A DNA stretch of 64,000 nucleotides from an uncultured Alphaproteobacteria bacterium (GTDB lineage: Bacteria > Pseudomonadota > Alphaproteobacteria > Rs-D84). The notes under the pieces were generated by a model. That model was given only the letters and a program-made list of their open reading frames with translations, searched no databases and was not told the DNA's origin. How positions within the stretch are numbered: the stretch's first letter is position 1; every line of letters begins with the position of its first letter. Of this stretch, positions 1 through 64,000 are shown one piece after another. Location: the NCBI GenBank assembly GCA_946623825.1, contig CAMORN010000002.1, forward strand, positions 20,237 to 84,236, in the 5' to 3' direction. Position numbers and translations under genes: made by a program.

Positions 1-237
1 AATGGCCATGTATTAAAATCACCTATGGTTGGTGTTGCTTATTTATCACCTGAACCTGGCGCTGCACCTTTTGTAAAGGTTGGCGACACTGTTAAATCTG
101 GTGATACCGTTGCATTGGTAGAAGCAATGAAAACATTTAACCCAATTAAATCTGATATAGATGGTGTGGTCAAAGAAATATTGGTTGCTGATGGAAATGC
201 AGTTGAATTTGATACACCTATTATCGTTATAGAATAG
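1..237 (+). CDS. accB: Biotin carboxyl carrier protein, C-terminal biotinyl domain; 5' end lies outside the window
   Basis: Frame 1 reads ...SPMVGVAYLSPEPGAAPFVKVGDTVKSGDTVALVEAMKTFNPIKS..., with the EAMK biotinylation motif. It sits directly upstream of accC, as in the accBC operon. Confidence 0.85.
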   Translation, partial: NGHVLKSPMVGVAYLSPEPGAAPFVKVGDTVKSGDTVALVEAMKTFNPIKSDIDGVVKEILVADGNAVEFDTPIIVIE

Positions 238-238
238 G

Positions 239-1636
239 TTGAAAATTATGCCACAAATTAAAAAAGTTTTGATTGCAAATCGTGGTGAAATAGCATTGCG
301 TATTATTCGTGCCTGTCGTGATATGGGTATCAGAACGGTTGCTGTTTATTCAACCTCAGACAGGGACGCTATGCATGTAAAATTGGCAGATGAATCTGTA
401 TGTATTGGCCCTGCACAGAGCAGTGAATCATATCTTAATGAATCTGCAATTTTAACTGCCGCACTTTTAACAAACGCAGACGCAATTCACCCAGGCTATG
501 GATTTTTGTCCGAACGCGCTGATTTCGTAGAAAAGGTCGAACAACATCATCTTATCTGGATTGGCCCAAGCGCGGAAATGATTCGCAAAATGGGGGACAA
601 GGTTAACGCAAAACAAACCGCTGTCAAATGTGGTTTGCCTGTTGTTCCGGGCAGCGAAGGCGCCATTCGTGATATAGAAGAAGCAATTGTTTGGGCTGAT
701 AAAATTGGTTATCCAGTTATGATAAAAGCCGCTGCCGGTGGTGGTGGTCGTGGTATGCGCGCAATACATGATGTAAATGAATTGCGTGAATTTTTTCCTA
801 TTGTAAAAGCTGAATCTAAATCGGCTTTCGGTGATGATACACTTTATATGGAAAAATTATTATTACACCCACGTCATATTGAATTTCAAGTTTTGGGTGA
901 TAATCACGGAAATGTTGTTATATTCGGTGAACGCGATTGTTCTTTACAACGAAAAAATCAAAAAGTTATGGAAGAATGTCCAGCTGCTATTTTAACACAA
1001 AAACAGCGTGATGATATGATTGAAATCTGTAAAACCGCTGCCAAGAAAATGAAATACGCAAATGCCGGTACATTTGAATTTATGTTTGAAGACGGTAAAT
1101 TCTATTTCCTTGAAATGAATACCAGATTACAGGTTGAACACCCTGTGACAGAAATGGTTTATGGTATAGATTTGGTTCGTGAACAAATCAGAATTGCCGC
1201 TGGTGAAAAATTGGGTTATACACAATCAAGTTTGGTTGCACACGGACATGCAATCGAATTTCGTATAAACGCCGAAGACCCTGAAACATTTATCCCAAAC
1301 CCTGGTAAAATAGAATTATATGCACCATCTGGTGGTTTGGGTGTTCGCGTGGACAGTGCTGTTTACAGCGGTTATACAATTCCACCAACATACGATTCTA
1401 TGATTGCAAAATTAATTGTTCATGCGCAATCAAGACCCGCTTGCATTATGCGTGCAGAACGCGCATTGGACGAATTTGTTATAGAAGGAATCAAAACAAC
1501 AATTCCTTTGCAGAAAGAACTGTTATCTAACAGTGATGTCCGCCAATTAAAAACAGATAACCATTGGTTGGAACATTATCTGGAAGAAAAAAAGAATAAC
1601 CCTGAAATTGTTGAAGAAACAAACACAGAAGAATAA
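239..1636 (+). CDS. accC: Biotin carboxylase (acetyl-CoA carboxylase subunit)
   Basis: 465 aa. N-terminus KVLIANRGEIALRIIRACRDMGI, glycine-rich AAGGGGRGMR loop, ATP-grasp fold throughout, directly after accB. Confidence 0.95.
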   Translation: MKIMPQIKKVLIANRGEIALRIIRACRDMGIRTVAVYSTSDRDAMHVKLADESVCIGPAQSSESYLNESAILTAALLTNADAIHPGYGFLSERADFVEKVEQHHLIWIGPSAEMIRKMGDKVNAKQTAVKCGLPVVPGSEGAIRDIEEAIVWADKIGYPVMIKAAAGGGGRGMRAIHDVNELREFFPIVKAESKSAFGDDTLYMEKLLLHPRHIEFQVLGDNHGNVVIFGERDCSLQRKNQKVMEECPAAILTQKQRDDMIEICKTAAKKMKYANAGTFEFMFEDGKFYFLEMNTRLQVEHPVTEMVYGIDLVREQIRIAAGEKLGYTQSSLVAHGHAIEFRINAEDPETFIPNPGKIELYAPSGGLGVRVDSAVYSGYTIPPTYDSMIAKLIVHAQSRPACIMRAERALDEFVIEGIKTTIPLQKELLSNSDVRQLKTDNHWLEHYLEEKKNNPEIVEETNTEE

Positions 1637-1667
1637 AAAAAGACCCAAAAATTTGGGTCTTTTTTTA
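1635..1667. terminator. Bidirectional rho-independent terminator between convergent accC and pheT
   Basis: AGACCCAAA..TTTGGGTCT hairpin (1641-1660) flanked by an A-run upstream and a T-run downstream. Confidence 0.6.
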
Positions 1668-1683
1668 TTAGTCATTTTTTATT

Positions 1684-4002
1684 TTATGCACGCAATTTTG
1701 CGCCACATTTTGATTCTATGTTTTTAATAACAGTTTCCTGAATCTTGGACAATTCTGATTCGTCCATGTTATTTTCAGGATATATTGTTATTGTAAACGC
1801 GACAGATTTTTTACCATCACCCATATCAAAAGAATCAAATATCACAGCATTCGAAATTCTGAAATCGGCAGATATTGCCGTATTCACAATTTTTTCAGCT
1901 GCAAATTTACTGTCAACAACAAACGCGAAATCGCGTGTAATTGGCATAAATTCTGTGATTGGTGTCTTTTTGTTTTTTGGGTTTTGTGGTAAATTATTTA
2001 TATCTTCTACCATTGCGACAAATACTTTATTTTTAATATGCAATTGTTTTGCAATGGACGGATGTAATTGTCCAAATTCACCAAGAACTTTTTTACCCTG
2101 AACAATTTTTCCATAAACATATGGATGTGCCCAAAGCGGTGCATTATCAGATTCAATTGTATATTTTTGTGAACCCAACAAAGATATTAAATCAGCCTTG
2201 ACATCAAAAACATCTATGTTGCGATTACGTTTTTGCCAATGTTTAGGTGATGTTTCACCAACACGAACAATACAAATAGATGTATATTGTTCACCAGGTT
2301 TATCACCATAAAACACCGTTCCCAATTCAAACATATTTAAATCTGAGAAACCGCGTTTTTCATTATTAGCAACCGCCACCAATAAATTTTCCAACAAATT
2401 ATTACGCGCGGTATCCATATCAACCAAAATTGGATTAGCAATTTTTATAATTGGTTTGTCTGATAACAATTTTTCAATCTTGGAATTACCAAAACCAAAA
2501 GTTATAGATTCATTCAAACCACGATTTGCCAATTTTTGTTTCAAAGATATGTTTGTATCATTATGTTTAACATTTACAGATATATCTTTGATTAAATCAA
2601 GACCAACTTTGTCATAACCATAAATACGAACCAATTCGGAAACTATATTTTCTGGAATAACAATATCAACCCTTTGAGAAGTTGGGGTAATAATCCAATT
2701 TTTACCTGCTTGTTCAATATTGAAATGCAATTTTTCCAAAATCTTCTTTTGTGTTTCAGCATCTAATTTAATACCTGTTTTTTGTTCAAACAAATCAGGA
2801 TTATAAATCACAGGTTCTGGGACATAATTTTCACGACCAGCAACACCAACACCCACAATTTCGCCACCACATTCTTTCATAATGATATCAGCAGCAAAAG
2901 ACAATGCTTTTAATGTGCCATCTGGGTCTATACCGCGTTCATAACGATATGAAGAATCGGTTGATATACCGTATCTTTTCGCTGTTTTACGAACGAATAC
3001 AGGATCAAAATAAGCAGATTCCAGAATTATATTTTTTGTTTCGTTTGTAGTCGATGCACGCATACCACCAACAACACCAGCCAAAGCCAAAATACCGGCA
3101 TTATCGGTAATAACTAAATCTTTTTCACATAATTCATGTTCGTTTCCGAACAAGTCTGTGAATTTTTCTTGTGGTTTCGCCATACGAACAGTTATATCAC
3201 CAACAATTTCATCTGCATCAAAACAGTGCATAGGTTGTGCTAAATCATAGCAAATATAATTTGTTGCATCTATCGCAGCATTTTTTGGATTTATACCAGC
3301 ACTGTGTAAACGATTCTGGATTGTTTGGTTTGATTGTGTCATTTTCAAACCATGAATTTCACAAAAACGATATGTTTTACATGCCTCATTTGCCAACAAA
3401 TGAACATTTCTTGAACCAGAAACAGGTTTAATTAAATCAATTTTATTTTCAATATATTTACCCGCATCTGCAGCGCTTAAATCCAGCGCAATACCACGCA
3501 CAGATAAATAATCAGGACGGTTTGGTGTAATAGACGTTTCAAGCACAGCCGAACCCGTTCCCGCCAATGCAGATATAGGTTGACCAATAACTTCTTTTGA
3601 TTCATCTAATTCAATAATACCACTGTGGTCATCATTTATTCCCAATTCTTTGCCAGAACACATCATGCCATCTGACATAACGCCACGCAATTTACCAGAT
3701 TGAATAACAATGTCCCCAATCTTGCAACCAGGTATTGCCAACGCAGAAACTAAACCAACACGGGCATTTGGTGCACCACATACAACCTGACGCAAAATAC
3801 CGGTTCCATCATCAACCTTTAACACATGCAGATGGTCAGAATTTTCATGTGGAATACATTCAACAATTTTTGCTGCAATTGGTAATACAGGCACACATAA
3901 ATCTTCTACCTCTAACCCAATAGCAGTTAATTTATCAGCAATCTGTTCAGGTGTTAAATTTGTATCAAGATATTGTTTTAACCATTCATAAGACCATTTC
4001 AT
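1684..4002 (-). CDS. pheT: Phenylalanine--tRNA ligase beta subunit
   Basis: 772 aa with typical PheT N-terminal tRNA-binding, B3/4 and B5 domain layout. Immediately downstream of pheS. Confidence 0.93.
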   Translation of the reverse strand: MKWSYEWLKQYLDTNLTPEQIADKLTAIGLEVEDLCVPVLPIAAKIVECIPHENSDHLHVLKVDDGTGILRQVVCGAPNARVGLVSALAIPGCKIGDIVIQSGKLRGVMSDGMMCSGKELGINDDHSGIIELDESKEVIGQPISALAGTGSAVLETSITPNRPDYLSVRGIALDLSAADAGKYIENKIDLIKPVSGSRNVHLLANEACKTYRFCEIHGLKMTQSNQTIQNRLHSAGINPKNAAIDATNYICYDLAQPMHCFDADEIVGDITVRMAKPQEKFTDLFGNEHELCEKDLVITDNAGILALAGVVGGMRASTTNETKNIILESAYFDPVFVRKTAKRYGISTDSSYRYERGIDPDGTLKALSFAADIIMKECGGEIVGVGVAGRENYVPEPVIYNPDLFEQKTGIKLDAETQKKILEKLHFNIEQAGKNWIITPTSQRVDIVIPENIVSELVRIYGYDKVGLDLIKDISVNVKHNDTNISLKQKLANRGLNESITFGFGNSKIEKLLSDKPIIKIANPILVDMDTARNNLLENLLVAVANNEKRGFSDLNMFELGTVFYGDKPGEQYTSICIVRVGETSPKHWQKRNRNIDVFDVKADLISLLGSQKYTIESDNAPLWAHPYVYGKIVQGKKVLGEFGQLHPSIAKQLHIKNKVFVAMVEDINNLPQNPKNKKTPITEFMPITRDFAFVVDSKFAAEKIVNTAISADFRISNAVIFDSFDMGDGKKSVAFTITIYPENNMDESELSKIQETVIKNIESKCGAKLRA

Positions 4003-4017
4003 TTTTTACACCTTTTA

Positions 4018-4971
4018 TTAAAAACCACTGTTTTTCAACCAACGAATATCACCATCAGTAAATGCACGGATATCGTCCAGACCATATTTTACCATTGCCA
4101 ATCTGGCCCAACCAAAACCGAATGCAAAACCCTGATATTCATTTGGGTCTATGTTGCAATTTTTCAAAACATTTGGGTGAACCATACCGCCACATAATAA
4201 TTCCATCCATTTATCCCCGAATTTCATATCTATTTCAATAGATGGTTCTGTAAATGGGAAATAAGAAGGGCGAATACGCAATTCTACATTGTCTTTTTCA
4301 AAAAACTTTGAAGCAAATGTTCGCATAGTTGCCAACATATCAGACAGATTTATTTTCTTTTCCACTTTATCAACACACAAACCTTCTATTTGACCGAACA
4401 TAGCAGAATGTGTTGCATCTAATTCTTTGCGATAACATTGACCAACCGTAAACATTTTAATTGGGGCACCCAATTTTTCCATTGCACGAATTTGAACAGC
4501 ACTGGTTTGTGTACGCATTACATTGCCATTTTCCAAAAAGAATGTATCCTGCATATCACGGGCAGGGTGATAATCAGGTGTATTTAATGCGGTAAAATTA
4601 TGCCAATCATCTTCAATTTCTGGGCCATCCATAAATGTATATCCCAAAGATTCAAAAATACTAACTACTTCCTTGAAACTCTGGGTCAAAGGATGAATTG
4701 TTCCACGATTTTCAGGTTCACAATCTAAACTGACATCAACAAATTCTGTTGCCAATTTTGCATTTAACGCAGCATTTTCAAGTTCAATTTGTTTATCTTT
4801 GAACAATTGACGCAATTCAGCATTTTCAGTATTTACAATTGCCCTTTCTTCGTTGGATAAATTGGCCATATTTTTCAATTTAGCCGTCATAGTTCCGTTT
4901 TTACCGAAAGTCGCAGTGTACAATTCCTGTAATTCTTCAAGTGATGATATACTTTTAATTTTATCTTTCAT
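4018..4971 (-). CDS. pheS: Phenylalanine--tRNA ligase alpha subunit
   Basis: 317 aa with class II aaRS motifs (FPFTEPS, GFAFGFGWARLAM). Confidence 0.95.
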   Translation of the reverse strand: MKDKIKSISSLEELQELYTATFGKNGTMTAKLKNMANLSNEERAIVNTENAELRQLFKDKQIELENAALNAKLATEFVDVSLDCEPENRGTIHPLTQSFKEVVSIFESLGYTFMDGPEIEDDWHNFTALNTPDYHPARDMQDTFFLENGNVMRTQTSAVQIRAMEKLGAPIKMFTVGQCYRKELDATHSAMFGQIEGLCVDKVEKKINLSDMLATMRTFASKFFEKDNVELRIRPSYFPFTEPSIEIDMKFGDKWMELLCGGMVHPNVLKNCNIDPNEYQGFAFGFGWARLAMVKYGLDDIRAFTDGDIRWLKNSGF

Positions 4972-4989
4972 AATTTCCCCGCTTAAATA

Positions 4990-5017
4990 AATAAGACCGT
5001 ATTGCTACGGCCTTATT
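4990..5017 (-). promoter_or_regulatory. Stem-loop between rplT and pheS; possible terminator or attenuator
   Basis: AATAAGACCGTA/TACGGCCTTATT 12-bp stem with one mismatch and a TTGC loop. On the minus strand it is followed by a U-rich tract, then the pheS RBS AAGCGGGG. Confidence 0.4.
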
Positions 5018-5046
5018 ATGACAAAACAAATCATTGCCGTATAGCA

Positions 5047-5415
5047 TTATTTTGCAGATTCAGCAATAAATCGTTTAGCTGTTTCAACCAATGTGTCGAA
5101 GTTTTTATCAGCATCATATGCCATTTGGGCCAAAACTTTGCGGTCCAATGAGATACCTGCTTTCTTCAAACCATTCATAAATTGGCTGTAAGTCAAACCG
5201 TTAGCACGAACAGCAGCATTAATACGAACAATCCACAAAGAACGAAAATCACGTTTCTTTTGACGACGATCGCGATATGCATATTGTCCTGCTTTTTCAG
5301 TTTTTTCACGTGCAGCACGATAAGTTGAATGATGACGGGCCAAATAACCCTTGGCACGATCAAGTATTTTCTTATGTTTTTGTTTAACGGTAGTTCCGCG
5401 TTTTACTCTTGCCAT
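5047..5415 (-). CDS. rplT: 50S ribosomal protein L20
   Basis: [24 protein letters not shown]... is the canonical bL20 N-terminus. Confidence 0.95.
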
Positions 5416-5427
5416 GATTGCCCCCTA

Positions 5428-5631
5428 TTATTTCAAACCGTATGGAGCCAAGATTTTAGCCTGACCCATCATGTTATCGTTCAAGTACTGTGGTTTAGAT
5501 CCAGCGTTATTAGCGCGTTTAGATTTATGCAACAGACATTTATGGTGAGCATTTCTTGCAACACGGATTTTTCCAGTTGCAGTCATGGATGCACGTTTCT
5601 TTAAATAAGATTTTGTTTTCATTTTTGGCAT
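5428..5631 (-). CDS. rpmI: 50S ribosomal protein L35
   Basis: MPKMKTKSYLKKRASMTATGKIRV... is bL35. Directly upstream of rplT. Confidence 0.9.
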   Translation of the reverse strand: MPKMKTKSYLKKRASMTATGKIRVARNAHHKCLLHKSKRANNAGSKPQYLNDNMMGQAKILAPYGLK

Positions 5632-5758
5632 TTTTTATCCTTTTTTTTGTACCCTCGTGGCAATGCCTTGCCATTTCGGTTGACTCTATTTTGACAGATA
5701 AAAAAGAAAAATCAAGTTTTTATTGAATATTCGCTTTTTTCTGATTAAAGTATTTTTC

Positions 5759-6580
5759 ATGACAAAAGACAAATTATCTTACAAAATATCAAAAATCATA
5801 AAATCAGCCATTGCAACGGCTGCTCTGCCTATTTTTATAATATATATCATGGTTGCAAAACCAGATTATGCCATTATGAATGGTATGGCACATATTGTTT
5901 TACCGGTTGCAAATGCGGTTGGTGCGGTTATAACATGGCCAATTCGTGCGGTTGGACATGGGGCAGATTGGGTTCGAGAAACCGCAAATTTGCGCTCTGA
6001 AAACGAAAGATTGAGATTATTATTAGATGAAGCACAATCAAATAAAAATGCCTGTGATGTCGCAATTGCTGAAAACAAAAAATTGGAAAACGAATTAAAT
6101 GTGAAAAAAACATCGCCATTTGATACAGTTGTTGCAAATATTCAATTTGAAGATGCCGCTTTTTATCATTCTACATTTTTAATAGATAAAGGTCGTAAAA
6201 ACGGCCTTGAAAAAGGTATGGTTGTTGTTTCTTTTGAAAACAGACTTGTTGGAACTATCATGGATTGTGGTTCTGAATTTTGCCGTGTTCGTTCTTTAAG
6301 TGATTCTGACACAAATATTGCAGTTCGAATTGCAGGAACAGATATTTCCGGTTTTTTAAAAGGAAATGGTAAAAATAAATCTTCTATCGGATTTTTTAAT
6401 GATACTAAATTTGAATCACAAAAGGGCTTAAAAGTTATAAGCAGTAATATCAGTGGTATTTTACCTTCTGGTATATATATTGGAACAACATTAGATAATG
6501 GTCATGTTGATGTATTAACACCAAACAAGATTTCGCGTGTTATAGTATTAAAATATACAAATCAGGGTTCTTATAAATAA
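5759..6580 (+). CDS. mreC: Rod shape-determining protein MreC
   Basis: N-terminal TM, coiled coil (ENERLRLLLDEAQ...ENELN), then the MreC beta-domain pattern (GMVVVS..RLVGTI....GILPSGIYIGT). The ORF track starts at TTG 5723; ATG 5759 (MTKDKL) is more likely. First gene of the mreCD-mrdA-rodA block. Confidence 0.75.
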   Translation: MTKDKLSYKISKIIKSAIATAALPIFIIYIMVAKPDYAIMNGMAHIVLPVANAVGAVITWPIRAVGHGADWVRETANLRSENERLRLLLDEAQSNKNACDVAIAENKKLENELNVKKTSPFDTVVANIQFEDAAFYHSTFLIDKGRKNGLEKGMVVVSFENRLVGTIMDCGSEFCRVRSLSDSDTNIAVRIAGTDISGFLKGNGKNKSSIGFFNDTKFESQKGLKVISSNISGILPSGIYIGTTLDNGHVDVLTPNKISRVIVLKYTNQGSYK

Positions 6581-7029
6581 TGTATGAATTAAAGACTTTT
6601 TTTAAAAATTCATTTCCTTTTTTAATTACCTTGTTTTTATGGTATTTATCCATTTCTTTTTGGAATCCGGCTGGAATATTGGCATTGATACCAATATTTT
6701 ACTATTCTTTTGTAAAACCAACAAAAGGATTTAGTTTATATGCGTTTTTATTCTGTTTTCTGATAGATTACAGATGTGATTTAACATTGCTTTGGTCTTT
6801 CATGTTTTGTTTATTTTACGCAATAAACGGCTTTCAAAAATTTATAGATTTAAGTTGCACAGATAATAACGCAATAAATGTATTTATGGTATTTATCGGA
6901 CTTGGAATTTTTGTTTTGACCTTGTCCCATTTTACATGGTTAAATTTAATACATAATATATGGTTGATGATATGGTTTTGGGTATTATATACACCAATAA
7001 CTGCACTAGATAAATGGGTAAATAAATGA
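6580..7029 (+). CDS. mreD: Rod shape-determining protein MreD (polytopic membrane protein)
   Basis: 149-aa highly hydrophobic protein with about 5 TM segments. ATGA-coupled to mreC and followed by mrdA. Confidence 0.6.
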   Translation: MYELKTFFKNSFPFLITLFLWYLSISFWNPAGILALIPIFYYSFVKPTKGFSLYAFLFCFLIDYRCDLTLLWSFMFCLFYAINGFQKFIDLSCTDNNAINVFMVFIGLGIFVLTLSHFTWLNLIHNIWLMIWFWVLYTPITALDKWVNK

Positions 7030-8792
7030 TAGACACAGAAGTAGCAAGAACATTCGACAGACGCAGTGCTTTGTTTTTAACGGGCGGGGCGGTTCTTACT
7101 TCTTTGTTGGTTTTGCGTATGTTGCAGATGCAGATTTTTGAATATCGTGAATATAATCGTAAAAGTGAAAACAATTCTTTCCGTATTCAAATAACCATGC
7201 CTAAAAGGGGAAATATATTATCTGAATCTGGTTCTATTATTTCCCAAGATATTCCAATTTATAGAATATATATTATCCCAGAAGAAACTGATGATATAAC
7301 AAGCCTTGTTCAATTCATCACAGATGAATTAAAACTGCGGAAAAAAACCGTGGACAGAATTTGGCGAACGATAAAAAAACAACAATCTTTTCAACCTGTT
7401 CTTATCAGTGAAAATTCTAATTGGGATACACTAGCAAAATTGGCTGCTAAAAATATAGCTGGAATACATATAACCAATGGTTTTTCGCGTTCTTATGAAT
7501 TAGGTCCCGCCGGTGCCCAGATATTTGGTTATGTTGGTGCACCAAAGAAAAGTGTCCCAAATAATCCGTTTTTTACAACGGGTATAACCGGTCTCGAAAA
7601 AAGATATAATAATGATGTTGCTGGAACACCGGGACAAACAGTTATGATAACAAACGCCGTTGGTCGAATCACAGGTGAAGATAAATCTCAATTTATATCT
7701 CCGATTGTTGGGAAAAATATCAAAACAACAATTCGTGATAATGTACAAAAAGTTTTATATGATTCTTTATCAATGCATCGTGCTGGCTGTGGTGTTGCAC
7801 TTGATTTAGAAAATGGCGCAATACTTGCGATGGCTTCAACACCAAGTTTTGATCCAAATAATTTCAAAACAGATGATGGTGAAGAATACATATCATCATT
7901 ATTGCAAGATGTTGCAAAACCATTTATGAATAAAACAATAGAAGGTTTATATCCACCGGGGTCAACTTTCAAAATCGTTGTTGCATTGGCCGCCCTTGAA
8001 AGTGGCGCAATAACACCAAATGAAAAAGTATTTTGCCCTGGTTATTGGGAATATGGCGATCATAAATATCATTGTTGGGAAAAACACGGTCATGGTTATG
8101 TAGATTTATACGGTGCATTAAAACATTCATGCGACATATATTTTTATCAGTTGGCTTTACGTATTGGAATTGACGCTATTAAATCTATGGCTTTAAAATT
8201 AGGTTTAAATAAAAAATATATGGATGATGTTCTGGCTCATGAAATGGTTGGAATTATCCCAGACAGAAAATGGAAAGAAAGAAACGTTGGTTCATCATGG
8301 GTTCATGGTGACACCATTATTTCTGGTATAGGTCAGGGATTTATTCTGACAAATTGTTTGCAATTGGCAGTTATGATGGGACGTGTTGCGTCTAATAAAG
8401 AAATAACACCACATTTGATTTATACAAACAAAAAACAGAATTTTAAAAACCTTGGTTTACAACAAAAAAATATCAGACATGTTTTAACCGGTCTTGAACA
8501 AGTCACACAAAAGGGTGGAACAGCATCTGGTTCTGCAATAAATGTGAACGGTAAAAAAATGGGTGGTAAAACTGGAACATCTCAGGTTCGTAATATTTCA
8601 AAACAAGAACGAAAAACAGGTGTTTTAACAACAGAACAATTAAAATGGAATTTAAGGAATCATGGTTTATTTGTTGGTTATGCACCAACTGATAATCCAA
8701 AATATGCAGTATGTGTAATAATGGAACACGCGGGCGGATCGTCTCCTGCCGCTCACGCAGCCGCAGATATGATGAAGGAATTATTAAAATAA
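7026..8792 (+). CDS. mrdA: Peptidoglycan D,D-transpeptidase PBP2
   Basis: 588 aa with N-terminal TM, STFK (SxxK) motif and KTGT motif. Confidence 0.9.
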   Translation: MIDTEVARTFDRRSALFLTGGAVLTSLLVLRMLQMQIFEYREYNRKSENNSFRIQITMPKRGNILSESGSIISQDIPIYRIYIIPEETDDITSLVQFITDELKLRKKTVDRIWRTIKKQQSFQPVLISENSNWDTLAKLAAKNIAGIHITNGFSRSYELGPAGAQIFGYVGAPKKSVPNNPFFTTGITGLEKRYNNDVAGTPGQTVMITNAVGRITGEDKSQFISPIVGKNIKTTIRDNVQKVLYDSLSMHRAGCGVALDLENGAILAMASTPSFDPNNFKTDDGEEYISSLLQDVAKPFMNKTIEGLYPPGSTFKIVVALAALESGAITPNEKVFCPGYWEYGDHKYHCWEKHGHGYVDLYGALKHSCDIYFYQLALRIGIDAIKSMALKLGLNKKYMDDVLAHEMVGIIPDRKWKERNVGSSWVHGDTIISGIGQGFILTNCLQLAVMMGRVASNKEITPHLIYTNKKQNFKNLGLQQKNIRHVLTGLEQVTQKGGTASGSAINVNGKKMGGKTGTSQVRNISKQERKTGVLTTEQLKWNLRNHGLFVGYAPTDNPKYAVCVIMEHAGGSSPAAHAAADMMKELLK

Positions 8793-8793
8793 A

Positions 8794-9936
8794 ATGGCAA
8801 CAACACGTGTATCTAATGCAAATATGATGACATTCAATGAAAAGCTTTCACGTTTTTCATGGTTACTTTTTATACCTATGTTTGTTGTTTTAATATTTTC
8901 AATAATTGTTTTATTCAGTGCGGGTGGCGGTTCGTGGTTTCCATATGCGATGTCACAAATGATGAAGATGATTTTCGGTATGGCTATATTCTTTATTGTG
9001 GCATTTTCAAATATAAAAACATGGATAAAATCTGCTTATTTTATTTATGCAATAGCATTGATATTGATTATACTGGTCACATTTGTTGGTGATGTTGGTA
9101 TGGGCGCACAAAGATGGTTAAATCTAGGTTTTATAAATATTCAACCATCTGAATTTATAAAAATAGCTTTGGTATTGGCATTGGCAAGATATTTTGCATG
9201 GCAAAACAGTGTTGAATTATCACAATTTAAAAATTATATTATCCCAATTTTATTATTTATCGTTCCATTTATATTTATCTTTTTACAACCAGATCTTGGG
9301 ACTGGGATATCTGTTGGTTTAATAACATTGGGTATGTTTTACATTGTTGGTGCAAACAAAAAATGGTTTTTAATTGCTTTTATATTGGGTTTGATTGTAT
9401 CACCGGCGGTATGGTATGGTGCATTACATGATTATCAACGCGACAGAATTATAACATTTATAAATCCAGACAGTGATCCACGCGGTGCAGGTTATCAAAT
9501 AAATCAGGCAAAAATAGCATTCGGCAGTGGCGGTATAATTGGCAAAGGCTATATGTCTGGAACACAATCACAACAATCATTTTTACCTGAAAAACAAACT
9601 GATTTTATTTTTACAATGATGGGTGAAGAATTTGGTTTTATTGGCGCATTTTTATTAATATCTATATATACATTTATTGTTATCATGCTGTTTTGGGCAT
9701 CAAAAACATGCAGAAACAGATTTGGTCAATTGGTATGTTTTGGTTTTATGTTGAACTTTTTTGTTTATTATTTTATAAATATCTCGATGGTTTTGGGACT
9801 GATGCCGACGGTTGGGGTTCCTTTACCGTTAATGTCTTTTGGGGGAAGCAGTTTGATTTCATTGCTTTTTGGCTTTGGTTTATGTCAAAATGCTCATATC
9901 CACAAAGACCAACAATTATCGTCTAGAGGGTTTTAG
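8794..9936 (+). CDS. mrdB: Peptidoglycan glycosyltransferase RodA (SEDS family)
   Basis: 380-aa polytopic membrane protein, SEDS-like, immediately after PBP2. Confidence 0.88.
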   Translation: MATTRVSNANMMTFNEKLSRFSWLLFIPMFVVLIFSIIVLFSAGGGSWFPYAMSQMMKMIFGMAIFFIVAFSNIKTWIKSAYFIYAIALILIILVTFVGDVGMGAQRWLNLGFINIQPSEFIKIALVLALARYFAWQNSVELSQFKNYIIPILLFIVPFIFIFLQPDLGTGISVGLITLGMFYIVGANKKWFLIAFILGLIVSPAVWYGALHDYQRDRIITFINPDSDPRGAGYQINQAKIAFGSGGIIGKGYMSGTQSQQSFLPEKQTDFIFTMMGEEFGFIGAFLLISIYTFIVIMLFWASKTCRNRFGQLVCFGFMLNFFVYYFINISMVLGLMPTVGVPLPLMSFGGSSLISLLFGFGLCQNAHIHKDQQLSSRGF

Positions 9937-9938
9937 AA

Positions 9939-12182
9939 ATGAATTTACTTATCGTTGAATCTCCATCAAAAGCAAAAACAATAGAAAAATACCTTGGTAA
10001 TACATGGCGTGTTGTTGCCTCTATTGGTCATGTTCGTGATTTGGTTCCTGAATCAGGTTCAGTCGATATTGAACATGGTTTTGCACCAAAATGGAAAATT
10101 ATGGAAGGTAAAGAAAAACAATTAAAACTTATCACCGACGAATTAAAGAAAGCAGACGCAATATACCTTGCATCCGATCCGGACCGCGAAGGGGAAGCTA
10201 TCGCATGGCACATCAACGATATTTTAACATCTCGCAAGGTATTAGATGGAAAACCTGTTTATCGTGTTGCGTTTCATGAAATTACTAAAAACGCCATTAT
10301 AGAAGCATTAAAACACCCACGTGAAATTGATAATAATCTTGTTGATGCTTACCTTGTTCGCAGAATACTTGATTATTTAATTGGATTTGGAATTTCACCA
10401 TTATTATGGCGCAGAAATCTTGGTAAATCTGCGGGACGCGTTCAATCTGTGGCTGTTAAATTGGTTGTTGATCGTGAAAAAGAAATTGAAGTTTTCAAAC
10501 CTGTTGAATATTGGTCTGTAAATGCAAATTGTGGCAAAGATAAAACCAATTTCAAAGCATCACTTATAAAATATAACGGTAAAAAAATAGAAAAAATGAC
10601 CATAGAAAACAAAACTATGGTTGATGAAATTGTAAATTCTATTAATACACCAACAAAAGGCGTTGTTTCCAACATTGAAAAAAAGAAAGTGCAACGTCAT
10701 GCAGCGGCACCATTTACAACATCTACACTGCAACAAGAAGCAGCCAGAAAATTATATTTTTCATCTAAAAGAACAATGGCTACGGCACAAAAATTATATG
10801 AACACGGTTTTATTACTTATATGAGAACCGATGCGACAAATTTATCAAATGAAGCGGTTGCAGAAATTCGCGAATATATTAATAAAGAATATGGTGAAAA
10901 ATTCTTGCCTAAAACACCAAATGTTTATATCACTAAATCTAAAAATGCTCAGGAAGCACACGAAGCTATCCGTCCAACACATTTCTTGAATCAAAATGTA
11001 AATTTATCTGGCGATGAATTAAAATTATATAATTTAATATGGAAAAGAACCGTTGCTTGTCAAATGTGTAATGCTGAATTTGATTCTGTATCTGTTGATA
11101 TAGATGTAAATAATGCTATTTTCCATTGTGTTGGTACAACACGCACATTCGATGGTTTTATGAAGGTTTATATTGAAGATATTGATGATGAAAAAGAAAG
11201 TGATGAAGTAAAATTACCAGCTTTAAATATCAATGATGAAATTGAAATTAAATCTTTGGAATCTGAACAACATTTCACACAACCACCTGCAAGATTTACA
11301 GAAGCATCACTTGTTAAAAAATTGGAAGAATTAGGTATTGGTCGTCCATCAACATACGCAACAATTATGTCTACAATTGTGGACAGAAAATATGTTGAAC
11401 AAGATAAACAACATCGTTTTCATCCAACGATTTCTGGTTGGGTTCTGGTATCTTATCTTGCAAAATATTTCAGCGAATTAGTTGATGTAAATTTCACCGC
11501 TAAAACAGAAGACACATTAGACGATGTTTCAAATGGAACAAAAGATAAATTATCATCATTGCAATCATTTTGGACACCAACAAACAAAATGATAAATGAT
11601 GCAAAAGAAATTAAAACATCTGATATCATAGATTCTATAAACGAATTTATGCATGAACATTTATTCAAAGATGGTTCTGATGTATGTCCAAAATGTGGTG
11701 GAAAATTGGGATTAAAATTATCTAAATACGGTGCATTTGTTGGTTGTGTAAATTATCCAACATGTGATTATACATTAAAATTATCAAATGATATTCCGGA
11801 AAATATTCCTGAAAAAGAAACAAATAATTCTGAAAAAGATTTGGGTGATAATATAATTTTCCGTATTGGTAAATATGGTCCATATATCACAGATGGTGCA
11901 AAAAATGTTCCTGCTAAAAATTATACAGCTGAAACAATAACACTTGAAATAGCAAAAGAATTATTGGATAAAAAAAGTAAAAAAATAGAACCTGTTATTC
12001 TTGGTAAAAACCCAGATACAGATAAACCAATTTATTATTATCCAGATGGCAGATATGGTCCATATTTATCATCAAATCGTGTAAATGTTTCTGTGAAAGA
12101 ACAACCGTCATTAGAAGAAGCAATAAATTTAATAAATAATAAAAAACCGAATACATCTAAATTTGTAAAAAAGGCTAAATAA
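9939..12182 (+). CDS. topA: DNA topoisomerase I
   Basis: MNLLIVESPSKAKTIEKYLG Toprim N-terminus, catalytic core, C-terminal Cys4 zinc-ribbon repeats (CPKCGG...CVNYPTCDY). Confidence 0.95.
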   Translation: MNLLIVESPSKAKTIEKYLGNTWRVVASIGHVRDLVPESGSVDIEHGFAPKWKIMEGKEKQLKLITDELKKADAIYLASDPDREGEAIAWHINDILTSRKVLDGKPVYRVAFHEITKNAIIEALKHPREIDNNLVDAYLVRRILDYLIGFGISPLLWRRNLGKSAGRVQSVAVKLVVDREKEIEVFKPVEYWSVNANCGKDKTNFKASLIKYNGKKIEKMTIENKTMVDEIVNSINTPTKGVVSNIEKKKVQRHAAAPFTTSTLQQEAARKLYFSSKRTMATAQKLYEHGFITYMRTDATNLSNEAVAEIREYINKEYGEKFLPKTPNVYITKSKNAQEAHEAIRPTHFLNQNVNLSGDELKLYNLIWKRTVACQMCNAEFDSVSVDIDVNNAIFHCVGTTRTFDGFMKVYIEDIDDEKESDEVKLPALNINDEIEIKSLESEQHFTQPPARFTEASLVKKLEELGIGRPSTYATIMSTIVDRKYVEQDKQHRFHPTISGWVLVSYLAKYFSELVDVNFTAKTEDTLDDVSNGTKDKLSSLQSFWTPTNKMINDAKEIKTSDIIDSINEFMHEHLFKDGSDVCPKCGGKLGLKLSKYGAFVGCVNYPTCDYTLKLSNDIPENIPEKETNNSEKDLGDNIIFRIGKYGPYITDGAKNVPAKNYTAETITLEIAKELLDKKSKKIEPVILGKNPDTDKPIYYYPDGRYGPYLSSNRVNVSVKEQPSLEEAINLINNKKPNTSKFVKKAK

Positions 12183-13802
12183 TTGGCTAAATATGATAAT
12201 TCTTTTACAGATGAATTAAGACAAAGATTATCTTTGGTTGATGTTATTTCGCGTCGTGTACCTTTGACCAAGAAAGGACAAAATTATTGGGGTTGTTGTC
12301 CATTTCATAATGAAAAAACACCATCTTTTTCAGTAAGTGAAGAAAAAGGTTTTTATCATTGTTTTGGTTGTGGTGAACATGGTGATATTATTTCATTCAC
12401 TATGAAATCTGAAAATGTAGATTTTAAAACAGCTATTACAGAACTTGCAGAAATGGCTGGATTAAAATTACCGGAAATAAAACAAAAATCACAACAACAA
12501 ATTGAACAAGAAAAAACATATATAGATATTACTGAACAGGCTGCTAAAATTTATCAAGATTTATTATATTCTGAATCTGGTCGTGAAGCGTTAGAATATA
12601 TAAAAAAGCGCGGTTTCAGTGATGAAATGATAAAAAAATATAGATTGGGTTATGCGCCAAAAAATAATATTATTTCATCTAAATTTTCAAATATAAAAAT
12701 TGATAAATTAACTGCAACTGGATTGGTTCGAATTGGTGAATATGGCCCTTATGATTTCTTTCGTCATAAATTAATGTTTCCTATATTTAATGCACACGGT
12801 CAAATTGTTGCTTTTTCTGGCAGGTCCTTAGACGGCAGTGAACCAAAATATATAAATACTTCTGATACAGAATTATTTCATAAAAGACAAACTATATTTG
12901 GTTTTAATTTTGCACGCGATTTTATACATCGCCAAAACAGAAGCATTATTGTAGAAGGCCAAATAGACGCAATTCAAATGCAGGTTCATGGTTTTCCAGA
13001 AACTGTTGCACCACTTGGTACCGCTTTAACAGAAGATCATATTGCAATTTTATGTAAATCAAACAGAAATATAACATTTTGTTTTGATGGTGATAATGCT
13101 GGACAAAAGGCTGCTATGCGGGCGTGTCTGCTGGTTTTACCATTTTTGCGTGATAATTCAGATGTAAAATTTGCTTTTGTTTCTGGGGGTAAAGATCCAG
13201 ATGAAATCTTGAAAAATCATGGTACATCTGCAATGCAAAAAATTATAGATGACGCGGTTCCTTTGATAGATTTCTTGTGGCAAAGTGTTAATAAAAACTA
13301 TTTAACACAAACACCAAGTGGCAGAACACAAGCCGAAAAATTCTTGAAAGAATCTATTTCTAAAATAAAAGATAAAATTTTTCAAAACGAAATAGAACAG
13401 GAATATAATCAAAGAAAATTTAATCAATGGCATAAATGGTCTCGTAAAACAAATACTATAAATATAGAAGTTCCAAATATAGTTGATATGTCAACCAAGA
13501 TATTAAAATCTATTGTTCAAACATATCCTGAATTATCTGAAAAATATATAGAATTTTTATCTTCATTAAATATATCTTTTGATGAAGATGTTGAAAAAAC
13601 AGATTTATCATTAACAGATGCTGAAAATTATATTAAAAAATTATCTTTGAAAAAGATGCTCGAAAAATTAAATAATGAAAGAATTAAATTCTTGTCAGAT
13701 ATAAAAAATGAATCTGAAAATGAAGAAAATAAAAATAAATTAAAAATGATTAATGATAAAATTCAGGAAATAACAAACAAATTAAAATTGTTTAATGAAT
13801 AA
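12183..13802 (+). CDS. dnaG: DNA primase
   Basis: Zinc-binding CPFHNEKTPSFSV...HCFGCGEHGD and a Toprim domain. TTG start abuts the topA stop. Confidence 0.9.
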   Translation: MAKYDNSFTDELRQRLSLVDVISRRVPLTKKGQNYWGCCPFHNEKTPSFSVSEEKGFYHCFGCGEHGDIISFTMKSENVDFKTAITELAEMAGLKLPEIKQKSQQQIEQEKTYIDITEQAAKIYQDLLYSESGREALEYIKKRGFSDEMIKKYRLGYAPKNNIISSKFSNIKIDKLTATGLVRIGEYGPYDFFRHKLMFPIFNAHGQIVAFSGRSLDGSEPKYINTSDTELFHKRQTIFGFNFARDFIHRQNRSIIVEGQIDAIQMQVHGFPETVAPLGTALTEDHIAILCKSNRNITFCFDGDNAGQKAAMRACLLVLPFLRDNSDVKFAFVSGGKDPDEILKNHGTSAMQKIIDDAVPLIDFLWQSVNKNYLTQTPSGRTQAEKFLKESISKIKDKIFQNEIEQEYNQRKFNQWHKWSRKTNTINIEVPNIVDMSTKILKSIVQTYPELSEKYIEFLSSLNISFDEDVEKTDLSLTDAENYIKKLSLKKMLEKLNNERIKFLSDIKNESENEENKNKLKMINDKIQEITNKLKLFNE

Positions 13803-13871
13803 AAAATTTACCGGCTTTTTTGATAAAAATATTCAAAAACACCGGTATTTTATTTTGTTTTCTTAAAAATT

Positions 13872-13899
13872 AAAAATACCGGCATTTACCGGTATTTTT
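13872..13899. terminator. Bidirectional terminator between convergent dnaG and ychF (ACCGGT-palindrome family)
   Basis: AAAAATACCGG-CATTTA-CCGGTATTTTT: perfect inverted repeat flanked by A and T runs. Related TACCGG elements also at 13809-13850. Confidence 0.6.
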
Positions 13900-13906
13900 T
13901 TATTTT

Positions 13907-14986
13907 TTATACATTAAACAAGAAATGACATATATCACCTTCTTGCATGATATATTCTTTACCAACTAATCTCATTTTACCCGCTTCTTTTACTGCGACT
14001 TCGCCACCATATTGAATATAATCGGCAGGTGATATAATTTCAGCACGAATAAATCCGCGTTCAAAATCACTGTGAATTTTACCAGCCGCCTGTGGTGCAG
14101 TCATACCTTTTGTTATAGTCCAAGCGTGTGCTTCTTTTGGACCAACGGTATAAAATGTTTGTAAACCTAATGTGTCATAACCAGTGTGAATAACCTGTTC
14201 AAGACCAGATTGTGATAAACCTAATTCATCAAGAAACATTTTTCTTTCTTCTGTATCAACAATTTGTGCAATTTCCATTTCTATTTTTGAAGAAATAATT
14301 AACACAGGTGAAACAGATGAATATTTTTCAACAACCATATCTGAAAATTTATTTCCTTTACTTGCAGCCGATTCTTCAACATTACATACATAAATAACCG
14401 GTTTTTTTGTTAATAAATTAAATGGTGTTGCGTCAACATCTTGTAATCTTGCAGGTATAGATTTTTCAAGATTTGATTTAATATTTTTTGCGTCTTCTAA
14501 TAATTTTGCAGCATTTTTATCAAGTCCATGAACCTTTTTTTCAAGTTTTTTAATTTGATTATCCAAACTTTCAATATCAGCCAACATTAATTCCGTTTCA
14601 ATTGTTTCAATATCAGCCAATGGGTCTATCTTTCCATTTACATGAACAATATCATCATTTTCAAAACATCTGACCACATGAATAATTGCATCAGTTTCAA
14701 GAATATTTGATAAAAATTTATTTCCAAGTCCTTCTCCACTGGATGCGCCCTTAACCAGACCGGCAATATCAACAATTTCAAGTTGTGTTGGTATTATACG
14801 TTCTGCCCCAGCAACCTTGGCCAGATTATGCAGTGTTGCATCAGGAACAACAACACGCCCAGTATTAGGTTCTATCGTACAAAATGGATAATTTTGTGCG
14901 TCCGCAGCAGCACTTTGAGTCAAAGCATTAAATAATGTAGATTTTCCAACATTTGGTAAACCAACAATACCACAATTAAATCCCAT
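13907..14986 (-). CDS. ychF: Ribosome-binding ATPase YchF
   Basis: MGFNCGIVGLPNVGKSTLFNALT P-loop and a C-terminal TGS domain; 359 aa. Confidence 0.93.
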   Translation of the reverse strand: MGFNCGIVGLPNVGKSTLFNALTQSAAADAQNYPFCTIEPNTGRVVVPDATLHNLAKVAGAERIIPTQLEIVDIAGLVKGASSGEGLGNKFLSNILETDAIIHVVRCFENDDIVHVNGKIDPLADIETIETELMLADIESLDNQIKKLEKKVHGLDKNAAKLLEDAKNIKSNLEKSIPARLQDVDATPFNLLTKKPVIYVCNVEESAASKGNKFSDMVVEKYSSVSPVLIISSKIEMEIAQIVDTEERKMFLDELGLSQSGLEQVIHTGYDTLGLQTFYTVGPKEAHAWTITKGMTAPQAAGKIHSDFERGFIRAEIISPADYIQYGGEVAVKEAGKMRLVGKEYIMQEGDICHFLFNV

Positions 14987-15005
14987 ATCTTTTCACCAAT
15001 TAAAG

Positions 15006-15752
15006 TTGTATTTTGTTAATATTTTTTATATTATATTGATATATAATAATTCGGTTATAAATATGTCATACCTTTGGCAAGAATTCAATATAAAAACATT
15101 TCCGGCGGAAACTTTAGTTTTCCGTGATGGTTTATTTTGTGAAGAATTATCAGATTATAAATCTGCAACATATTCACAAAATCAAATAGATATAAATAAA
15201 AAATCAGATTTACCAATTCATATTATCTATGTCGGTAATATAGAAAATGAAAATATATTAAAAATTAATATAAAAGCCGGTGATTGTACTGTTTTTATGA
15301 CAACCAGAATAAAAAATGAAAAATCTGCCAATTTAGATATTTATGTTAAAAATACCGGCAAAAACAGTATTTTTAATGGAAAAATTGTCGCTGAAAACCA
15401 TAATTTATTAAAAATAGACACATATGGTGAACATTTATCACAAAATACCGGTATTTTTATAAAAACTCATGTTCTGGCGTATAAAAATTCAGAAACAGAA
15501 TTAAATGGATACGCAATCATAGAAAAAAATATGCAAGATTGTGAAAGTGATGTTTCTTTTTCTGTGATGGCAGATGAAAGTGCCAAAATAAAATTAAAAC
15601 CGGTTCAAAATATAAAATCTGTACCAATTGCCGCATCACACAGTGCTTCTTTATATAAACCAAACGATTTTCAGATAAATTATCTTAAATCATCTGGTCT
15701 GGGTGAACAAGAAGTTAAAAATATCTTGGCTGAAGCATTTCTTTTATTATAA
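15006..15752 (+). CDS. SufD/SufB-family (UPF0051) domain protein, short orphan form
   Basis: The C-terminal ...KPVQNIKSVPIAASHSASLYKPNDFQINYLKSSGLGEQEVKNILAEAFL matches the conserved SufB/SufD C-terminal signature (A.HGAtvGqidEeQLFYL.SRGi.eeeA..LL..gF). It is only 248 aa, and no sufB/sufC are adjacent. Confidence 0.5.
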   Translation: MYFVNIFYIILIYNNSVINMSYLWQEFNIKTFPAETLVFRDGLFCEELSDYKSATYSQNQIDINKKSDLPIHIIYVGNIENENILKINIKAGDCTVFMTTRIKNEKSANLDIYVKNTGKNSIFNGKIVAENHNLLKIDTYGEHLSQNTGIFIKTHVLAYKNSETELNGYAIIEKNMQDCESDVSFSVMADESAKIKLKPVQNIKSVPIAASHSASLYKPNDFQINYLKSSGLGEQEVKNILAEAFLLL

Positions 15753-15778
15753 AAAAAATACCCGCGATAAATCGGGTA
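15751..15778 (-). terminator. Rho-independent terminator of rpmJ
   Basis: TACCCG-CGATAAAT-CGGGTA hairpin. On the minus strand it is followed by a run of eight Ts. Confidence 0.5.
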
Positions 15779-15804
15779 TAAAAAACATATCCAATTGGAT
15801 TATA

Positions 15805-15939
15805 TTATTTTTTCTTGAATCCCTGTTTTGCCTTTAATTTAGGATTAGAAGGGTCAATCAAGATAACTTGTTTTCCACGACGGATTTGTTTAACATTTCC
15901 ACGTTTTTTCCAAGCTTTAAGAGAACTTAAAAATTTCAT
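15805..15939 (-). CDS. rpmJ: 50S ribosomal protein L36 (bL36, Cys-less alphaproteobacterial type)
   Basis: A 44-aa ORF absent from the 60-aa ORF track: MKFLSSLKAWKKRGNVKQIRRGKQVILIDPSNPKLKAKQGFKKK. It matches the bL36 pattern MKVxSSLKxxKxRxxxCxIVRRxGRxYVINxxNPRFKARQG. The 82-aa ORF at 15815-16063 (+) is its antisense shadow. Confidence 0.75.
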   Translation of the reverse strand: MKFLSSLKAWKKRGNVKQIRRGKQVILIDPSNPKLKAKQGFKKK

Positions 15940-16200
15940 ATTTAATCCTTTTTACTGGGCAATTATAAACCAGATTTCTAAAAAATCAAATATTTATTAT
16001 AAATTATTGTTGTTTTTGTTTAGGCTGTTTATTTTATTAAAAACTTTTTTCAACTTTTTATAAACAGTTTTTCAACAAAAAAATCAAGGTTTTCTGCTGT
16101 TTTTATAAAAATAAGTGTAAAAAAATCAAAAATATCAACAAGTTGAAAAATATAGACTTTTTAATAAATTTAACAAAATTATAGATTTTTACTTTTATAC

Positions 16201-16229
16201 TTGTTGAAAAAAGTTGAAATTGTTATAAT
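16201..16229 (+). promoter_or_regulatory. Sigma-70-like promoter for virB3-virB4
   Basis: -35 TTGTTG (16201-06), 17-bp spacer, -10 TATAAT (16224-29). RBS GGAGAGG (16244-50) sits 5 nt before the TTG start at 16256. Upstream are repeated TTGTTGAAAAA / CAACAAGTTG inverted-repeat motifs (16068, 16137, 16199). Confidence 0.45.
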
Positions 16230-16255
16230 TACAACATAAGACTGGAGAGGGAATT

Positions 16256-16552
16256 TTGAAACAACGGGTTTTAAAGGCTTTGGCAAATCCACCACGCATA
16301 TTTTATGTGGCTTATAATCTTGCTATGCTGAATTTCTTGTTCTGGTTTATGATATTTGTTGTAACAATGGTTGTTTTTTTGGTTGTGACTAAAAATATTC
16401 CAATGTTGGCACCGCTGATATTTCTTGGGGTATTGTTTATATCACACAGTATTTTGGGAATTTATTCAAAAAAAGAACCACAACTGGCACAAATGATAAT
16501 GTCTGGTTTTAAAATTTTTAAAAGCAGAATACCGGAAAAATTGGTAGTATAA
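16256..16552 (+). CDS. virB3: Type IV secretion system protein VirB3
   Basis: 98-aa protein with two hydrophobic helices, immediately upstream of and coupled to virB4. Size and topology fit VirB3. Confidence 0.6.
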   Translation: MKQRVLKALANPPRIFYVAYNLAMLNFLFWFMIFVVTMVVFLVVTKNIPMLAPLIFLGVLFISHSILGIYSKKEPQLAQMIMSGFKIFKSRIPEKLVV

Positions 16553-16554
16553 AA

Positions 16555-18969
16555 ATGGAATATTTATTTAATTATTTTGCAGGAAATTCAAATTCAATGA
16601 CATTGACATTGGTTATTATTGCGATGTCTGTGTTGTTGGTATTTATTGTTTTGTTGGCTTATATACCGACTTTAACAAAAAGAATTTTACCTGAATTTGG
16701 TTATGCTAGATATTCTGATTATTTACCATTCAAGGGTGTTTATAAAGATGATATTATATCTTTAAATGATGGTTCTTTGGCACGCGCATATAAAATAAAT
16801 GGTGTTCAAACCAGTATAATGGACGATGAAAACCGTGAAAAATTATTAGATTTACGTGCACAATTATTCAATCAAATTCAAGATCCGTCTGTTCATATTC
16901 GTTTTTATACAATTCGTGATAAAGTTGATGAAAAAACAAATTATGAATTTCATCAAAAAACACTGCAAAAAATTTATGATAAATGGAATAACCAAGGATT
17001 ACAGATATTTAATAATTCTTATTATGTTGTTATATCTGTAAATGGTGCGAATAATTATGATAAATTATTGCATTATTCTAATTTTATAGAATCTGTATTA
17101 TCTGTATATAAACCAGTATTATTAAAACACAACAGTTTTGATAACATAGCAACATTATTTGGTCGTATATTATCACCAATAACAAAACCTGTTATTAAAA
17201 AATGTGATAATGATATTTCAGAACTTGTTGCTGTTGATAATGTTTATTTTGGTAAAAATGGAATCATAGAATATTCAAGTGGTGATAAATCTTATTTTGC
17301 ATCTTTGATTTCATTTAAATCAGCACCTGATTTTATGGATGAAGAATTTTTTAATTCTGTATCAACAATACAATGTGAAATGATTTGTATGAACGCATTT
17401 CATGTTTTAAAAGCAAGTGATATTGATTCTATTATAAGACAACATAAATCAACAATCACAGACGGCAGCGAAGATTCCACCATTGAACAAATAGAACAGG
17501 CACAATCTTCTATGGATGAAAATATAACTGGTGCACAAACATTGGTTGATTATTATCCATTATTTATATTATTTGGTTATAATAAAGATGAACTTGAAAA
17601 AAATGTTTCAGAATTCAAGAAAATAGCTGCATCTTTTGGTGTTGCGCCAGTTGTTGAAAATTTTGCAACCAAGGCTTCTTTCTTTTCTCAGATACCTGGT
17701 TTTGATATATTCCCACGCAGTTTCAAGATGTTGTCAAAAACCGCTGCGGTCAGTATACCTTTGTCATCAATGCCACATGGGGTCGCAAACAGTGACTGGG
17801 GTAATGGTCCGTTAGTTATATTCCCAACTGCTCAGGGAACACCATATCAATTTCAATTTCATGTTTCAGATAAACCGGCTGCTGTGGGACATACATTAAC
17901 AATTGGTCCAACTGGTGGTGGTAAAACAACATTGTTCTCGTTTCTTATTGCTCAATCTTTGAGACACCAAAAGTTAAAAGCTTTCTTCTTTGACAGAAAC
18001 AAGGGTGCAGAAATATTTACATTGGCTGTTGATGGTAAATATATAACCATGAATGGTAAAGAAAAAGATGCAAAACAAGATGTATTTTTAACACATTTAA
18101 ATCCATTAAAAATGCCGGATACTGCGGCAAATCGCGCATTTTTAAGACGTTGGTTTGCAATGATTACTGGTCAAAGTGATGTTGTTTCAAGTGATGAAAT
18201 TGCGCGTGCTGTATCTGTGAATTTTGATTATTTGAAAGACGAAGACAGATTATTGAAAAATCTGTATGAAAGTTGTTTTTCAAGTGAAGGTACAATGCGT
18301 GGTGAATTAAAGAAATGGGTTGATCCATTACAATATGGTGATATTTTCAATGAAACCGAAGATACACTTGATTTAAACGCCCGTTTAACAACATTTGATT
18401 TTACAGATATTTTGCAAGATGAAGTTTTAGCACCAGCAGTTATATCTTATATCTTACACAGAATAAATAATACAACTGTATCTGGTGGAAATCCTTCTTT
18501 GATTATGATTGACGAAACCGCACCTATGCTTGAAAACAAAATGTTCCGTGATAATTTCATAGCGGGCCTGCAAGAAGGTCGTAAAAATCGTCAAGCATAC
18601 ATGGTTGCGTTCCAACGCGCGAATGTTCTTGATAAACTTGGTATTGGTGATGTTGTTCGTGGTCAGGCACAAACTGTGTTATTTTTCCGTAATCCTGCGG
18701 CTGATTTAAGTGATTATGAAAAATGGAATTTAAATCCACTTGAAATGGCTTTTATTCAGGGTAAAGCATATCCAAATTTAAAACGCGCAGTATTATTATC
18801 ACGTCCAGTAAACGGGGAATCTGTAATTTTAAATACCGAATTGGGTGGTTTGGGTAATATGTTGCGTTTGTTTGAATCGGGTCGTTCTTCTGTTTTATTG
18901 GCTGAAGAATTATACAGAAATTATGGAAATAATTTTGTTGAAGAATATCTGAAAAAACAAACAATGTAA
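16555..18969 (+). CDS. virB4: Type IV secretion system ATPase VirB4
   Basis: 804 aa with N-terminal TM region, Walker A GPTGGGKTT, and a CagE/TrbE/VirB4 family C-terminal ATPase domain. Confidence 0.9.
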   Translation: MEYLFNYFAGNSNSMTLTLVIIAMSVLLVFIVLLAYIPTLTKRILPEFGYARYSDYLPFKGVYKDDIISLNDGSLARAYKINGVQTSIMDDENREKLLDLRAQLFNQIQDPSVHIRFYTIRDKVDEKTNYEFHQKTLQKIYDKWNNQGLQIFNNSYYVVISVNGANNYDKLLHYSNFIESVLSVYKPVLLKHNSFDNIATLFGRILSPITKPVIKKCDNDISELVAVDNVYFGKNGIIEYSSGDKSYFASLISFKSAPDFMDEEFFNSVSTIQCEMICMNAFHVLKASDIDSIIRQHKSTITDGSEDSTIEQIEQAQSSMDENITGAQTLVDYYPLFILFGYNKDELEKNVSEFKKIAASFGVAPVVENFATKASFFSQIPGFDIFPRSFKMLSKTAAVSIPLSSMPHGVANSDWGNGPLVIFPTAQGTPYQFQFHVSDKPAAVGHTLTIGPTGGGKTTLFSFLIAQSLRHQKLKAFFFDRNKGAEIFTLAVDGKYITMNGKEKDAKQDVFLTHLNPLKMPDTAANRAFLRRWFAMITGQSDVVSSDEIARAVSVNFDYLKDEDRLLKNLYESCFSSEGTMRGELKKWVDPLQYGDIFNETEDTLDLNARLTTFDFTDILQDEVLAPAVISYILHRINNTTVSGGNPSLIMIDETAPMLENKMFRDNFIAGLQEGRKNRQAYMVAFQRANVLDKLGIGDVVRGQAQTVLFFRNPAADLSDYEKWNLNPLEMAFIQGKAYPNLKRAVLLSRPVNGESVILNTELGGLGNMLRLFESGRSSVLLAEELYRNYGNNFVEEYLKKQTM

Positions 18970-18972
18970 TAT

Positions 18973-19587
18973 ATGTTAAAAAAATATCTGATTTTTGTAT
19001 TTTGTTTATTACCAAATCTGGTTTTAGCAGATGATTGCCTTAGTTATAAATTAAATCCAAATATAAATATAAAAACACCATCTTGGTCAAAACAGGTTGT
19101 TCAACCATTACAAAAAATGGATGTTTTACATGGTGATGTTATTGCGACAATGGTTGATAATTATGAATTAACAACAGATATAACATCAATAGAAGATGGT
19201 TTTTGTGTTTCTTTGAAAAGTGTTGATGCAACAATTGGATATTCTGATTTTTTGGTTCAAATTGATTTATCACATAAAAAAAATACTTGTTCATATAATG
19301 CGGTTTTATCACACGAAGACGAACATATTCGTGCTTATTTATCAGTCATAGATGATAACCAAGATTTATTAAAAAAATCGCTGAAATCTGCTGCAATTTC
19401 AATAACACCAATTTTTGTCAGGGAACAAAAAGATATAGATTCTGCGGTTGATAAATTAAATGAAGAATTACAATCTCATCCAGATATAATTTTATTAAAA
19501 CAACACTTGAAAGCCGAAGAAGAAATCCGTAATAAACGCGTTGATCAAAATGACACCGGCGAAAGTTTAAGAAAGTGTTTCTTATAA
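18973..19587 (+). CDS. Secreted hypothetical protein with HExxH-like motif (SHEDEHI), immediately after virB4
   Basis: Signal peptide MLKKYLIFVFCLLPNLVLA; 204 aa. Starts 4 nt after the virB4 stop. HEDEH motif. No confident family assignment. Confidence 0.4.
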   Translation: MLKKYLIFVFCLLPNLVLADDCLSYKLNPNINIKTPSWSKQVVQPLQKMDVLHGDVIATMVDNYELTTDITSIEDGFCVSLKSVDATIGYSDFLVQIDLSHKKNTCSYNAVLSHEDEHIRAYLSVIDDNQDLLKKSLKSAAISITPIFVREQKDIDSAVDKLNEELQSHPDIILLKQHLKAEEEIRNKRVDQNDTGESLRKCFL

Positions 19588-19654
19588 ATCTAAATTTTTG
19601 TAAATAATACTGTTTTATGATAAAATATTCTTGATATATAACAGGGAGTATTTT

Positions 19655-20419
19655 ATGCAAAAATGGGAAAAAGCGCTTGATAAATTTATGCAAGATTATG
19701 TAAATAAACCTTGGTTTGAAGGGGCTGTTTTATGTGGTTCTTATTCAACCGGAAATCAAAATAAATTTTCCGATATAGATGTTGTTATCGTTGGTTCTAA
19801 TGATATAGGTTTTCAGGAAAAATCAAATCGTTATGTTGATGGTTTTTTGATGGAATACACCATAAATCCAATATATAAAGTCCAAGAATATATGAAATCT
19901 GGCAAAGATAAAAACAGAATGATTGATCAATTTATGTATGCATACGGTGTTGTTTTGTATGATAAACATGGTGTTATAAAAAAATTACATCAACAGGCCG
20001 TGCGTGATTTAAAAGCAAAAATAAAACCTTTGTCTAAATATTCTGCTGAATTTGTAAAATATCATTTATGGGACAGATATGACGAATTACAATCATTGAA
20101 TCATGATGGTTTTCACACAGATTTAACATATTGGTCTTTGGTAAAAGAATTGATAGTTGCTTATTATGATTTTAATTGTTTGCCTCATGTTTCTTGGTCA
20201 AAGATAGAAAAAATTTTAACAAATAAAGATTTTGCAAAACGTTATCATGCAGATAAATTGCCAGATAAAAAATTTACAACATTGTTGTTAAATTGTTTTA
20301 ATGCAAAACAGAAAGAAAAAATGTCTGCTATAGATAAATTATATAAACATGTTATGAAATCTGGCGGTGGTTTTGAAATTGGACAATTCCGTGGAAAACA
20401 TAAAATCGAAAAGAGATAA
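19655..20419 (+). CDS. Nucleotidyltransferase-domain protein (Pol-beta superfamily; ANT/Lnu-like minimal NTase with a helical C-terminal domain)
   Basis: GAVLCGSYSTGNQNKFSDIDVVIVGS is the GS...DxD nucleotidyltransferase signature. About 254 aa, the same size and layout as aminoglycoside/lincosamide nucleotidyltransferases. The ORF-track start at 19631 contains the RBS AGGGAG, so ATG 19655 is preferred. Confidence 0.55.
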   Translation: MQKWEKALDKFMQDYVNKPWFEGAVLCGSYSTGNQNKFSDIDVVIVGSNDIGFQEKSNRYVDGFLMEYTINPIYKVQEYMKSGKDKNRMIDQFMYAYGVVLYDKHGVIKKLHQQAVRDLKAKIKPLSKYSAEFVKYHLWDRYDELQSLNHDGFHTDLTYWSLVKELIVAYYDFNCLPHVSWSKIEKILTNKDFAKRYHADKLPDKKFTTLLLNCFNAKQKEKMSAIDKLYKHVMKSGGGFEIGQFRGKHKIEKR

Positions 20420-20430
20420 AAGGAAATAAA

Positions 20431-21195
20431 ATGATAACCAATGCTTTTGATAGTTCTACACCAGCAATTATAAATCCAAGAGAAAATTCAAATGCTGTTG
20501 TTGTTGATGCGTGTATCATAACTTTTTCATATAAAATAGAAGAATATGTTTTATCACACTTTAAACCAAAACAAATTGGTGAAATTCATTTTGCTACCGG
20601 TATAACACCAATATGGATGATAGAAAGAAATGGTAAAAAATTTGCATTTTTTAAAACTTATGTTGGGGCGCCTGCATGTGTTGGTTCTATTGAAGATTCT
20701 TTAGGTGAAATTAAAACAAAAAAATATGTTCTTTTTGGTGGTGCTGGTTGTTTAAATAAAGAAATTGCACGCGGTAAAATAATGATTCCAAATGCAGCAT
20801 GGCGTGATGAAGGAACTTCTTATCATTATATGCCTACAAGCGATTGGGTTGATGTTCCTAATTATAAAAAAGTATGTAAATTCATGGAACAAAGCAAATT
20901 ACCGTTTGTTATTGGTAAAACATGGACAACAGATTCATTCTATCGTGAAACACGTGGTAATTTTGAAAAACGCAAGACAGATGGTTGTATAAGTGTTGAA
21001 ATGGAATGTGCTGGTGTTCAGGCAATGTGTGATTTTCGTGAACTTGATTTTTATGTATTCTTTACAAGTGGTGATTTATTAGATGCACCTGAATGGGATA
21101 ACAGACATAGTTTTGATGGAACAGAAACAGGTTCCCAGCATGATGCACAACATTTTGAAATTGCACTTGAATTAGCAGAATTTATAAGTAAATAA
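20431..21195 (+). CDS. PNP/UDP-family nucleoside phosphorylase-like protein
   Basis: LFGGAGCL and VEMECAGV motifs correspond to the phosphate-binding and EMEsAA motifs of purine/uridine phosphorylase family 1; 254 aa. Confidence 0.6.
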   Translation: MITNAFDSSTPAIINPRENSNAVVVDACIITFSYKIEEYVLSHFKPKQIGEIHFATGITPIWMIERNGKKFAFFKTYVGAPACVGSIEDSLGEIKTKKYVLFGGAGCLNKEIARGKIMIPNAAWRDEGTSYHYMPTSDWVDVPNYKKVCKFMEQSKLPFVIGKTWTTDSFYRETRGNFEKRKTDGCISVEMECAGVQAMCDFRELDFYVFFTSGDLLDAPEWDNRHSFDGTETGSQHDAQHFEIALELAEFISK

Positions 21196-21205
21196 AAGGA
21201 AAAAA

Positions 21206-21757
21206 ATGTTGAAATTAGTCAAAGTATCACCTGAATATGCGGATATATTTTTATTTGCAGTAAATGAATATAGAACAGATACTGCTAAATTTGGTTTAGA
21301 CAGTATGCATCAATTATTAAAAACAATTGATGATGGTAAATTTGACGAATGGCTTGAAAAAGCACGCAAAAACGATATTGGCTTAGATTTACCAGACGGT
21401 TGGATAAGCAACACTAAATATTGGTTATTGGATAATGACGAATATATTGGTTCTTTCACTTTGCGTCATGATTTAAATGAAACACTTATGAAATGGGGTG
21501 GACATATTGGTTATATAATTCGTCCATCAAAGCGAGGGCAAGGTTATGCGTTTAAGGGACTTGAACTGGTATTAGCAGAGGCATCAAAACGCGGACTGAA
21601 ACGGTGTTTAATTACATGTAATACCGAAAATGATGCTTCTTTTGCAGTTATAAACAAAGCAAAAAATATTTATGGTGGTGAACAATTAGAAGACAGTCAT
21701 CTTGACGGATTTTCAGAACATCGTGTTTGGGTAAATACAATAAAGGAAACAAAATGA
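21206..21757 (+). CDS. GNAT-family N-acetyltransferase
   Basis: The acetyl-CoA binding motif RGQGYAFKGLELVLAEA plus predicted GNAT-fold secondary structure pattern. Confidence 0.5.
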   Translation: MLKLVKVSPEYADIFLFAVNEYRTDTAKFGLDSMHQLLKTIDDGKFDEWLEKARKNDIGLDLPDGWISNTKYWLLDNDEYIGSFTLRHDLNETLMKWGGHIGYIIRPSKRGQGYAFKGLELVLAEASKRGLKRCLITCNTENDASFAVINKAKNIYGGEQLEDSHLDGFSEHRVWVNTIKETK

Positions 21758-22305
21758 AAAATTTAACAGAATTTCCACAAATAATAAAAACACCAAGATT
21801 GGTTTTGCGGGTTATTTTACCAACAATGGAAAATGCTGAAATTGGGTTAAATATAATTGAACAAAATCGTGATTATCTTGAAAACTGGCAGGGACATTTT
21901 GGTAAATTACATACTGTGGCAGAAGTTCTTGAAAAATTAAAACACAGATACGAACAAATATCTAAAAATGAAGGTGTTTTATTTGGTATTTATCATAATG
22001 ATAATTTAATAGGACGAATTCGTTTCTTTGATGTGAAAGATAATGGCTGTGAAATTGGTTATTGGTTAATACAATCTGTCAATGGTAATGGTTATATGAG
22101 CGAAGCATTATCTGGTTTAGAGAAAGAATTATTTAAATTCGGTTTCAAGAAAATAAAATTGGATATAGATAACGGAAATATTCATTCTGAAAATCTTGCA
22201 AAACGCAATGGGTATAAATTGGAAGAAACCCTGCCAATGGCCAGTTATGCAAAATGTGTCGGAAAATGTGATTCTTTGATTTATATAAAAAGAGAAGGCA
22301 GATGA
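21754..22305 (+). CDS. GNAT-family N-acetyltransferase (RimJ/RimL-like)
   Basis: IGRIRFFDVKDNGCEIGYWLIQSVNGNGYMSEAL...FKKIKLDIDNGNIHSENLAKRNGYKLE is a typical RimL-type GNAT. ATGA overlap with the upstream GNAT. Confidence 0.6.
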   Translation: MKNLTEFPQIIKTPRLVLRVILPTMENAEIGLNIIEQNRDYLENWQGHFGKLHTVAEVLEKLKHRYEQISKNEGVLFGIYHNDNLIGRIRFFDVKDNGCEIGYWLIQSVNGNGYMSEALSGLEKELFKFGFKKIKLDIDNGNIHSENLAKRNGYKLEETLPMASYAKCVGKCDSLIYIKREGR

Positions 22306-23078
22306 AATTAATTTGGCGACATAAAGATTTTGACGATGATTTAGATTTTATTTTGTTTCATCAGAAAGACGGAACACCAATTTGGTGGCAAAAACAGTTG
22401 TTTAAAGCATACCCTGATTTAGATTATGAATATGCGATATCTTTGTCTGAATCAAAAAGATTTGAATATATAACAGAACAAATGAAAATTCAGGCGGAAA
22501 AAAGAAAATCTGTTGTTGATAATTCTATCAAAATTTTTAGTGATAAATGGTCTGAAATTTCGGGTAAATTAAATGGTGTTTATAATTATGCCTTTGATAA
22601 CGATTGCAGCGATATTTTAAATGATATGGTTGCAAATGTTGGGTTAAACCCAATTTGTCCGCGTGATATACAAAATCATAGTTTTGATGTTTACCATTAT
22701 TTTGATTCACAATATGCAATAACAATCGCATTGCATGAAATAACACATTTTGTTTGGTTTTATTTCTGGAATAAACATTTCAAAGATAATGAAACTGAAT
22801 ATGATTTTCCAAGCATTAAATGGTTATTATCTGAAATAGTTGTTGAAACAATAATCAGAAATTCAGAAATAAATAATTTAATAAAACAGCCACAATATAT
22901 CGCATATTCTTATTTTTACGATATGACAATAAACGGTGAATTGATATTTGATATTATGAAAAAAATGTATCTGAATCGCACAGATATTTATGATTTTATG
23001 GAAAAATCGTTTAATTGGATAAAAAATAATGAATCTGAATTGCGTGAAAAAATAGCGGTCGCAGAATCAAAAGAATAA
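22302..23078 (+). CDS. Hypothetical protein with HExxH motif (ALHEITHFVW)
   Basis: 258 aa, ATGA-coupled to the upstream GNAT. It carries a metallopeptidase-like HEITH motif. No family recognised. Confidence 0.35.
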   Translation: MKLIWRHKDFDDDLDFILFHQKDGTPIWWQKQLFKAYPDLDYEYAISLSESKRFEYITEQMKIQAEKRKSVVDNSIKIFSDKWSEISGKLNGVYNYAFDNDCSDILNDMVANVGLNPICPRDIQNHSFDVYHYFDSQYAITIALHEITHFVWFYFWNKHFKDNETEYDFPSIKWLLSEIVVETIIRNSEINNLIKQPQYIAYSYFYDMTINGELIFDIMKKMYLNRTDIYDFMEKSFNWIKNNESELREKIAVAESKE

Positions 23079-23109
23079 TTATAAATTATAAAAAACAAAG
23101 GAGTAAAAA

Positions 23110-23487
23110 ATGGCAAAATATTCAATAACTAATTTTGGCACAATGGCAGATGTCGCAAAAACAGAATATGGCAAGGCTTTCTTGCACGACGCATTGAATT
23201 TAACATCTGCTGAAATTTCCGTCAGTGTTATGCCAGCGGGCGCAAAATCACCATTTAATCATATTCATAAACAAAACGAAGAAATCTATATTTTCTTGTC
23301 TGGTAATGGAAAATTTATGGTTGATGATGAAATTTTTGATATAAAACCAGGAACAGCTGTTCGTGTCGCAACCGGTGCAAAACGCGCAATGGAAAACACA
23401 GGCACAACAGAAATGCAATATATCTGTATTCAGGCAAAAGAAAATTCTTTGACACAATTTGCCTTTGCCGACGCAGAAATTTGTTAA
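23110..23487 (+). CDS. Cupin-domain protein
   Basis: 125 aa with the HIHKQNEEIYIFLSGNGKF...PGTAVRVATGAKRAMEN conserved cupin barrel motifs. Confidence 0.6.
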   Translation: MAKYSITNFGTMADVAKTEYGKAFLHDALNLTSAEISVSVMPAGAKSPFNHIHKQNEEIYIFLSGNGKFMVDDEIFDIKPGTAVRVATGAKRAMENTGTTEMQYICIQAKENSLTQFAFADAEIC

Positions 23488-23510
23488 AAGTGTAAAAATA
23501 TAAAAAAATA

Positions 23511-23540
23511 AAAAATACCGGCAAAAGCCGGTGTTTTTTG
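23511..23540 (+). terminator. Rho-independent terminator ending the NTase-to-cupin operon
   Basis: ATACCGGC-AAAA-GCCGGTGT hairpin followed by TTTTTT. Confidence 0.6.
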
Positions 23541-23615
23541 TATTTAGTATAAAGTTTGTGGAGATTTGTGAAATAATATTTATACATTGAAAAATAAGAT
23601 TTTTATGATACTATC

Positions 23616-23840
23616 ATGGCATTAACAAAAGGAGTAAAAATGAAAAAATTAGTAGTATTAGTTGCGTTGTTTTCTTTGGTTGGTATAACTGATGCAAGTG
23701 CTGGTTATTACAGAAATAGAAACTCTTTTACTGGCACATACACATCTACTGGTCGTACCAATAATTTAGGAACACATAGAGCACCAGCAGGTTATCATAC
23801 AACATCATATGGTACTGTTCAAAGAAATAGTATCTGGTAA
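23616..23840 (+). CDS. Small secreted hypothetical protein
   Basis: 74 aa with signal peptide MKKLVVLVALFSLVGITDASA and a Tyr/Thr/Arg/Asn-rich mature part. RBS AAGGAG 7 nt upstream of the inner ATG, and its own terminator downstream. Confidence 0.35.
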   Translation: MALTKGVKMKKLVVLVALFSLVGITDASAGYYRNRNSFTGTYTSTGRTNNLGTHRAPAGYHTTSYGTVQRNSIW

Positions 23841-23845
23841 AATTT

Positions 23846-23876
23846 AAAAAAGTGGCAATAAATTGCCACTTTTTTA
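23846..23876. terminator. Bidirectional terminator hairpin
   Basis: AAAAAAGTGGCAAT-AA-ATTGCCACTTTTTT. Confidence 0.55.
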
Positions 23877-23955
23877 TTTCAACTTTTGAACTTTTTGTAA
23901 ATATTAGTTTTTTAACAAAAAAAACACCCACAAGGGGTGCTTTTTTATTAAATCT

Positions 23956-24032
<77 letters not shown>

Positions 24033-24101
24033 ATAAGCAAAATCTATTATATATATTTAATTTGGACTGTCAAATAAAAAAAGCATTTTATCTTATTTTT
24101 T

Positions 24102-24908
24102 GTGAATTTATTGGTTGCTTGCATTGTATGTTTTTTGTTGCTAGAATCAGGGTATAAGGTGATTATCTTGGGAAAATATCTTAGAAAACAAATCAGAAGA
24201 TTTTTTCGTATTTTATACGGTTGGGGTGTTATCCAATGGATTTTGGCACTGATATATTATGTGCTGATTTGGTTTGTATATTTTACATCTGAAAAAGATA
24301 TCAAGGGTTTAAATGTCCTTAAAAAATATGGCAGAAAACCGGCTATTTTCGTATTTTGGCACGGGCGAACAATGATGTTATCACCGGTTATTGCATTGAA
24401 TCATGTTCGTGGTTATGCCATCGCAGACAGCAGGAAAGATGGTCGTGCAATTGCAAAAATGGAAAAATTGTTTGGGTTGCGCACTATTTATGGGTCGTCA
24501 TCTCATGGTGGGGTGTCTGTATTAAAGAAAGGTGTCAATGTTTTACGAAATGGTAATTTCTGTCTTGCGTTATCCCCAGATGGCCCAAATGGACCATCTA
24601 TGCGGTTTCATGATGGGGCATTATATTTTGCAAAAATGACGGGTGCACCAATTATACCGGTTTGTTATTCTTGTTCGCGTCCGTGGTTCTTGAATCGTTG
24701 GGACAGATATTTGTTGACACATCCTTTTTCTAAAATAGCGGGAGAGGTCGGAAAACCTATCTTTATAGATAAAAAAACACCAATTGAAGATTTTGAAAAA
24801 ATAAGAAAAAATTTGGAAGATTTAATGGTTAAACAGGCATATAATCTTGATAAAAAATTCACAGATTTCAAGGTTGAACAAGATTTAACCCCAAAAAATT
24901 TTGATTAA
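24102..24908 (+). CDS. DUF374-family protein (lysophospholipid acyltransferase-like) upstream of lpxK
   Basis: FWHGRTMML, YGSSSHGG and SPDGPNGPS match the conserved WHGR / RGSSSRGG / PDGPRGP blocks of DUF374 proteins that commonly neighbour kdtA/lpxK. Start codon uncertain (TTG at 24102). Confidence 0.55.
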   Translation: MNLLVACIVCFLLLESGYKVIILGKYLRKQIRRFFRILYGWGVIQWILALIYYVLIWFVYFTSEKDIKGLNVLKKYGRKPAIFVFWHGRTMMLSPVIALNHVRGYAIADSRKDGRAIAKMEKLFGLRTIYGSSSHGGVSVLKKGVNVLRNGNFCLALSPDGPNGPSMRFHDGALYFAKMTGAPIIPVCYSCSRPWFLNRWDRYLLTHPFSKIAGEVGKPIFIDKKTPIEDFEKIRKNLEDLMVKQAYNLDKKFTDFKVEQDLTPKNFD

Positions 24909-24922
24909 AAAAAAGATTTATT

Positions 24923-25849
24923 ATGAAAACACCAAACTGGTTTTTAAGAAAAAATTTAATTTCGTATATTTTATATCCATTTTCTGGGTTCTATTTTCTG
25001 GCGTCCAAATTTGTTTTTTTTATGCGTGAAAAAAGACAATTTGTATCAAATCGTCCTGTAATTTGTTTTGGGAATATTTTATCTGGCGGTGTTGGTAAAA
25101 CCCCAATTGTAAGACAGGTTGCTAAATATTTTGATTCACCAGTTGTTATGCGTGGTTATAAAAAATCTGCACAAACTGGCAATGTTGGTGATGAAGCAAA
25201 AATGTTATCAAATGACGGAATATTGGTTCATGTTGGAAACAGAAAAAGTAATTTAATTGTATTAAATAAACAATCTGAAAAAACACCAATTATTATGGAC
25301 GACGGTTTTCAAAATTCATCTATTAAAAAAGATATTTCAATATTGGTGTTTGATGAAAGTATTGGTTTTGGAAATGGGTTTTTATTGCCTGCGGGTCCTT
25401 TGCGTGAACCTGTTTCTGCAATTCACAGGGCAGATGCTATTATCGTAATCAGAAAGAAAAAAGTCGCAAATAATTTTAATTTGCCGACAAATATTCCTAT
25501 CTTTTATGCCAAGAACAAAGAAATATACCCATATGATGAAAAAACACCTGTTATCGCGTTTGCAGGTATTGGATATCCTGAAAAATTCTTTGATAATATA
25601 AATGCTAATTTGATTGAAACAAAATCTTTCCCAGACCATTATCAATATAATGATAATGATATCAAAGATTTAATAAACATGGCAGATGAAAAAAATGCTA
25701 AATTATTAACAACTGAAAAAGATTGGGTCAGATTGCCAGATTGGGCAAAAAAACAAATAAGATTTTCTGCGTTAAATACTGAAATTGAAAACGGTTTTTA
25801 TGATTGGTTAAAAGGAAAGGTAAATGACATCTCTAACAAAAAAAGTTAA
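24923..25849 (+). CDS. lpxK: Tetraacyldisaccharide 4'-kinase
   Basis: N-terminal membrane helix followed by the P-loop CFGNILSGGVGKTPIV, characteristic of LpxK. Confidence 0.8.
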   Translation: MKTPNWFLRKNLISYILYPFSGFYFLASKFVFFMREKRQFVSNRPVICFGNILSGGVGKTPIVRQVAKYFDSPVVMRGYKKSAQTGNVGDEAKMLSNDGILVHVGNRKSNLIVLNKQSEKTPIIMDDGFQNSSIKKDISILVFDESIGFGNGFLLPAGPLREPVSAIHRADAIIVIRKKKVANNFNLPTNIPIFYAKNKEIYPYDEKTPVIAFAGIGYPEKFFDNINANLIETKSFPDHYQYNDNDIKDLINMADEKNAKLLTTEKDWVRLPDWAKKQIRFSALNTEIENGFYDWLKGKVNDISNKKS

Positions 25850-26753
25850 GATTTCTGGAGTTGGTATTCATTCTGGAAATATTGTGAATATGGTTATAAA
25901 ACCATCTAAAAAATATGGTATTTTTTTTCAAAGAATTGATATACCAAATTCTGAATTGATTCCTGCAAGTTTTGATAATGTTGGGGAAACTTTGATGCGT
26001 AATACCACAATTGGTAAAACAAATGGTGCGCATGTCCAAACAATTGAACATTTAATGGCTGCCTTGTTTTTATTGGGTATAGACAGCGCGATTATTGAAA
26101 TAGATGGTCAAGAAACACCAATTTTGGACGGCAGTGCATACGAATTTATCAAGATGCTGGAAAAATATGTTGGTGCAAAAACCAAGATGAAAAAGATTAT
26201 TGTTAAAAAGACAATTGTTGCAAAAAGAAATGAATTGGTTAAACAAATGCATGGTTTCAAGAAATTAAAAACAATTATCTTTAACCATACAATTTGGAGA
26301 AAAGGTAACGGTTTTGTTAAATTATCTCCGAACAGCAAAGGCTTAAACATAGATGCAACATTGGTTTATAAAGATAAAATCATAGGAACACAATCTTATT
26401 CTTGTTTCTTGGACGGAACAAAAAGAACGAAAGATAAATTTATCAAAGATATTGCAAAATCAAGAACTTTCGGTAAATACAGTGAATGGGAATGGTTAAA
26501 GGCGCATGGTATGGGGCGTGGTGCAAATGAACATAATGTGATTGCTTTGAATGATACTGGTGATGGGACATTAAATAAATTATATTATAAAAACGAATTT
26601 GTTCGTCATAAAATCATAGACGCAATTGGTGATATGTTTACAAGTGGTGGTTTTGTGTATGCGAATCTTGAATCAGTTAAGGGGTCTCATGCGTTAAATA
26701 ATTTGGTTTTGCGTAAATTATTCAGTGACCCAGATAATTATGAAATCATATAA
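25824..26753 (+). CDS. lpxC: UDP-3-O-acyl-N-acetylglucosamine deacetylase
   Basis: KKVKISGVGIHSGNIVNMVIKPS N-terminus and the HEFVRHKIIDAIGDM zinc-site motif of LpxC. Confidence 0.85.
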   Translation: MTSLTKKVKISGVGIHSGNIVNMVIKPSKKYGIFFQRIDIPNSELIPASFDNVGETLMRNTTIGKTNGAHVQTIEHLMAALFLLGIDSAIIEIDGQETPILDGSAYEFIKMLEKYVGAKTKMKKIIVKKTIVAKRNELVKQMHGFKKLKTIIFNHTIWRKGNGFVKLSPNSKGLNIDATLVYKDKIIGTQSYSCFLDGTKRTKDKFIKDIAKSRTFGKYSEWEWLKAHGMGRGANEHNVIALNDTGDGTLNKLYYKNEFVRHKIIDAIGDMFTSGGFVYANLESVKGSHALNNLVLRKLFSDPDNYEII

Positions 26754-26770
26754 ACAAAAGGAGGAAAGAA

Positions 26771-27082
26771 ATGAAAAAATTATTATTACTGTCTTTATTT
26801 TTGGGCGCGTGTGCAACAACGGTACCTGAACAAGATAATGGTATTGTCAGATTGACCAGCGAACCAAAAAATTGTGAATATTTGTATAATGTTGATACAA
26901 CAATGACATCTTACAATGTAAAAGATGCCTATGAATTCCTTGAAAAAAGAATAATTGAACAAGATGGTCTGGGGGATACTTACTATATCACAGGCGAAGA
27001 AATTTTGAATAACGAAGGCGCAATATTTGGTCCAAAAAACACCTTTAAAATCAAATCAAAAGTTTATAAATGCAAAAAATAA
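26771..27082 (+). CDS. Small lipoprotein (hypothetical)
   Basis: Signal peptide with lipobox FLGAC; 103 aa. RBS AAGGAGGAAAG upstream and a terminator (27084-27110) downstream. Confidence 0.4.
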   Translation: MKKLLLLSLFLGACATTVPEQDNGIVRLTSEPKNCEYLYNVDTTMTSYNVKDAYEFLEKRIIEQDGLGDTYYITGEEILNNEGAIFGPKNTFKIKSKVYKCKK

Positions 27083-27083
27083 A

Positions 27084-27110
27084 CAAAAGTCGTAGAAATA
27101 CGACTTTTTT
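27084..27110 (+). terminator. Rho-independent terminator
   Basis: AGTCGTA-GAAA-TACGACT hairpin followed by TTTTTT. Confidence 0.6.
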
Positions 27111-27172
27111 AATACAATTTTGCCTTTATTTTATTTTATCTTTTGTGTTATAATACTTACACAGAAGAGAGA

Positions 27173-28423
27173 ATGATTAAGCAAATTATAACAGTTCATC
27201 ATAAAAAATTTGCGACAGGTCTATTTTGGCAACCTGTCAGTGTTGGTAATACAGCCTTTAATTATGCGAGACAACTGGCAAAAAATACAAAATATACACT
27301 GTTCACAGAATATAAATCTATGGTTGGTTTAACCAATGCAAGAAACGGTGCACATTTTTCGATGCCAAGTGCAGCTGCAGAAATTGTTGAACATTTTGCA
27401 GATTTAATTTCTTTCTTGGGTGTATTTCAGGCGGATAATGGTTTTTATTTGGTTGCGGTGCGTAATGGAATTATTATTCGTGATATTTTGATAGAATCTG
27501 AAACAAATGCCCGTGAAATTTATACTGAATTGTCAAATATACCTGATTGGGGTGCTTTGTTTGCGCCTGCGTCTTGGGGAATGCCTCGTTCTCAGGAAAA
27601 ATTTTTATCAGACATTATTCAAAATAACAATGTTGCGAGATTACGCAATATCAGTATCGTAAAATCTTTATTACCATCTATCTTTTTCATTGCGATTTTC
27701 GTGGTGGCATTCGTTTCGTTTTTATATTCACCAATGGGTAAAAGTATTATGCCACGCAAACGGGTAAATATAGATCCTGAATTAGCAGCAGAATACAAAC
27801 GCCAAATTGAATTAAAAAACAAAGAATTAGATGAACAATTCAATATTGTTAAGAAAGAAGTTGAACCATTAAATCGTCCATACGAACATTTACCAGATGT
27901 CATGGAACGCGCAAATTTGTGCTACAAGGCGATTGCTTTTGTTATGCAACCAGTTTCTGGTTGGAATCAGACATATACAAAATGTGATGAAAAATATGTA
28001 ACTGCTACATTTAAACGCGATTTTGGAACATTAAATGATTTTTATGATATTGGTTCTGAATTATTCCCAGGCGCGGTTGTTCAACAATTGTCTGAAAACG
28101 AAATATTGGTTCGTGTTATGTTGCCTGAATTAAAAACAGTTTCTTCTTTAGATGAACGCGATCAGGTCAGTGCTATGCGCGACATTACAACCAATTTCCA
28201 ACAAATAAACACTAAATTGCACATAAATGGTGTTTCGGATACTGTATCAAATGGGGAAGAAACCGAAAAATTAAATGTTATAGAGGTTTCTGCATCATCA
28301 AAAATGATACCGACTGAATTTATGAATGTGTTTAATGATTTTGGTGGTGTTTATATGACATCTGTAAATTGGAACGCAAACACAAGAACATGGAATTACG
28401 AAGTAATTGTTTATACAAAATAA
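27173..28423 (+). CDS. Bitopic inner-membrane protein; candidate type IVb pilus accessory protein (R64 PilO / BfpC / GspL-like)
   Basis: About 190-aa cytoplasmic N-domain, a single TM (LLPSIFFIAIFVVAFVSFLY), and an approximately 200-aa periplasmic C-domain. Size (416 aa) and position (immediately before a PilP-like protein, the ATPase and the platform) match R64 pilO-pilP-pilQ-pilR. A -10 TATAAT lies at 27149-54 and the RBS GAAGAGAGA precedes ATG 27173. Confidence 0.35.
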   Translation: MIKQIITVHHKKFATGLFWQPVSVGNTAFNYARQLAKNTKYTLFTEYKSMVGLTNARNGAHFSMPSAAAEIVEHFADLISFLGVFQADNGFYLVAVRNGIIIRDILIESETNAREIYTELSNIPDWGALFAPASWGMPRSQEKFLSDIIQNNNVARLRNISIVKSLLPSIFFIAIFVVAFVSFLYSPMGKSIMPRKRVNIDPELAAEYKRQIELKNKELDEQFNIVKKEVEPLNRPYEHLPDVMERANLCYKAIAFVMQPVSGWNQTYTKCDEKYVTATFKRDFGTLNDFYDIGSELFPGAVVQQLSENEILVRVMLPELKTVSSLDERDQVSAMRDITTNFQQINTKLHINGVSDTVSNGEETEKLNVIEVSASSKMIPTEFMNVFNDFGGVYMTSVNWNANTRTWNYEVIVYTK

Positions 28424-28439
28424 AAAAAGGAAAAATAAG

Positions 28440-29087
28440 ATGATTAATAAAATTCAGAAAATATTGTTATCAGTGTTGATTATATTTGGTTTTTCTGTCC
28501 CATCTTTTTCAGAAGAATTTATCGAAGAAGAAATTATCACAGAAGAAAATGCAGACCAAATATCTGCTGATGCGTTAAATAATTATGAAGTGAACGGTTC
28601 TTTGTTTGAAAGAATAACAACATTGGAACAAGAAAAAGTTGTTATGCAACTTGAAAAAGAAAGGGCACAGCTTGATTTAGAATTGGAAAGATTAAATGCT
28701 GAAAAAATAAAAATTCAAATGGAATTGGATACTTTGTCTGGGCGTGCAGAACAACAACAGCAAGAATTGGAAGCAACCAAGGCACAATTGGAAGCGCAAA
28801 CTGAAAAATTAAAACGTCAACTGGAAGAAGTAGAAGAAGAAAAACCTGTTGAAAGACCAACAAAAAAAGTTGTAGAAGGTGGTTTATCAAATCAATATAA
28901 ATTGGTTAATGTTATTGGTATTGGTAATCAATTACAGGCAACACTTGAAGAAGTTGCGACTGGTCAAAATAAACGCGTAAGTGTTGGTAAACAAATTGGT
29001 GGTTATATTGTAAAAAGCATTTCTTTAAATGACGGTATTATTTTTGAAAAAGACGGTCAGGAAGAAAACATAAATATTGGAAAATAA
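28440..29087 (+). CDS. PilP/GspC-like periplasmic protein (N-terminal anchor, coiled coil, C-terminal beta domain)
   Basis: N-terminal hydrophobic helix, acidic stretch, and a long coiled coil (LEKERAQLDLELERLNAEKIKIQMELD...). The C-terminal approximately 70 aa (YKLVNVIGIGNQLQATLEEVATGQNKRVSVGKQIGGYIVKSISLNDGIIFEKDG) resembles PilP/GspC homology-region domains. Confidence 0.35.
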   Translation: MINKIQKILLSVLIIFGFSVPSFSEEFIEEEIITEENADQISADALNNYEVNGSLFERITTLEQEKVVMQLEKERAQLDLELERLNAEKIKIQMELDTLSGRAEQQQQELEATKAQLEAQTEKLKRQLEEVEEEKPVERPTKKVVEGGLSNQYKLVNVIGIGNQLQATLEEVATGQNKRVSVGKQIGGYIVKSISLNDGIIFEKDGQEENINIGK

Positions 29088-29088
29088 T

Positions 29089-30717
29089 ATGCCAAACAAA
29101 GATGATAAATTTTTAACAGATGTTTCATCAAAACCGTCAATTCCGGCGGGACTTGAAAACGCAAACAGTAAAGATATTATTGATTATTTGTTTTCTAATC
29201 AAAACAGATTATTAACATCTTCCGTGGGTGAATTGGCTTTGCCGAAAGACACACAAAGTTTGATTGCATATTTTTCAAGTGGCGAAATTATTATTTCCAG
29301 AACACACAGATACGATGGTCGTGTTATTGCGTTTATAGATTTATTGCGTCAGAAAAATAAATTGATGAAACAACCTTTTTATTCTGATTTAGGTTTAATA
29401 TCAAACATTTATAAATATAACGACGAAAGGGTTGGCGGAATACATGCGCGTCCTGACTATGATAACCAGATGCAGAAAGATTTTGTTGATATTATTGCAC
29501 GTGCTGCATCGCAAAAGGTTTCTGATATTCACATAGAGGTCGCAGACCAAACAACAATTTATTTCCGTATAGATGGCAGTATGCAACCGGTTCTTGAATA
29601 CAATTCACAATGGGGTGAATCTTTCGTTCGTGCGGCGTTTGCATCGGCTGATATTTCTAATTCGAGTTATGCACAAAACGAATATCAAACCGCCCAGAAA
29701 GATGGACGAACACCATTGCGTGGAACAAAAGATTTATATTTGCCAAATGGTGTGTTGGGTATTCGTATGCAATTTAATCCGATTGCGTTTGGTTCGCAAT
29801 ATGTGGTTATGCGTTTGTTATATGATAACCCAAGCGAAGGTATAAAAACCGAACAAGAATTTAATGAATATGAACAAAAATTATTGATGCGTTTGCGTTC
29901 TGCACCAACTGGATTGGTTGTTGTTGCGGGTCCTACATCTTCTGGTAAATCTACGACATTGGTTCGCAATATGGCGTTGATGTTGAAAGAAAAAAGATAT
30001 GAAATAAATCTTATTACTGTGGAAGATCCTGCGGAACAAAAGATTTTTGGCGCACATCAAATGCCGGTTGTTAACACAACGAACGAAGAACAACGCGAAG
30101 AAAAATTTACAGAAGCCCTTGCGGCTGCTTTGCGAAGCGACCCTGATACATTAATGGTCGGTGAAATCAGAACATTATCTGCGGCGCAATTGACGGTCAA
30201 GGGCGCATTGTCTGGTCATAATGTGTGGACAACATTGCACGCTAATTCTGCGATGGGCGCGTTGACCCGTTTGTTGGATATGGGCGTGGAAGCTTTCAAA
30301 TTAAAAGATGAAACAATGATGCGTGGTTTGGTTTCTATGCGTTTATTTAAAAAATTGTGTCCACATTGTCGTGAAAGATTACTGGATAAAAGAAATCATC
30401 CGTCATATAACCGTGTTCGTGAAACATTGGGTGATTTAGGGTTGGCGCAAACATATGTTCGTGGTGTTGGTTGCGAATATTGTAATGGCACCGGAACAAT
30501 TGGTCGTGTCAAGGCGGGTGAAATTATTATCACAAACAGTGAATTTTTATCGCTTGCGCTGGCGGGGGAAACAGAAAGCGCAGTGAAATATTGGCTTGAA
30601 AAAATGAACGGACGAACACTGAAAGAATCTGCAATTGAATTGATGTTGCGTGGTATTATCGGTGTTGATGAATTGGAAGACAGGGTTGGTTTATTAGACA
30701 GACCATGGGTATATTAA
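29089..30717 (+). CDS. GspE/PilB/TcpT-family secretion ATPase
   Basis: Walker A VVAGPTSSGKSTTL, Asp box/Walker B, His box (MVGEIRTLSAAQL...GHNVWTTLHANSA), and a C-terminal tetracysteine motif CPHC...CEYCNGTG as in GspE/PilB. ATG 29089 directly follows the upstream stop. Confidence 0.85.
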   Translation: MPNKDDKFLTDVSSKPSIPAGLENANSKDIIDYLFSNQNRLLTSSVGELALPKDTQSLIAYFSSGEIIISRTHRYDGRVIAFIDLLRQKNKLMKQPFYSDLGLISNIYKYNDERVGGIHARPDYDNQMQKDFVDIIARAASQKVSDIHIEVADQTTIYFRIDGSMQPVLEYNSQWGESFVRAAFASADISNSSYAQNEYQTAQKDGRTPLRGTKDLYLPNGVLGIRMQFNPIAFGSQYVVMRLLYDNPSEGIKTEQEFNEYEQKLLMRLRSAPTGLVVVAGPTSSGKSTTLVRNMALMLKEKRYEINLITVEDPAEQKIFGAHQMPVVNTTNEEQREEKFTEALAAALRSDPDTLMVGEIRTLSAAQLTVKGALSGHNVWTTLHANSAMGALTRLLDMGVEAFKLKDETMMRGLVSMRLFKKLCPHCRERLLDKRNHPSYNRVRETLGDLGLAQTYVRGVGCEYCNGTGTIGRVKAGEIIITNSEFLSLALAGETESAVKYWLEKMNGRTLKESAIELMLRGIIGVDELEDRVGLLDRPWVY

Positions 30718-30720
30718 GAT

Positions 30721-31791
30721 ATGAATAAATTAGATTTGCTGTATGCAAAACTGGTTTTTAGAACAAATACTGATAAACGTATGGCGATTTCAAGAAAAAT
30801 CGCATCTCTGCTTCGTAATAATTTTACATTGATGGACGCGTTGCACCGTATTGAAATGATAGAATCATTTGACGGACGAAAACCAAATGAACCATTTGCA
30901 ATCGCAATGCGTGAAATTCAACAGAACCTTGAAAAAGGTATGACTTTCAGCGAGGCCACACGTGGTTGGGTTCCAAATGAAGAAACATTGCTTTTAATGT
31001 CTGGTAATGTGTCCAGTTTATTGGTTTCGCTTGAAAATGTATCGCGTGTTGTTGGTGGTATCAGAAGAATTAAACGCGCAATGTGGTCTGCGTTGGCATA
31101 TCCATTATTTTTGTTTTTATTGACGATTGGTATAATTATTATGGTTGGAATATATCTTGTTCCACCATTGGCACAAGCGGCGGGCAGCGATATTATATGG
31201 CGTGGCACGGCGGCGTCCCTGATATGGGTATCAGATTTTGCAAATAAATATTGGTATGTTTTTGCAGCCGGATTGGTTGGGGTGATATCTGTTGTATGGT
31301 TATCTTTGCCAATATGGACGGGAAAATTAAGAACCATGTTTGATAAATTACCACCATGGAATATTTATAAATTACAAACATCTGTTGGTTGGTTAATGTC
31401 ATTGGCTGCAATGGTGTCTGCGGGTGTGTCTGTGCCGGACGCGTTGCGTTTATTGATGGATTCATCAAACAGATATTTATCAAATATATTGGAAGAAACC
31501 CTGCATTATATTGCAAACGGTGAAAATTTGGGTTCTGCGCTGGCGTTGACTGGGAAAGATTTCCCAAATGGTGAAATCGTTGGCGATTTGATGATATATT
31601 CAGATATGAATGATTTCGCACAAAATCTGGACGATATCGCAAATGATTATATGGAAGAATCAGTTCGCCGTATGGAATCTATATCAAGTGTTTTAAACAG
31701 CATTGGTATTATATTAGTATCAATTATTATTGGGTGGATAGTTTTGGGCACTTTCCAGATGCAGGAACAAATCACCGCCGTTTTGATGTAA
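30721..31791 (+). CDS. GspF/PilC/TcpE-family inner-membrane platform protein
   Basis: 356-aa polytopic protein directly after the ATPase, with T2SS-F-like helical cytoplasmic segments alternating with TM helices. Size matches the type IVb platform proteins TcpE, BfpE and R64 PilR (about 340-365 aa). Confidence 0.55.
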   Translation: MNKLDLLYAKLVFRTNTDKRMAISRKIASLLRNNFTLMDALHRIEMIESFDGRKPNEPFAIAMREIQQNLEKGMTFSEATRGWVPNEETLLLMSGNVSSLLVSLENVSRVVGGIRRIKRAMWSALAYPLFLFLLTIGIIIMVGIYLVPPLAQAAGSDIIWRGTAASLIWVSDFANKYWYVFAAGLVGVISVVWLSLPIWTGKLRTMFDKLPPWNIYKLQTSVGWLMSLAAMVSAGVSVPDALRLLMDSSNRYLSNILEETLHYIANGENLGSALALTGKDFPNGEIVGDLMIYSDMNDFAQNLDDIANDYMEESVRRMESISSVLNSIGIILVSIIIGWIVLGTFQMQEQITAVLM

Positions 31792-32044
31792 ATAAAATTT
31801 ACTTGTAAAAATTTTTCTAAAATTGCTATGATAAAAATGTCGATAAAATTTTTTATCGGTGGGGTGTAGTAACCCGTTTAAAACAGCGTCGTAAAGCAGA
31901 CGAAAAATGCCTCCAACTTGAATAATGGTTGGAGGGTCGTGATATACATAAATAAACGGCACAATTTCTGTTTTAATTGTTACTAACCTCCAACCACCAA
32001 ATGTTTATGGTGGTTTTCTTGTTAAAAAAAGAAAGGGAGTAACC

Positions 32045-33268
32045 ATGTCACAAAAAATCTTTTTAACATCCGCGCTTGCGATGGGCGTGATAGCACCGGC
32101 ATTTGCGGAACCATCACATACGGGAACATTCCCAGCCGACGGCTATATGGAAGAAGATTACACATATACCAACGCGGCAACTGCAGACAACATGGACAGC
32201 GTATATGAAGGAACCGTAGATGCAGTCGCGGAATACGAAGATGTATTATATCAAATCGTCGCGGGACAATATTTACCGGCGGGCGCAGAATCACCAATAG
32301 ATTGTGATCAATCTGGTTATTTCTGTGCTGGTGTGCAAAATGGTGTTTATTATGACGCAAATAATAATCAGGGACTTACATCATGTTCGGATGCGACAAA
32401 CGGCGCATATACATTATCCGCCGGAACTGGTGACAGCGTAAATTCATGTTATCGTACATGTACAAATTCGGATGTTGCACATTCAACGGGAACAATGAAC
32501 GGTGGCTATTATTATGGTAATAACAACCAATGTGGCGCAACATCTTGCGTTAACGGATGGCATTTGAAAACCAGCATGAGCGGCGGCGAATTAGTAACCG
32601 CAATTGGTACAGGCGCCGGTGAAAACAGTGCTCATATTAAGGCAGACGGTACATTTGGTGAACAAAACTTTGATGGTCAGGGAGAAAAGGGGCAATCATA
32701 TTATGGCTTAACCGACAATAACACATGGGCGGTAGATTACGGCACCAACGGAATGTTGGTTGGTCAGGCTCGTTGTTCTACACAAGCAGGTGATAATAAT
32801 GGTGCTACATGGACAAACCCAACAATAACATCAAGTTTAACAGATGAAACCGGTCAAGCGGGGGCACAATATTGTTATTGTAATGTGACGGGATATAAAG
32901 GTACGGACGGCACCATGCAGAGCTTGTCCGCCCCTTGGGTGTTCTACGAAGGCTTCAGCGGTGGCGAGTCGGCTTGCGCATACGGCTGCGCTAACGACTG
33001 TGCGAGCATCTTGCGTATCACGGACTCGTCCTTCCTCGCGTTCCGTGCTGCGTTGTTGGGATCCGTTCAATCAAGTCCAGCGATGTGTGAGGCAAATGTT
33101 ATCAACATTAATTGGTCGAATGCAGATGCAGCTGATGTTATTGCAAACAATGCGGGTACCGCCACATACGGAAGTGATGTTCGTACCCCTGTTAAGGCAC
33201 AGACCATTAAGGGTAAAACATTCCGTGGTTGGCGTTTCAGCAAACCAGAACAAACCAATTTGCCATAA
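32045..33268 (+). CDS. Secreted Cys/Gly/Thr/Asn-rich protein of unknown function, compositionally foreign
   Basis: Sec signal peptide MSQKIFLTSALAMGVIAPAFA-EP; 407 aa with more than 20 Cys and almost no Lys/Ile, unlike the rest of the proteome. Its DNA is 45-60% GC against a 30-33% background, with GC-rich third codon positions. RBS AAGGGAG. It lies just downstream of the secretion ATPase and platform genes. Confidence 0.5.
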   Translation: MSQKIFLTSALAMGVIAPAFAEPSHTGTFPADGYMEEDYTYTNAATADNMDSVYEGTVDAVAEYEDVLYQIVAGQYLPAGAESPIDCDQSGYFCAGVQNGVYYDANNNQGLTSCSDATNGAYTLSAGTGDSVNSCYRTCTNSDVAHSTGTMNGGYYYGNNNQCGATSCVNGWHLKTSMSGGELVTAIGTGAGENSAHIKADGTFGEQNFDGQGEKGQSYYGLTDNNTWAVDYGTNGMLVGQARCSTQAGDNNGATWTNPTITSSLTDETGQAGAQYCYCNVTGYKGTDGTMQSLSAPWVFYEGFSGGESACAYGCANDCASILRITDSSFLAFRAALLGSVQSSPAMCEANVININWSNADAADVIANNAGTATYGSDVRTPVKAQTIKGKTFRGWRFSKPEQTNLP

Positions 33269-33314
33269 TCGGCAAAAACCAATTGGTGTGTTTTTTGTTT
33301 CGCACACCAATATA

Positions 33315-33377
33315 AAAAAGGGTTCCTTTCCCTTTTTTGTTCCTGAAAAAAATACCGGTGTTTACCGGTATTTTTAT
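33315..33377. terminator. Two tandem terminator hairpins between convergent genes
   Basis: AAAAAGGG-TTCCTTT-CCCTTTTTT (33315-33338) and AATACCGG-TGTTTA-CCGGTATTTTT (33346-33377, ACCGGT family). Confidence 0.55.
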
Positions 33378-33388
33378 TATCTTTTTAT

Positions 33389-33958
33389 TTAAGCCATAAA
33401 TGGCAGGTTTTCAAGCGTTCCTTCTGTAACCCTTACATTTACGTCTATCAGCATGAAAACTGAATCTGGGGACGTTTTTGTGTTTTCTGGGAATATATCT
33501 GTTGATAATAAATGGCTGGTGTTGACGGTCAATTTTGTAACCAAATGGTCGTCGTCTAACAGAGTATAAATTGGTCCAACATCATGAGGGGTATTTTGAC
33601 CGATTTCATGTTCGTTTTGTGGACAACGCAACCCGTCCAATATTGTTTTGACACGGTTATCTATGTCTGAACGTGGAACACCAACAATTTCAGGGTGCAT
33701 CAACAAAATATCTAATTCTGCAATCATTTTCAGGTTTGATGTAATGATTGGGTTAAAATCTATACCGCCGATATGACGGGTTATAATCGGGCTTTTTGTA
33801 GCGTCAGGCATCATAAATTTAGACAAATTGTTCCATGGTTGGAAATTCAGCAATTTCTTTAATTGTGGGTGAAATTGCATGCGGATATCCGCAATATGTT
33901 GGGCGCGTTTTTTCGGATTTGTTAAAATATCGCCATAGTAAAGTAATTTAAATTTCAT
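33389..33958 (-). CDS. RusA-like Holliday-junction resolvase superfamily protein with N-terminal extension
   Basis: PRSDIDNRVKTILDGL matches the RusA catalytic block RRRDLDNLQKAAFDAL (DxDNxxKxxxDaL). The downstream LLDDDHLVTKLTV matches the RusA WLDDAQVVDYRVV block. 189 aa. Confidence 0.45.
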   Translation of the reverse strand: MKFKLLYYGDILTNPKKRAQHIADIRMQFHPQLKKLLNFQPWNNLSKFMMPDATKSPIITRHIGGIDFNPIITSNLKMIAELDILLMHPEIVGVPRSDIDNRVKTILDGLRCPQNEHEIGQNTPHDVGPIYTLLDDDHLVTKLTVNTSHLLSTDIFPENTKTSPDSVFMLIDVNVRVTEGTLENLPFMA

Positions 33959-34062
33959 ACATTAAACCTTTTGGTTAAAAATAGTGATTTTTTATACCTT
34001 TTCACTTGATAATTATATCATAAATTGCTATGTTTTACATAGCAAAAAGAAAGGAATTTTAA

Positions 34063-36462
<2,400 letters not shown>

Positions 36463-36481
36463 TTAAAACAAGGGGGTAAAA

Positions 36482-36676
36482 ATGGCAGACGATTTAATAA
36501 AACAAAATGTTGAAAAAAGTCGTCTGGCAAAAACCCCCGACGAAATATTAAAATCTGTTCAGGCATTGAACGAAGCCAAAGAAAAAATCAAACAAAAAAT
36601 AATTGAATCTGATAAATCAACAGATAATTCTGTGTTGTACACCGCAATTACAAAATTTGGAAAAACAAATGCATAA
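36482..36676 (+). CDS. Small hypothetical protein (64 aa)
   Basis: Strong RBS AAGGGGGT 5 nt upstream, and its stop overlaps the start of the next gene. No homology recognised. Confidence 0.35.
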   Translation: MADDLIKQNVEKSRLAKTPDEILKSVQALNEAKEKIKQKIIESDKSTDNSVLYTAITKFGKTNA

Positions 36677-37322
36677 AATTTTTTCAAAAGATTGGTTTAT
36701 AGAAATTGAATCTAAACTGCGTGAAATGGGTTTGGACAGTGATGATAAATCTTTTGATGAAATAAAAGAAAATTTATCAAATCAAAAAAAATTAAATCCA
36801 ACTGAATTTGCAAGCACGGTTTCTTATGTTATATTGGCGGGCGGTTTTTCACAAAAAACTGCAAAAAGAATTCATAAAATAATTATGGATATGTTGCCGT
36901 CCGGAGCATCTGTTGAAGATTTATTAAATGTGTTTAACAATAAAAACAAAATAAATGCTATTTATAAAATTTGGAATAACAGACAAGATTTTTGTGATGG
37001 TTTTTATAAATGTTATACACTGGACGAAAAATTAAATTATCTGCAACATTTACCACATATCGGAAAAATAACTGCAAATCATTTGGCACGAAATTTGGGT
37101 GAAAATGTTGTAAAATATGATATTTGGATTCAAAGACTTGGTGTTGTGTACGGCAGAAATAGCGGGCTTGCTGAAAAAATAGATAATGGTAAATTGGACA
37201 GAGATATAAAAAAATGTTGTGATGAAATGTTTGAACATTTGCATAAACAAACAAATTTGCCAATTGGTTATATAGATGTTGTTTTATGGAAAGCTTTGCA
37301 GAACCATTTGATAGAGGTTTAA
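36669..37322 (+). CDS. HhH-GPD superfamily DNA glycosylase (putative)
   Basis: Helix-hairpin-helix LQHLPHIGKITANHLARNLG followed by ENVVKYDIWIQRLGVVYG, with the catalytic Asp in the expected position. ATG 36669 overlaps the upstream stop. Coupled to ung. Confidence 0.5.
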   Translation: MHKIFSKDWFIEIESKLREMGLDSDDKSFDEIKENLSNQKKLNPTEFASTVSYVILAGGFSQKTAKRIHKIIMDMLPSGASVEDLLNVFNNKNKINAIYKIWNNRQDFCDGFYKCYTLDEKLNYLQHLPHIGKITANHLARNLGENVVKYDIWIQRLGVVYGRNSGLAEKIDNGKLDRDIKKCCDEMFEHLHKQTNLPIGYIDVVLWKALQNHLIEV

Positions 37323-37325
37323 TTT

Positions 37326-37991
37326 ATGGATGTAAAAATTGAGCAATCTTGGAAAAATGTTTTGTCAGATGAATTTGAAAAAGAATATTTCAAAAAACTG
37401 ACTGATTTTGTTCGTGGTGAATATAAATCTGGAAAAATTATTTACCCAAAACCTCAAAATATTTTTAATGCGTTTAATTTATGTCCGTTATCGGATGTAA
37501 AAGTTGTTATTATCGGTCAAGACCCGTATCACGAACCGGGTCAGGCACACGGACTGTGTTTTTCAGTTGAAAACGGAATTGATTTGCCACCGTCTTTAAT
37601 CAATATTTACAAAGAAATAGAATCTGATATCGGACATAAATCAAAAACAAATGGTGATTTATCAGATTGGGCGCGTCAGGGTGTGTTATTATTAAATTCA
37701 ACACTTACAGTTCAGGCGCATCTGGCTGCTTCTCATTCAGGCAAGGGGTGGGAAACATTTACAGATTCTGTTATTCGTGCAGTATCTGAACACAGAAAAA
37801 ATGTTGTTTATTTATTGTGGGGTTCGTTCGCACAAAAGAAAGCAGATTTTGTGAACCCAGAACAAAATTTAATTTTAAAATCTGCACACCCATCACCATT
37901 ATCTGCATATCGTGGTTTTTTTGGTAATCATCATTTTTCAAAAACAAATGAATATTTAATTGCGCACGGCGAAACACCAATAGATTGGTAA
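37326..37991 (+). CDS. ung: Uracil-DNA glycosylase
   Basis: VVIIGQDPYHEPGQAHGLCFSV and HPSPLSA motifs of family-1 UDG. Confidence 0.92.
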   Translation: MDVKIEQSWKNVLSDEFEKEYFKKLTDFVRGEYKSGKIIYPKPQNIFNAFNLCPLSDVKVVIIGQDPYHEPGQAHGLCFSVENGIDLPPSLINIYKEIESDIGHKSKTNGDLSDWARQGVLLLNSTLTVQAHLAASHSGKGWETFTDSVIRAVSEHRKNVVYLLWGSFAQKKADFVNPEQNLILKSAHPSPLSAYRGFFGNHHFSKTNEYLIAHGETPIDW

Positions 37992-37995
37992 TTCT

Positions 37996-38565
37996 TTAAA
38001 AATTATGTGTTAACCCAATTCCATAAAAAGCATAAGAATGGTTTTCTTCGGCTGTGTTTGCGTTGGAAAAATGTTGAATAAATATTTCTGTTGCCCATAT
38101 TTTGTTGAAATTATATCCAAAACTTATTTTGAATTGAAACAATAATTTAGACCCAAGACGTTTGTTTTCTTTCGCTTGCAGGCCAACACCAGCGCCCATA
38201 CCCATATAAATTTTATCATATCTGAACATTGCTATATCTTCGCTGACATAGGCAATAGGAATTGAATAATCTTGCCAATTCCAGCCGTCTTTTCTTTCAA
38301 TTCCGATTGTTTGAGAAATATTTAATGAACGACGGGCAGGTATTCTGAAAAACTTTGTTGGTTGTGAATATTGCAAAGTCATAATGTAAAAAGGAACTGG
38401 ACGAACCGGTGGTGGTAATAAGATACCTGTGTCAAAACCTTGGCCAATACCAAAGCCAATTTGATTGCTGAAATCGCCCATAAAAGGGTCTTTTTCAGGT
38501 AAAAGACAGGTGTTAGCCATTGCGGTATTTGTGAACAAACAGAATAAAAATACAGATTTTTTCAT
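37996..38565 (-). CDS. Outer-membrane beta-barrel protein, PagL-like lipid A deacylase / acyloxyacyl hydrolase (putative)
   Basis: Signal peptide, 189 aa, C-terminal aromatic residue (..HNF), and an IQHFSNANTAEEN block resembling the His-x-Ser-Asn active-site region of the PagL family. Confidence 0.45.
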   Translation of the reverse strand: MKKSVFLFCLFTNTAMANTCLLPEKDPFMGDFSNQIGFGIGQGFDTGILLPPPVRPVPFYIMTLQYSQPTKFFRIPARRSLNISQTIGIERKDGWNWQDYSIPIAYVSEDIAMFRYDKIYMGMGAGVGLQAKENKRLGSKLLFQFKISFGYNFNKIWATEIFIQHFSNANTAEENHSYAFYGIGLTHNF

Positions 38566-38618
38566 GTTTGAATTTTATTCTAAATAACGCATATAATACA
38601 AATGACATGAATTCCTAG

Positions 38619-38646
38619 TTGCAAAGTGAAAAAAGTTTGTTATAAT
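38619..38646 (+). promoter_or_regulatory. Sigma-70-like promoter for tRNA-Met
   Basis: -35 TTGCAA (38619-24), 16-bp spacer, -10 TATAAT (38641-46). The tRNA begins 10 nt downstream. Confidence 0.5.
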
Positions 38647-38656
38647 GTTGCTTGCT

Positions 38657-38731
38657 GGCGGCGTAGCTCAGTGGTAGAGCAGAGGAATCATAATCCTTTG
38701 GTCAGGGGTCCGAATCCCTTCGCCGCTACCA
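38657..38731 (+). tRNA. tRNA-Met (CAU), elongator type or possibly tRNA-Ile2
   Basis: GGCGGCGUAGCUCAGUGGUAGAGCAGAGGAAUCAUAAUCCUUUGGUCAGGGGUCCGAAUCCCUUCGCCGCUACCA. Cloverleaf with a G1-U72 pair, anticodon CAU, encoded CCA. The T-loop reads UCCGAAU (C at position 55). Terminator hairpins follow at 38741-38766 and 38803-38826. Confidence 0.8.
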
Positions 38732-38824
38732 GAATAACAAACGACCCTTGTGGTCGTTTTTATTTTGTTATGGTCGCGAAAGATAGGGTGTTGGGATTTG
38801 GATACCGGTAAATACCGGTGTTTT

Positions 38825-39661
38825 TTATATGTTTTTTTCTGCTATATCAACAACATTTTCCATCAGACCTGCGATTGTCATTGGACCGATACCACCAGGG
38901 GTTGGGGTTATATAGCCTGCTGTTTTTTCACATGATTCAAAATCGCAATCGCCATGTAATTTTCCGTTTTCATCACGTTGCATACCAACATCTAATAATA
39001 CACAGTCTGGTTTTATCATGTCGCCCGTGATTTTTATTTTTCCAGTTGCGGCAACAATGATGTCTGCATTGCGGGTATATTCAGATAAATTTTGTGTTTT
39101 GCTGTGGCAAATTGTGACGGTTGCATTTCTTTTTAAAAACATCATTGCAGTTGGTTTTCCAACAATATCAGAACGACCAATTATAACTGTGTTTTTACCA
39201 ATGATGTTTATTTTGTATTCATCTAATATTTCCAATATTCCACGCGTGGTACATGGAATTATATAGTTATCGCCCGAACCACACATTTTACCAATATTAG
39301 CATCTGTGAAACCATCAACATCTTTTGTTTCGGAAACAGTGTTTAATACTGTTTTTGTGTCTATGTGTTTTGGCAGGGGTAATTGAATCAATATTGCGTT
39401 TACAGATTTATCATTATTTAATTTTTCAATAGTTGAAATTAAATCATTTGTTGTAGATGTTTCAGGCATACGAATAACATCTGTTTCAATACCGGCAATT
39501 TCAGCGAATTTTTCTTTGTTTCGGACATAAATTTGACTGGCTGGGTCATTACCAACCAATACGGCAACCAATTTTGGTTTAACAGACATATTATCAACAC
39601 GAATTCTCAATTCGTTTAATATACGATTTCTTAATGCAATACCGTCCATAATTACTGCCAT
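38825..39661 (-). CDS. folD: Bifunctional methylenetetrahydrofolate dehydrogenase/cyclohydrolase
   Basis: MAVIMDGIALRNRILNELR... N-terminus and a Rossmann GxSxxxGxP-type region (VIIGRSDIVGKP), typical of FolD; 278 aa. Confidence 0.9.
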   Translation of the reverse strand: MAVIMDGIALRNRILNELRIRVDNMSVKPKLVAVLVGNDPASQIYVRNKEKFAEIAGIETDVIRMPETSTTNDLISTIEKLNNDKSVNAILIQLPLPKHIDTKTVLNTVSETKDVDGFTDANIGKMCGSGDNYIIPCTTRGILEILDEYKINIIGKNTVIIGRSDIVGKPTAMMFLKRNATVTICHSKTQNLSEYTRNADIIVAATGKIKITGDMIKPDCVLLDVGMQRDENGKLHGDCDFESCEKTAGYITPTPGGIGPMTIAGLMENVVDIAEKNI

Positions 39662-39724
39662 ATTTACCCCCGTTTAGTGATTTACAATATAGCACCTTTT
39701 TCGTGTAAAACAATGATTATATTA

Positions 39725-39751
39725 TTGACACCGATATTTTCATGATATAAT
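39725..39751 (+). promoter_or_regulatory. Near-consensus promoter for the histidine phosphatase gene
   Basis: TTGACA (39725-30), 15-bp spacer, TATAAT (39746-51). RBS AAAGGAC before ATG 39772. Confidence 0.4.
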
Positions 39752-39771
39752 AAAAAGAAAAGGACTTGTTG

Positions 39772-40443
39772 ATGATAAAGAACCTTTATATATTCAGACA
39801 TGGTGAAACAGATTATAATGTTGCCCGCCGTATGCAAAGTGTTTTAGATATTCCATTAAACCAAAACGGTATTCATCAGGCAGAAGAATTAGCAAAAAAA
39901 TTAGCAAATGTGAATCTGGGGTGTATTTATACATCTAAATTGGGACGTGCAATTGAAACGGCAAAAATTGTAGCGAAAACAAATAATACACCTGTTATTG
40001 TTGATGACAGATTGCATGAATGGGACCTTGGGGTGTTCAAGGGTAAAATTTTAAATGTAATCAAGGCACCAAAAAACACACCGATAGATTTAACAAAAGA
40101 TACGGTTTCAATTCCGCGTTTGTTATTGATAGACAATGATTTTGTTCCTGAAAATGGTGAGAGTTTTAACACATGTATAAATCGCGTTAGTGATGCGCTG
40201 GATTATATCGTGAAAAATACGGATTCTGAAAATATAGGTATTGCGACACATGGTGGTGTAATCAGGGCGATTTTAACAAGATATACAAACTATGCTAACG
40301 GTGGTATGCCAAATGCAGATTATATGATATTGCAATGGGACGGAAAAAAATTCAAATTATTGGAAAAACCAAATTGGTTAAAAGTTAAACATCCAATTGT
40401 ATTAATTAAAGATTTTGCGAGCAGGGTGTTTCATTGTAGATAA
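39772..40443 (+). CDS. Histidine phosphatase superfamily protein (phosphoglycerate mutase-like)
   Basis: The LYIFRHGETDYN catalytic RHG motif, and a second His in IATHGGVIRA. Confidence 0.75.
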   Translation: MIKNLYIFRHGETDYNVARRMQSVLDIPLNQNGIHQAEELAKKLANVNLGCIYTSKLGRAIETAKIVAKTNNTPVIVDDRLHEWDLGVFKGKILNVIKAPKNTPIDLTKDTVSIPRLLLIDNDFVPENGESFNTCINRVSDALDYIVKNTDSENIGIATHGGVIRAILTRYTNYANGGMPNADYMILQWDGKKFKLLEKPNWLKVKHPIVLIKDFASRVFHCR

Positions 40444-40475
40444 AAAAAAAGACCCTTAAACAAGGGTCTTTTTTA
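40442..40475. terminator. Bidirectional terminator between convergent genes
   Basis: AAAAAAAAGACCCTT-AAAC-AAGGGTCTTTTTT. Confidence 0.65.
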
Positions 40476-40490
40476 TTTGATTTTTAGAAA

Positions 40491-43400
40491 CTATTTTGCA
40501 TTGTTTGCTTGTTCTATAGTTTCTTGGATAATTGCAGAAGCAATTTGTTTTTTCTGTTCTTCTGAATATTCGTGATTCGCCATTATTTCTGCCAGACGTT
40601 CAGATGCTTTTTTCCAAACTTTTTTAGCAGAATCTGTTTTTGCCTTGGCAAGTTTCTTCTTGGCAAGTTTAGCAGCATAATCAGCAGATGTTACATCTTC
40701 TGCTGTTGTGTCGCCGAATCCTTTGAAAAATGCAGATATTGCTTGGCCAAAGCGTCTTGCTTTTGTTTTTTGACCATCTGCTTCTATGCCTGCAACTTTT
40801 GTTTTGCCACGTGCAGTTGTTGCAGCTACATTTGCGGCACCTTGTGCTTCTAATATTCTTAATTTATTTTCTAATTCAGCCAATTTCAAACGGGCGTCCA
40901 TTGCGCTTTTACCACCCATGCTTTTGAATTTTTCAACTTCTTTTTCTAATAAATCAAGTTCTGCCAAACGACGGTCTGTGCTGTGTTGTTGGCCCATATC
41001 TTCCATTTTGAATTGTGCGCGCAATTCAATAATCTTTTTACCGATTTTGCCCATGGCTTTTTCGTCCAGATGAGCAATTGCAACACCATCTTTCAAAGAT
41101 ACATCTGCAAGATCTTCAATGCTTATGTCTTTGTATTCTTTGTTTAAAGCCTTTATGCCACGTGCGCGTTCAATGGCGCGTTTGTTTTTTGCTTTTACGT
41201 CTTCTATTTTCATTTGGTTTACTCCTTGTTGTATTTGTAGGTTAATATTATGAATTCCTTTTATAGTTTTTTGTGTACCGTGATACACGGATTGCATTAT
41301 TTTATAAGTTATATCTTTACATCTGCCGAAAAATCCGCGTTTTGCAGGTTTTTCTTCTGGTTCGTTTCCATCATTTGGTTTTGGTGGATTAACAATCACA
41401 GGTGTTTCTGGTTGTATATTTTCCGTTGGTGGCATTATAACAATACCGTCAGAAGGTCTGGCAACATTTCGTGGAATATCAGGTCTTTCATCAGTTTGTG
41501 TATTTTGGGTTCCGTCTATTTGATGATCAATTCTGTCGCCACGATCAGCCAATGCACCCGCGCGTTCACGCATACGGGTTAAATATTCATCAGGTACAAC
41601 ACGTGGTTCATATATTCCAAATGTTCCAATTCCAGCAGGGAAAGCCAATTCGTTTGGTGTAAATATACTGGTGGTTTCATTGGTTATGATTGGAATATCG
41701 TTAAATACCTGACCTGAATGTTCAACATATGTTGAATAAACATCATTTCCAGGAATCAAAACACCATTTGCATCGTATGTTGCGTTTGCTGGTAAATCAT
41801 AATTTACCGGTGCGTTTGGAATATATCCAACGGTGTTTATAGCAGAAATGTGTGGATTAAAATGTTCAAACGCTGCGAGTGCTTCTGGTGATAAATTTAT
41901 TTCAGAACCATTTATGGAACCACGTAACGCAGATAATGCATCTGAATCTAGGCCGATATTATGGAAATAACCATTCCCAAGATTATGGTCTGTTGCGTCA
42001 TGCCATGCTAATAAATAGCGAACTGCGTCATCATGGCTTAAACCTGCGTTCATTAAACCGCTAATTCTGGTGTCAAAAGATTGTTGTGTTTCCCAATTAT
42101 TATTCAACATCATTTCTTCGTGATGTTCAATAACACCATCATTATAAACGCGTTGTGTTGTTTCGGTTTGATTTATTGTTGTATGTTCTGTTTTGAATAA
42201 TGTTGAATCTGTGTTTTCGTTCACATAGTTTATAACACCATTCATGGCCCAACGACCAAACAAACCACCAGCGACCACAGAACCAGATACAGCCAAAGCG
42301 CCAGCCAATGCCTGACCACGGGTATAGCCAGAATTTATTGCGTCTTTATATGTCATAACACCAGATGATGTTCCGCCAACTGCCATTGCAGACAGGCCAA
42401 ACGCACCTGCTAATTCAGGGTTCCCTGTTGCCATACTGATTACAGCGGCAACACCCAAACCAGATGTTAAAGCCGGTCCCCAATTTCGTTTATCTGAAAA
42501 GAATTCTTTTATACCATGTGGTTTTCCTGCTTTCTTTTGTTCACGACGCCATTTAAATCCCTGAACAATCATATTGCCGATACCCAGTGTTGTTCCAATT
42601 GCGGCGCCTGCATATGCGATACCGGTTGCTTTTCCTATGAATGTAAGTCCAGCAGATACGGCGGTAGCAGTCAGGAAATTTTTCAAAGAACGACGAAAGA
42701 AACTGATTTTCTTTTTACGACCATCAGCACCGGTTTTTTCTGTTCTTGTTTTTGATAATTTATCAATATCATTAACAGCTTCAAAAGGACGCATAACAAT
42801 TTTTTTATCATTGCCGACATGTTCTGCCATCATTCCTGCAAAACCAGCAGCCTGATTAACCTGAGCGTCCAATGCGTCTTGATAACCTTCGTCTGTTATT
42901 TCTCCGCCATCTGTTTTAATAGAATCCCAAAATTCATCAACTTCCTGTTGGGTCAAAGGCTTGTGTTCTGCAACCCCAGAAACACTTTGGTCAGGCACAG
43001 ATATCTCCGCCATTTTCCATGGGATAGATTCTGATAATTCAGATTCAAGATTTATATCTTTAACTTCTGTTTCAAGGTCGCCCACATTTCGCATATTTAC
43101 ATCTGTTTTTGCCAATGATATTATGCGATTTAATCTGCCGTTCGGGTCCAATTTATACCCCGGTTTAAATTCAGATTGTGTTTTTCCGTTTTCATCTAAA
43201 AATTGAGGAATCGGTTTACCATTTTCGTCTAAAAACTTGTATTTAGATAATGTTGATAATATTTCATCGTTTATTTCAACATCTTTTAATGAATTTGCAA
43301 TTTCTTGCCAACGTTTATCCAGTTTTTCAGCATCTTCCGGTTTTAAATTTTTCAGATTCCACATATCTGAATACAAAGATACAATTTCTTCAAGACGAGC

Positions 43401-44228
43401 GAGAGATTCTGATATATTTTGTCTGACGGTTTCTTTGTATTTTTTTGTTGTATTATTGTCGGTTGTTTTTTCGCGGACATCTTTTTCGCGAATCTGACAC
43501 ATTTTGCGGTATCCAGCATAAACATCTGCAATATTTGATGGGTCAGAATAAAAATAATCAACTTTCTTTGCAAAATTATTTATCAGATAATCAATGCGTT
43601 TCGCCAATGTTAAAAATCTGTCTGCTGCATCTTTGTTGTTTTTGTCTTTCATATATTGTTCACGAGCAAACAGATACGCATCTGTTAAAATTTTTGGTGG
43701 AACCAATTCGAATAATTCATTGTTGCCAACAACTAAAGATATAAAATTATTTGCATATTGTTGACGTTGTGTTTCTGTCATATTTACAGAATTTATAAGT
43801 TCTGCGACCTGATTTGGAGTCAGATTTTTTTCGTCTGTATCAGACGGAATTAAACCCATGTCACGCAGAATACCCAAAGAAATTAAATCAAATTTAATCT
43901 GGTTTTGGTCCGATGTCAGCGAAAAAATTCTTTGATTATCAGCCGCGTTTTCTGCGTTTTCCAATGAATCAATAATTGATTGATATTTTGCCATTGCGCG
44001 TGCGCCAATTTCATTCAGGACATTATTTCCGTCTGCATCTTTTGTCATACAGCAAGTTTCTATGATTTTTTGCAATTCTGGCAACGCAGATTGTTCAATA
44101 TCAATTTTTTCATTAATAAAATTATCAAGTAATCTGTTAGCTATTTCGATAGATTCTTCGCGTGAATCTGGGGACGAATACATATCTAGAATTTCTTGTA
44201 ATCTAGATTTAGTATATACTAGTTGCAT
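40491..44228 (-). CDS. Large (about 1245 aa) hypothetical membrane protein with extended coiled-coil regions and a central Gly/Ala-rich multi-TM block
   Basis: Central segment ...TAVSAGLTFIGKATGIAYAGAAIGTTLGIGNMIVQG...LGVAAVISMATGNPELAGAFGLSAMAVGG...ALAGALAVSGSVVAGGLFG has 4-5 predicted TM helices. Long heptad-rich N- and C-terminal regions. The likely start is MQLVYTKS (ATG at 44228) with RBS AAAGGA; the ORF-track N-extension up to 44318 contains a TATAAT box. Confidence 0.5.
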   Translation of the reverse strand: MQLVYTKSRLQEILDMYSSPDSREESIEIANRLLDNFINEKIDIEQSALPELQKIIETCCMTKDADGNNVLNEIGARAMAKYQSIIDSLENAENAADNQRIFSLTSDQNQIKFDLISLGILRDMGLIPSDTDEKNLTPNQVAELINSVNMTETQRQQYANNFISLVVGNNELFELVPPKILTDAYLFAREQYMKDKNNKDAADRFLTLAKRIDYLINNFAKKVDYFYSDPSNIADVYAGYRKMCQIREKDVREKTTDNNTTKKYKETVRQNISESLARLEEIVSLYSDMWNLKNLKPEDAEKLDKRWQEIANSLKDVEINDEILSTLSKYKFLDENGKPIPQFLDENGKTQSEFKPGYKLDPNGRLNRIISLAKTDVNMRNVGDLETEVKDINLESELSESIPWKMAEISVPDQSVSGVAEHKPLTQQEVDEFWDSIKTDGGEITDEGYQDALDAQVNQAAGFAGMMAEHVGNDKKIVMRPFEAVNDIDKLSKTRTEKTGADGRKKKISFFRRSLKNFLTATAVSAGLTFIGKATGIAYAGAAIGTTLGIGNMIVQGFKWRREQKKAGKPHGIKEFFSDKRNWGPALTSGLGVAAVISMATGNPELAGAFGLSAMAVGGTSSGVMTYKDAINSGYTRGQALAGALAVSGSVVAGGLFGRWAMNGVINYVNENTDSTLFKTEHTTINQTETTQRVYNDGVIEHHEEMMLNNNWETQQSFDTRISGLMNAGLSHDDAVRYLLAWHDATDHNLGNGYFHNIGLDSDALSALRGSINGSEINLSPEALAAFEHFNPHISAINTVGYIPNAPVNYDLPANATYDANGVLIPGNDVYSTYVEHSGQVFNDIPIITNETTSIFTPNELAFPAGIGTFGIYEPRVVPDEYLTRMRERAGALADRGDRIDHQIDGTQNTQTDERPDIPRNVARPSDGIVIMPPTENIQPETPVIVNPPKPNDGNEPEEKPAKRGFFGRCKDITYKIMQSVYHGTQKTIKGIHNINLQIQQGVNQMKIEDVKAKNKRAIERARGIKALNKEYKDISIEDLADVSLKDGVAIAHLDEKAMGKIGKKIIELRAQFKMEDMGQQHSTDRRLAELDLLEKEVEKFKSMGGKSAMDARLKLAELENKLRILEAQGAANVAATTARGKTKVAGIEADGQKTKARRFGQAISAFFKGFGDTTAEDVTSADYAAKLAKKKLAKAKTDSAKKVWKKASERLAEIMANHEYSEEQKKQIASAIIQETIEQANNAK

Positions 44229-44378
44229 ATGTAAAAATCCTTTCTTTCGTTGACTCCGTTTGTGCTTCTTTTCTCTCCCCTTGCGATATATTATACACTT
44301 TTTTAGGTCTTTATTCAAGTATGTTGAAATACATAATATAGGTTTATATATAATTAAAAATCTGGTATAATACGCGGT

Positions 44379-46229
44379 ATGAACAAAGATTTAGATAATT
44401 ATTTATATTATTCCGATGTTATGACGAAAATTTCAGATTCTGTTGATGATTCTGAAAATGACATAATAGACATTTTAAATGTTTATTACAAAGAATTGCG
44501 TACATTAGCATTTATGAATTATTGTAATAATGATGTTTTGCCAGATGCTGTAAATACATATCTGAAAATTCTTTTTAAATTGCCGAAACAGGCTGCAATA
44601 GAATCTTTTAATTTTATGTATGATAATTATGAGAAAATCATAACAAAAAAATCTGTAATATTTATTGTTGGAAAATATCCTGAAACAGCGGATTCTGTAT
44701 TTGAAAAAATATATAAATCTTTGAATGAAAAATATTCTGAAAATAAATTGTTGTTTTTATATTTGGTTGTTCAGAACACCAGTGGCGCAAAAAAGAAATT
44801 TTTCTTGAAACAGATTTTTGATTATTTGAATAATGGTTCAAATATTATAAGAATTTCTAAATTATTAAGTTTTCATAATGAAAATAATTTTGTCCTTGAT
44901 ATAGATGATTCTGTTATCGATGTTTTGATAGAAATGGCTGATATTGCATTAATGTCGCCAATGCTGAATACAGAAATTGTTGAATCTATAATAAATCTGA
45001 TGGCAAGAATATATAAAAAGCCAGAACACAAAAACAGCGCGGAAAAAATTCTTGAAAATATAAAAACCAGAACAGATATAATAAATTCACATCAAAAAAG
45101 AACTATTGCCAGAATTTTTAATGATACAGAAAATTTGCGCAGTGATGTTGAAATTGCAAAACGGGTGGAAAAAACCGCAATAAATGAATATGGATACCAG
45201 ATTGTAGAACAAATTCCGGTTGATGAAGTATGTTGTTTAATATTGGGTGGAAATGGTGCAGATAATTCAAAAAAAGCAAACGGATATATGAAAGAAATTG
45301 AATATTTGCTGAATACGAATGGTTTAAATACGGCTGTTAATGTTTATGGTGTTGCGTATGATTTTGGTGAATCTGAAGATGTGAAATATTCATTTAACGA
45401 TGGGCGTGCGCGTATAAGAATGGCTTTCGAACACGGTCGTCGCAGATTGCATTCTTTGGTGTCGCACAAACTTGAAAGATATGTTTCTGAAAAACAATTT
45501 AATAATGATTCAGAAGAACAGAAAGACCCAAGATATATTAAAAAAATATTTGATATTGCGATTTTACCACGAATATCCCAAGACGGTAAAAAGATAGATG
45601 TTGCCTTGGCAAAAAGGTATATTCGAAATTTAAATATTTTTGTGCATTGTCATGGTGGATATACTTTCATAAAATTGGAAGAAATGATGCAGGCAAAAAT
45701 GGCTGAATTGGGCTATACAAAGCAAGAAATGAAAGATATTCAAAAACAATTATTGTGTATTGGTTTTGCACCATATTGTCCGTTGGGAATATCAAAATCT
45801 ACATTTATCAGTTTTTGTTCTGCGATGGATTTTAACAGCAAATATTTTAATTTGTTCGAATTATTGGGGCGTCCTTTGTTCAAAGAAGGTATCGCATGGT
45901 TCCCAGATAATTTAGGAAATGTTTTTGTTGTTTCTGAAATTGGTCAGAATAGAAATATAGAAGAACATATGGCTTATATTGGTACTGCGGGTGGAATTGG
46001 TATGTCGGACGCGGGTAAAATAATGGTTCAAATGGAAAAGAACGCAATTGTAAACGGAATTAAAAATTCATTAGACAATGGAACGGTTCCAAATGTGAAA
46101 CAATTGGTTGCGGGTGATGATATTGAAATGAGACACGAATTTGAAACAGCGGTAATAAATGGTCGTGAAAAATATAAAGCCATGTTGGAACGCATAAAAA
46201 AAGAGAGAGAAAATGGCAGAAAGATTTAA
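44379..46229 (+). CDS. Hypothetical protein (616 aa)
   Basis: Long ORF with host-typical codon usage, divergent from the 1245-aa gene. No family recognised. Confidence 0.4.
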   Translation: MNKDLDNYLYYSDVMTKISDSVDDSENDIIDILNVYYKELRTLAFMNYCNNDVLPDAVNTYLKILFKLPKQAAIESFNFMYDNYEKIITKKSVIFIVGKYPETADSVFEKIYKSLNEKYSENKLLFLYLVVQNTSGAKKKFFLKQIFDYLNNGSNIIRISKLLSFHNENNFVLDIDDSVIDVLIEMADIALMSPMLNTEIVESIINLMARIYKKPEHKNSAEKILENIKTRTDIINSHQKRTIARIFNDTENLRSDVEIAKRVEKTAINEYGYQIVEQIPVDEVCCLILGGNGADNSKKANGYMKEIEYLLNTNGLNTAVNVYGVAYDFGESEDVKYSFNDGRARIRMAFEHGRRRLHSLVSHKLERYVSEKQFNNDSEEQKDPRYIKKIFDIAILPRISQDGKKIDVALAKRYIRNLNIFVHCHGGYTFIKLEEMMQAKMAELGYTKQEMKDIQKQLLCIGFAPYCPLGISKSTFISFCSAMDFNSKYFNLFELLGRPLFKEGIAWFPDNLGNVFVVSEIGQNRNIEEHMAYIGTAGGIGMSDAGKIMVQMEKNAIVNGIKNSLDNGTVPNVKQLVAGDDIEMRHEFETAVINGREKYKAMLERIKKERENGRKI

Positions 46230-46273
46230 TATTGAAAAAAATTGCGTTTTGTGATATAATACACAACACAGGG

Positions 46274-46332
46274 CGACGAAATAATTCGTCGTTTTTTGTT
46301 TTAAATTTGCCGGTATTTGCCGGCCTTTTTTT
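46274..46332 (+). terminator. Two tandem terminator hairpins
   Basis: CGACGAA-ATAA-TTCGTCG + TTTTTT (46274-46297) and GCCGG-TATTT-GCCGGC + TTTTTTT (46306-46332). Confidence 0.55.
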
Positions 46333-46353
46333 ATAAAAAAATGGAGTTTAATT

Positions 46354-46827
46354 ATGTCAAGACAAATACAAATCAGACGCGGAAGCGCAACTGAAAATGA
46401 TAATTTTACCGGTGTAATCGGTGAAATCACCATGGATACAACAAATAAAACCCTGCGTGTTCATGACGGCGAAACAGTTGGCGGAACGGTATTGGCAAAA
46501 CAAAGCGAAATACCAGACATAGCCAATGCAGATTATGTTATTGAATTTCAACGCCCGAATGCCACGAATAATTATACATGGTATCGGAAATATAAATCTG
46601 GTTGGGTTGAAATGGGTGGTGAAATAACAACAAATATAAACACAGTTGCTTTACCAATCGAAATGGCAGACAATCATTACATATTATTAAGAACACAGGT
46701 TGGTTCAGCAATGCAATCACAATATCCAGCATGGGTTGCGGGATACAATTCCAAAACAACTACAAATTTTACTATATCGAATATATCTGTAAATAATATA
46801 TGGTATGCGTGTGGTATGGCCGCATAA
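46354..46827 (+). CDS. Phage tail-fibre-like protein with Mtd_N-type N-terminal domain (orphan)
   Basis: IQIRRGSATENDNFTGVIGEITMDTTNKTLRVHDGETVGGTVLAKQSE parallels the N-terminal domain of the Bordetella phage major tropism determinant and related tail fibres (VQFRRGTTAQ...TGA.GEl.vDTDk.tlvvHDG.T.GG..LA). RBS TGGAG. No other phage genes nearby. Confidence 0.45.
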   Translation: MSRQIQIRRGSATENDNFTGVIGEITMDTTNKTLRVHDGETVGGTVLAKQSEIPDIANADYVIEFQRPNATNNYTWYRKYKSGWVEMGGEITTNINTVALPIEMADNHYILLRTQVGSAMQSQYPAWVAGYNSKTTTNFTISNISVNNIWYACGMAA

Positions 46828-46849
46828 TAAATAATATGAAACATCACTT

Positions 46850-48331
46850 TTAGTGGTGTTTCATATTTTGTTTGATAAATTTAATTGCTGAATTAATATC
46901 ATCAAAAGGAATCTGTTTAATAATTTCATCAGGCAAATTCCACCATTGTAATTTCAACAATTCTTTTCTTGTTTTTTCGTCAAAACGATAACGAATTATT
47001 CGTGCAGGAACACCCGCAACAATCGCATATGGTGGAACATCATGTGTCACAACAGAACACGCACCAACAATTGCACCATTTCCGATTTTTACACCGTTTT
47101 TAACAAAAACATCGTCGCCAATCCAAACATCATTACCAATAACAATAGGTTCACAATAAAAGAAATTATTGTATGATTTTGCTTCTTTGTTTTTCCATTT
47201 CAATAAATCAAAATAAAAATAAGGCGATGTTGATAAAAAATCTTTTGGGTGTTCACCATGTCCCAAACGAACATTTTTGCCAATGGAACAAAAATGGCCA
47301 ATAACGGTTTGTTCTTTGTTTGCAACATTTAAATTTTTTGTAAAATATGAACAACGACCACAATTTTTTATGTTAGGAGTGAAAAAACCATTACGGCGTA
47401 TTTTCTTTTTGTATTTTATAAACAATATGCGTTTTTTAATGTATCTTTCGCCAATGTGTTCTGAATAAAACAGTCTTTTAAGTGTACCGGTGAAATTATA
47501 TGTCCAACGCAAACGGTTCTTGATTAAATTTTGGCGGAAATTTCCACGAAAATGTATAAGTGATAAAGCGGAACGCATTAAACCTTTGTCTTTTAAATTA
47601 TGTTGTTTGTAATATTTTTCTATATCAAGAGCAGATATTAAATGACCTTGCTTTGAAATTTTAGACAGGTTATGAGTAATTTGATTTTCGTGTTGTCTGT
47701 GCATATATAATTCTTGGTTCACAATCATAATTTTTTTTGCAAACCATAATGTTAAAATATGAAAAGGCACATCATGCAATTTATTGTATCTGGCTGGAAA
47801 TTTAATGTCATTTTTTTCTATTAAATCACGACGAATAATTTTTGTCCATTGTGGATAAAAACATGTATTTATTTCTGATTTTTTTTGTTGTGGTAATTCG
47901 CCACTTTCAAACCATGGATACACAATGCGCGCACTGGAATTTGTGGTGTCATCAAATGTTCGACCATAACACAAAGCCATATCGGCATTTTCAGAATCAA
48001 TCGCATCAAACATTTCTTGCAGATAATTTTTTTGATATTTATCATCTTGGTCCAAGAAACAAAAATATTTACCATTTGCATGTTTCATACCGAAATTCAA
48101 ACTTTCGCCCGGTCCAGAATTAGTGTTGTTGAAAACATGAATTCTTGAATCTTTTTTTGCGTATTCATTTAACACTTTCGCGCTGTTATCTTTTGAACCA
48201 TCATTTACAATTATGAATTCCCAATCTTTGAAAGATTGATTTAAAACACTTGGTATGCTGTCGTTTAACCATTGTTCACCATTATAAACAGGCATAATAA
48301 CAGAAATCATAGGCATTGTTTTTTTAGACAT
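46850..48331 (-). CDS. Fusion protein: family-2 glycosyltransferase (N) + hexapeptide-repeat acetyltransferase (C)
   Basis: N-terminus [42 protein letters not shown] (GT2 DXD-type). C-terminus [48 protein letters not shown] (left-handed beta-helix acetyltransferase). Confidence 0.7.
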
Positions 48332-48938
48332 TTTTTAATAATTCCTTTTTATTGTAAATTATTGGTTGATATATTTTTTCAGCAACTTTGCGTTTCTTTA
48401 ATAATTTTGCAGGAACACCAGCCAATATATAAAAATCATCATATTTTTTACCAAGAACAACCGCGCCAGTTCCAACAATTGAACCGCAACCAATTTGAGC
48501 GCCACCCTGAATTGTACAATTTGCACCAATCCATGTGCCAGCCCCAACGATAATTTCTTGGTTTTCAGATACATCGGAAAAATCTTCGACATTGTGTGTG
48601 CCTGCAACAAATATGACATTTACAGATGTAAAACTGTTTTTTTTGATTGTAATTTTATTCCAAGCCATAAATGTATTGTTATCGTTAATTATAACATTGT
48701 CTTCAATTTTTAAATTTTTTGGACGAAAGATAAAACAATTCGGTGCAATACGAACATTTTTTCCAATTTTTGCACCACAAAACCGCAACAAAGAATTTTG
48801 AAGTTTTGTTTCGCGGCTAGAATAATTAAATATCCCAAGAAATTTAAGTAAACCAGACAATATTATCGGATTACGATTCAATAAATTCTTAAAATACTTT
48901 AAATGAATAAAATTCAATATTGCACGACGAATCTTCAT
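48324..48938 (-). CDS. Hexapeptide-repeat sugar O-acetyltransferase
   Basis: [34 protein letters not shown]...LAGVPAKLL. Confidence 0.7.
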
Positions 48939-49777
48939 CTTGTTTTACCCAGTATTTTATTTAATTTGTCTGTGTTCCCATAAATTAAAGGAGAATCATA
49001 TTTTCTTGATGGATACGCACCAAATTCAGGTGTTATCTGTAATTTATTTGTTTTTATGAATTCTTCCACTTTGCTTTTTAATGTTGTTGGTTTTCCAGAA
49101 CATACATTTATAATACCCGTTACAGATGTTTGAATGCTTGCGCGTGTTATGTATTCAGCTAACTTTTGTATATTGATAAAATCATATTGGTTTGTTCCAG
49201 AAACAAAAGGAAATGTCTTTTGTCCATTTTTAGCCATTTCCAAGATTTTAGAAAACACGGAATGATTTGCCCAATCATCGCCAGTTATATAAAACGCACG
49301 CAACCATTTAATCGCAACATCTTTGTCTGCGGTGTATGTTAACAATGCCTGTCTCAGAGAATTTTTTGCAATACCATATAAAGACATTGGGTTGCATGGT
49401 GTGTTTTCGTTTATTTCGCCTGTGAAATAGCCAACTTCGTGCATAGACCCCATAACAGAAATATTTTTACACCCAGAATCAATCATGTTTTTAATAAAAG
49501 AATAATGATTGCTTAAATACATTAAATGCGCATCTGAATTGTGTGAAAAACCGTCTTTCCATGCCAAATGCAATATAGCATCTGGTTTGCCCAATTTTTC
49601 ATATAAATCATTATCTTGTGCATGTTGCAATATATCAATGTTTTTATATTCTATGTTTTCAGGTAATCTTGAATTACTGAAATCCACAGCAATTAAATCA
49701 CAAGATTTTGTTTCTGTGATATATTTCACAATATGTGAACCGATATAACCATTTGCACCAGTAATTAATAACTTCAT
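48935..49777 (-). CDS. NAD-dependent epimerase/dehydratase family protein (short-chain dehydrogenase/reductase fold)
   Basis: MKLLITGANGYIGSHIVKYI Rossmann motif; 280 aa. Confidence 0.65.
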   Translation of the reverse strand: MKLLITGANGYIGSHIVKYITETKSCDLIAVDFSNSRLPENIEYKNIDILQHAQDNDLYEKLGKPDAILHLAWKDGFSHNSDAHLMYLSNHYSFIKNMIDSGCKNISVMGSMHEVGYFTGEINENTPCNPMSLYGIAKNSLRQALLTYTADKDVAIKWLRAFYITGDDWANHSVFSKILEMAKNGQKTFPFVSGTNQYDFINIQKLAEYITRASIQTSVTGIINVCSGKPTTLKSKVEEFIKTNKLQITPEFGAYPSRKYDSPLIYGNTDKLNKILGKTR

Positions 49778-49790
49778 TTTTGTACCTTTT

Positions 49791-50492
49791 TTAATCTATT
49801 ATTCCGCCGTGCCATGTGATGTCAGATTTTACAATTTTACATGGGTTTCCGGCATATATACTGTTTGGTTGTGATAATTTGCTTGCACAAACACTTGAAT
49901 GTCCCAAAATACAATTTTCTGGAATATTAGCACCTTTTAATAAAACACATGATGCGCCTATCCAACAATGGTTTCCTATGCTGACACAAGATTTTTTATT
50001 GTTTATACATTTACCATTCATATCAAAAATAGGATGTGTATCTGTGGTATATATTTCTATGTCATAAGATAAAACAACATCTTTGCCTATTTTCAAAGAA
50101 GTGCCTTTTTCATTTAACATGTGTACACGAACACCACCGATTGCGGTATTTTCGTCTATAAATACAACAGATTCATTATATGCCTCTATTTTTGTATAAT
50201 TTAAACATGATTTATGTATGGTAATCACACAATCGTTTATCAAATGAAATTCGCAAGTTTTAAATTTTATTGGATAAAATAATTCTATTGTTGAATTTTT
50301 ACCATTAAAATGAACCTTTAATTCAGGAATTCTGTGTGGATTCGTGATAGTTTTGCCATTTGGTAAATGAATAATAATTTTATTATTATGACGATATTTT
50401 ATACGGTTGGCTTTTACATACAATGCCCTGAATTTTTTACGCAATTTTTTAAATGGTATAAAATAACATATAACAGACATAAATTTTTGCAT
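49791..50492 (-). CDS. Hexapeptide-repeat acetyltransferase
   Basis: CVSIGNHCWIGASCVLLKGANIPENCILGHSSVC left-handed beta-helix repeats. Confidence 0.6.
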   Translation of the reverse strand: MQKFMSVICYFIPFKKLRKKFRALYVKANRIKYRHNNKIIIHLPNGKTITNPHRIPELKVHFNGKNSTIELFYPIKFKTCEFHLINDCVITIHKSCLNYTKIEAYNESVVFIDENTAIGGVRVHMLNEKGTSLKIGKDVVLSYDIEIYTTDTHPIFDMNGKCINNKKSCVSIGNHCWIGASCVLLKGANIPENCILGHSSVCASKLSQPNSIYAGNPCKIVKSDITWHGGIID

Positions 50493-51319
50493 TATTTTAT
50501 TCCTTTGTATTTATCACCTTTGACCCAAGAGGCAGACGAATTTGCTGTTTTTTTATAAAATACAGATTCTGTGTTTTCGGTTGTTTCAAGCCATGGTAAA
50601 TGTGTTGCTGTCATGTTGCCCGCTGTACGAATAGCACTGTAAAAAGTATCAGAATGCATTTTCATTTTACCCGGACGATACAATGCAAATGTTGTGTCTA
50701 TATTTGCCAGATATAAATCTTTATCAATTTGATTTTGCCAGAATTGTTTTTCCCATTTTTTTACAGTTTTATTTTTTTCTGTATTTGGTAAATTTTTTAT
50801 GTTTAATGCAAATCCAACCTTGGTTATATATGGGTATGTGCAAAGTATTTTATATAAATGTTTTATGAAATCTTTTGGCAGTTTTTTATTTGGTGCAATA
50901 TCACAATCTGAAACTATATAACATTTATTTTTTATAATATCGTCAAATTCACCAGAATCCCATACAACCGTATGACCATAGTTTTTATCCATATGATGAA
51001 CAATACAATCTGATTTATTCAGATAATTTAACAAGGGTTTATAACTTGATTGATTATCAACAATATGTATGTTTTTGAAACCGTATTTTTTTAACCAATC
51101 AACCATCTGTTTTACATATGACAATTGATTATAAGAAATTATAAACACAGGTGTATTATATACATCATTAAAATCATATGAAATTTTGTGTTTGGCTTTT
51201 GATACAGACCGGTTTAATAAATAGTTTTTTAATTTTATATGTCTTGTCTGTTTGTTAAACATATATAAAATTTGCAGCAATCTGTATCTGAAATCACGAA
51301 AAGGCTTTATATGATTCAT
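50492..51319 (-). CDS. Putative glycosyltransferase (GT2-like N-terminal motif)
   Basis: VFIISYNQLSYVKQMVDWL...IHIVDNQSSY resembles the GT2 xSxxTYNxx...VDNxS pattern. Weak. Confidence 0.35.
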   Translation of the reverse strand: MNHIKPFRDFRYRLLQILYMFNKQTRHIKLKNYLLNRSVSKAKHKISYDFNDVYNTPVFIISYNQLSYVKQMVDWLKKYGFKNIHIVDNQSSYKPLLNYLNKSDCIVHHMDKNYGHTVVWDSGEFDDIIKNKCYIVSDCDIAPNKKLPKDFIKHLYKILCTYPYITKVGFALNIKNLPNTEKNKTVKKWEKQFWQNQIDKDLYLANIDTTFALYRPGKMKMHSDTFYSAIRTAGNMTATHLPWLETTENTESVFYKKTANSSASWVKGDKYKGIK

Positions 51320-51434
51320 ATTTATCCACTATTTTTGACAAAACATAAAAATCAAACGGTCATTTGTTTTTTATAAAAATACTATACAAACAAGTTTCCT
51401 TAAAATCAAGTCTGGGTTATTGGTTATATTTAGG

Positions 51435-51462
51435 TTGATTTTTTGTCGCACACGGGTATAAT
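51435..51462 (+). promoter_or_regulatory. Sigma-70-like promoter for tRNA-Thr
   Basis: -35 TTGATT (51435-40), 16-bp spacer, -10 TATAAT (51457-62). The tRNA begins 10 nt downstream. Confidence 0.45.
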
Positions 51463-51472
51463 AAGAGCCGTT

Positions 51473-51546
51473 GCCCTAATAGTCTAGTGGTAAAACACGT
51501 CCTTGGTAAGGACGAGTCGCAAGTCCGATTCTTGCTTAGGGCACCA
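51473..51546 (+). tRNA. tRNA-Thr (GGU)
   Basis: GCCCUAAUAGUCUAGUGGUAAAACACGUCCUUGGUAAGGACGAGUCGCAAGUCCGAUUCUUGCUUAGGGCACCA. Perfect acceptor stem, anticodon loop CUUGGUAAG as in E. coli Thr-GGU, encoded CCA. T-loop UCCGAUU (C55). Confidence 0.8.
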
Positions 51547-51818
51547 GAAACACATTATCTATTTTACAGTTGTTTGTAATAAATTTTCTAAAACTGGTTG
51601 AAAATTGGTTTTTTAGGGTATAAAATTACCACTGATTGATATATATTATGTGTTGATACGATTAACGCCCGTGGAATGTGATATATTATCAAACGAGTAA
51701 AAAAAGCAGGGTGGCACCGCGCGAAAAAATCTTAGCGCCCCTGACATTTAAGATTTGAATTGGTGCCGTATCTCAGAATTATCTTTATGGCACCGAAACA
51801 AAACATAAGGTGTAAAAA

Positions 51819-53588
51819 ATGATGTCTTTAAAATCTAAATACAGGACTCATACCTGTGGCGAATTGACCGAAAAAAATGTCGGTGAAGTTGTCACTTTGT
51901 CTGGTTGGGTTCATCGTAAACGCGATCATGGTTCACTTTTGTTCGTAGATTTGCGTGATAATTATGGTATAACACAATGCGTGTTTGATGGTGGTGATGA
52001 AAATCTTGAAAGAATTCACCCTGAATCTGTTATTCAAATCACTGGTACTGTTGTTGCTCGTGATAAAGAAGCAATAAATGACAAAATTCCAACCGGTCAT
52101 ATTGAAATTAAATCTCAAAAATGGGACGTTTTGACCAGTGCGGAAGTTTTGCCTTTCCCTGTGTTTGGTGATGAAGATACAGGTGAAGAATTGCGTTATA
52201 AATATCGCTTCCTTGATTTGCGTCGTGAAAAATTACATCACAATATTTTAATGCGCAACAAAATGATTAAATGGATGCGTGATAAAATGTGGGAATTGGG
52301 TTTTTCAGAATTCCAAACACCATTACTTACTGCGGATTCACCAGAAGGCGCACGTTGTTTCTTGGTGCCAAGTCGTTTGAACCATGGTAAATTTTATGCG
52401 TTGCCTCAGGCACCCCAGATGTTTAAACAATTGTTGCAAGTATCTGGTTTCGACAGATATTTCCAAATTGCACCATGTTTCCGTGATGAAGATTTGCGTT
52501 CTGACAGATTGTTGGAATTCTATCAATTAGATGTGGAAATGTCTTTCGTTGATTTGCCTGAAATTTGGGCGGTTGGTGAAACAGTTATTCCTGAATTGAT
52601 TAAAACTTTCGCACCTGATGCAAATGTGTATCCAGAAATTCCACATATTTCATTTGATGATGCTATGTTGAAATATGGTTCCGATAAACCAGATTTAAGA
52701 AACCCTATTTTGATTAGTGATGTATCTGAAATATTCCGTGGTTCTGAATTCGGTATATTTGCAAATGCAGTTGAAAACGGTTCTGTGATTCGTGCGATAC
52801 CTGCACCAAATTCTGCGGATAAACCACGCTCGTGGTTTGATAAATTGGGTGAATATGCAACCAAAGAATTGGGGTTGGGCGGATTGGCTTATATCGTATT
52901 TGCCGATGAACCAAAGGGACCTGTTGCAAAGAAATTAGATGCAGATCGTATCGCAAAATTGAAAGAAATTGCAGGTGATAATTCTTCTTTGTTCTTTGTA
53001 TGCGATGCCGAAGAACCTGCGTCAAAGGCAGCGGGTAAATTGCGCAACAAATTGGGTGCTGATTTGGGTTTGATAAACCCACGCGATTTCGCAATTTGCT
53101 GGGTTGATGAATTCCCATTCTTTGAACCAGATGAAGATCGTGGTGGCGCACCTAAATTTACACACAATCCATTCTCTTATCCAATTGCTACATTGGAAGA
53201 ATTGGAAACAAAAGACCCATTTTCTATCAAGGCAGCACAATTTGATATGGTTATAAACGGTATTGAAATGTGCAGTGGTGGTCTGCGTAATTATAACCCA
53301 GAAATCATGAAAAAATGTTTTGATATTGCGGGATACCCAATCGAAGCAGTCGAGAAAAACTTTTCTGCTTTATACACAGCGTTCAAATATGGCGCACCAC
53401 CACACGGTGGATTCGGATTTGGTATTGACCGTTTGATTTCTGAAATCTTGGGCACGGGTGAAAGTTTGCGTGAAACAGTTGCGTTCCCTGCAAACCAACG
53501 CGGACAAGATTTGTTGATGGGTTCCCCGAACGAAGTCAGTGAACAACAATTGCGTGATGTTCATATCAAGATTCGTACAAAGGGATAA
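51819..53588 (+). CDS. aspS: Aspartate--tRNA ligase
   Basis: 589 aa with an N-terminal OB anticodon-binding domain and class II motifs (FRDEDLRSDR, GGFGFGIDRL). Confidence 0.95.
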   Translation: MMSLKSKYRTHTCGELTEKNVGEVVTLSGWVHRKRDHGSLLFVDLRDNYGITQCVFDGGDENLERIHPESVIQITGTVVARDKEAINDKIPTGHIEIKSQKWDVLTSAEVLPFPVFGDEDTGEELRYKYRFLDLRREKLHHNILMRNKMIKWMRDKMWELGFSEFQTPLLTADSPEGARCFLVPSRLNHGKFYALPQAPQMFKQLLQVSGFDRYFQIAPCFRDEDLRSDRLLEFYQLDVEMSFVDLPEIWAVGETVIPELIKTFAPDANVYPEIPHISFDDAMLKYGSDKPDLRNPILISDVSEIFRGSEFGIFANAVENGSVIRAIPAPNSADKPRSWFDKLGEYATKELGLGGLAYIVFADEPKGPVAKKLDADRIAKLKEIAGDNSSLFFVCDAEEPASKAAGKLRNKLGADLGLINPRDFAICWVDEFPFFEPDEDRGGAPKFTHNPFSYPIATLEELETKDPFSIKAAQFDMVINGIEMCSGGLRNYNPEIMKKCFDIAGYPIEAVEKNFSALYTAFKYGAPPHGGFGFGIDRLISEILGTGESLRETVAFPANQRGQDLLMGSPNEVSEQQLRDVHIKIRTKG

Positions 53589-53603
53589 ACCAAAATAGCT
53601 TGA

Positions 53604-53640
53604 ATTAAATAACCCCGATTTTTTCGGGGTTATTTTTTTA
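53604..53640. terminator. Bidirectional terminator between convergent aspS and the AsmA-like gene
   Basis: ATAACCCCGA-TTTTTT-TCGGGGTTAT followed by TTTTTTT. Confidence 0.65.
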
Positions 53641-56118
53641 TCAGAATTTATCGTGAGATTTTGTAAAACTGCGCATATATTCAGGATCAAAATTTAACAT
53701 TATTTCATGTAATGAATATTTGCGCGTACCGTCTGGATTAATTATTAATTCTATTGGTGATGGGCCTGCAGATGTTCCACGCAAAACAAGTTTCGAATTT
53801 ACAAACATTTTGTTGTTTATAATTTCCATTTCGCCGATTGCATCAATGTGTTTCATTGATAACAAAATAGGAGAAGTTGTTTTTATTTTATCTTTTTCAT
53901 ATGTTCCGATAATTCGCATTGTTTTGATTTGGGTTGTGCCACCTTCCAATGCTTTGGCAAGGGCGAATTCTGCGTTTAATATAGTCAGATTTTGTGCAGA
54001 CGCATAAAATTCATCAAACCCCATGCCATATAAAATTCCACCATTGAATGTTAAATCAAAATCGCCATGTAAATTATCAAATATATCGTGTGCTATTTTT
54101 CCAGAAGTTTGCAGATTTATTTCTGCGGTCAATGAAAAATCTGATATGTTTAAAGGCATATCTTGTTTCAATAATTGTTTTCTCATAACAAATTTATTTA
54201 ATTGAACATTGATATCATAATTTATGTTGTTCTTTTTTATAATTGCTAATAAATTTCCACGGTCAGAATCACTGATTGAAAAAGTTTGTGTTTTTGGTTT
54301 TAATGAATACACAAAATTATCAAATTTTTGTTTGTTATAAATCAATTTATTTGCAGATAATGATAATTCAATATCTATATCAAATGGTATTGTTATCGGA
54401 GAAACTGTAAAGAAAGATAATTCTTCATAATTTTTTATAAAATATTCATCTGTGAAAGCGTCCATGTTTAAGATATCTGTTTTTAATGTTATGTTTTTAC
54501 CAGACGCAGAACCTTTGAATGTATGTCCTGCAATTTCCAATGTCAAATCAGATATATTTCCGTTCTTATAGTTTCCATACACAACATATGATAAATTTTT
54601 TATTGAACGCAAATCGAGTTCAGGAAACCATTTCTTGAAATTTTCACCGCTGATTTTAAATAAATCTTTATTCATTTGGAAATACCATGTTTTTGAATTT
54701 GGAACAAATGTTATTGAATTGTTTTTCCATACCAGATTGCCGTTTTCTGTTTTCATAAATTCAGGTAAAAATGGTAAATCTATATTGGCCCATGTTAAAT
54801 TTTTATTTACAGCATAATCATATTGAAAATATGTTTTATCATCATCTATTTTGACAGAACCAATTAAATCAGGGAAAGTAAAATTGATGATACCTTCGTC
54901 CCCAATTCTTTTTGCAGAATTTATGATTTTATTCATATCATAATCATCATACAATGAAGATACATTTATAACAAAATCATCGTCATCAACACTGATGTTG
55001 CCGGCAAATTGATTGCCATATATAATATCTGTGCATGACCATTTGTTTGGTGTGCCATTAAAAATACATTGTGTTTCAACACCGTTTTCAGGTAATGATA
55101 TTTTTACATCATGTGCGCCATATTGGTCTATATAACCGCCACTGATTTTTAATGTGTCTGCAATAATTTTGTTTATTTGTATTTTGTCTTGATGACCAAC
55201 TATATTCACATATAAATGTTTGAATGTTTTATCCATAAATTTTATTTTACCGGTTAAATCTAAATCAAAACTGCCACCTTGTAAAAGGTCGATATCTTGC
55301 AAAATAAAATCAAGATTATAATCTGCATTATTTGTTTTCAATTTTACAATTTTATAACCGTCTTCTTGTAAGATTGCGCTGCCCGATATGCCGTTTGCAG
55401 ATATGTTTTCAAATTTAACCCCATAACCGCCATTCCATGTTAAGTCAGCGGTTATTGGGAATTTGCCATTGATTTTTGGTTTATCAAATTCAAACCATTT
55501 ATTTATATTTTGTGCTGTTATGCTGATTTTAGCGTTCGCGCTGCCATCTGAATTTAAAGTCCCGTATAAATCAAGGTTATTGTTTTTATTTTTTATATGG
55601 AAATTATTGTTTTCAGATTTAATGTCGTATTTATGTTGGTCTGTGCGAACAATCGCAGACATTTTGTCTTTTGATAATTTACCACTTATTATATTATATT
55701 CTTTGTTTAAAAATCTGATTTTAGAATCGTATATATTTACGGTACTGTTTATATAAAAAGGTACAATTTTATCAACTGAAAAAGAAGCACCATTTATTGT
55801 TATATCATCGCTTATATTTGCATTTCTGATATCGAAAATATTGTTGAAAGGAATTGTGAATTCTATGTCAGAAATAACCCCATTTGGCACAGATATATTA
55901 TGTGCAACAATTGTTGCGTGTCCCAATAAACTGAAATGAATATTGCCGTGGATTTCAGATTTTATACCTGTTTTATTGAATATAGCTGTTTCTATTTGTG
56001 GTTTTAAATTGTTCAGGTTTATCATAGGTGGAATTGTTATCAAAGATATGATTCCCAAAGCAATCAAGCCCGTTAAAAACAATATAAATTTAATAGCAAA
56101 ATTATTTTTTATAGACAT
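53641..56118 (-). CDS. AsmA-family protein (inner-membrane anchored, large periplasmic domain)
   Basis: N-terminal TM FILFLTGLIALGIISLITIP followed by NLNNLKPQIETAIFNKTGIKSEIHGNIHFSLLGHATIVAHNISV, typical of the AsmA N-terminal domain; 825 aa. Confidence 0.5.
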   Translation of the reverse strand: MSIKNNFAIKFILFLTGLIALGIISLITIPPMINLNNLKPQIETAIFNKTGIKSEIHGNIHFSLLGHATIVAHNISVPNGVISDIEFTIPFNNIFDIRNANISDDITINGASFSVDKIVPFYINSTVNIYDSKIRFLNKEYNIISGKLSKDKMSAIVRTDQHKYDIKSENNNFHIKNKNNNLDLYGTLNSDGSANAKISITAQNINKWFEFDKPKINGKFPITADLTWNGGYGVKFENISANGISGSAILQEDGYKIVKLKTNNADYNLDFILQDIDLLQGGSFDLDLTGKIKFMDKTFKHLYVNIVGHQDKIQINKIIADTLKISGGYIDQYGAHDVKISLPENGVETQCIFNGTPNKWSCTDIIYGNQFAGNISVDDDDFVINVSSLYDDYDMNKIINSAKRIGDEGIINFTFPDLIGSVKIDDDKTYFQYDYAVNKNLTWANIDLPFLPEFMKTENGNLVWKNNSITFVPNSKTWYFQMNKDLFKISGENFKKWFPELDLRSIKNLSYVVYGNYKNGNISDLTLEIAGHTFKGSASGKNITLKTDILNMDAFTDEYFIKNYEELSFFTVSPITIPFDIDIELSLSANKLIYNKQKFDNFVYSLKPKTQTFSISDSDRGNLLAIIKKNNINYDINVQLNKFVMRKQLLKQDMPLNISDFSLTAEINLQTSGKIAHDIFDNLHGDFDLTFNGGILYGMGFDEFYASAQNLTILNAEFALAKALEGGTTQIKTMRIIGTYEKDKIKTTSPILLSMKHIDAIGEMEIINNKMFVNSKLVLRGTSAGPSPIELIINPDGTRKYSLHEIMLNFDPEYMRSFTKSHDKF

Positions 56119-56181
56119 ATTCTCTTTCCTTGTATTTTTATTATAATGAATTATATTATGGTATGTGAATAAAAAAATTTA

Positions 56182-58176
56182 ATGAAAACAAAAGAAAGTG
56201 TTTTTTCGTTAGAATCAGATTATGCCCCAATGGGTGATCAACCAACGGCGATTGCTGAATTGGTTGCTGGTGTTAATGAGGGTAAAAAATCTCAGGTTTT
56301 ATTGGGGGTAACTGGGTCTGGGAAAACATTTACGATGGCAAATGTTATCCAAGAATTATCCCGTCCAACTATAATTATGGCACCAAATAAAATTTTGGCT
56401 GCGCAATTATATACGGAAATGAAATCTTTCTTTCCAAGAAATCATGTTGAATATTTCGTTTCTTTTTATGATTACTATCAACCAGAAGCATATGTTCCAA
56501 CCACAGATACATATATAGATAAAGATGCGGCTATTAATGAACAATTGGACCGTATGCGACACAGTGCAACACGCGCGATGCTTGAAGAAAAAGATGTTAT
56601 TGTTGTTTCATCTGTGTCGTCTATTTACGGTATTGGTTCGCCAGAACAATATGCCCAGATGAAATTAGTATTGAATACCAGTGATAAAATATCCGAAAAA
56701 GATGTTGCGCGGTATTTGGTAGATATTCAATATAAAAGAAACGATATGGGATTTTCGCGCGGCGAATTCCGTGTTCGTGGTGATACATTAGATGTTTTCC
56801 CATCTCATTCTCAGGACAGGGCATGGAAAATATCTTTTTTTGGAGATGAAGTTGATGAAATCTGGGAAATAGATGTTTTGACTGGTAATAAATTACAAAA
56901 ATTAAGCAGAATTTCTATTTATCCAAATACACACTATGCGACACCTATGCCATCTGTATTACAGGCGTTGGATCAAATTAAAATAGATTTAGATGAACGG
57001 TTAAAATATTTTCATGATAATATGAAATATATAGAAGAACAGAGATTACGCGAACGTGTTAATTTTGATATTGAAATGATGGAATCTACGGGAACTTGTC
57101 GCGGAATTGAAAATTATTCAAGATATATGACGGGCAGATTACCGGGACAACCACCGCCAACTTTGTTTGAATATTTACCAGATGATGCGGTTTTGTTTAT
57201 AGATGAAAGCCATGTTACTGTGCCACAAATTGGCGCTATGTCGCGTGGTGATCGCGCACGCAAAGAAACATTAGCGCAATATGGTTTCAGATTACCATCA
57301 TGTGTTGATAACAGACCACTTACATTTGATGAATGGGACGCGTTGCGCCCACAGACAATATTTGTGTCTGCTACACCTGCACAATGGGAATTGGAACAAT
57401 CTGGTGGAATTGTATCTGAACAGGTTATTCGTCCAACTGGATTATTAGACCCAATTTGTGATGTTCGTCCAACACAAAATCAGGTTGATGATTTATTAAA
57501 TCAGGTTAAACAGACAAAAGGTCGTGTTATTGTAACAACTTTGACCAAGAAAATGGCTGAACAATTGACAGATTATTTTGTTGAAAATGGTGTTCGTGCG
57601 CGTTATCTGCACAGTGATATAGAAACACTTGAAAGAATTGATTTGTTGCGTGATTTAAGATTGGGAAAATACGATGTTTTGGTTGGAATTAATTTGTTAA
57701 GGGAAGGTCTGGATGTCCCAGAATGCGAATTGGTTGCAATTATGGATGCTGATAAAGAAGGATTTTTGCGTTCAACCCGTTCGTTGATTCAGACAATTGG
57801 TCGTGCGGCTAGAAATGCAAATGGTCGTGTTATTTTATATGCAGATAAGATAACCGATTCTATGAAAGAAGCATTGACCGAGACAGCCCGTCGTCGTGAA
57901 AAACAACAAAAATATAACGAAGAACATGGAATAGTACCTAAAACAATTGCGAAATCTGTTTTTGACGAGGTTGTAATTGATCAAGGAAAAACTGACAAAG
58001 CAAAAAGATTTGTGTATAATAAGAATGGTGTTATGGATGCTGAATCTTTACGCAAGGAAATAAAAGCTTTGACCAAGAAAATGTTAAAGCATGCTGAAAA
58101 TCTTGAATTTGAAGAAGCGGCAGAAATACGCGATACAATTCATAAACTCGAAGATGATTTATTATTATTGGAATAA
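56182..58176 (+). CDS. uvrB: Excinuclease ABC subunit B
   Basis: Helicase motifs ([19 protein letters not shown]) and a C-terminal UVR domain ([17 protein letters not shown]). Confidence 0.95.
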
Positions 58177-58180
58177 AAAA

Positions 58181-58585
58181 ATGGAACAGAAAACTTTTAT
58201 TTTAAATAATGTTGAAGAAACAAGAAACTTTGCTCGTGAATTTGCAAAAACATTGCATGCACCAATAACTGTCGCTTTGCATGGTGATTTGGGTATGGGA
58301 AAAAGTGAAATTGCGCGCACAATTATAAAAACTTTGTGTGGCGAAGACACGGTTGTGCCAAGTCCTACATTTACATTGGTTCAAAATTATGATGGTATTT
58401 CACATTTTGATTTATACAGAATAGGGGACGAATCTGAATTGGAAGAAATTGGTCTGCAATATGCCATAGATAATGATATAACATTAATAGAATGGCCAGA
58501 TATCGCAAAAGATAAATTGCCATCGAATACCATACACATTTATATAACACAAAATGGTGATGGGCGTAAATTAGTGCTTCAATAA
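58181..58585 (+). CDS. tsaE: tRNA t6A37 threonylcarbamoyladenosine biosynthesis protein TsaE
   Basis: ITVALHGDLGMGKSEIART P-loop typical of TsaE/YjeE; about 134 aa from ATG 58181. The ORF-track start at 58091 overlaps uvrB. Confidence 0.8.
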   Translation: MEQKTFILNNVEETRNFAREFAKTLHAPITVALHGDLGMGKSEIARTIIKTLCGEDTVVPSPTFTLVQNYDGISHFDLYRIGDESELEEIGLQYAIDNDITLIEWPDIAKDKLPSNTIHIYITQNGDGRKLVLQ

Positions 58586-60355
58586 ATTTATGATTGCCAA
58601 TCTGAAATCTGGTGCATTCGCAAGATAAGAACCGGATACTAATAAATTCGCACCAGCATCCCAGCATAATTTTGCAGTATCTGGATTTATTCCACCATCA
58701 ACACTGATTAAATATTTTAAACCGTGTTTTTTTCTGGTGTAATCAAGCGCTTTGATTTTTTCAAGAACACTGTCTTCAAATTGTTGTCCCGCCGCCCCAG
58801 GTTTCACAGCCATAACCATAACTTCGTCAATGAAAGGCAACATATCTTTTATAAATGTTGCAGGAATATCTGGATTTAATGCAATTCCACAACGTTTTCC
58901 TGCTTTTTTTATAATTTTGATTGCGTTTTCTGTCCCCGGTGTTTCTGCAGGAATTATGATTGTATCTGCGCCGGCATTTATTGCGTCAGCTGCAACAATA
59001 GCAGGTGTTTGAACCATCAAATGTGTATGCAGATGCATACCTGTTTTTAATCTGATTTTTTCAAGTTCTTCTATGCTGCCAGCCATTCTGTCTACATATA
59101 AACCATCCATAATATCAACATGAATCATGGAAATGCCGCCAGATGCAAACATTGTATATGTTGATTTTTCATTCATATCAAAACAAAGTGTGCTTGGCAT
59201 GATTGGAACCAATTTATGTTTAGCTTTGATTTTTTTTCTTTTGAATTTTTTGAATATTTTATGAAATATTTCGGTTCTTGCATTTTGTTTTTTTATAAAT
59301 GTTTCGCGTTCTTCTTTGTGAGATTCCCATACATAATTTAATAACGCATTTAATGAAGCCATTTCACCGTGATTTTCAGTTGGTAATCCAAAATGTTTTT
59401 CCAAAAAAGAACCAATGTTTCGAATAGATGCACCACCACCAGAAAATATAATTTTGTTTGGTTTATATCTTTCAATGTATCTGGCAGATTCTTGTTTTAT
59501 CAAATTAATTAATTCAAGTATTTGTGGTTGAAAAACATCGTTTATGTCGGATCTTTGTATAGAAGCGAATCTGCCTGTTTCAGCCGCCGGACGGAATCTG
59601 TCATTTTCATTTGGGACGGTATCTGATATAGATATTTTTAAATCATCAGCATCTTTTTCAGATATATTTAATTTATCAGCCAATGCCATTGTAATATCGT
59701 TTTGTCCAAAAGGAATTTTTTTGATAAATAATGGTCCTTTGAAAAACCAGAGTGATACAGTTGTGTATTCTGCACCAAAATCTATAAACAAAGTTTTACC
59801 GTTTTTTGGCATATAAAGTTGACCTTGTAAAAAACATGGGTCAAAAAATCCGATTGGTTGTATGTGTGCGTTATGTAAAATATCAGTTATTTCTATTGTT
59901 TTATCTTCTGGGTAAGAAATAACACTGAAAACGCTTTTTAATTCTGTATCAACCTGATTTATTGGACTGGTTTTTATATCTGATTTAGTAGGCGTTCTGA
60001 ATAATACAGGTATAATATGCATTTTATAAAAACCGTCTTTGTTCGGGATTTTATCAATTTGCTTTTTTAAATCATATTCTGTTATTTGATGCGGAACACC
60101 AAATTGTTTTATTTGGGTTGATAATTGAAAATCAAGTTCACCAAAATTACCGGTTATATACGCGTTGTTAAAATGTGTCCCCAATTTTTGTTCAAGTTCG
60201 TCTATCACACTTTTTAAGGCAAAATTTGTGTTTTTATTTTTAACAAAATGAGCATAAGATTGTTCCATTTTGCCATTTATAACACGCGTTGCCAAACCGC
60301 ATACACCGTATGAACCAATATCTAGACATAAAATATACGATTTAGAAAAATTCAT
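58571..60355 (-). CDS. ftsA: FtsA (actin-like cell-division protein) fused in frame to ribulose-phosphate 3-epimerase
   Basis: Residues 1-360 follow the FtsA layout (LCLDIGSYGVCGL; LFIDFGAEYTTVSLWF..IPFGQNDITMALADKLNISEKDADDLK; IIFSGGGASIRNIGSFLEKHFGLPT). A basic amphipathic tail IFHKIFKKFKRKKIKAKHK follows. Residues 386-594 are a complete Rpe (MPSTLCFDMN...HVDIMDGLYV...MVMAVKPGAAGQQF...SVDGGIN) beginning at an internal ATG (59198-59200) with no intervening stop. Coupled to ftsQ upstream. Confidence 0.7.
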   Translation of the reverse strand: MNFSKSYILCLDIGSYGVCGLATRVINGKMEQSYAHFVKNKNTNFALKSVIDELEQKLGTHFNNAYITGNFGELDFQLSTQIKQFGVPHQITEYDLKKQIDKIPNKDGFYKMHIIPVLFRTPTKSDIKTSPINQVDTELKSVFSVISYPEDKTIEITDILHNAHIQPIGFFDPCFLQGQLYMPKNGKTLFIDFGAEYTTVSLWFFKGPLFIKKIPFGQNDITMALADKLNISEKDADDLKISISDTVPNENDRFRPAAETGRFASIQRSDINDVFQPQILELINLIKQESARYIERYKPNKIIFSGGGASIRNIGSFLEKHFGLPTENHGEMASLNALLNYVWESHKEERETFIKKQNARTEIFHKIFKKFKRKKIKAKHKLVPIMPSTLCFDMNEKSTYTMFASGGISMIHVDIMDGLYVDRMAGSIEELEKIRLKTGMHLHTHLMVQTPAIVAADAINAGADTIIIPAETPGTENAIKIIKKAGKRCGIALNPDIPATFIKDMLPFIDEVMVMAVKPGAAGQQFEDSVLEKIKALDYTRKKHGLKYLISVDGGINPDTAKLCWDAGANLLVSGSYLANAPDFRLAIINLLKH

Positions 60356-61095
60356 TTTCGTGTTTTTACTAAAATTCTTGCGTCGTTTCTTAAATCTATA
60401 ATTTCAATTTCACGCGACAATAATTTATGTGTTTGGTTTAATATGTTAATTTTATTTACAGCTGTCGCAGGATTGTTTTCTGGTAAGTAAATAGTTATTC
60501 CATTTTTTGTGTGTAAATTCCAACGTCTTGATTCTATGTAATCCATATAATCAATATGTTCAGATAACACAGAAACTGTTTTTATGATTTCTGTTAAATC
60601 GTCAGGCATATCTTCAAGATTGCCACGGAAAACAATCGAATTTTCGTCCCTTGTTTCAGATGGTGTGTCTATTTTTGTTTTGTCTTCTGATAAAGGATAA
60701 TAATACACACCATCAAAAAATAGGGCAATCGCATGATGTTGTTTCGTTTGTATGATTATATTCCCATTAGGCATACGACGGGTTGCAGAATTTTTTACCC
60801 CAGGTACCTTTAACATACGGTTGTTTATTTGATTTAAATCGACGGAACGAATATCTGTGCCATATGGAATACCAACCGCCAATTTTAACGGTTCCATATC
60901 AGTTTCTTTTGTGTCGCTGAATATGTCGACTTGTTTTATTTGAGATATTGGACCGCGTCCCATTTGACTGGTTATAATTCTGGTTGAAAAATAGACAGCC
61001 AAAACAATGGATACAATAAAATATAGCCAAAAGAATATAGTTTTCTTCATGCCAACAATTATATCATATTTTTTAGTAAATAGCCAACATAACAC
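60352..61095 (-). CDS. ftsQ: Cell division protein FtsQ
   Basis: N-terminal TM, POTRA domain, and the typical C-terminus ...LSREIEIIDLRNDARILVK; 247 aa. Confidence 0.7.
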   Translation of the reverse strand: MLCWLFTKKYDIIVGMKKTIFFWLYFIVSIVLAVYFSTRIITSQMGRGPISQIKQVDIFSDTKETDMEPLKLAVGIPYGTDIRSVDLNQINNRMLKVPGVKNSATRRMPNGNIIIQTKQHHAIALFFDGVYYYPLSEDKTKIDTPSETRDENSIVFRGNLEDMPDDLTEIIKTVSVLSEHIDYMDYIESRRWNLHTKNGITIYLPENNPATAVNKINILNQTHKLLSREIEIIDLRNDARILVKTRK

Positions 61096-61101
61096 GCAAA
61101 A

Positions 61102-61476
61102 TTATTTTGCTCGCAACAAATAACCGCGTTTTAACATACACTTACGATAATATCCGGTTGTTTTAGAGGCACTGTTAGGTGGTACAGATAACAGAGCCCT
61201 TTGTCCGACATCTTTGTATTCATTAGATTGAAATGTGACCCACAAACCGTCCCAATCAGGCATCTGGGCGCTTTGATTCGGGGATAACAGCTTTGCAATT
61301 CGGGAACGCGGAATATAATTGTTTGTTTTTATTCCAAGGCATGATTTGTGGTCGCGAACAAATTGTTCGGTTGTAACCGCATCATTTTCCCAATTTAATA
61401 TTGTGGCGTCATCTATAGACCCACGATTTGCAGATGCACACGCTGTTAAACCAATCAATAAAAATAAATATTTCAT
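61102..61476 (-). CDS. Small lipoprotein (hypothetical)
   Basis: MKYLFLLIGLTAC lipobox signal from ATG 61476. The ORF-track N-extension is unlikely. Confidence 0.4.
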   Translation of the reverse strand: MKYLFLLIGLTACASANRGSIDDATILNWENDAVTTEQFVRDHKSCLGIKTNNYIPRSRIAKLLSPNQSAQMPDWDGLWVTFQSNEYKDVGQRALLSVPPNSASKTTGYYRKCMLKRGYLLRAK

Positions 61477-61559
61477 TCTCATTTCTTTCTTATTATAATT
61501 TATTTGCCTTTTTGTGGCAATAGTTTTTATAATGTAAAAAACATAGTGGGGAAAAAGAG

Positions 61560-61883
61560 ATGGCAATATCAATTCAAAATTATATAAAATTGGCTAATTT
61601 TTACAACGAAATGTCGCGCATTTTGTCGGCTGTGTGTGTTGAAAAAGGCGGGATTGCGCTGGAAAATTATGTTGGTCGTTTCTTTGCTGCAGATGTTCTT
61701 GAATATATTGTGGAATATGGAAACAGATTAAAAAAGTCTGGGGCGCAATTGACACCAGATATAACAAATGCGATGGATTTGTTTGAAAAAAAATTTGAAA
61801 GTGTGAAACATCTTGTTACCCCAACACAAAAACCTATATACGAAATGACGCTAGAAGAATTTGAAAAAATTATGAATATCTAG
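61560..61883 (+). CDS. Hypothetical protein (107 aa)
   Basis: ORF with plausible RBS GGGGAAAAAGAG. No family recognised. Confidence 0.3.
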   Translation: MAISIQNYIKLANFYNEMSRILSAVCVEKGGIALENYVGRFFAADVLEYIVEYGNRLKKSGAQLTPDITNAMDLFEKKFESVKHLVTPTQKPIYEMTLEEFEKIMNI

Positions 61884-61919
61884 TATAAATATGAATATAA
61901 ACATAAAAAAGGAAAGAAA

Positions 61920-63251
61920 ATGGCACAAAAACAAGCAAAAAACATGATATTTTTTATCGTAGGTTTGTGTTCTGTATTTGTTTACGGATGTGCAAACAAA
62001 CGACAAGATATGACTGTGTTTGATACGGTAAATGTTGTCCAAAATTCTGTTATAAATGAAAAATCTGTGCCTATTTTTCCTAAAAAGGCAGCTTTGACAA
62101 CAGATACAGCACAACATTTTGCGCTGGATTTGCCAAAGAGATGCACTGTAGATTGGGATAATCAAAGTGTGGTTTCTGTATTGCCAGAAGAAAAAATAGA
62201 AATTGTTCGTATTAACAACGGTGATCCATTACCAGATTTGAAGGTTTCTGATTTTGATTTCAAGAAAATGTATGTCAAAGATGTTCTTGAAAAATTATTG
62301 GCGGATACAGATGTTTCTGTATTGGAAGACCAAAAGACATTTGAAAAAATCACTGGTTCTATTAAAACAAGTTCATTGGCTGATGCGGTTGATTTAATTA
62401 CAAAATTGGGACGCGTTTATTATTCTTATGATAAAGAATTCGGTGAATTACACATAACTGGTCATGGTAAATTTATGATAAAAATGCCAAAAGATGAAAC
62501 TATGATAATGGCGATATTAGATGCTATGCGTGGTGCAGATGTGCTGAATTTATTGGTTAACTGGCAAGACAAAACAGTTGTTTTCGAAGGTAATTATCAA
62601 ACACAAAGAGAGGTTGCAAAAATCATTGCAGATGTCAGTGCTAAAAAATATGTAATCGCATGGGATATGGATGTGTATCGTGTATATCCAAAAATAGACA
62701 ATCCGATTGTTTGGATGAATATGTTACCTGCGTTTGGTGAAAAAAATATTCATATGTCTATTCCTGGGGTTGTAGGACGCGCGTTGGTGGTAAGTCCTGA
62801 AGTCAATACAAAAACATTGCAACAATTCATTTCTCAACAGGCAAAAATGGTATTGATATCTCAGGGTACTTTTGCGTTGCCTAATGGTTGGCAATCAAGA
62901 TTTGATATTGGTCAATGCAGCAAAGAAGATCGTCTCGAAACAGATTTGATTATTGGTGCAACTGGTACATATGGTAATTATGGCGGATATAATAAAATAG
63001 ATGCCAAGATTGTATTAAGTACCAGCAACGGCGAATTAACATCTTTCAAAATAATGTCAGATGTTGGTGATAATTATGTGTTTGTTGGTATTCCGACGCA
63101 CGCGTTTGTAACAACACCGGAAACTTTGATAAGTCCTTTTGCAGAATTGGTGGTGTTTGTAAGTCCGCGCTTAATATCAATTGTTGATGCAAATAAAACT
63201 GATTCTAAACAATTGGTTGGTGATAATTTGCGTGATTTCTTGAACCAATAA
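61920..63251 (+). CDS. Secretin-like outer-membrane lipoprotein (candidate type IVb pilus / T2SS secretin, PilN/TcpC/BfpB-like)
   Basis: Lipoprotein signal (FIVGLCSVFVYGC). N-terminal region resembling secretin N-domains (VKDVLEKLLADTDVSVL...IMAILDAMRGADVLNLLVNWQDKTVVFEG). C-terminus ...ELVVFVSPRLISIVD resembles the conserved secretin C-terminal strand (e.g. TELLVFITPRII). Confidence 0.35.
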   Translation: MAQKQAKNMIFFIVGLCSVFVYGCANKRQDMTVFDTVNVVQNSVINEKSVPIFPKKAALTTDTAQHFALDLPKRCTVDWDNQSVVSVLPEEKIEIVRINNGDPLPDLKVSDFDFKKMYVKDVLEKLLADTDVSVLEDQKTFEKITGSIKTSSLADAVDLITKLGRVYYSYDKEFGELHITGHGKFMIKMPKDETMIMAILDAMRGADVLNLLVNWQDKTVVFEGNYQTQREVAKIIADVSAKKYVIAWDMDVYRVYPKIDNPIVWMNMLPAFGEKNIHMSIPGVVGRALVVSPEVNTKTLQQFISQQAKMVLISQGTFALPNGWQSRFDIGQCSKEDRLETDLIIGATGTYGNYGGYNKIDAKIVLSTSNGELTSFKIMSDVGDNYVFVGIPTHAFVTTPETLISPFAELVVFVSPRLISIVDANKTDSKQLVGDNLRDFLNQ

Positions 63252-63262
63252 AGGAATAAAAT

Positions 63263-64000
63263 ATGTTGTTTTCTGATTTAGAAAAGAAAGTTGCTTTCAG
63301 ATATATGTTCGCCAAGAAACGCGGTTTTGGTTCTGTGGTTTCTTGGGTTTCTTTGATTGGTATTATGTTGGGTGTTGCAACTTTGATTGTTGTGATGTCT
63401 GTTATGGGTGGTTTTCATGAAACTTTGTTGTCCAGAATTATTGGTATGAATGGTCATGTTGTTGTTTATCACAATGGTGGAACAATTTCTGATTATGATT
63501 TCTTGATTGATAAAATGCGTCAAAATAAAGTTGTTGCAAAATATACAACTTCTATTGTTCCAATTGCAGAAGGTCAAATTATGGCGTCCAGCAATGGTAA
63601 TAATTCAGGCGCCATGGTTCGTGGTATTCGTATGCCTGATTTGATTGCAAAAACAAATACTGGAACACGCATTTATGGCAAGGCATTAGATAAAGTCAAA
63701 GATGATGAATTGGTTATTGGTTCCGCATTATCACGTGCATTGCGTGTTACATCTGGGGATAAAGTTTCTTTGATTTCTGCAAATGGTGGAACAGCTACAC
63801 CATTTGGAACGATGCCTCGGATAATGTCTTATCCGGTTGTTTCGTCTTTCTTTATGGGAATGTATGAATATGATTCTGGTTATATATTTATGTCATTAGA
63901 ATCTGCACAAAAATATTTAAATATTCAAGATTCTGTCACACACATAGATTTGTTCTTAACAGATGCAGAACGCAGTGGTGAAGTGGTCAGTGCATTGGAC
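63263..64000 (+). CDS. lolC: Lipoprotein-releasing system permease LolC/LolE (FtsX-like), N-terminal part; 3' end lies outside the window
   Basis: VAFRYMFAKKRGFGSVVSWVSLIGIMLGVATLIVVMSVMGGFHETLLSRIIG matches the LolC/E N-terminus (AlRYl...fis.is.is.iGi.LGVaaLIvVlSVMnGF). Confidence 0.7.
   Translation, partial: MLFSDLEKKVAFRYMFAKKRGFGSVVSWVSLIGIMLGVATLIVVMSVMGGFHETLLSRIIGMNGHVVVYHNGGTISDYDFLIDKMRQNKVVAKYTTSIVPIAEGQIMASSNGNNSGAMVRGIRMPDLIAKTNTGTRIYGKALDKVKDDELVIGSALSRALRVTSGDKVSLISANGGTATPFGTMPRIMSYPVVSSFFMGMYEYDSGYIFMSLESAQKYLNIQDSVTHIDLFLTDAERSGEVVSALD

Follow-up and report, generated by a model that had tools for sequence, protein, structure and literature searches.

An old and conserved ftsA::rpe fusion gene in the Rs-D84 order of tiny-genome gut Alphaproteobacteria

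What is encoded by a reading frame in which a gene for the cell division protein FtsA runs without a stop codon into a complete gene for ribulose-phosphate 3-epimerase (Rpe)? The question is raised by a locus in a 64-kb stretch of DNA, here referred to as the window, from a member of Rs-D84 ("Candidatus Enterousia"), an order of tiny-genome gut Alphaproteobacteria with genomes under 1 Mb (PMC12306168). The initial annotation of this DNA offered three answers, namely a genuine bifunctional fusion in a reduced genome, the loss of a stop codon, or a sequencing error. The frame that it described was recovered exactly, as a single uninterrupted ORF of 594 codons plus stop codon with Pfam matches for FtsA and Rpe in one frame (Table 1). 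The predicted protein consists of an FtsA-fold ATPase, a linker of 36 aa and a complete Rpe TIM barrel.

Table 1. Features of the ftsA::rpe locus, given in positions of the window
Feature	Position	Strand	Basis and remarks
ftsA::rpe fusion ORF, 594 aa	58571..60355	-	ORF, Pfam and NCBIfam matches; identical architecture in relatives
FtsA core, aa 1-345, actin-like ATPase	59321..60355	-	AF2 fold, PDB fold matches, profile, motifs
Linker, aa 346-381	59213..59320	-	AF2 model, charge, linker length across orthologues
Putative internal membrane-targeting amphipathic helix, aa 361-374, TEIFHKIFKKFKRK	59234..59275	-	Hydrophobic moment
Rpe domain, aa 382-594, (beta/alpha)8 barrel	58574..59212	-	PF00834, NF004076, 2FLI profile and fold
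ftsQ (POTRA_1 and FtsQ_DivIB_C Pfam domains)	60352..61095	-	4-nt overlap with the start of the fusion
ORF upstream of ftsQ, no family match	61102..61572	-	156 aa; signal-peptide/lipobox-like N-terminus (LIGLTAC)
tsaE, convergent, probable start ~58187	58091..58585	+	Family matches; overlaps the 3' end of the fusion by 15 nt
uvrB, upstream of tsaE	56182..58176	+	Read from its translation; the syntenic gene of locus L086 has UvrB Pfam domains

The coupling to ftsQ that had been noted upstream takes the form of the short overlap listed in Table 1 (tcat on the plus strand, i.e., ATGA on the minus strand), and ftsQ lies immediately 5' of the fusion in four further loci as well (L084, L086, L093 and L095), in one of which (L093) the gene order reads ftsI-like PBP-ftsQ-fusion. 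ORF and domain calls agree with the initial description also at the 3' end, where convergent tsaE and uvrB, and not ftsZ, follow the fusion; tsaE is placed in the same way in L086 and L095. As originally stated, ddl is not located upstream of ftsQ, its place being taken by the ORF without family match. The true start of this ORF is likely to be at about position 61482, which would shorten the product to 126 aa, as called in relatives, and ORFs of 126-127 aa occupy the same place before ftsQ in L084, L086 and L095, the likeness being one of length and position. Elsewhere in the window, a type IV pilus/T2SS-like system is encoded (PilO-like protein, T2SSE and T2SSF).

The reported absence of ftsZ downstream holds for the window, for all 80 loci and for the other fused contexts. 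Neither an FtsZ signature nor a phmmer match was found anywhere in the 64-kb window, motif and phmmer scans for FtsZ across the window and 84 loci (about 1.6 Mb) returned nothing, and ftsZ is missing from the 10-kb surroundings of the fusion in each of the 80 genome loci and in the further fused contexts covered. When the called genes of fused and unfused contexts are matched to protein families, a member of the Tubulin/FtsZ_C family turns up only in L090, and a homology search with this FtsZ retrieved mostly proteins from Rhodobacterales, plus a group of 501-504 aa on contigs that equal no fusion-bearing contig in length. That Rs-D84 genomes might lack FtsZ altogether, with division organised by FtsA::Rpe, appears highly improbable to us.

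Comparison of orthologous loci, which had been proposed as a check, revealed the same unbroken frame throughout. No fewer than 80 species-level genomes carry it, and at 90% identity the proteins fall into more than 120 clusters. Each of the 79 complete loci, all of them from independent genomes at species level, contains one ORF of 589-604 aa with 46-84% identity, the best 120 homologues have 586-595 aa and carry both Pfam domains in each case, and a stop codon in the junction was encountered in none of 80 orthologues. In the most distant fused relatives, identity in the FtsA half drops to about 27%, and the GC content of the genomes concerned spans 26-49%. Purifying selection is strong on both halves, with dN/dS values of 0.03-0.10 for the FtsA half and 0.02-0.07 for the Rpe half. 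When the FtsA half was used for an exhaustive search, all matches better than E=1e-11 that were long enough to judge run into Rpe; unfused FtsAs first appear at E ~1e-11 with 23-28% identity. The ftsA::rpe gene is therefore a real, old and selected gene that is conserved across the Rs-D84/Enterousia order. Among the three initial options the genuine fusion in a reduced genome stands, while a sequencing error is incompatible with its recurrence in 79 of 79 loci and more than 120 clusters and with dN/dS values of 0.02-0.10.

The FtsA half is very divergent and shares only about 14-17% identity with solved FtsAs. Pfam FtsA (PF14450) matches aa 190-327 with 37.1 bits (cutoff 31.8). The AF2 model of aa 1-345 has a pLDDT of about 90 and contains, at about aa 75-149, the 1C (SHS2-type) subdomain with its strand-helix-strand-strand pattern (AF2 and DSSP). 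The phosphate 1 motif (DxG, D12/G14), the phosphate 2 motif (DxG..T, D192/G194/T198) and the adenosine motif (GGG, G306-G308) are all present in the window protein, and these residues are invariant or conservatively substituted in all 80 orthologues.

Beyond the core, the linker forms a long helix (aa 347-369) that ends in an amphipathic segment. Next comes a polybasic run, which directly abuts strand beta1 of Rpe; aa 372-391 are disordered in the AF2 model. The segment aa 361-374 has a hydrophobic moment of 0.71, the highest of any 14-mer in the protein, compared with 0.62 for the membrane-targeting sequence of E. coli FtsA, and the linker helix reaches a mean of 0.67 across the 80 orthologues. 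In all orthologues the linker measures 35-37 aa, and the net charge of its last 14 aa ranges from +2 to +9 (mean +6.6). The linker is never interrupted, at dN/dS values of 0.04-0.48. We infer that aa 361-374 are the former C-terminal membrane-targeting helix of FtsA, now in an internal position. Fold search and hydrophobic-moment analysis confirm the FtsA with basic amphipathic tail recognised at the outset.

With canonical FtsA from E. coli, Thermotoga maritima and Vibrio maritimus (7Q6D, 1E4F/4A2A, 7Q6F), the fusion protein has in common the fold and the 1C subdomain, intact phosphate 1, phosphate 2 and adenosine motifs, an amphipathic helix past the core and the position of its gene after ftsQ. 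It differs in that the helix is internal and a 213-aa enzyme domain stands in place of the C-terminus, in its low sequence identity, in a score for the NCBIfam equivalog TIGR01174 (54.6 bits) that is far under the cutoff of 175.85, and in that ftsZ is not the next gene. Long FtsAs of the Bacteroidota type (P0158, P0160 and P0161; 559-591 aa) resemble the fusion in total length and also possess a long C-terminal extension, but this extension is low-complexity and charged and contains no enzyme domain, and the proteins are unrelated to the Rs-D84 clade.

In the Rpe half, Ribul_P_3_epim (PF00834) matches aa 386-578 with 148 bits (cutoff 21.1) and NCBIfam NF004076 for ribulose-phosphate 3-epimerase reaches 178.5 bits (cutoff 165), whereas the equivalog TIGR01163 stays under its cutoff of 212.6 with 154.5 bits. 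The family profile matches the Rpe structure 2FLI at 9e-42, and a Foldseek comparison with the same structure (TM on target 0.82-0.85, rmsd 2.7-3.4, 33% identity) yields a (beta/alpha)8 barrel. H412, D414, H445 and D553, which we take from the 2FLI and 3OVP structures to be metal ligands and acid-base residues, do not vary among the 80 orthologues, and neither do M416, M447 and M515, presumably forming the Met cage. With metal and catalytic residues intact and scores above the curated Pfam and NF004076 cutoffs, the Rpe half of the window protein is predicted to be catalytically competent. Stand-alone Rpe enzymes (Streptococcus pyogenes 2FLI, Synechocystis 1TQJ, potato chloroplast 1RPX) share the barrel at about 33% identity together with the metal/catalytic residues and the Met cage. 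The fused domain differs from them in that its N-terminus is joined, essentially without spacer, to FtsA via a polybasic segment that would lie close to the membrane, in its score below the TIGR01163 cutoff and in its faster evolution.

The initial annotation had let rpe start at an internal ATG (59198-59200), and on this point our results diverge. The ATG is codon 386, and alignment to Rpe models places the beginning of the domain about four residues ahead of it, at L382. Among the 80 orthologues this codon is ATG in 38, TTG in 16, TTA in 22 and CTG in four cases, and an SD-like motif precedes it in a single one. Because the ATG is not conserved, separate translation of Rpe is not a conserved feature, and we reject an internal start that would yield free Rpe as a general property of the family.

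How could such a gene have arisen? An uncultured alphaproteobacterium (L088/L089) carries ftsQ, ftsA (420 aa; MCT4552437.1) and rpe (224 aa) as separate genes in this order, with a stop codon, a 16-nt spacer and an RBS between ftsA and rpe. Gene order and the missing ftsZ downstream are thus as in the fusion, but there are two genes instead of one. Taken together, the tail of this FtsA (KILAKVKKWIDDNF*) and the N-terminus of this Rpe (MFKKRKQK) resemble the linker of the fusion. Identity to the window protein (L088) amounts to 22% for FtsA and 33% for Rpe, and neither domain is especially close to its fused counterpart when compared with ordinary homologues. The long branches of the fused domains leave this sister test without signal, the fused Rpe evolving faster than ordinary Rpe. 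As the L088 domains are not specifically closest, it is gene order that links this locus to a state before the fusion. In another unfused relative, a gene for a SIS sugar-phosphate isomerase directly follows ftsA; no relatives came up when metagenomes were scanned with P0150, an unfused FtsA. The adjacency in the unfused relative suggests that the association of ftsA and rpe is older than the fusion, and that the fusion itself would go back to an ancient loss of the stop codon and the short spacer between the two neighbouring genes. Since one unfused relative has ftsA and rpe side by side, the stop-codon loss considered initially is probably correct as the ancient founding event, and only as such; as a recent mutation it does not apply.

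All in all, we think it likely that the locus encodes a genuine, anciently fixed fusion and that the single polypeptide serves both as the FtsA of this lineage, i.e., as the membrane anchor of the divisome, and as an Rpe with predicted catalytic competence. The amphipathic helix and the polybasic run would tether the two domains to the cytoplasmic membrane from the inside, and the protein would still act in division, with FtsZ assumed to be encoded elsewhere. The Rpe half may supply the interconversion of Ru5P and Xu5P for a truncated non-oxidative pentose-phosphate pathway; genes for this pathway have been reported for Rs-D84 genomes, with the exception of transaldolase (PMC12306168).

The physical link may also have been selected for itself and not merely tolerated. 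The Rpe barrel would then be a working part of the division anchor, either because Rpe as an obligate oligomer clusters FtsA and multiplies its contacts with the membrane, or because occupancy by pentose phosphates modulates FtsA. Architecture and linker length are kept over the whole range of divergence and GC content given above, which speaks for such coupling, and the architecture even outlasts the active sites. Nucleotide-binding motifs are lost in some deep fused lineages (P0134, P0138, P0141 and P0145), the catalytic residues of Rpe are degenerate in P0129, and both active sites are degenerate in P0134, which comprises 10 intact strain variants. With catalytic motifs gone from one half or from both in such lineages, the word "bifunctional" does not apply to every member of the family. 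The best PDB sequence matches (2FLI, 7B1W and 1TQJ), which we take to be hexameric Rpe enzymes, were deposited with 6-12 chains, and the unfused relatives keep rpe or the gene for a SIS sugar-phosphate isomerase right behind ftsA. On the other hand, the junction (aa 372-391) is disordered in the AF2 model and pTM is modest (0.61), so that no confident arrangement of the two domains relative to each other can be given. Moreover, one degenerate lineage exhibits dN/dS of 0.39 overall and 0.57 in the Rpe-like half, compared with 0.04-0.23 for most neighbouring genes, and this relaxed constraint, calculated from only 38 substitutions, suits decay equally well; when neighbouring genes fuse in a reduced genome, the outcome can also be neutral. 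Selected coupling of this kind strikes us as rather unlikely. The same modest standing is given to its most far-reaching form, in which the barrel as a selected module of the divisome anchor would tie nutrient status to division via oligomerisation or pentose-phosphate sensing; the nutrient signal would possibly be ribose scavenged from nucleosides.

Less probable by far is that the N-terminal half is a paralogous FtsA/PilM-like actin ATPase in another role, with the true ftsA-ftsZ pair residing elsewhere. A single-sequence PDB search ranks PilM (2YCH, 25 bits) marginally above FtsA (22 bits), the TIGR01174 score is far below its cutoff, ftsZ is not adjacent and a type IV pilus/T2SS-like system is encoded in the window. 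The family profile, however, favours FtsA (E=5e-13) over PilM (6e-6), and FtsA takes all 19 best PDB fold matches (TM on target 0.68-0.77), with PilM behind (0.53-0.68). Furthermore, two fused relatives (P0137 and P0141) have a Pfam match to SHS2_FTSA, the gene overlaps ftsQ and in L093 stands after an ftsI-like PBP gene and ftsQ, its neighbours are ftsQ, tsaE and uvrB without any pilN/O/P/Q, and the exhaustive search revealed no closer class of unfused FtsA. An identity of the N-terminal half as PilM was therefore rejected. An error of sequencing or assembly, or a strain-specific stop-codon loss joining two genes, can practically be dismissed, as the same ORF recurs in assemblies that many projects produced independently, with many assemblers and from many hosts, without a junction stop in 80 of 80 orthologues and with strong purifying selection on either side.

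Metabolic enzymes that moonlight in the control of division include UgtP in B. subtilis, OpgH in E. coli, and GdhZ and KidO in Caulobacter. As in the fusion, a central-metabolism enzyme is physically tied to the FtsZ/FtsA machinery in these cases, but they are separate proteins that bind FtsZ reversibly and in dependence on metabolites, whereas the connection described here is covalent and is made to FtsA. Our literature searches found no paper describing an FtsA-Rpe fusion, and databases list it simply as "ribulose-phosphate 3-epimerase" or as "hypothetical protein". Because public pipelines omit FtsA from the protein name, automated surveys could score ftsA as absent from the Rs-D84 order.

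The membrane-targeting helix of FtsA is normally located at the extreme C-terminus, and its probable internal position here, with a folded enzyme attached, puts ideas about the anchoring and orientation of FtsA to the test. By heterologous expression, ftsA::rpe offers a concrete construct for work on the coupling of metabolism and division. For the Rs-D84 order itself, the fusion represents a natural, order-wide covalent tie between an enzyme of central metabolism and the division machinery, in organisms that may depend on partner-derived metabolites.

The 594-residue reading frame joins FtsA and ribulose-phosphate 3-epimerase (Rpe): Pfam places PF14450 (FtsA) on aa 190-327 (37.1 bits, cutoff 31.8) and PF00834 (Ribul_P_3_epim) on aa 386-578 (148 bits), and NCBIfam model NF004076 for ribulose-phosphate 3-epimerase scores 178.5 bits (cutoff 165), with the FtsA equivalog TIGR01174 at 54.6 bits and below its cutoff of 175.85. 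The gene is coupled to ftsQ, the FtsQ stop and fusion start sharing four nucleotides (ATGA). No ddl lies upstream of ftsQ in the window, and convergent tsaE, preceded by uvrB, is found downstream of the fusion in place of ftsZ. With domains and neighbours located in this way, all features named in the initial annotation are present. The 3' ends of the fusion and tsaE share 15 nt (58571-58585; 8 nt in L086, a locus of the divergent P0134 lineage), which shows the compactness of the genome. The true start of tsaE is probably an internal Met near 58187.

In an AlphaFold2 model (mean pLDDT 82), a confident part (aa 1-345, pLDDT ~90) with a strand-helix-strand-strand unit at ~aa 75-149 is followed by a helix (347-369), a disordered stretch (372-391) and a TIM barrel. 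The top 19 Foldseek matches in the PDB are FtsA chains (TM-score on target 0.68-0.77), PilM being next (0.53-0.68), and the C-terminal half matches Rpe structures (2FLI, TM 0.82, 33% identity). A family profile run against PDB sequences ranks FtsA (5e-13) before PilM (6e-6) and MreB (1e-3). The single-sequence PDB search is ambiguous (PilM 25 bits, FtsA 22 bits), a near-tie that shows the strong divergence of this FtsA. The FtsA nucleotide-binding motifs (D12, G14, D192, G194, G306-308) and Rpe residues H412, D414, H445, D553, M416, M447 and M515, whose roles we take to be those in structures 2FLI and 3OVP, are unchanged in 80/80 Enterousia-type proteins. For close pairs, dN/dS (Nei-Gojobori) is 0.03-0.10 in the FtsA core, 0.02-0.07 in Rpe and 0.04-0.48 in the linker (aa 346-381). 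A clade-invariant motif, P-x-E-x-D-R-F-x-P-A (aa 248-257 with E250, D252, F254 and P256; nt ~59585-59614), sits in a loop of subdomain 2B modelled with low confidence, a region that in solved FtsA structures contributes to filament contacts and FtsZ binding, and may be a partner-binding site.

A sequencing error had been considered initially, with comparison of orthologous loci as a check. Of 726 matches in a homology search, the best 120 cluster representatives (586-595 aa, 56-100% identity) all contain both Pfam domains. A survey of one genome per GTDB species yielded 291 stretches with relatives; among the best 80 of these, 79 carry a single unbroken reading frame (589-604 aa, 46-84% identity) and one ends at a contig edge, so that an artefact is rejected. 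The carriers come from the rumen, colon and faeces of several hosts, among them ruminants, horse and chicken, and are titled "Candidatus Enterousia" or uncultured Alphaproteobacteria; one is a circular chromosome of 958,618 bp; sheep-rumen assemblies also contain genes of the window. Enterousia belongs to the GTDB order Rs-D84, whose genomes (< ~1 Mb) lack amino-acid, nucleotide and lipid biosynthesis, have incomplete glycolysis and possess, apart from transaldolase, the genes of the non-oxidative pentose-phosphate pathway (PMC12306168).

An exhaustive phmmer search of 1.84 billion representatives with the FtsA half only (aa 1-381) gave 516 matches. All those of judgeable length with E better than 1e-11 run on into Rpe (19 are complete, at 542-623 aa, and two are fragments broken off within Rpe), with FtsA-half identity down to ~27%, whereas unfused FtsAs (396-420 aa, 23-28% identity), which end in a classical amphipathic tail, are not encountered before E ~1e-11. 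Named fused members stem from "Alphaproteobacteria bacterium" or "Rickettsiales bacterium" MAGs, and GC contents range from 25.6% to 49%. Synteny is conserved: the P0134 locus (30% identity) has exactly the arrangement of the window (ABC-FtsX-like, 439-444 aa ORF, 107-aa ORF; 126-aa ORF, FtsQ, fusion; TsaE, UvrB; AsmA), and P0137, another fused protein, follows a 97-aa ORF, an FtsI-like PBP and FtsQ.

In deep fused lineages the two-domain frame is kept despite residue loss in one or both halves. P0129 has lost residues of its Rpe half (two H-to-N exchanges and one D-to-Y) with FtsA motifs mostly kept; P0138, P0141 and P0145 have an intact Rpe and exchanges of D12 to Y and D192 to H or N. In P0134 (25.6% GC) catalytic and nucleotide-binding residues are degenerate in both halves, and the frame is still whole (589 aa) in 10 strain variants. 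Its dN/dS between two strains, resting on 14 synonymous and 24 non-synonymous changes, is a relaxed 0.39 (FtsA-like half 0.28, Rpe-like half 0.57), compared with a lower 0.04-0.23 for most neighbouring genes, a pattern compatible with a residual structural role and also with slow decay.

The linker measures 35-37 residues across 80 species. The basic amphipathic FtsA tail described initially is evident: aa 361-374 (TEIFHKIFKKFKRK) form the most amphipathic 14-mer of the whole protein (hydrophobic moment 0.71, clade mean 0.67; 0.62 for the E. coli FtsA membrane-targeting sequence by the same calculation), and a polybasic run (mean net charge of the 14 residues preceding Rpe +6.6) meets Rpe strand beta1 (L382-VPIMPS) without a spacer. 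The former C-terminal membrane-targeting helix of FtsA would have been kept inside the chain as an in-plane anchor that the polybasic stretch reinforces, and both domains would be placed at the membrane surface. The ATG initially proposed as an internal rpe start is codon 386; across the 80 loci this codon is ATG in 38, TTA in 22, TTG in 16 and CTG in 4, and a Shine-Dalgarno-like motif precedes it in 1/80. It is unlikely that a conserved internal start yields free Rpe.

The top-scoring unfused match, P0150 (locus L088), lies on a 1.05-Mb contig of an Alphaproteobacteria MAG in the order ftsQ (232 aa), ftsA (420 aa), rpe (224 aa), with no ftsZ after rpe; TAA, 16 nt and a GGAGG site separate ftsA from rpe. 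The FtsA C-terminus (...KILAKVKKWIDDNF) joined to the Rpe N-terminus (MFKKRKQKIQISPS) gives amphipathic helix, basic run and beta1, as in the fusion linker. An ancestral event that removed stop codon and spacer between adjacent genes would therefore be the simplest origin. The adjacency at L088 may instead be convergent rather than pre-fusion: its Rpe matches ordinary Rpe enzymes at ~150 bits and fused domains at a lower 76-119 bits, and similarity to the fusions is no greater for its FtsA than for that of the canonical ddl-ftsQ-ftsA-ftsZ locus L090. L088 is tied to the fusion clade by gene order only. Two further unfused relatives likewise have a gene other than ftsZ after ftsA: a SIS sugar-isomerase-type gene in L091 and a hydrolase gene in L092. 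At L091 (1425-3249), on a reduced alphaproteobacterium-like contig (27% GC, faint TLC ATP/ADP translocase match), the 215-aa gene (SIS domain of sugar-phosphate isomerase type) overlaps ftsA by 14 nt, the second instance of a gene for a sugar-phosphate enzyme immediately 3' of ftsA.

The absence of ftsZ downstream extends further than first noted: the 64-kb window holds no FtsZ signature or phmmer match, and no ftsZ occurs within ±10 kb of the fusion in 80 genome loci or in the other fused-gene contexts examined. We know of no FtsA outside FtsZ-containing bacteria, and the lineage retains FtsA, FtsQ and, in L093 (the P0137 locus), an FtsI-like PBP; ftsZ is therefore very probably encoded elsewhere in these genomes. 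A second rpe or ftsA may also be present elsewhere.

Further features are listed in the table. The LIGLTAC ORF directly precedes ftsQ in the same orientation and might encode a hitherto undescribed lipoprotein associated with the divisome; ORFs of 126-127 aa hold this position in deeply divergent lineages (L084 7960-8343, L086 8942-9322), matched by position. The divergent cluster is common to the window, P0134 and P0141 lineages (L081 659-4338, L084 4308-7887, L086 5237-8876), its 107-aa and 435-444 aa ORFs having no family assignment. The Mtd_N ORF and its very large neighbours may represent a receptor-binding module of phage-derived or diversity-generating type. At the elongasome cluster, mreB is not adjacent and rplT lies upstream on the opposite strand. 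Retention of secretion and pilus-type systems in a very small genome is in keeping with the dependence on partners that has been proposed for Rs-D84.

Coordinates of the fusion gene and further features (window positions unless a locus is named)
Feature	Position	Strand	Basis
ftsA::rpe ORF, 594 aa	58571..60355	-	ORF reading
FtsQ gene	60352..61095	-	POTRA_1 + FtsQ_DivIB_C
LIGLTAC ORF	61102-61572	-	signal-peptide/lipobox-like N-terminus; no Pfam/NCBIfam match
Divergent cluster beside ftsQ-ftsA::rpe operon	61560-63251 and beyond	+	107-aa ORF, 435-444 aa ORF, MacB_PCD/FtsX permease, ABC ATPase (Lol/MacB-like)
157-aa ORF	46354-46827	+	Mtd_N (Major tropism determinant N-terminal domain), 9.4e-12
1275-aa ORF near Mtd_N ORF	40491-44318	-	no Pfam match
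616-aa ORF near Mtd_N ORF	44379-46229	+	no Pfam match
Elongasome cluster	5723-9936	+	mreC, 149-aa ORF (possibly mreD), pbp2, rodA
Type IV secretion and pilus-type system	16555-18969 and 27143-31791	+	VirB4-type ATPase; PilO-like/T2SSE/T2SSF
P0134 fusion ORF	10001-11770 in L086, L087, L095		

Full-text searches on FtsA and epimerase, epimerase and divisome, Enterousia and Rs-D84 brought up no account of this architecture, the genomics paper on Rs-D84 makes no mention of it (PMC12306168), and databases label the fusion "ribulose-phosphate 3-epimerase" or "hypothetical protein". Both protein families are well known; what is new is the architecture, a metabolic enzyme carried on FtsA via an internalised membrane helix and fixed across an order. 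Should the coupling be functional, or ftsZ truly be missing, the fusion would be of greater interest.

Follow-up and report, generated by a model that had tools for sequence, protein, structure and literature searches.

Secretins form gated channels of 12-17 subunits in the outer membrane, and they are the gates used by type II and type III secretion systems, type IV pili and filamentous phages; we know of no diderm type IV pilus or type II secretion-like machine that does without one. In other systems the PilP-type proteins dock on the N0 domain of the secretin. N0 domains also occur in the outer-membrane complexes of type IV secretion systems, where Legionella DotD and Xanthomonas VirB7 are small outer-membrane lipoproteins with an N0 domain alone, encoded among the type IV secretion genes. 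Among the lipoprotein secretins, R64 PilN (TIGR02520) is encoded immediately upstream of pilO2, and BfpB and TcpC are encoded within pilus operons with a periplasmic BfpG/TcpQ-type partner just upstream. BfpB, from the bundle-forming pilus of EPEC (PDB 9u5s; TcpC is related), has the domain order LG-N0-N3-secretin, without an S domain and without a pilotin (PMC12531336).

Here we describe a divergent lipoprotein, designated S, encoded in a 64 kb stretch of DNA (the window) from a Candidatus Enterousia (Rs-D84) genome of less than 1 Mb (roughly 0.9-1 Mb). The initial annotation had called S a secretin-like lipoprotein and had suggested that it may be the missing channel of an ATPase/platform module at 27-32 kb, encoded apart from it as is common in fragmented endosymbiont genomes; the label "endosymbiont" is inexact for this gut-associated bacterium. 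In the window S has ftsQ and lolC as neighbours, and the locus is organised as follows:

61102..61482, minus strand: small lipoprotein gene, divergent from A and S, 126 aa from an internal Met (listed ORF 156 aa)
61560..61883, plus strand: A, 107-aa helical protein without signal peptide, upstream partner of S (locus comparison, A-family HMM)
61920..63251, plus strand: S, 443-aa lipoprotein of the secretin superfamily, stop codon included (ORF, hhalign, AF2, Foldseek)
63263..64000, plus strand: 5' part of lolC/E, which runs off the window (Pfam MacB_PCD)

The S gene starts with ATG, has an AGGA 8-11 nt upstream of this codon, and in the ORF listing of the window its translation ends ...FAELVVFVSPRLISIVDANKTD... 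The N-terminus, MAQKQAKNMIFFIVGLCSVFVYGC|ANK, reads as a signal peptide with a V-Y-G-C lipobox and Cys24 as the lipidated residue, followed at position +2 by Ala rather than Asp. This cysteine aligns with the lipobox cysteine of most family members, and the lipobox is retained in at least 71 of 80 orthologs. We found 1228 homologs of S at E<=1e-3, with relatives in at least 282 species-representative genomes, and among the database entries seen, all named ones matching the family are labelled "hypothetical". The dN/dS of S was 0.02-0.16 among orthologs, and judged by these values S is under strong purifying selection. Given this ratio, the conserved lipobox and the relatives in 282 species genomes, S is a real and important gene, and a chance ORF is ruled out.

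Standard domain searches do not recognise S. The Pfam Secretin model PF00263 gave no match to S at E<=10 and matched none of 28 family members at E<=1, TIGR02520 of NCBIfam (cut-off 287.65 bits) likewise left S unmatched even at E<=10, and PDB chains were matched neither by S (HMMER) nor by the family profile; the HMM checks proposed in the initial annotation (PF00263, Secretin_N and TIGR02520) thus all fail on S. The secretin call itself was borne out by three other routes. Firstly, the ten weakest phmmer matches of S that were tested were all positive for PF00263, at 44-74 bits. Secondly, hhalign aligned the S family with true secretins at 99.95% probability (E 2e-37) over 380 columns, nearly the full length, in an alignment that takes in the C-terminal ELVxxxxPRxI motif. 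Thirdly, an AF2 model of S (pLDDT 76.7) has the secretin fold, with N0, a ring-building N domain and barrel strands, and the top 24 Foldseek matches of this model in the PDB were all secretins (probability 0.91-1.00), the best being BfpB of the type IVb pilus (E 7.5e-10). The global TM-scores of these matches are low (0.13-0.23), as is expected because the monomer is extended and multidomain. Together these results confirm that S belongs to the secretin family, as a small and highly divergent member that escapes standard domain searches.

The fold also bears on a role that the position of S might otherwise suggest. The gene lies directly upstream of lolC/E, as first described: lolC/E begins 11 nt past the S stop codon, at 63263, no terminator-like site was found between the two, and they probably form one operon. 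In orthologous loci a complete lolC/E (MacB_PCD+FtsX) is followed by the ABC ATPase gene lolD, and the adjacency of S to these genes holds down to relatives of 40% identity, with lspA nearby. As Alphaproteobacteria to our knowledge lack a recognisable LolB, S could on these grounds be a non-channel, periplasm-facing lipoprotein of the LolB/LptE kind or similar, with a role in lipoprotein or LPS sorting. We consider this highly improbable: the fold and profile evidence for a secretin is unambiguous, neither the Foldseek matches of S nor its Pfam and NCBIfam searches included a LolA/LolB- or LptE-type protein, and in most family members S is followed by a gene for a membrane protein (B, see below) and not by lolC. 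A LolB/LptE-like fold, the outcome that the initial annotation had named as refuting its call, was therefore looked for and not seen, and such a non-channel identity is effectively refuted by hhalign and Foldseek.

In the model, S consists of a lipidated linker, N0, N3 and a shortened secretin domain, without an S domain and without N1/N2:

61920..61991, plus strand: signal peptide and lipobox, residues 1-24, with the lipidated Cys24 (sequence)
61992..62216, plus strand: linker between lipid anchor and N0, residues 25-99 (pLDDT, secondary structure)
62217..62462, plus strand: N0-like domain, about residues 100-181 (secondary structure, Foldseek, hhalign)
62463..62645, plus strand: N3-like ring-building domain, beta-alpha-beta-beta-alpha, about residues 182-242 (model, hhalign; boundaries approximate)
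62646..63194, plus strand: shortened secretin domain, about residues 243-425, ending ELVVFVSPRLI (hhalign, model)

The linker is disordered at residues 26-61 and then forms short helices and two short strands; it carries an invariant R74-C75 in the family alignment and may be likened, by position and secondary structure only, to the "LG" region of BfpB. The N0-like domain gave Foldseek matches to the N-terminal domains of EscC, XcpQ and GspD, and STN was matched weakly in four of 28 family members. The secretin domain, which carries an invariant C333, predicted to form a disulfide with C75, and has long strands at residues 244-257, 308-321, 344-392 and 409-423 in the model, is about 60 residues shorter than the canonical domain, owing to three gaps of about 20, 22 and 17 residues in the hhalign alignment. 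S thus shares with BfpB, its best structural match, the N-terminal lipid, the long linker, N0, N3 and the secretin domain as well as the lack of N1/N2 and of the S domain, and since both are N-terminally lipidated, neither should need a pilotin. S was first given a size "comparable" to TcpC, BfpB and R64 PilN; with three deletions in the barrel and gate region, it is smaller than lipoprotein secretins of type IVb pili typically are (a comparison with the type as a whole rather than with the full length of BfpB). S also differs from BfpB and TcpC in lying outside any pilus operon and in being preceded by A, which is helical and has no signal peptide, instead of by a BfpG/TcpQ-type protein. DotD and VirB7 resemble S as N0-domain lipoproteins, but do not have the N3 domain and secretin barrel which S combines with its N0 domain.

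The canonical sequences closest to S are MshL-like lipoprotein secretins of uncultured bacteria (e.g. P0209, for which TIGR02519 is the best model, at a score below its cut-off), with phmmer E-values of 1e-8 to 1e-3, an hhalign E-value of 2e-37 and 88 bits with the S-family HMM. These are lipoproteins as well (LxGC) and have the same layout of N domains as S, but they are 467-744 aa long and pass the Pfam Secretin model, which the S family fails. They are encoded in pilus-type clusters consisting of secretin, small protein, ATPase and platform genes, whereas the neighbours of S are different.

The machine which such a secretin might serve was sought in the window itself, where the module at 27-32 kb is as described in the initial annotation and consists of genes identified by Pfam and NCBIfam:

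27143..31791, plus strand: candidate partner machine, four genes (Pfam, NCBIfam)
27143-28423, plus strand: PilO2-like, PAP_PilO (Pfam)
28407-29087, plus strand: PilP-like (TIGR03021 pilP_fam, E 2.4e-5, below cut-off)
29077-30717, plus strand: PilB/GspE-family ATPase, T2SSE (Pfam)
30721-31791, plus strand: GspF/PilC-family platform protein, T2SSF (Pfam)

A cluster on a Bosea plasmid is the closest relative of the PilO2, ATPase and platform genes of the window, with 26-36% identity between the module and this R64-type cluster. The Bosea cluster has the canonical R64-type order of TcpQ-like protein, secretin, PilO2, PilP, ATPase and platform, whereas the operon in the window comprises PilO2, PilP-like, ATPase and platform genes and has no secretin gene upstream of pilO2, where there is instead a gene for a 103-aa lipoprotein, preceded by lpxC. 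S, which resembles R64 PilN in being a lipoprotein secretin and has R64-type PilO2, PilP, PilQ and PilR in its window, is located 33.5 kb downstream of the pilO2-like gene and so is not adjacent to it as PilN is. HMMs of true secretins and of the S family detected no second secretin-like ORF in the 64 kb window, a search for the class-III signal-peptide motif revealed no prepilin-like ORF there, and the stretches at 5-16 kb and 33-48 kb yielded no further components of type IV secretion systems or type IV pili.

We tentatively favour, at slightly less than an even chance, the reading that S is the self-piloting lipoprotein secretin of the R64-like type IVb pilus-type machine at 27-32 kb. Following Sec export and lipidation at Cys24, S would be sorted to the outer membrane by LolCDE and oligomerise there into a putative ring-shaped channel. 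The most likely user of this channel would be the machine at 27-32 kb, with the PilP-like protein docking through its periplasmic domain on the N0 ring of S and a fibre or substrate passing through the barrel, the gate region of which appears reduced relative to canonical secretins; A would be an obligate but uncharacterised partner. As the barrel is without about 60 residues, the channel function of S is only assumed. The suggestion that S is the missing channel of this module has evidence on both sides: the operon has no secretin gene, it encodes a PilP-like protein, the 64 kb contains no other secretin and the canonical secretins nearest to S belong to pilus-type clusters, but S was never found beside PilO, PilP, ATPase or platform genes in about 145 related loci, so that synteny lends the link no support. 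The loci compared comprised 80 from Enterousia (the best 80, examined to +/-10 kb around S), 51 from metagenomes and 10 others; the best 80 were taken from a narrower family alignment and represent the Enterousia clade only. The S-family HMM furthermore scored 88 bits on an MshL-like secretin vs 0.7 bits on the Bosea PilN-type secretin, and at the sequence level the MshL-like secretins are nearer to the S family than is the PilN type which accompanies R64-like PilO2/Q/R, so S is not simply a displaced cognate PilN. As the window represents 64 kb of a genome of about 0.9-1 Mb, a canonical secretin could lie outside it. A link between S and the module is nevertheless plausible.

Comparison of the S loci also revealed a gene context of a different kind, as more distant relatives of S are encoded within VirB gene clusters while the S gene of the window is not. 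Where the loci of relatives reach far enough, VirB6/TrbL paralogs (2-5 copies) are followed by an HTH gene, X, A, S and B (L004, L005, L093, L099, L112, L140, L141, L145 and L157, with a variant in L136). In L009 the genes lie between TrbI/VirB10 with a VirB11-size ATPase and a group of four VirB6 paralogs, and in L005 a VirD4 gene is located 5 kb downstream. Across these loci the identity of S is only about 28-58%, and hence the linkage of S with VirB6 is old. B is a bitopic membrane protein with a conserved periplasmic domain of about 95 aa containing two cysteines; it has no sequence match in the PDB, and neither A, B nor X matches a known family. The window itself contains one type IV secretion gene, 43 kb from S and flanked by housekeeping genes:

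16555..18969, plus strand: VirB4-family ATPase (Pfam CagE_TrbE_VirB)

This was the only type IV secretion gene among the window ORFs scanned with Pfam (those outside 1-5.7 kb and 46-58 kb).

S might on this evidence be the outer-membrane ring or channel part of a Rickettsiales-like (VirB/rvh-type) type IV secretion system, working with B, A and X beside or in place of VirB7/VirB9, in a cluster that was broken up in Enterousia with only A and S still together. The context in the relatives and the N0 domain that S shares with the DotD and VirB7 lipoproteins speak for this reading, but we regard it as rather unlikely. The Foldseek matches of S were to secretins only, with VirB9, CagX and DotH folds absent from the top 50, and S was not matched by the VirB9/CagX-type Pfam families. 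The window and the 80 Enterousia loci (+/-10 kb) do not contain B, X or the HTH gene, although S is strongly conserved in them. In reduced genomes synteny can outlast functional coupling, of which the adjacency of S and lolC may be an example. The VirB adjacency moreover also fits a pilus function, since conjugative elements such as R64 combine type IVb pilus genes with neighbouring type IV secretion genes. From general knowledge, no type IV secretion system with a secretin barrel is known to us. A limited literature check found no secretins in type IV secretion systems either, and in a survey of eight classes of these systems the term "secretin" is absent (PMC4027160). A more specific proposal is that Rickettsiales-like type IV secretion systems of gut Alphaproteobacteria have S, a lipoprotein derived from secretins and trimmed at the gate, built into their outer-membrane portion, where it would act together with A, B and X. 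We consider this doubtful; if true, S would be an evolutionary bridge between secretin-based and VirB-based envelope machines.

Since the HTH-X-A-S(-B) cassette acts as a unit across the S family, we also considered whether S and A (with X and B in relatives) are a self-contained export or surface-assembly module, exporting for instance the large, repeat-rich and variable X, or whether S is a relic secretin with an envelope role unrelated to either machine. X (199-1317 aa) and A (107-708 aa) are acidic, repetitive and highly variable in length, which fits cargo or surface proteins, and the absence of A, B and X from known families is compatible with such a module. The cassette however includes no ATPase, whereas we know of no secretin that works without an inner-membrane assembly machine and an energy source; X and A have no signal peptides as read from their sequences, and neither the window nor any of the 80 Enterousia loci (examined to 10 kb on either side of S) contains X. 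Such roles for S are accordingly improbable in our view. A phage origin of S was likewise rejected, as IMG/VR contained no relatives of S and the sole match in a phage collection was an unverified fragment of bacterial DNA with the VirB6-HTH-X-A-S-B cluster.

Whichever machine it serves, the S family has gone unseen by Pfam and NCBIfam while being conserved in hundreds of alphaproteobacterial species from gut and rumen, in genomes of about 1 Mb that have kept little dispensable DNA. We found nothing in the literature on pili or secretion systems of Rs-D84/Enterousia, and S restores an outer-membrane element that was missing for judging the pilus or secretion capacity of these reduced bacteria, whose dependence on other cells probably centres on such an apparatus. 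With about 420 mature residues and a shortened gate, S is a naturally minimised secretin that could be used to study the minimal requirements of a barrel, and because it has been linked repeatedly, and over a long time, with VirB6 arrays and three uncharacterised partner families, a link between secretin-type and VirB-type machines is possible and testable.

Finally, we compared the two small genes upstream of S, neither of which has a product matched by Pfam or NCBIfam models, including those of the TcpQ type. A has 730 homologs, and the 107-aa protein is a shortened version of the A proteins in relatives, which are 165-700 aa long (A-family HMM, E 1.4e-7 for the 107-aa protein); its model is a three-helix bundle with generic, non-significant fold matches. 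A is paired with S in 79 of the best 80 loci, all of them from Enterousia, and the divergent small lipoprotein, which is 126 aa long in orthologous loci, is conserved with the A-S pair in the same proportion (79/80).

The gene under study, S, had been described in the initial annotation as encoding a lipoprotein of 443 aa at 61920-63251, directly 5' of lolC/E, and all of this was borne out. The ORF and its neighbours are:

61560-61883: A, an ORF of 107 aa
61920-63251, forward strand: S, an ORF of 443 aa with an ATG start
from 63263, 11 nt past the S stop: lolC/E-like gene, matching Pfam MacB_PCD

The N-terminus of S (MAQKQAKNMIFFIVGLCSVFVYGC-ANK) has a signal peptide with a lipobox at its end, in which Cys24 would be the lipidated residue and Ala occupies +2; the C-terminus carries FAELVVFVSPRLISIVD, and an AGGA is found 5' of the ATG. 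Several findings show that the ORF did not arise by chance: homologs number 1228 at E≤1e-3, 282 species-representative genomes hold relatives, dN/dS against its orthologs is 0.02-0.16, and of 80 orthologs at least 71 keep the lipobox. Matches that carry a name are MAGs of rumen and gut origin, entered as 'Alphaproteobacteria bacterium' or 'Candidatus Enterousia', and a closed chromosome of one relative measures 958,618 bp. Enterousia is part of order Rs-D84, gut bacteria whose genomes are smaller than 1 Mb (PMC12306168).

The HMM searches that had been proposed for S came out negative: Pfam Secretin (PF00263) and Secretin_N were unmatched even at E≤10, as was NCBIfam TIGR02520. Among 28 diverse S-family members, none reached the Pfam Secretin model at E≤1 and just four gave STN matches, weak ones of the N0 type; no PDB chain was matched by sequence with either S or the S-family profile as query. 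Three independent lines nevertheless uphold the secretin assignment of the initial annotation. phmmer, run exhaustively against 1.84 billion cluster representatives, returned only 113 matches. The ten weakest full-length matches tested (E 1e-8 to 1e-3) all proved to be true secretins, scoring 44-74 bits against Pfam Secretin; among NCBIfam models below threshold, MshL fitted them best, followed by PilN and GspD. Profile-profile comparison of the S-family alignment with an alignment of these ten secretins gave a probability of 99.95% (E 2e-37) over 380 columns, from the lipobox through the C-terminal ELVxxxxPRxIR motif. An AlphaFold2 model of S, built from an alignment of 48 sequences (mean pLDDT 76.7, residues about 95-425 mostly >80), had secretins as 24 of its 24 top Foldseek matches in the PDB, led by the EPEC type IVb pilus secretin BfpB (9u5s, E 7.5e-10, probability 1.0) and followed by VcPilQ, InvG, ExeD/GspD, PaPilQ and phage pIV, while its N-terminal part matched N0-N1 crystal structures of EscC, XcpQ and GspD. 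S is thus almost certainly a secretin-superfamily lipoprotein. The LolB/LptE-like fold named at the outset as the alternative did not materialise, as nothing LolB- or LptE-like is among the matches obtained with S, and a lipoprotein without a channel role is very improbable. The fold and superfamily are already known; the S family itself is new to databases, with no Pfam or NCBIfam coverage and all named entries among the search matches labelled 'hypothetical'.

The domain layout of S, with approximate boundaries taken from the model and alignment, is:

residues 1-24: signal peptide and lipobox
residues 25-99: linker with an invariant R74-C75; residues 26-61 are disordered and are followed by short helices plus a pair of short strands
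residues about 100-181: N0 domain
residues about 182-242: single N3-type ring-building domain
residues about 243-425: secretin domain
residues 426-443: short tail (S domain absent)

This layout matches the architecture reported for BfpB, in which an 'LG' linker carrying the lipid is followed by N0, N3 and a secretin domain, without N1/N2, S domain or pilotin (PMC12531336). S is unusually compact and its barrel is trimmed: in the profile alignment with true secretins its barrel region is shortened by deletions at three places, of about 20, 22 and 17 residues, which is probably why the Pfam Secretin model fails on S, and from which we infer that the gate or inner barrel is reduced. Two cysteines are invariant throughout the family, C75 (linker) and C333 (barrel), making a putative disulfide that would staple linker to barrel an attractive suggestion.

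A precedes S in 79 of the 80 best Enterousia-clade loci. It has 730 close homologs (dN/dS 0.10-0.21), lacks a signal peptide, and is modelled as a three-helix bundle with uninformative structural matches. Beside the A-S pair in these loci lies a divergently transcribed small lipoprotein gene, and beyond it ftsQ and an ftsA-rpe fusion gene; PilO, PilP, ATPase, platform and VirB4 homologs were found within ±10 kb in none of the 80. The fusion gene (58571-60355, reverse strand, 594 aa) combines an FtsA-like cell-division protein of the actin fold with a ribulose-phosphate 3-epimerase domain, and is also present in one relative (Pfam FtsA and Ribul_P_3_epim) and in 70/80 Enterousia loci. Orthologous loci have a complete lolC/E and then lolD 3' of S. 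Since the A-S and S-lolC gaps are 36 and 11 nt, a promoter-like site lies 5' of A (61504-61533, although such matches are overall not above chance), and no terminator-like site was found between A, S and lolC, the sequence makes it plausible that S, a lipoprotein secretin, is co-transcribed with the genes of LolCD, which sorts lipoproteins. The S-lolC adjacency is kept down to relatives at 40% identity, as is the order lipoprotein secretin, lolC/E, lolD (window 61920-64000 and L095, a related locus), which may be more than coincidence for a protein expected to depend on Lol sorting, or may be inherited synteny. In L095, lspA (lipoprotein signal peptidase) also lies near S.

Relatives at 21-40% identity share a recurring cassette of an HTH regulator, X, A, S and B. 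X is large and repetitive with a conserved N-terminus, and A is here 165-708 aa long, with a conserved core corresponding to the A of the window. B, found 3' of S in most relatives (loci L003, L004, L005, L009, L093, L096-L157), is a bitopic membrane protein with one transmembrane helix, a variable Pro/Gln- or acid-rich N-terminus and a periplasmic domain of roughly 95 aa with invariant R-C-G...C..Y..N residues; family and PDB sequence searches with B gave no match, and A, B and X are outside any described family. Scanning metagenome contigs with a degenerate motif gave 61 loci, 51 of them with S, which was followed by B in about 38 and by lolC in 9; HTH, X and A lay 5' of S wherever the flank was long enough, and pil genes were found in 0/51. 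B, X and HTH are missing from the window, as they are from the ±10 kb around S in each of the 80 Enterousia loci, and L095 (40% identity; HTH, X, A, S, lolC, lolD) is an intermediate joining the two arrangements. One cassette locus, L157 (MT835708.1, 20.9 kb, 51% GC, human faeces), comes from a phage collection as 'UNVERIFIED: Bacteriophage sp.'; it is a bacterial fragment with four VirB6 paralogs, HTH, X, A, S and B, and no phage genes were recognised with the queries used.

Where sequence reaches, arrays of 2-5 VirB6/TrbL paralogs lie 5' of the cassette (L004, L005, L093, L099, L112, L140, L141, L145, L157). The L009 cassette lies between four VirB6 paralogs and a pair of genes for TrbI/VirB10 and a VirB11-size ATPase, and a VirD4 gene lies 5 kb downstream in L005. 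The ancestral genomic home of the S family is a VirB6-rich type IV secretion cluster, a home that to our knowledge has not been reported for any secretin. This old, repeated association with VirB6 arrays, VirB10 and VirB11 suggests that S is connected to type IV secretion. R64 and other conjugative elements, however, have type IVb pilus genes beside type IV secretion genes, so that VirB adjacency is compatible with a pilus role too. Conversely, S is still strongly selected in Enterousia, where it has lost B, X, HTH and the VirB6 array as neighbours. We consider a type IV secretion-linked role of S unlikely, though a serious candidate.

The initial annotation had proposed S as a possible outer-membrane channel of a pilus-type module, to which the following features belong or lie adjacent:

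26771-27082, forward strand: 103-aa lipoprotein ORF in the canonical secretin position 5' of pilO2, without match in family searches
27143-31791, forward strand: the module, comprising PilO2-like (PAP_PilO), PilP-like (226 aa; TIGR03021 at E 2.4e-5, below cut-off, over nearly the full model), ATPase (PilB/GspE family) and platform (GspF/PilC family) genes
32045-33268, forward strand: 407-aa Cys/Gly-rich ORF with a signal-peptide-like start, directly 3' of the platform gene

The module ORFs overlap or abut, consistent with one operon, and the PilP-like protein has an additional faint IcmG/DotF match. The module's proteins have their closest counterparts in type IVb pilus clusters of the R64 type; a Bosea plasmid cluster (26%, 35% and 36% identity to PilO2, ATPase and platform, E down to 3e-98) has the order TcpQ-family, secretin, PilO2, PilP-like, ATPase, platform, PilT-like and then PilV, whereas in the window the 103-aa lipoprotein, lpxC and lpxK stand 5' of pilO2, so that the operon is without its secretin. 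HMMs of true secretins and of the S family found no second secretin-like ORF in the 64 kb, and no prepilin-like ORF was found in the window.

We tentatively read S as the channel of this module, at slightly less than an even chance. We know of no pilus or type II secretion-like machine of diderms that works without a secretin, PilP-class proteins dock on the secretin N0 domain in other systems, and the module has a PilP-type protein and an empty canonical secretin slot; S has type IVb lipoprotein-secretin architecture, and the clusters holding its nearest canonical relatives encode secretin, small protein, ATPase and platform. Against this, synteny with pil genes gives no support in about 145 loci, the VirB linkage points to type IV secretion, and inspection covered only 64 kb, out of a genome estimated at 0.9-1 Mb. 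S is not simply the displaced cognate secretin, because the S-family HMM gives 88 bits to an MshL-like secretin but fails to recognise the Bosea PilN-type secretin (0.7 bits) that accompanies the closest relatives of the PilO2, ATPase and platform of the window. An independent or other role for S is improbable.

The 407-aa ORF has a local GC of about 42% vs about 32% around it and no Pfam or NCBIfam match, and its product could be a surface protein or be carried as cargo by the pilus-type module. The VirB4-family gene at 16555-18969 (forward strand) stands alone, with housekeeping flanks and no VirB6 array after it; the 98-aa ORF before it and the 204-aa ORF after it (16256-19587, forward strand) match no family. 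The other window ORFs scanned are housekeeping or without Pfam match, the latter including two large ORFs of 1275 aa (40491-44318, reverse strand) and 616 aa (44379-46229, forward strand), notable proteins for a genome of ~1 Mb.
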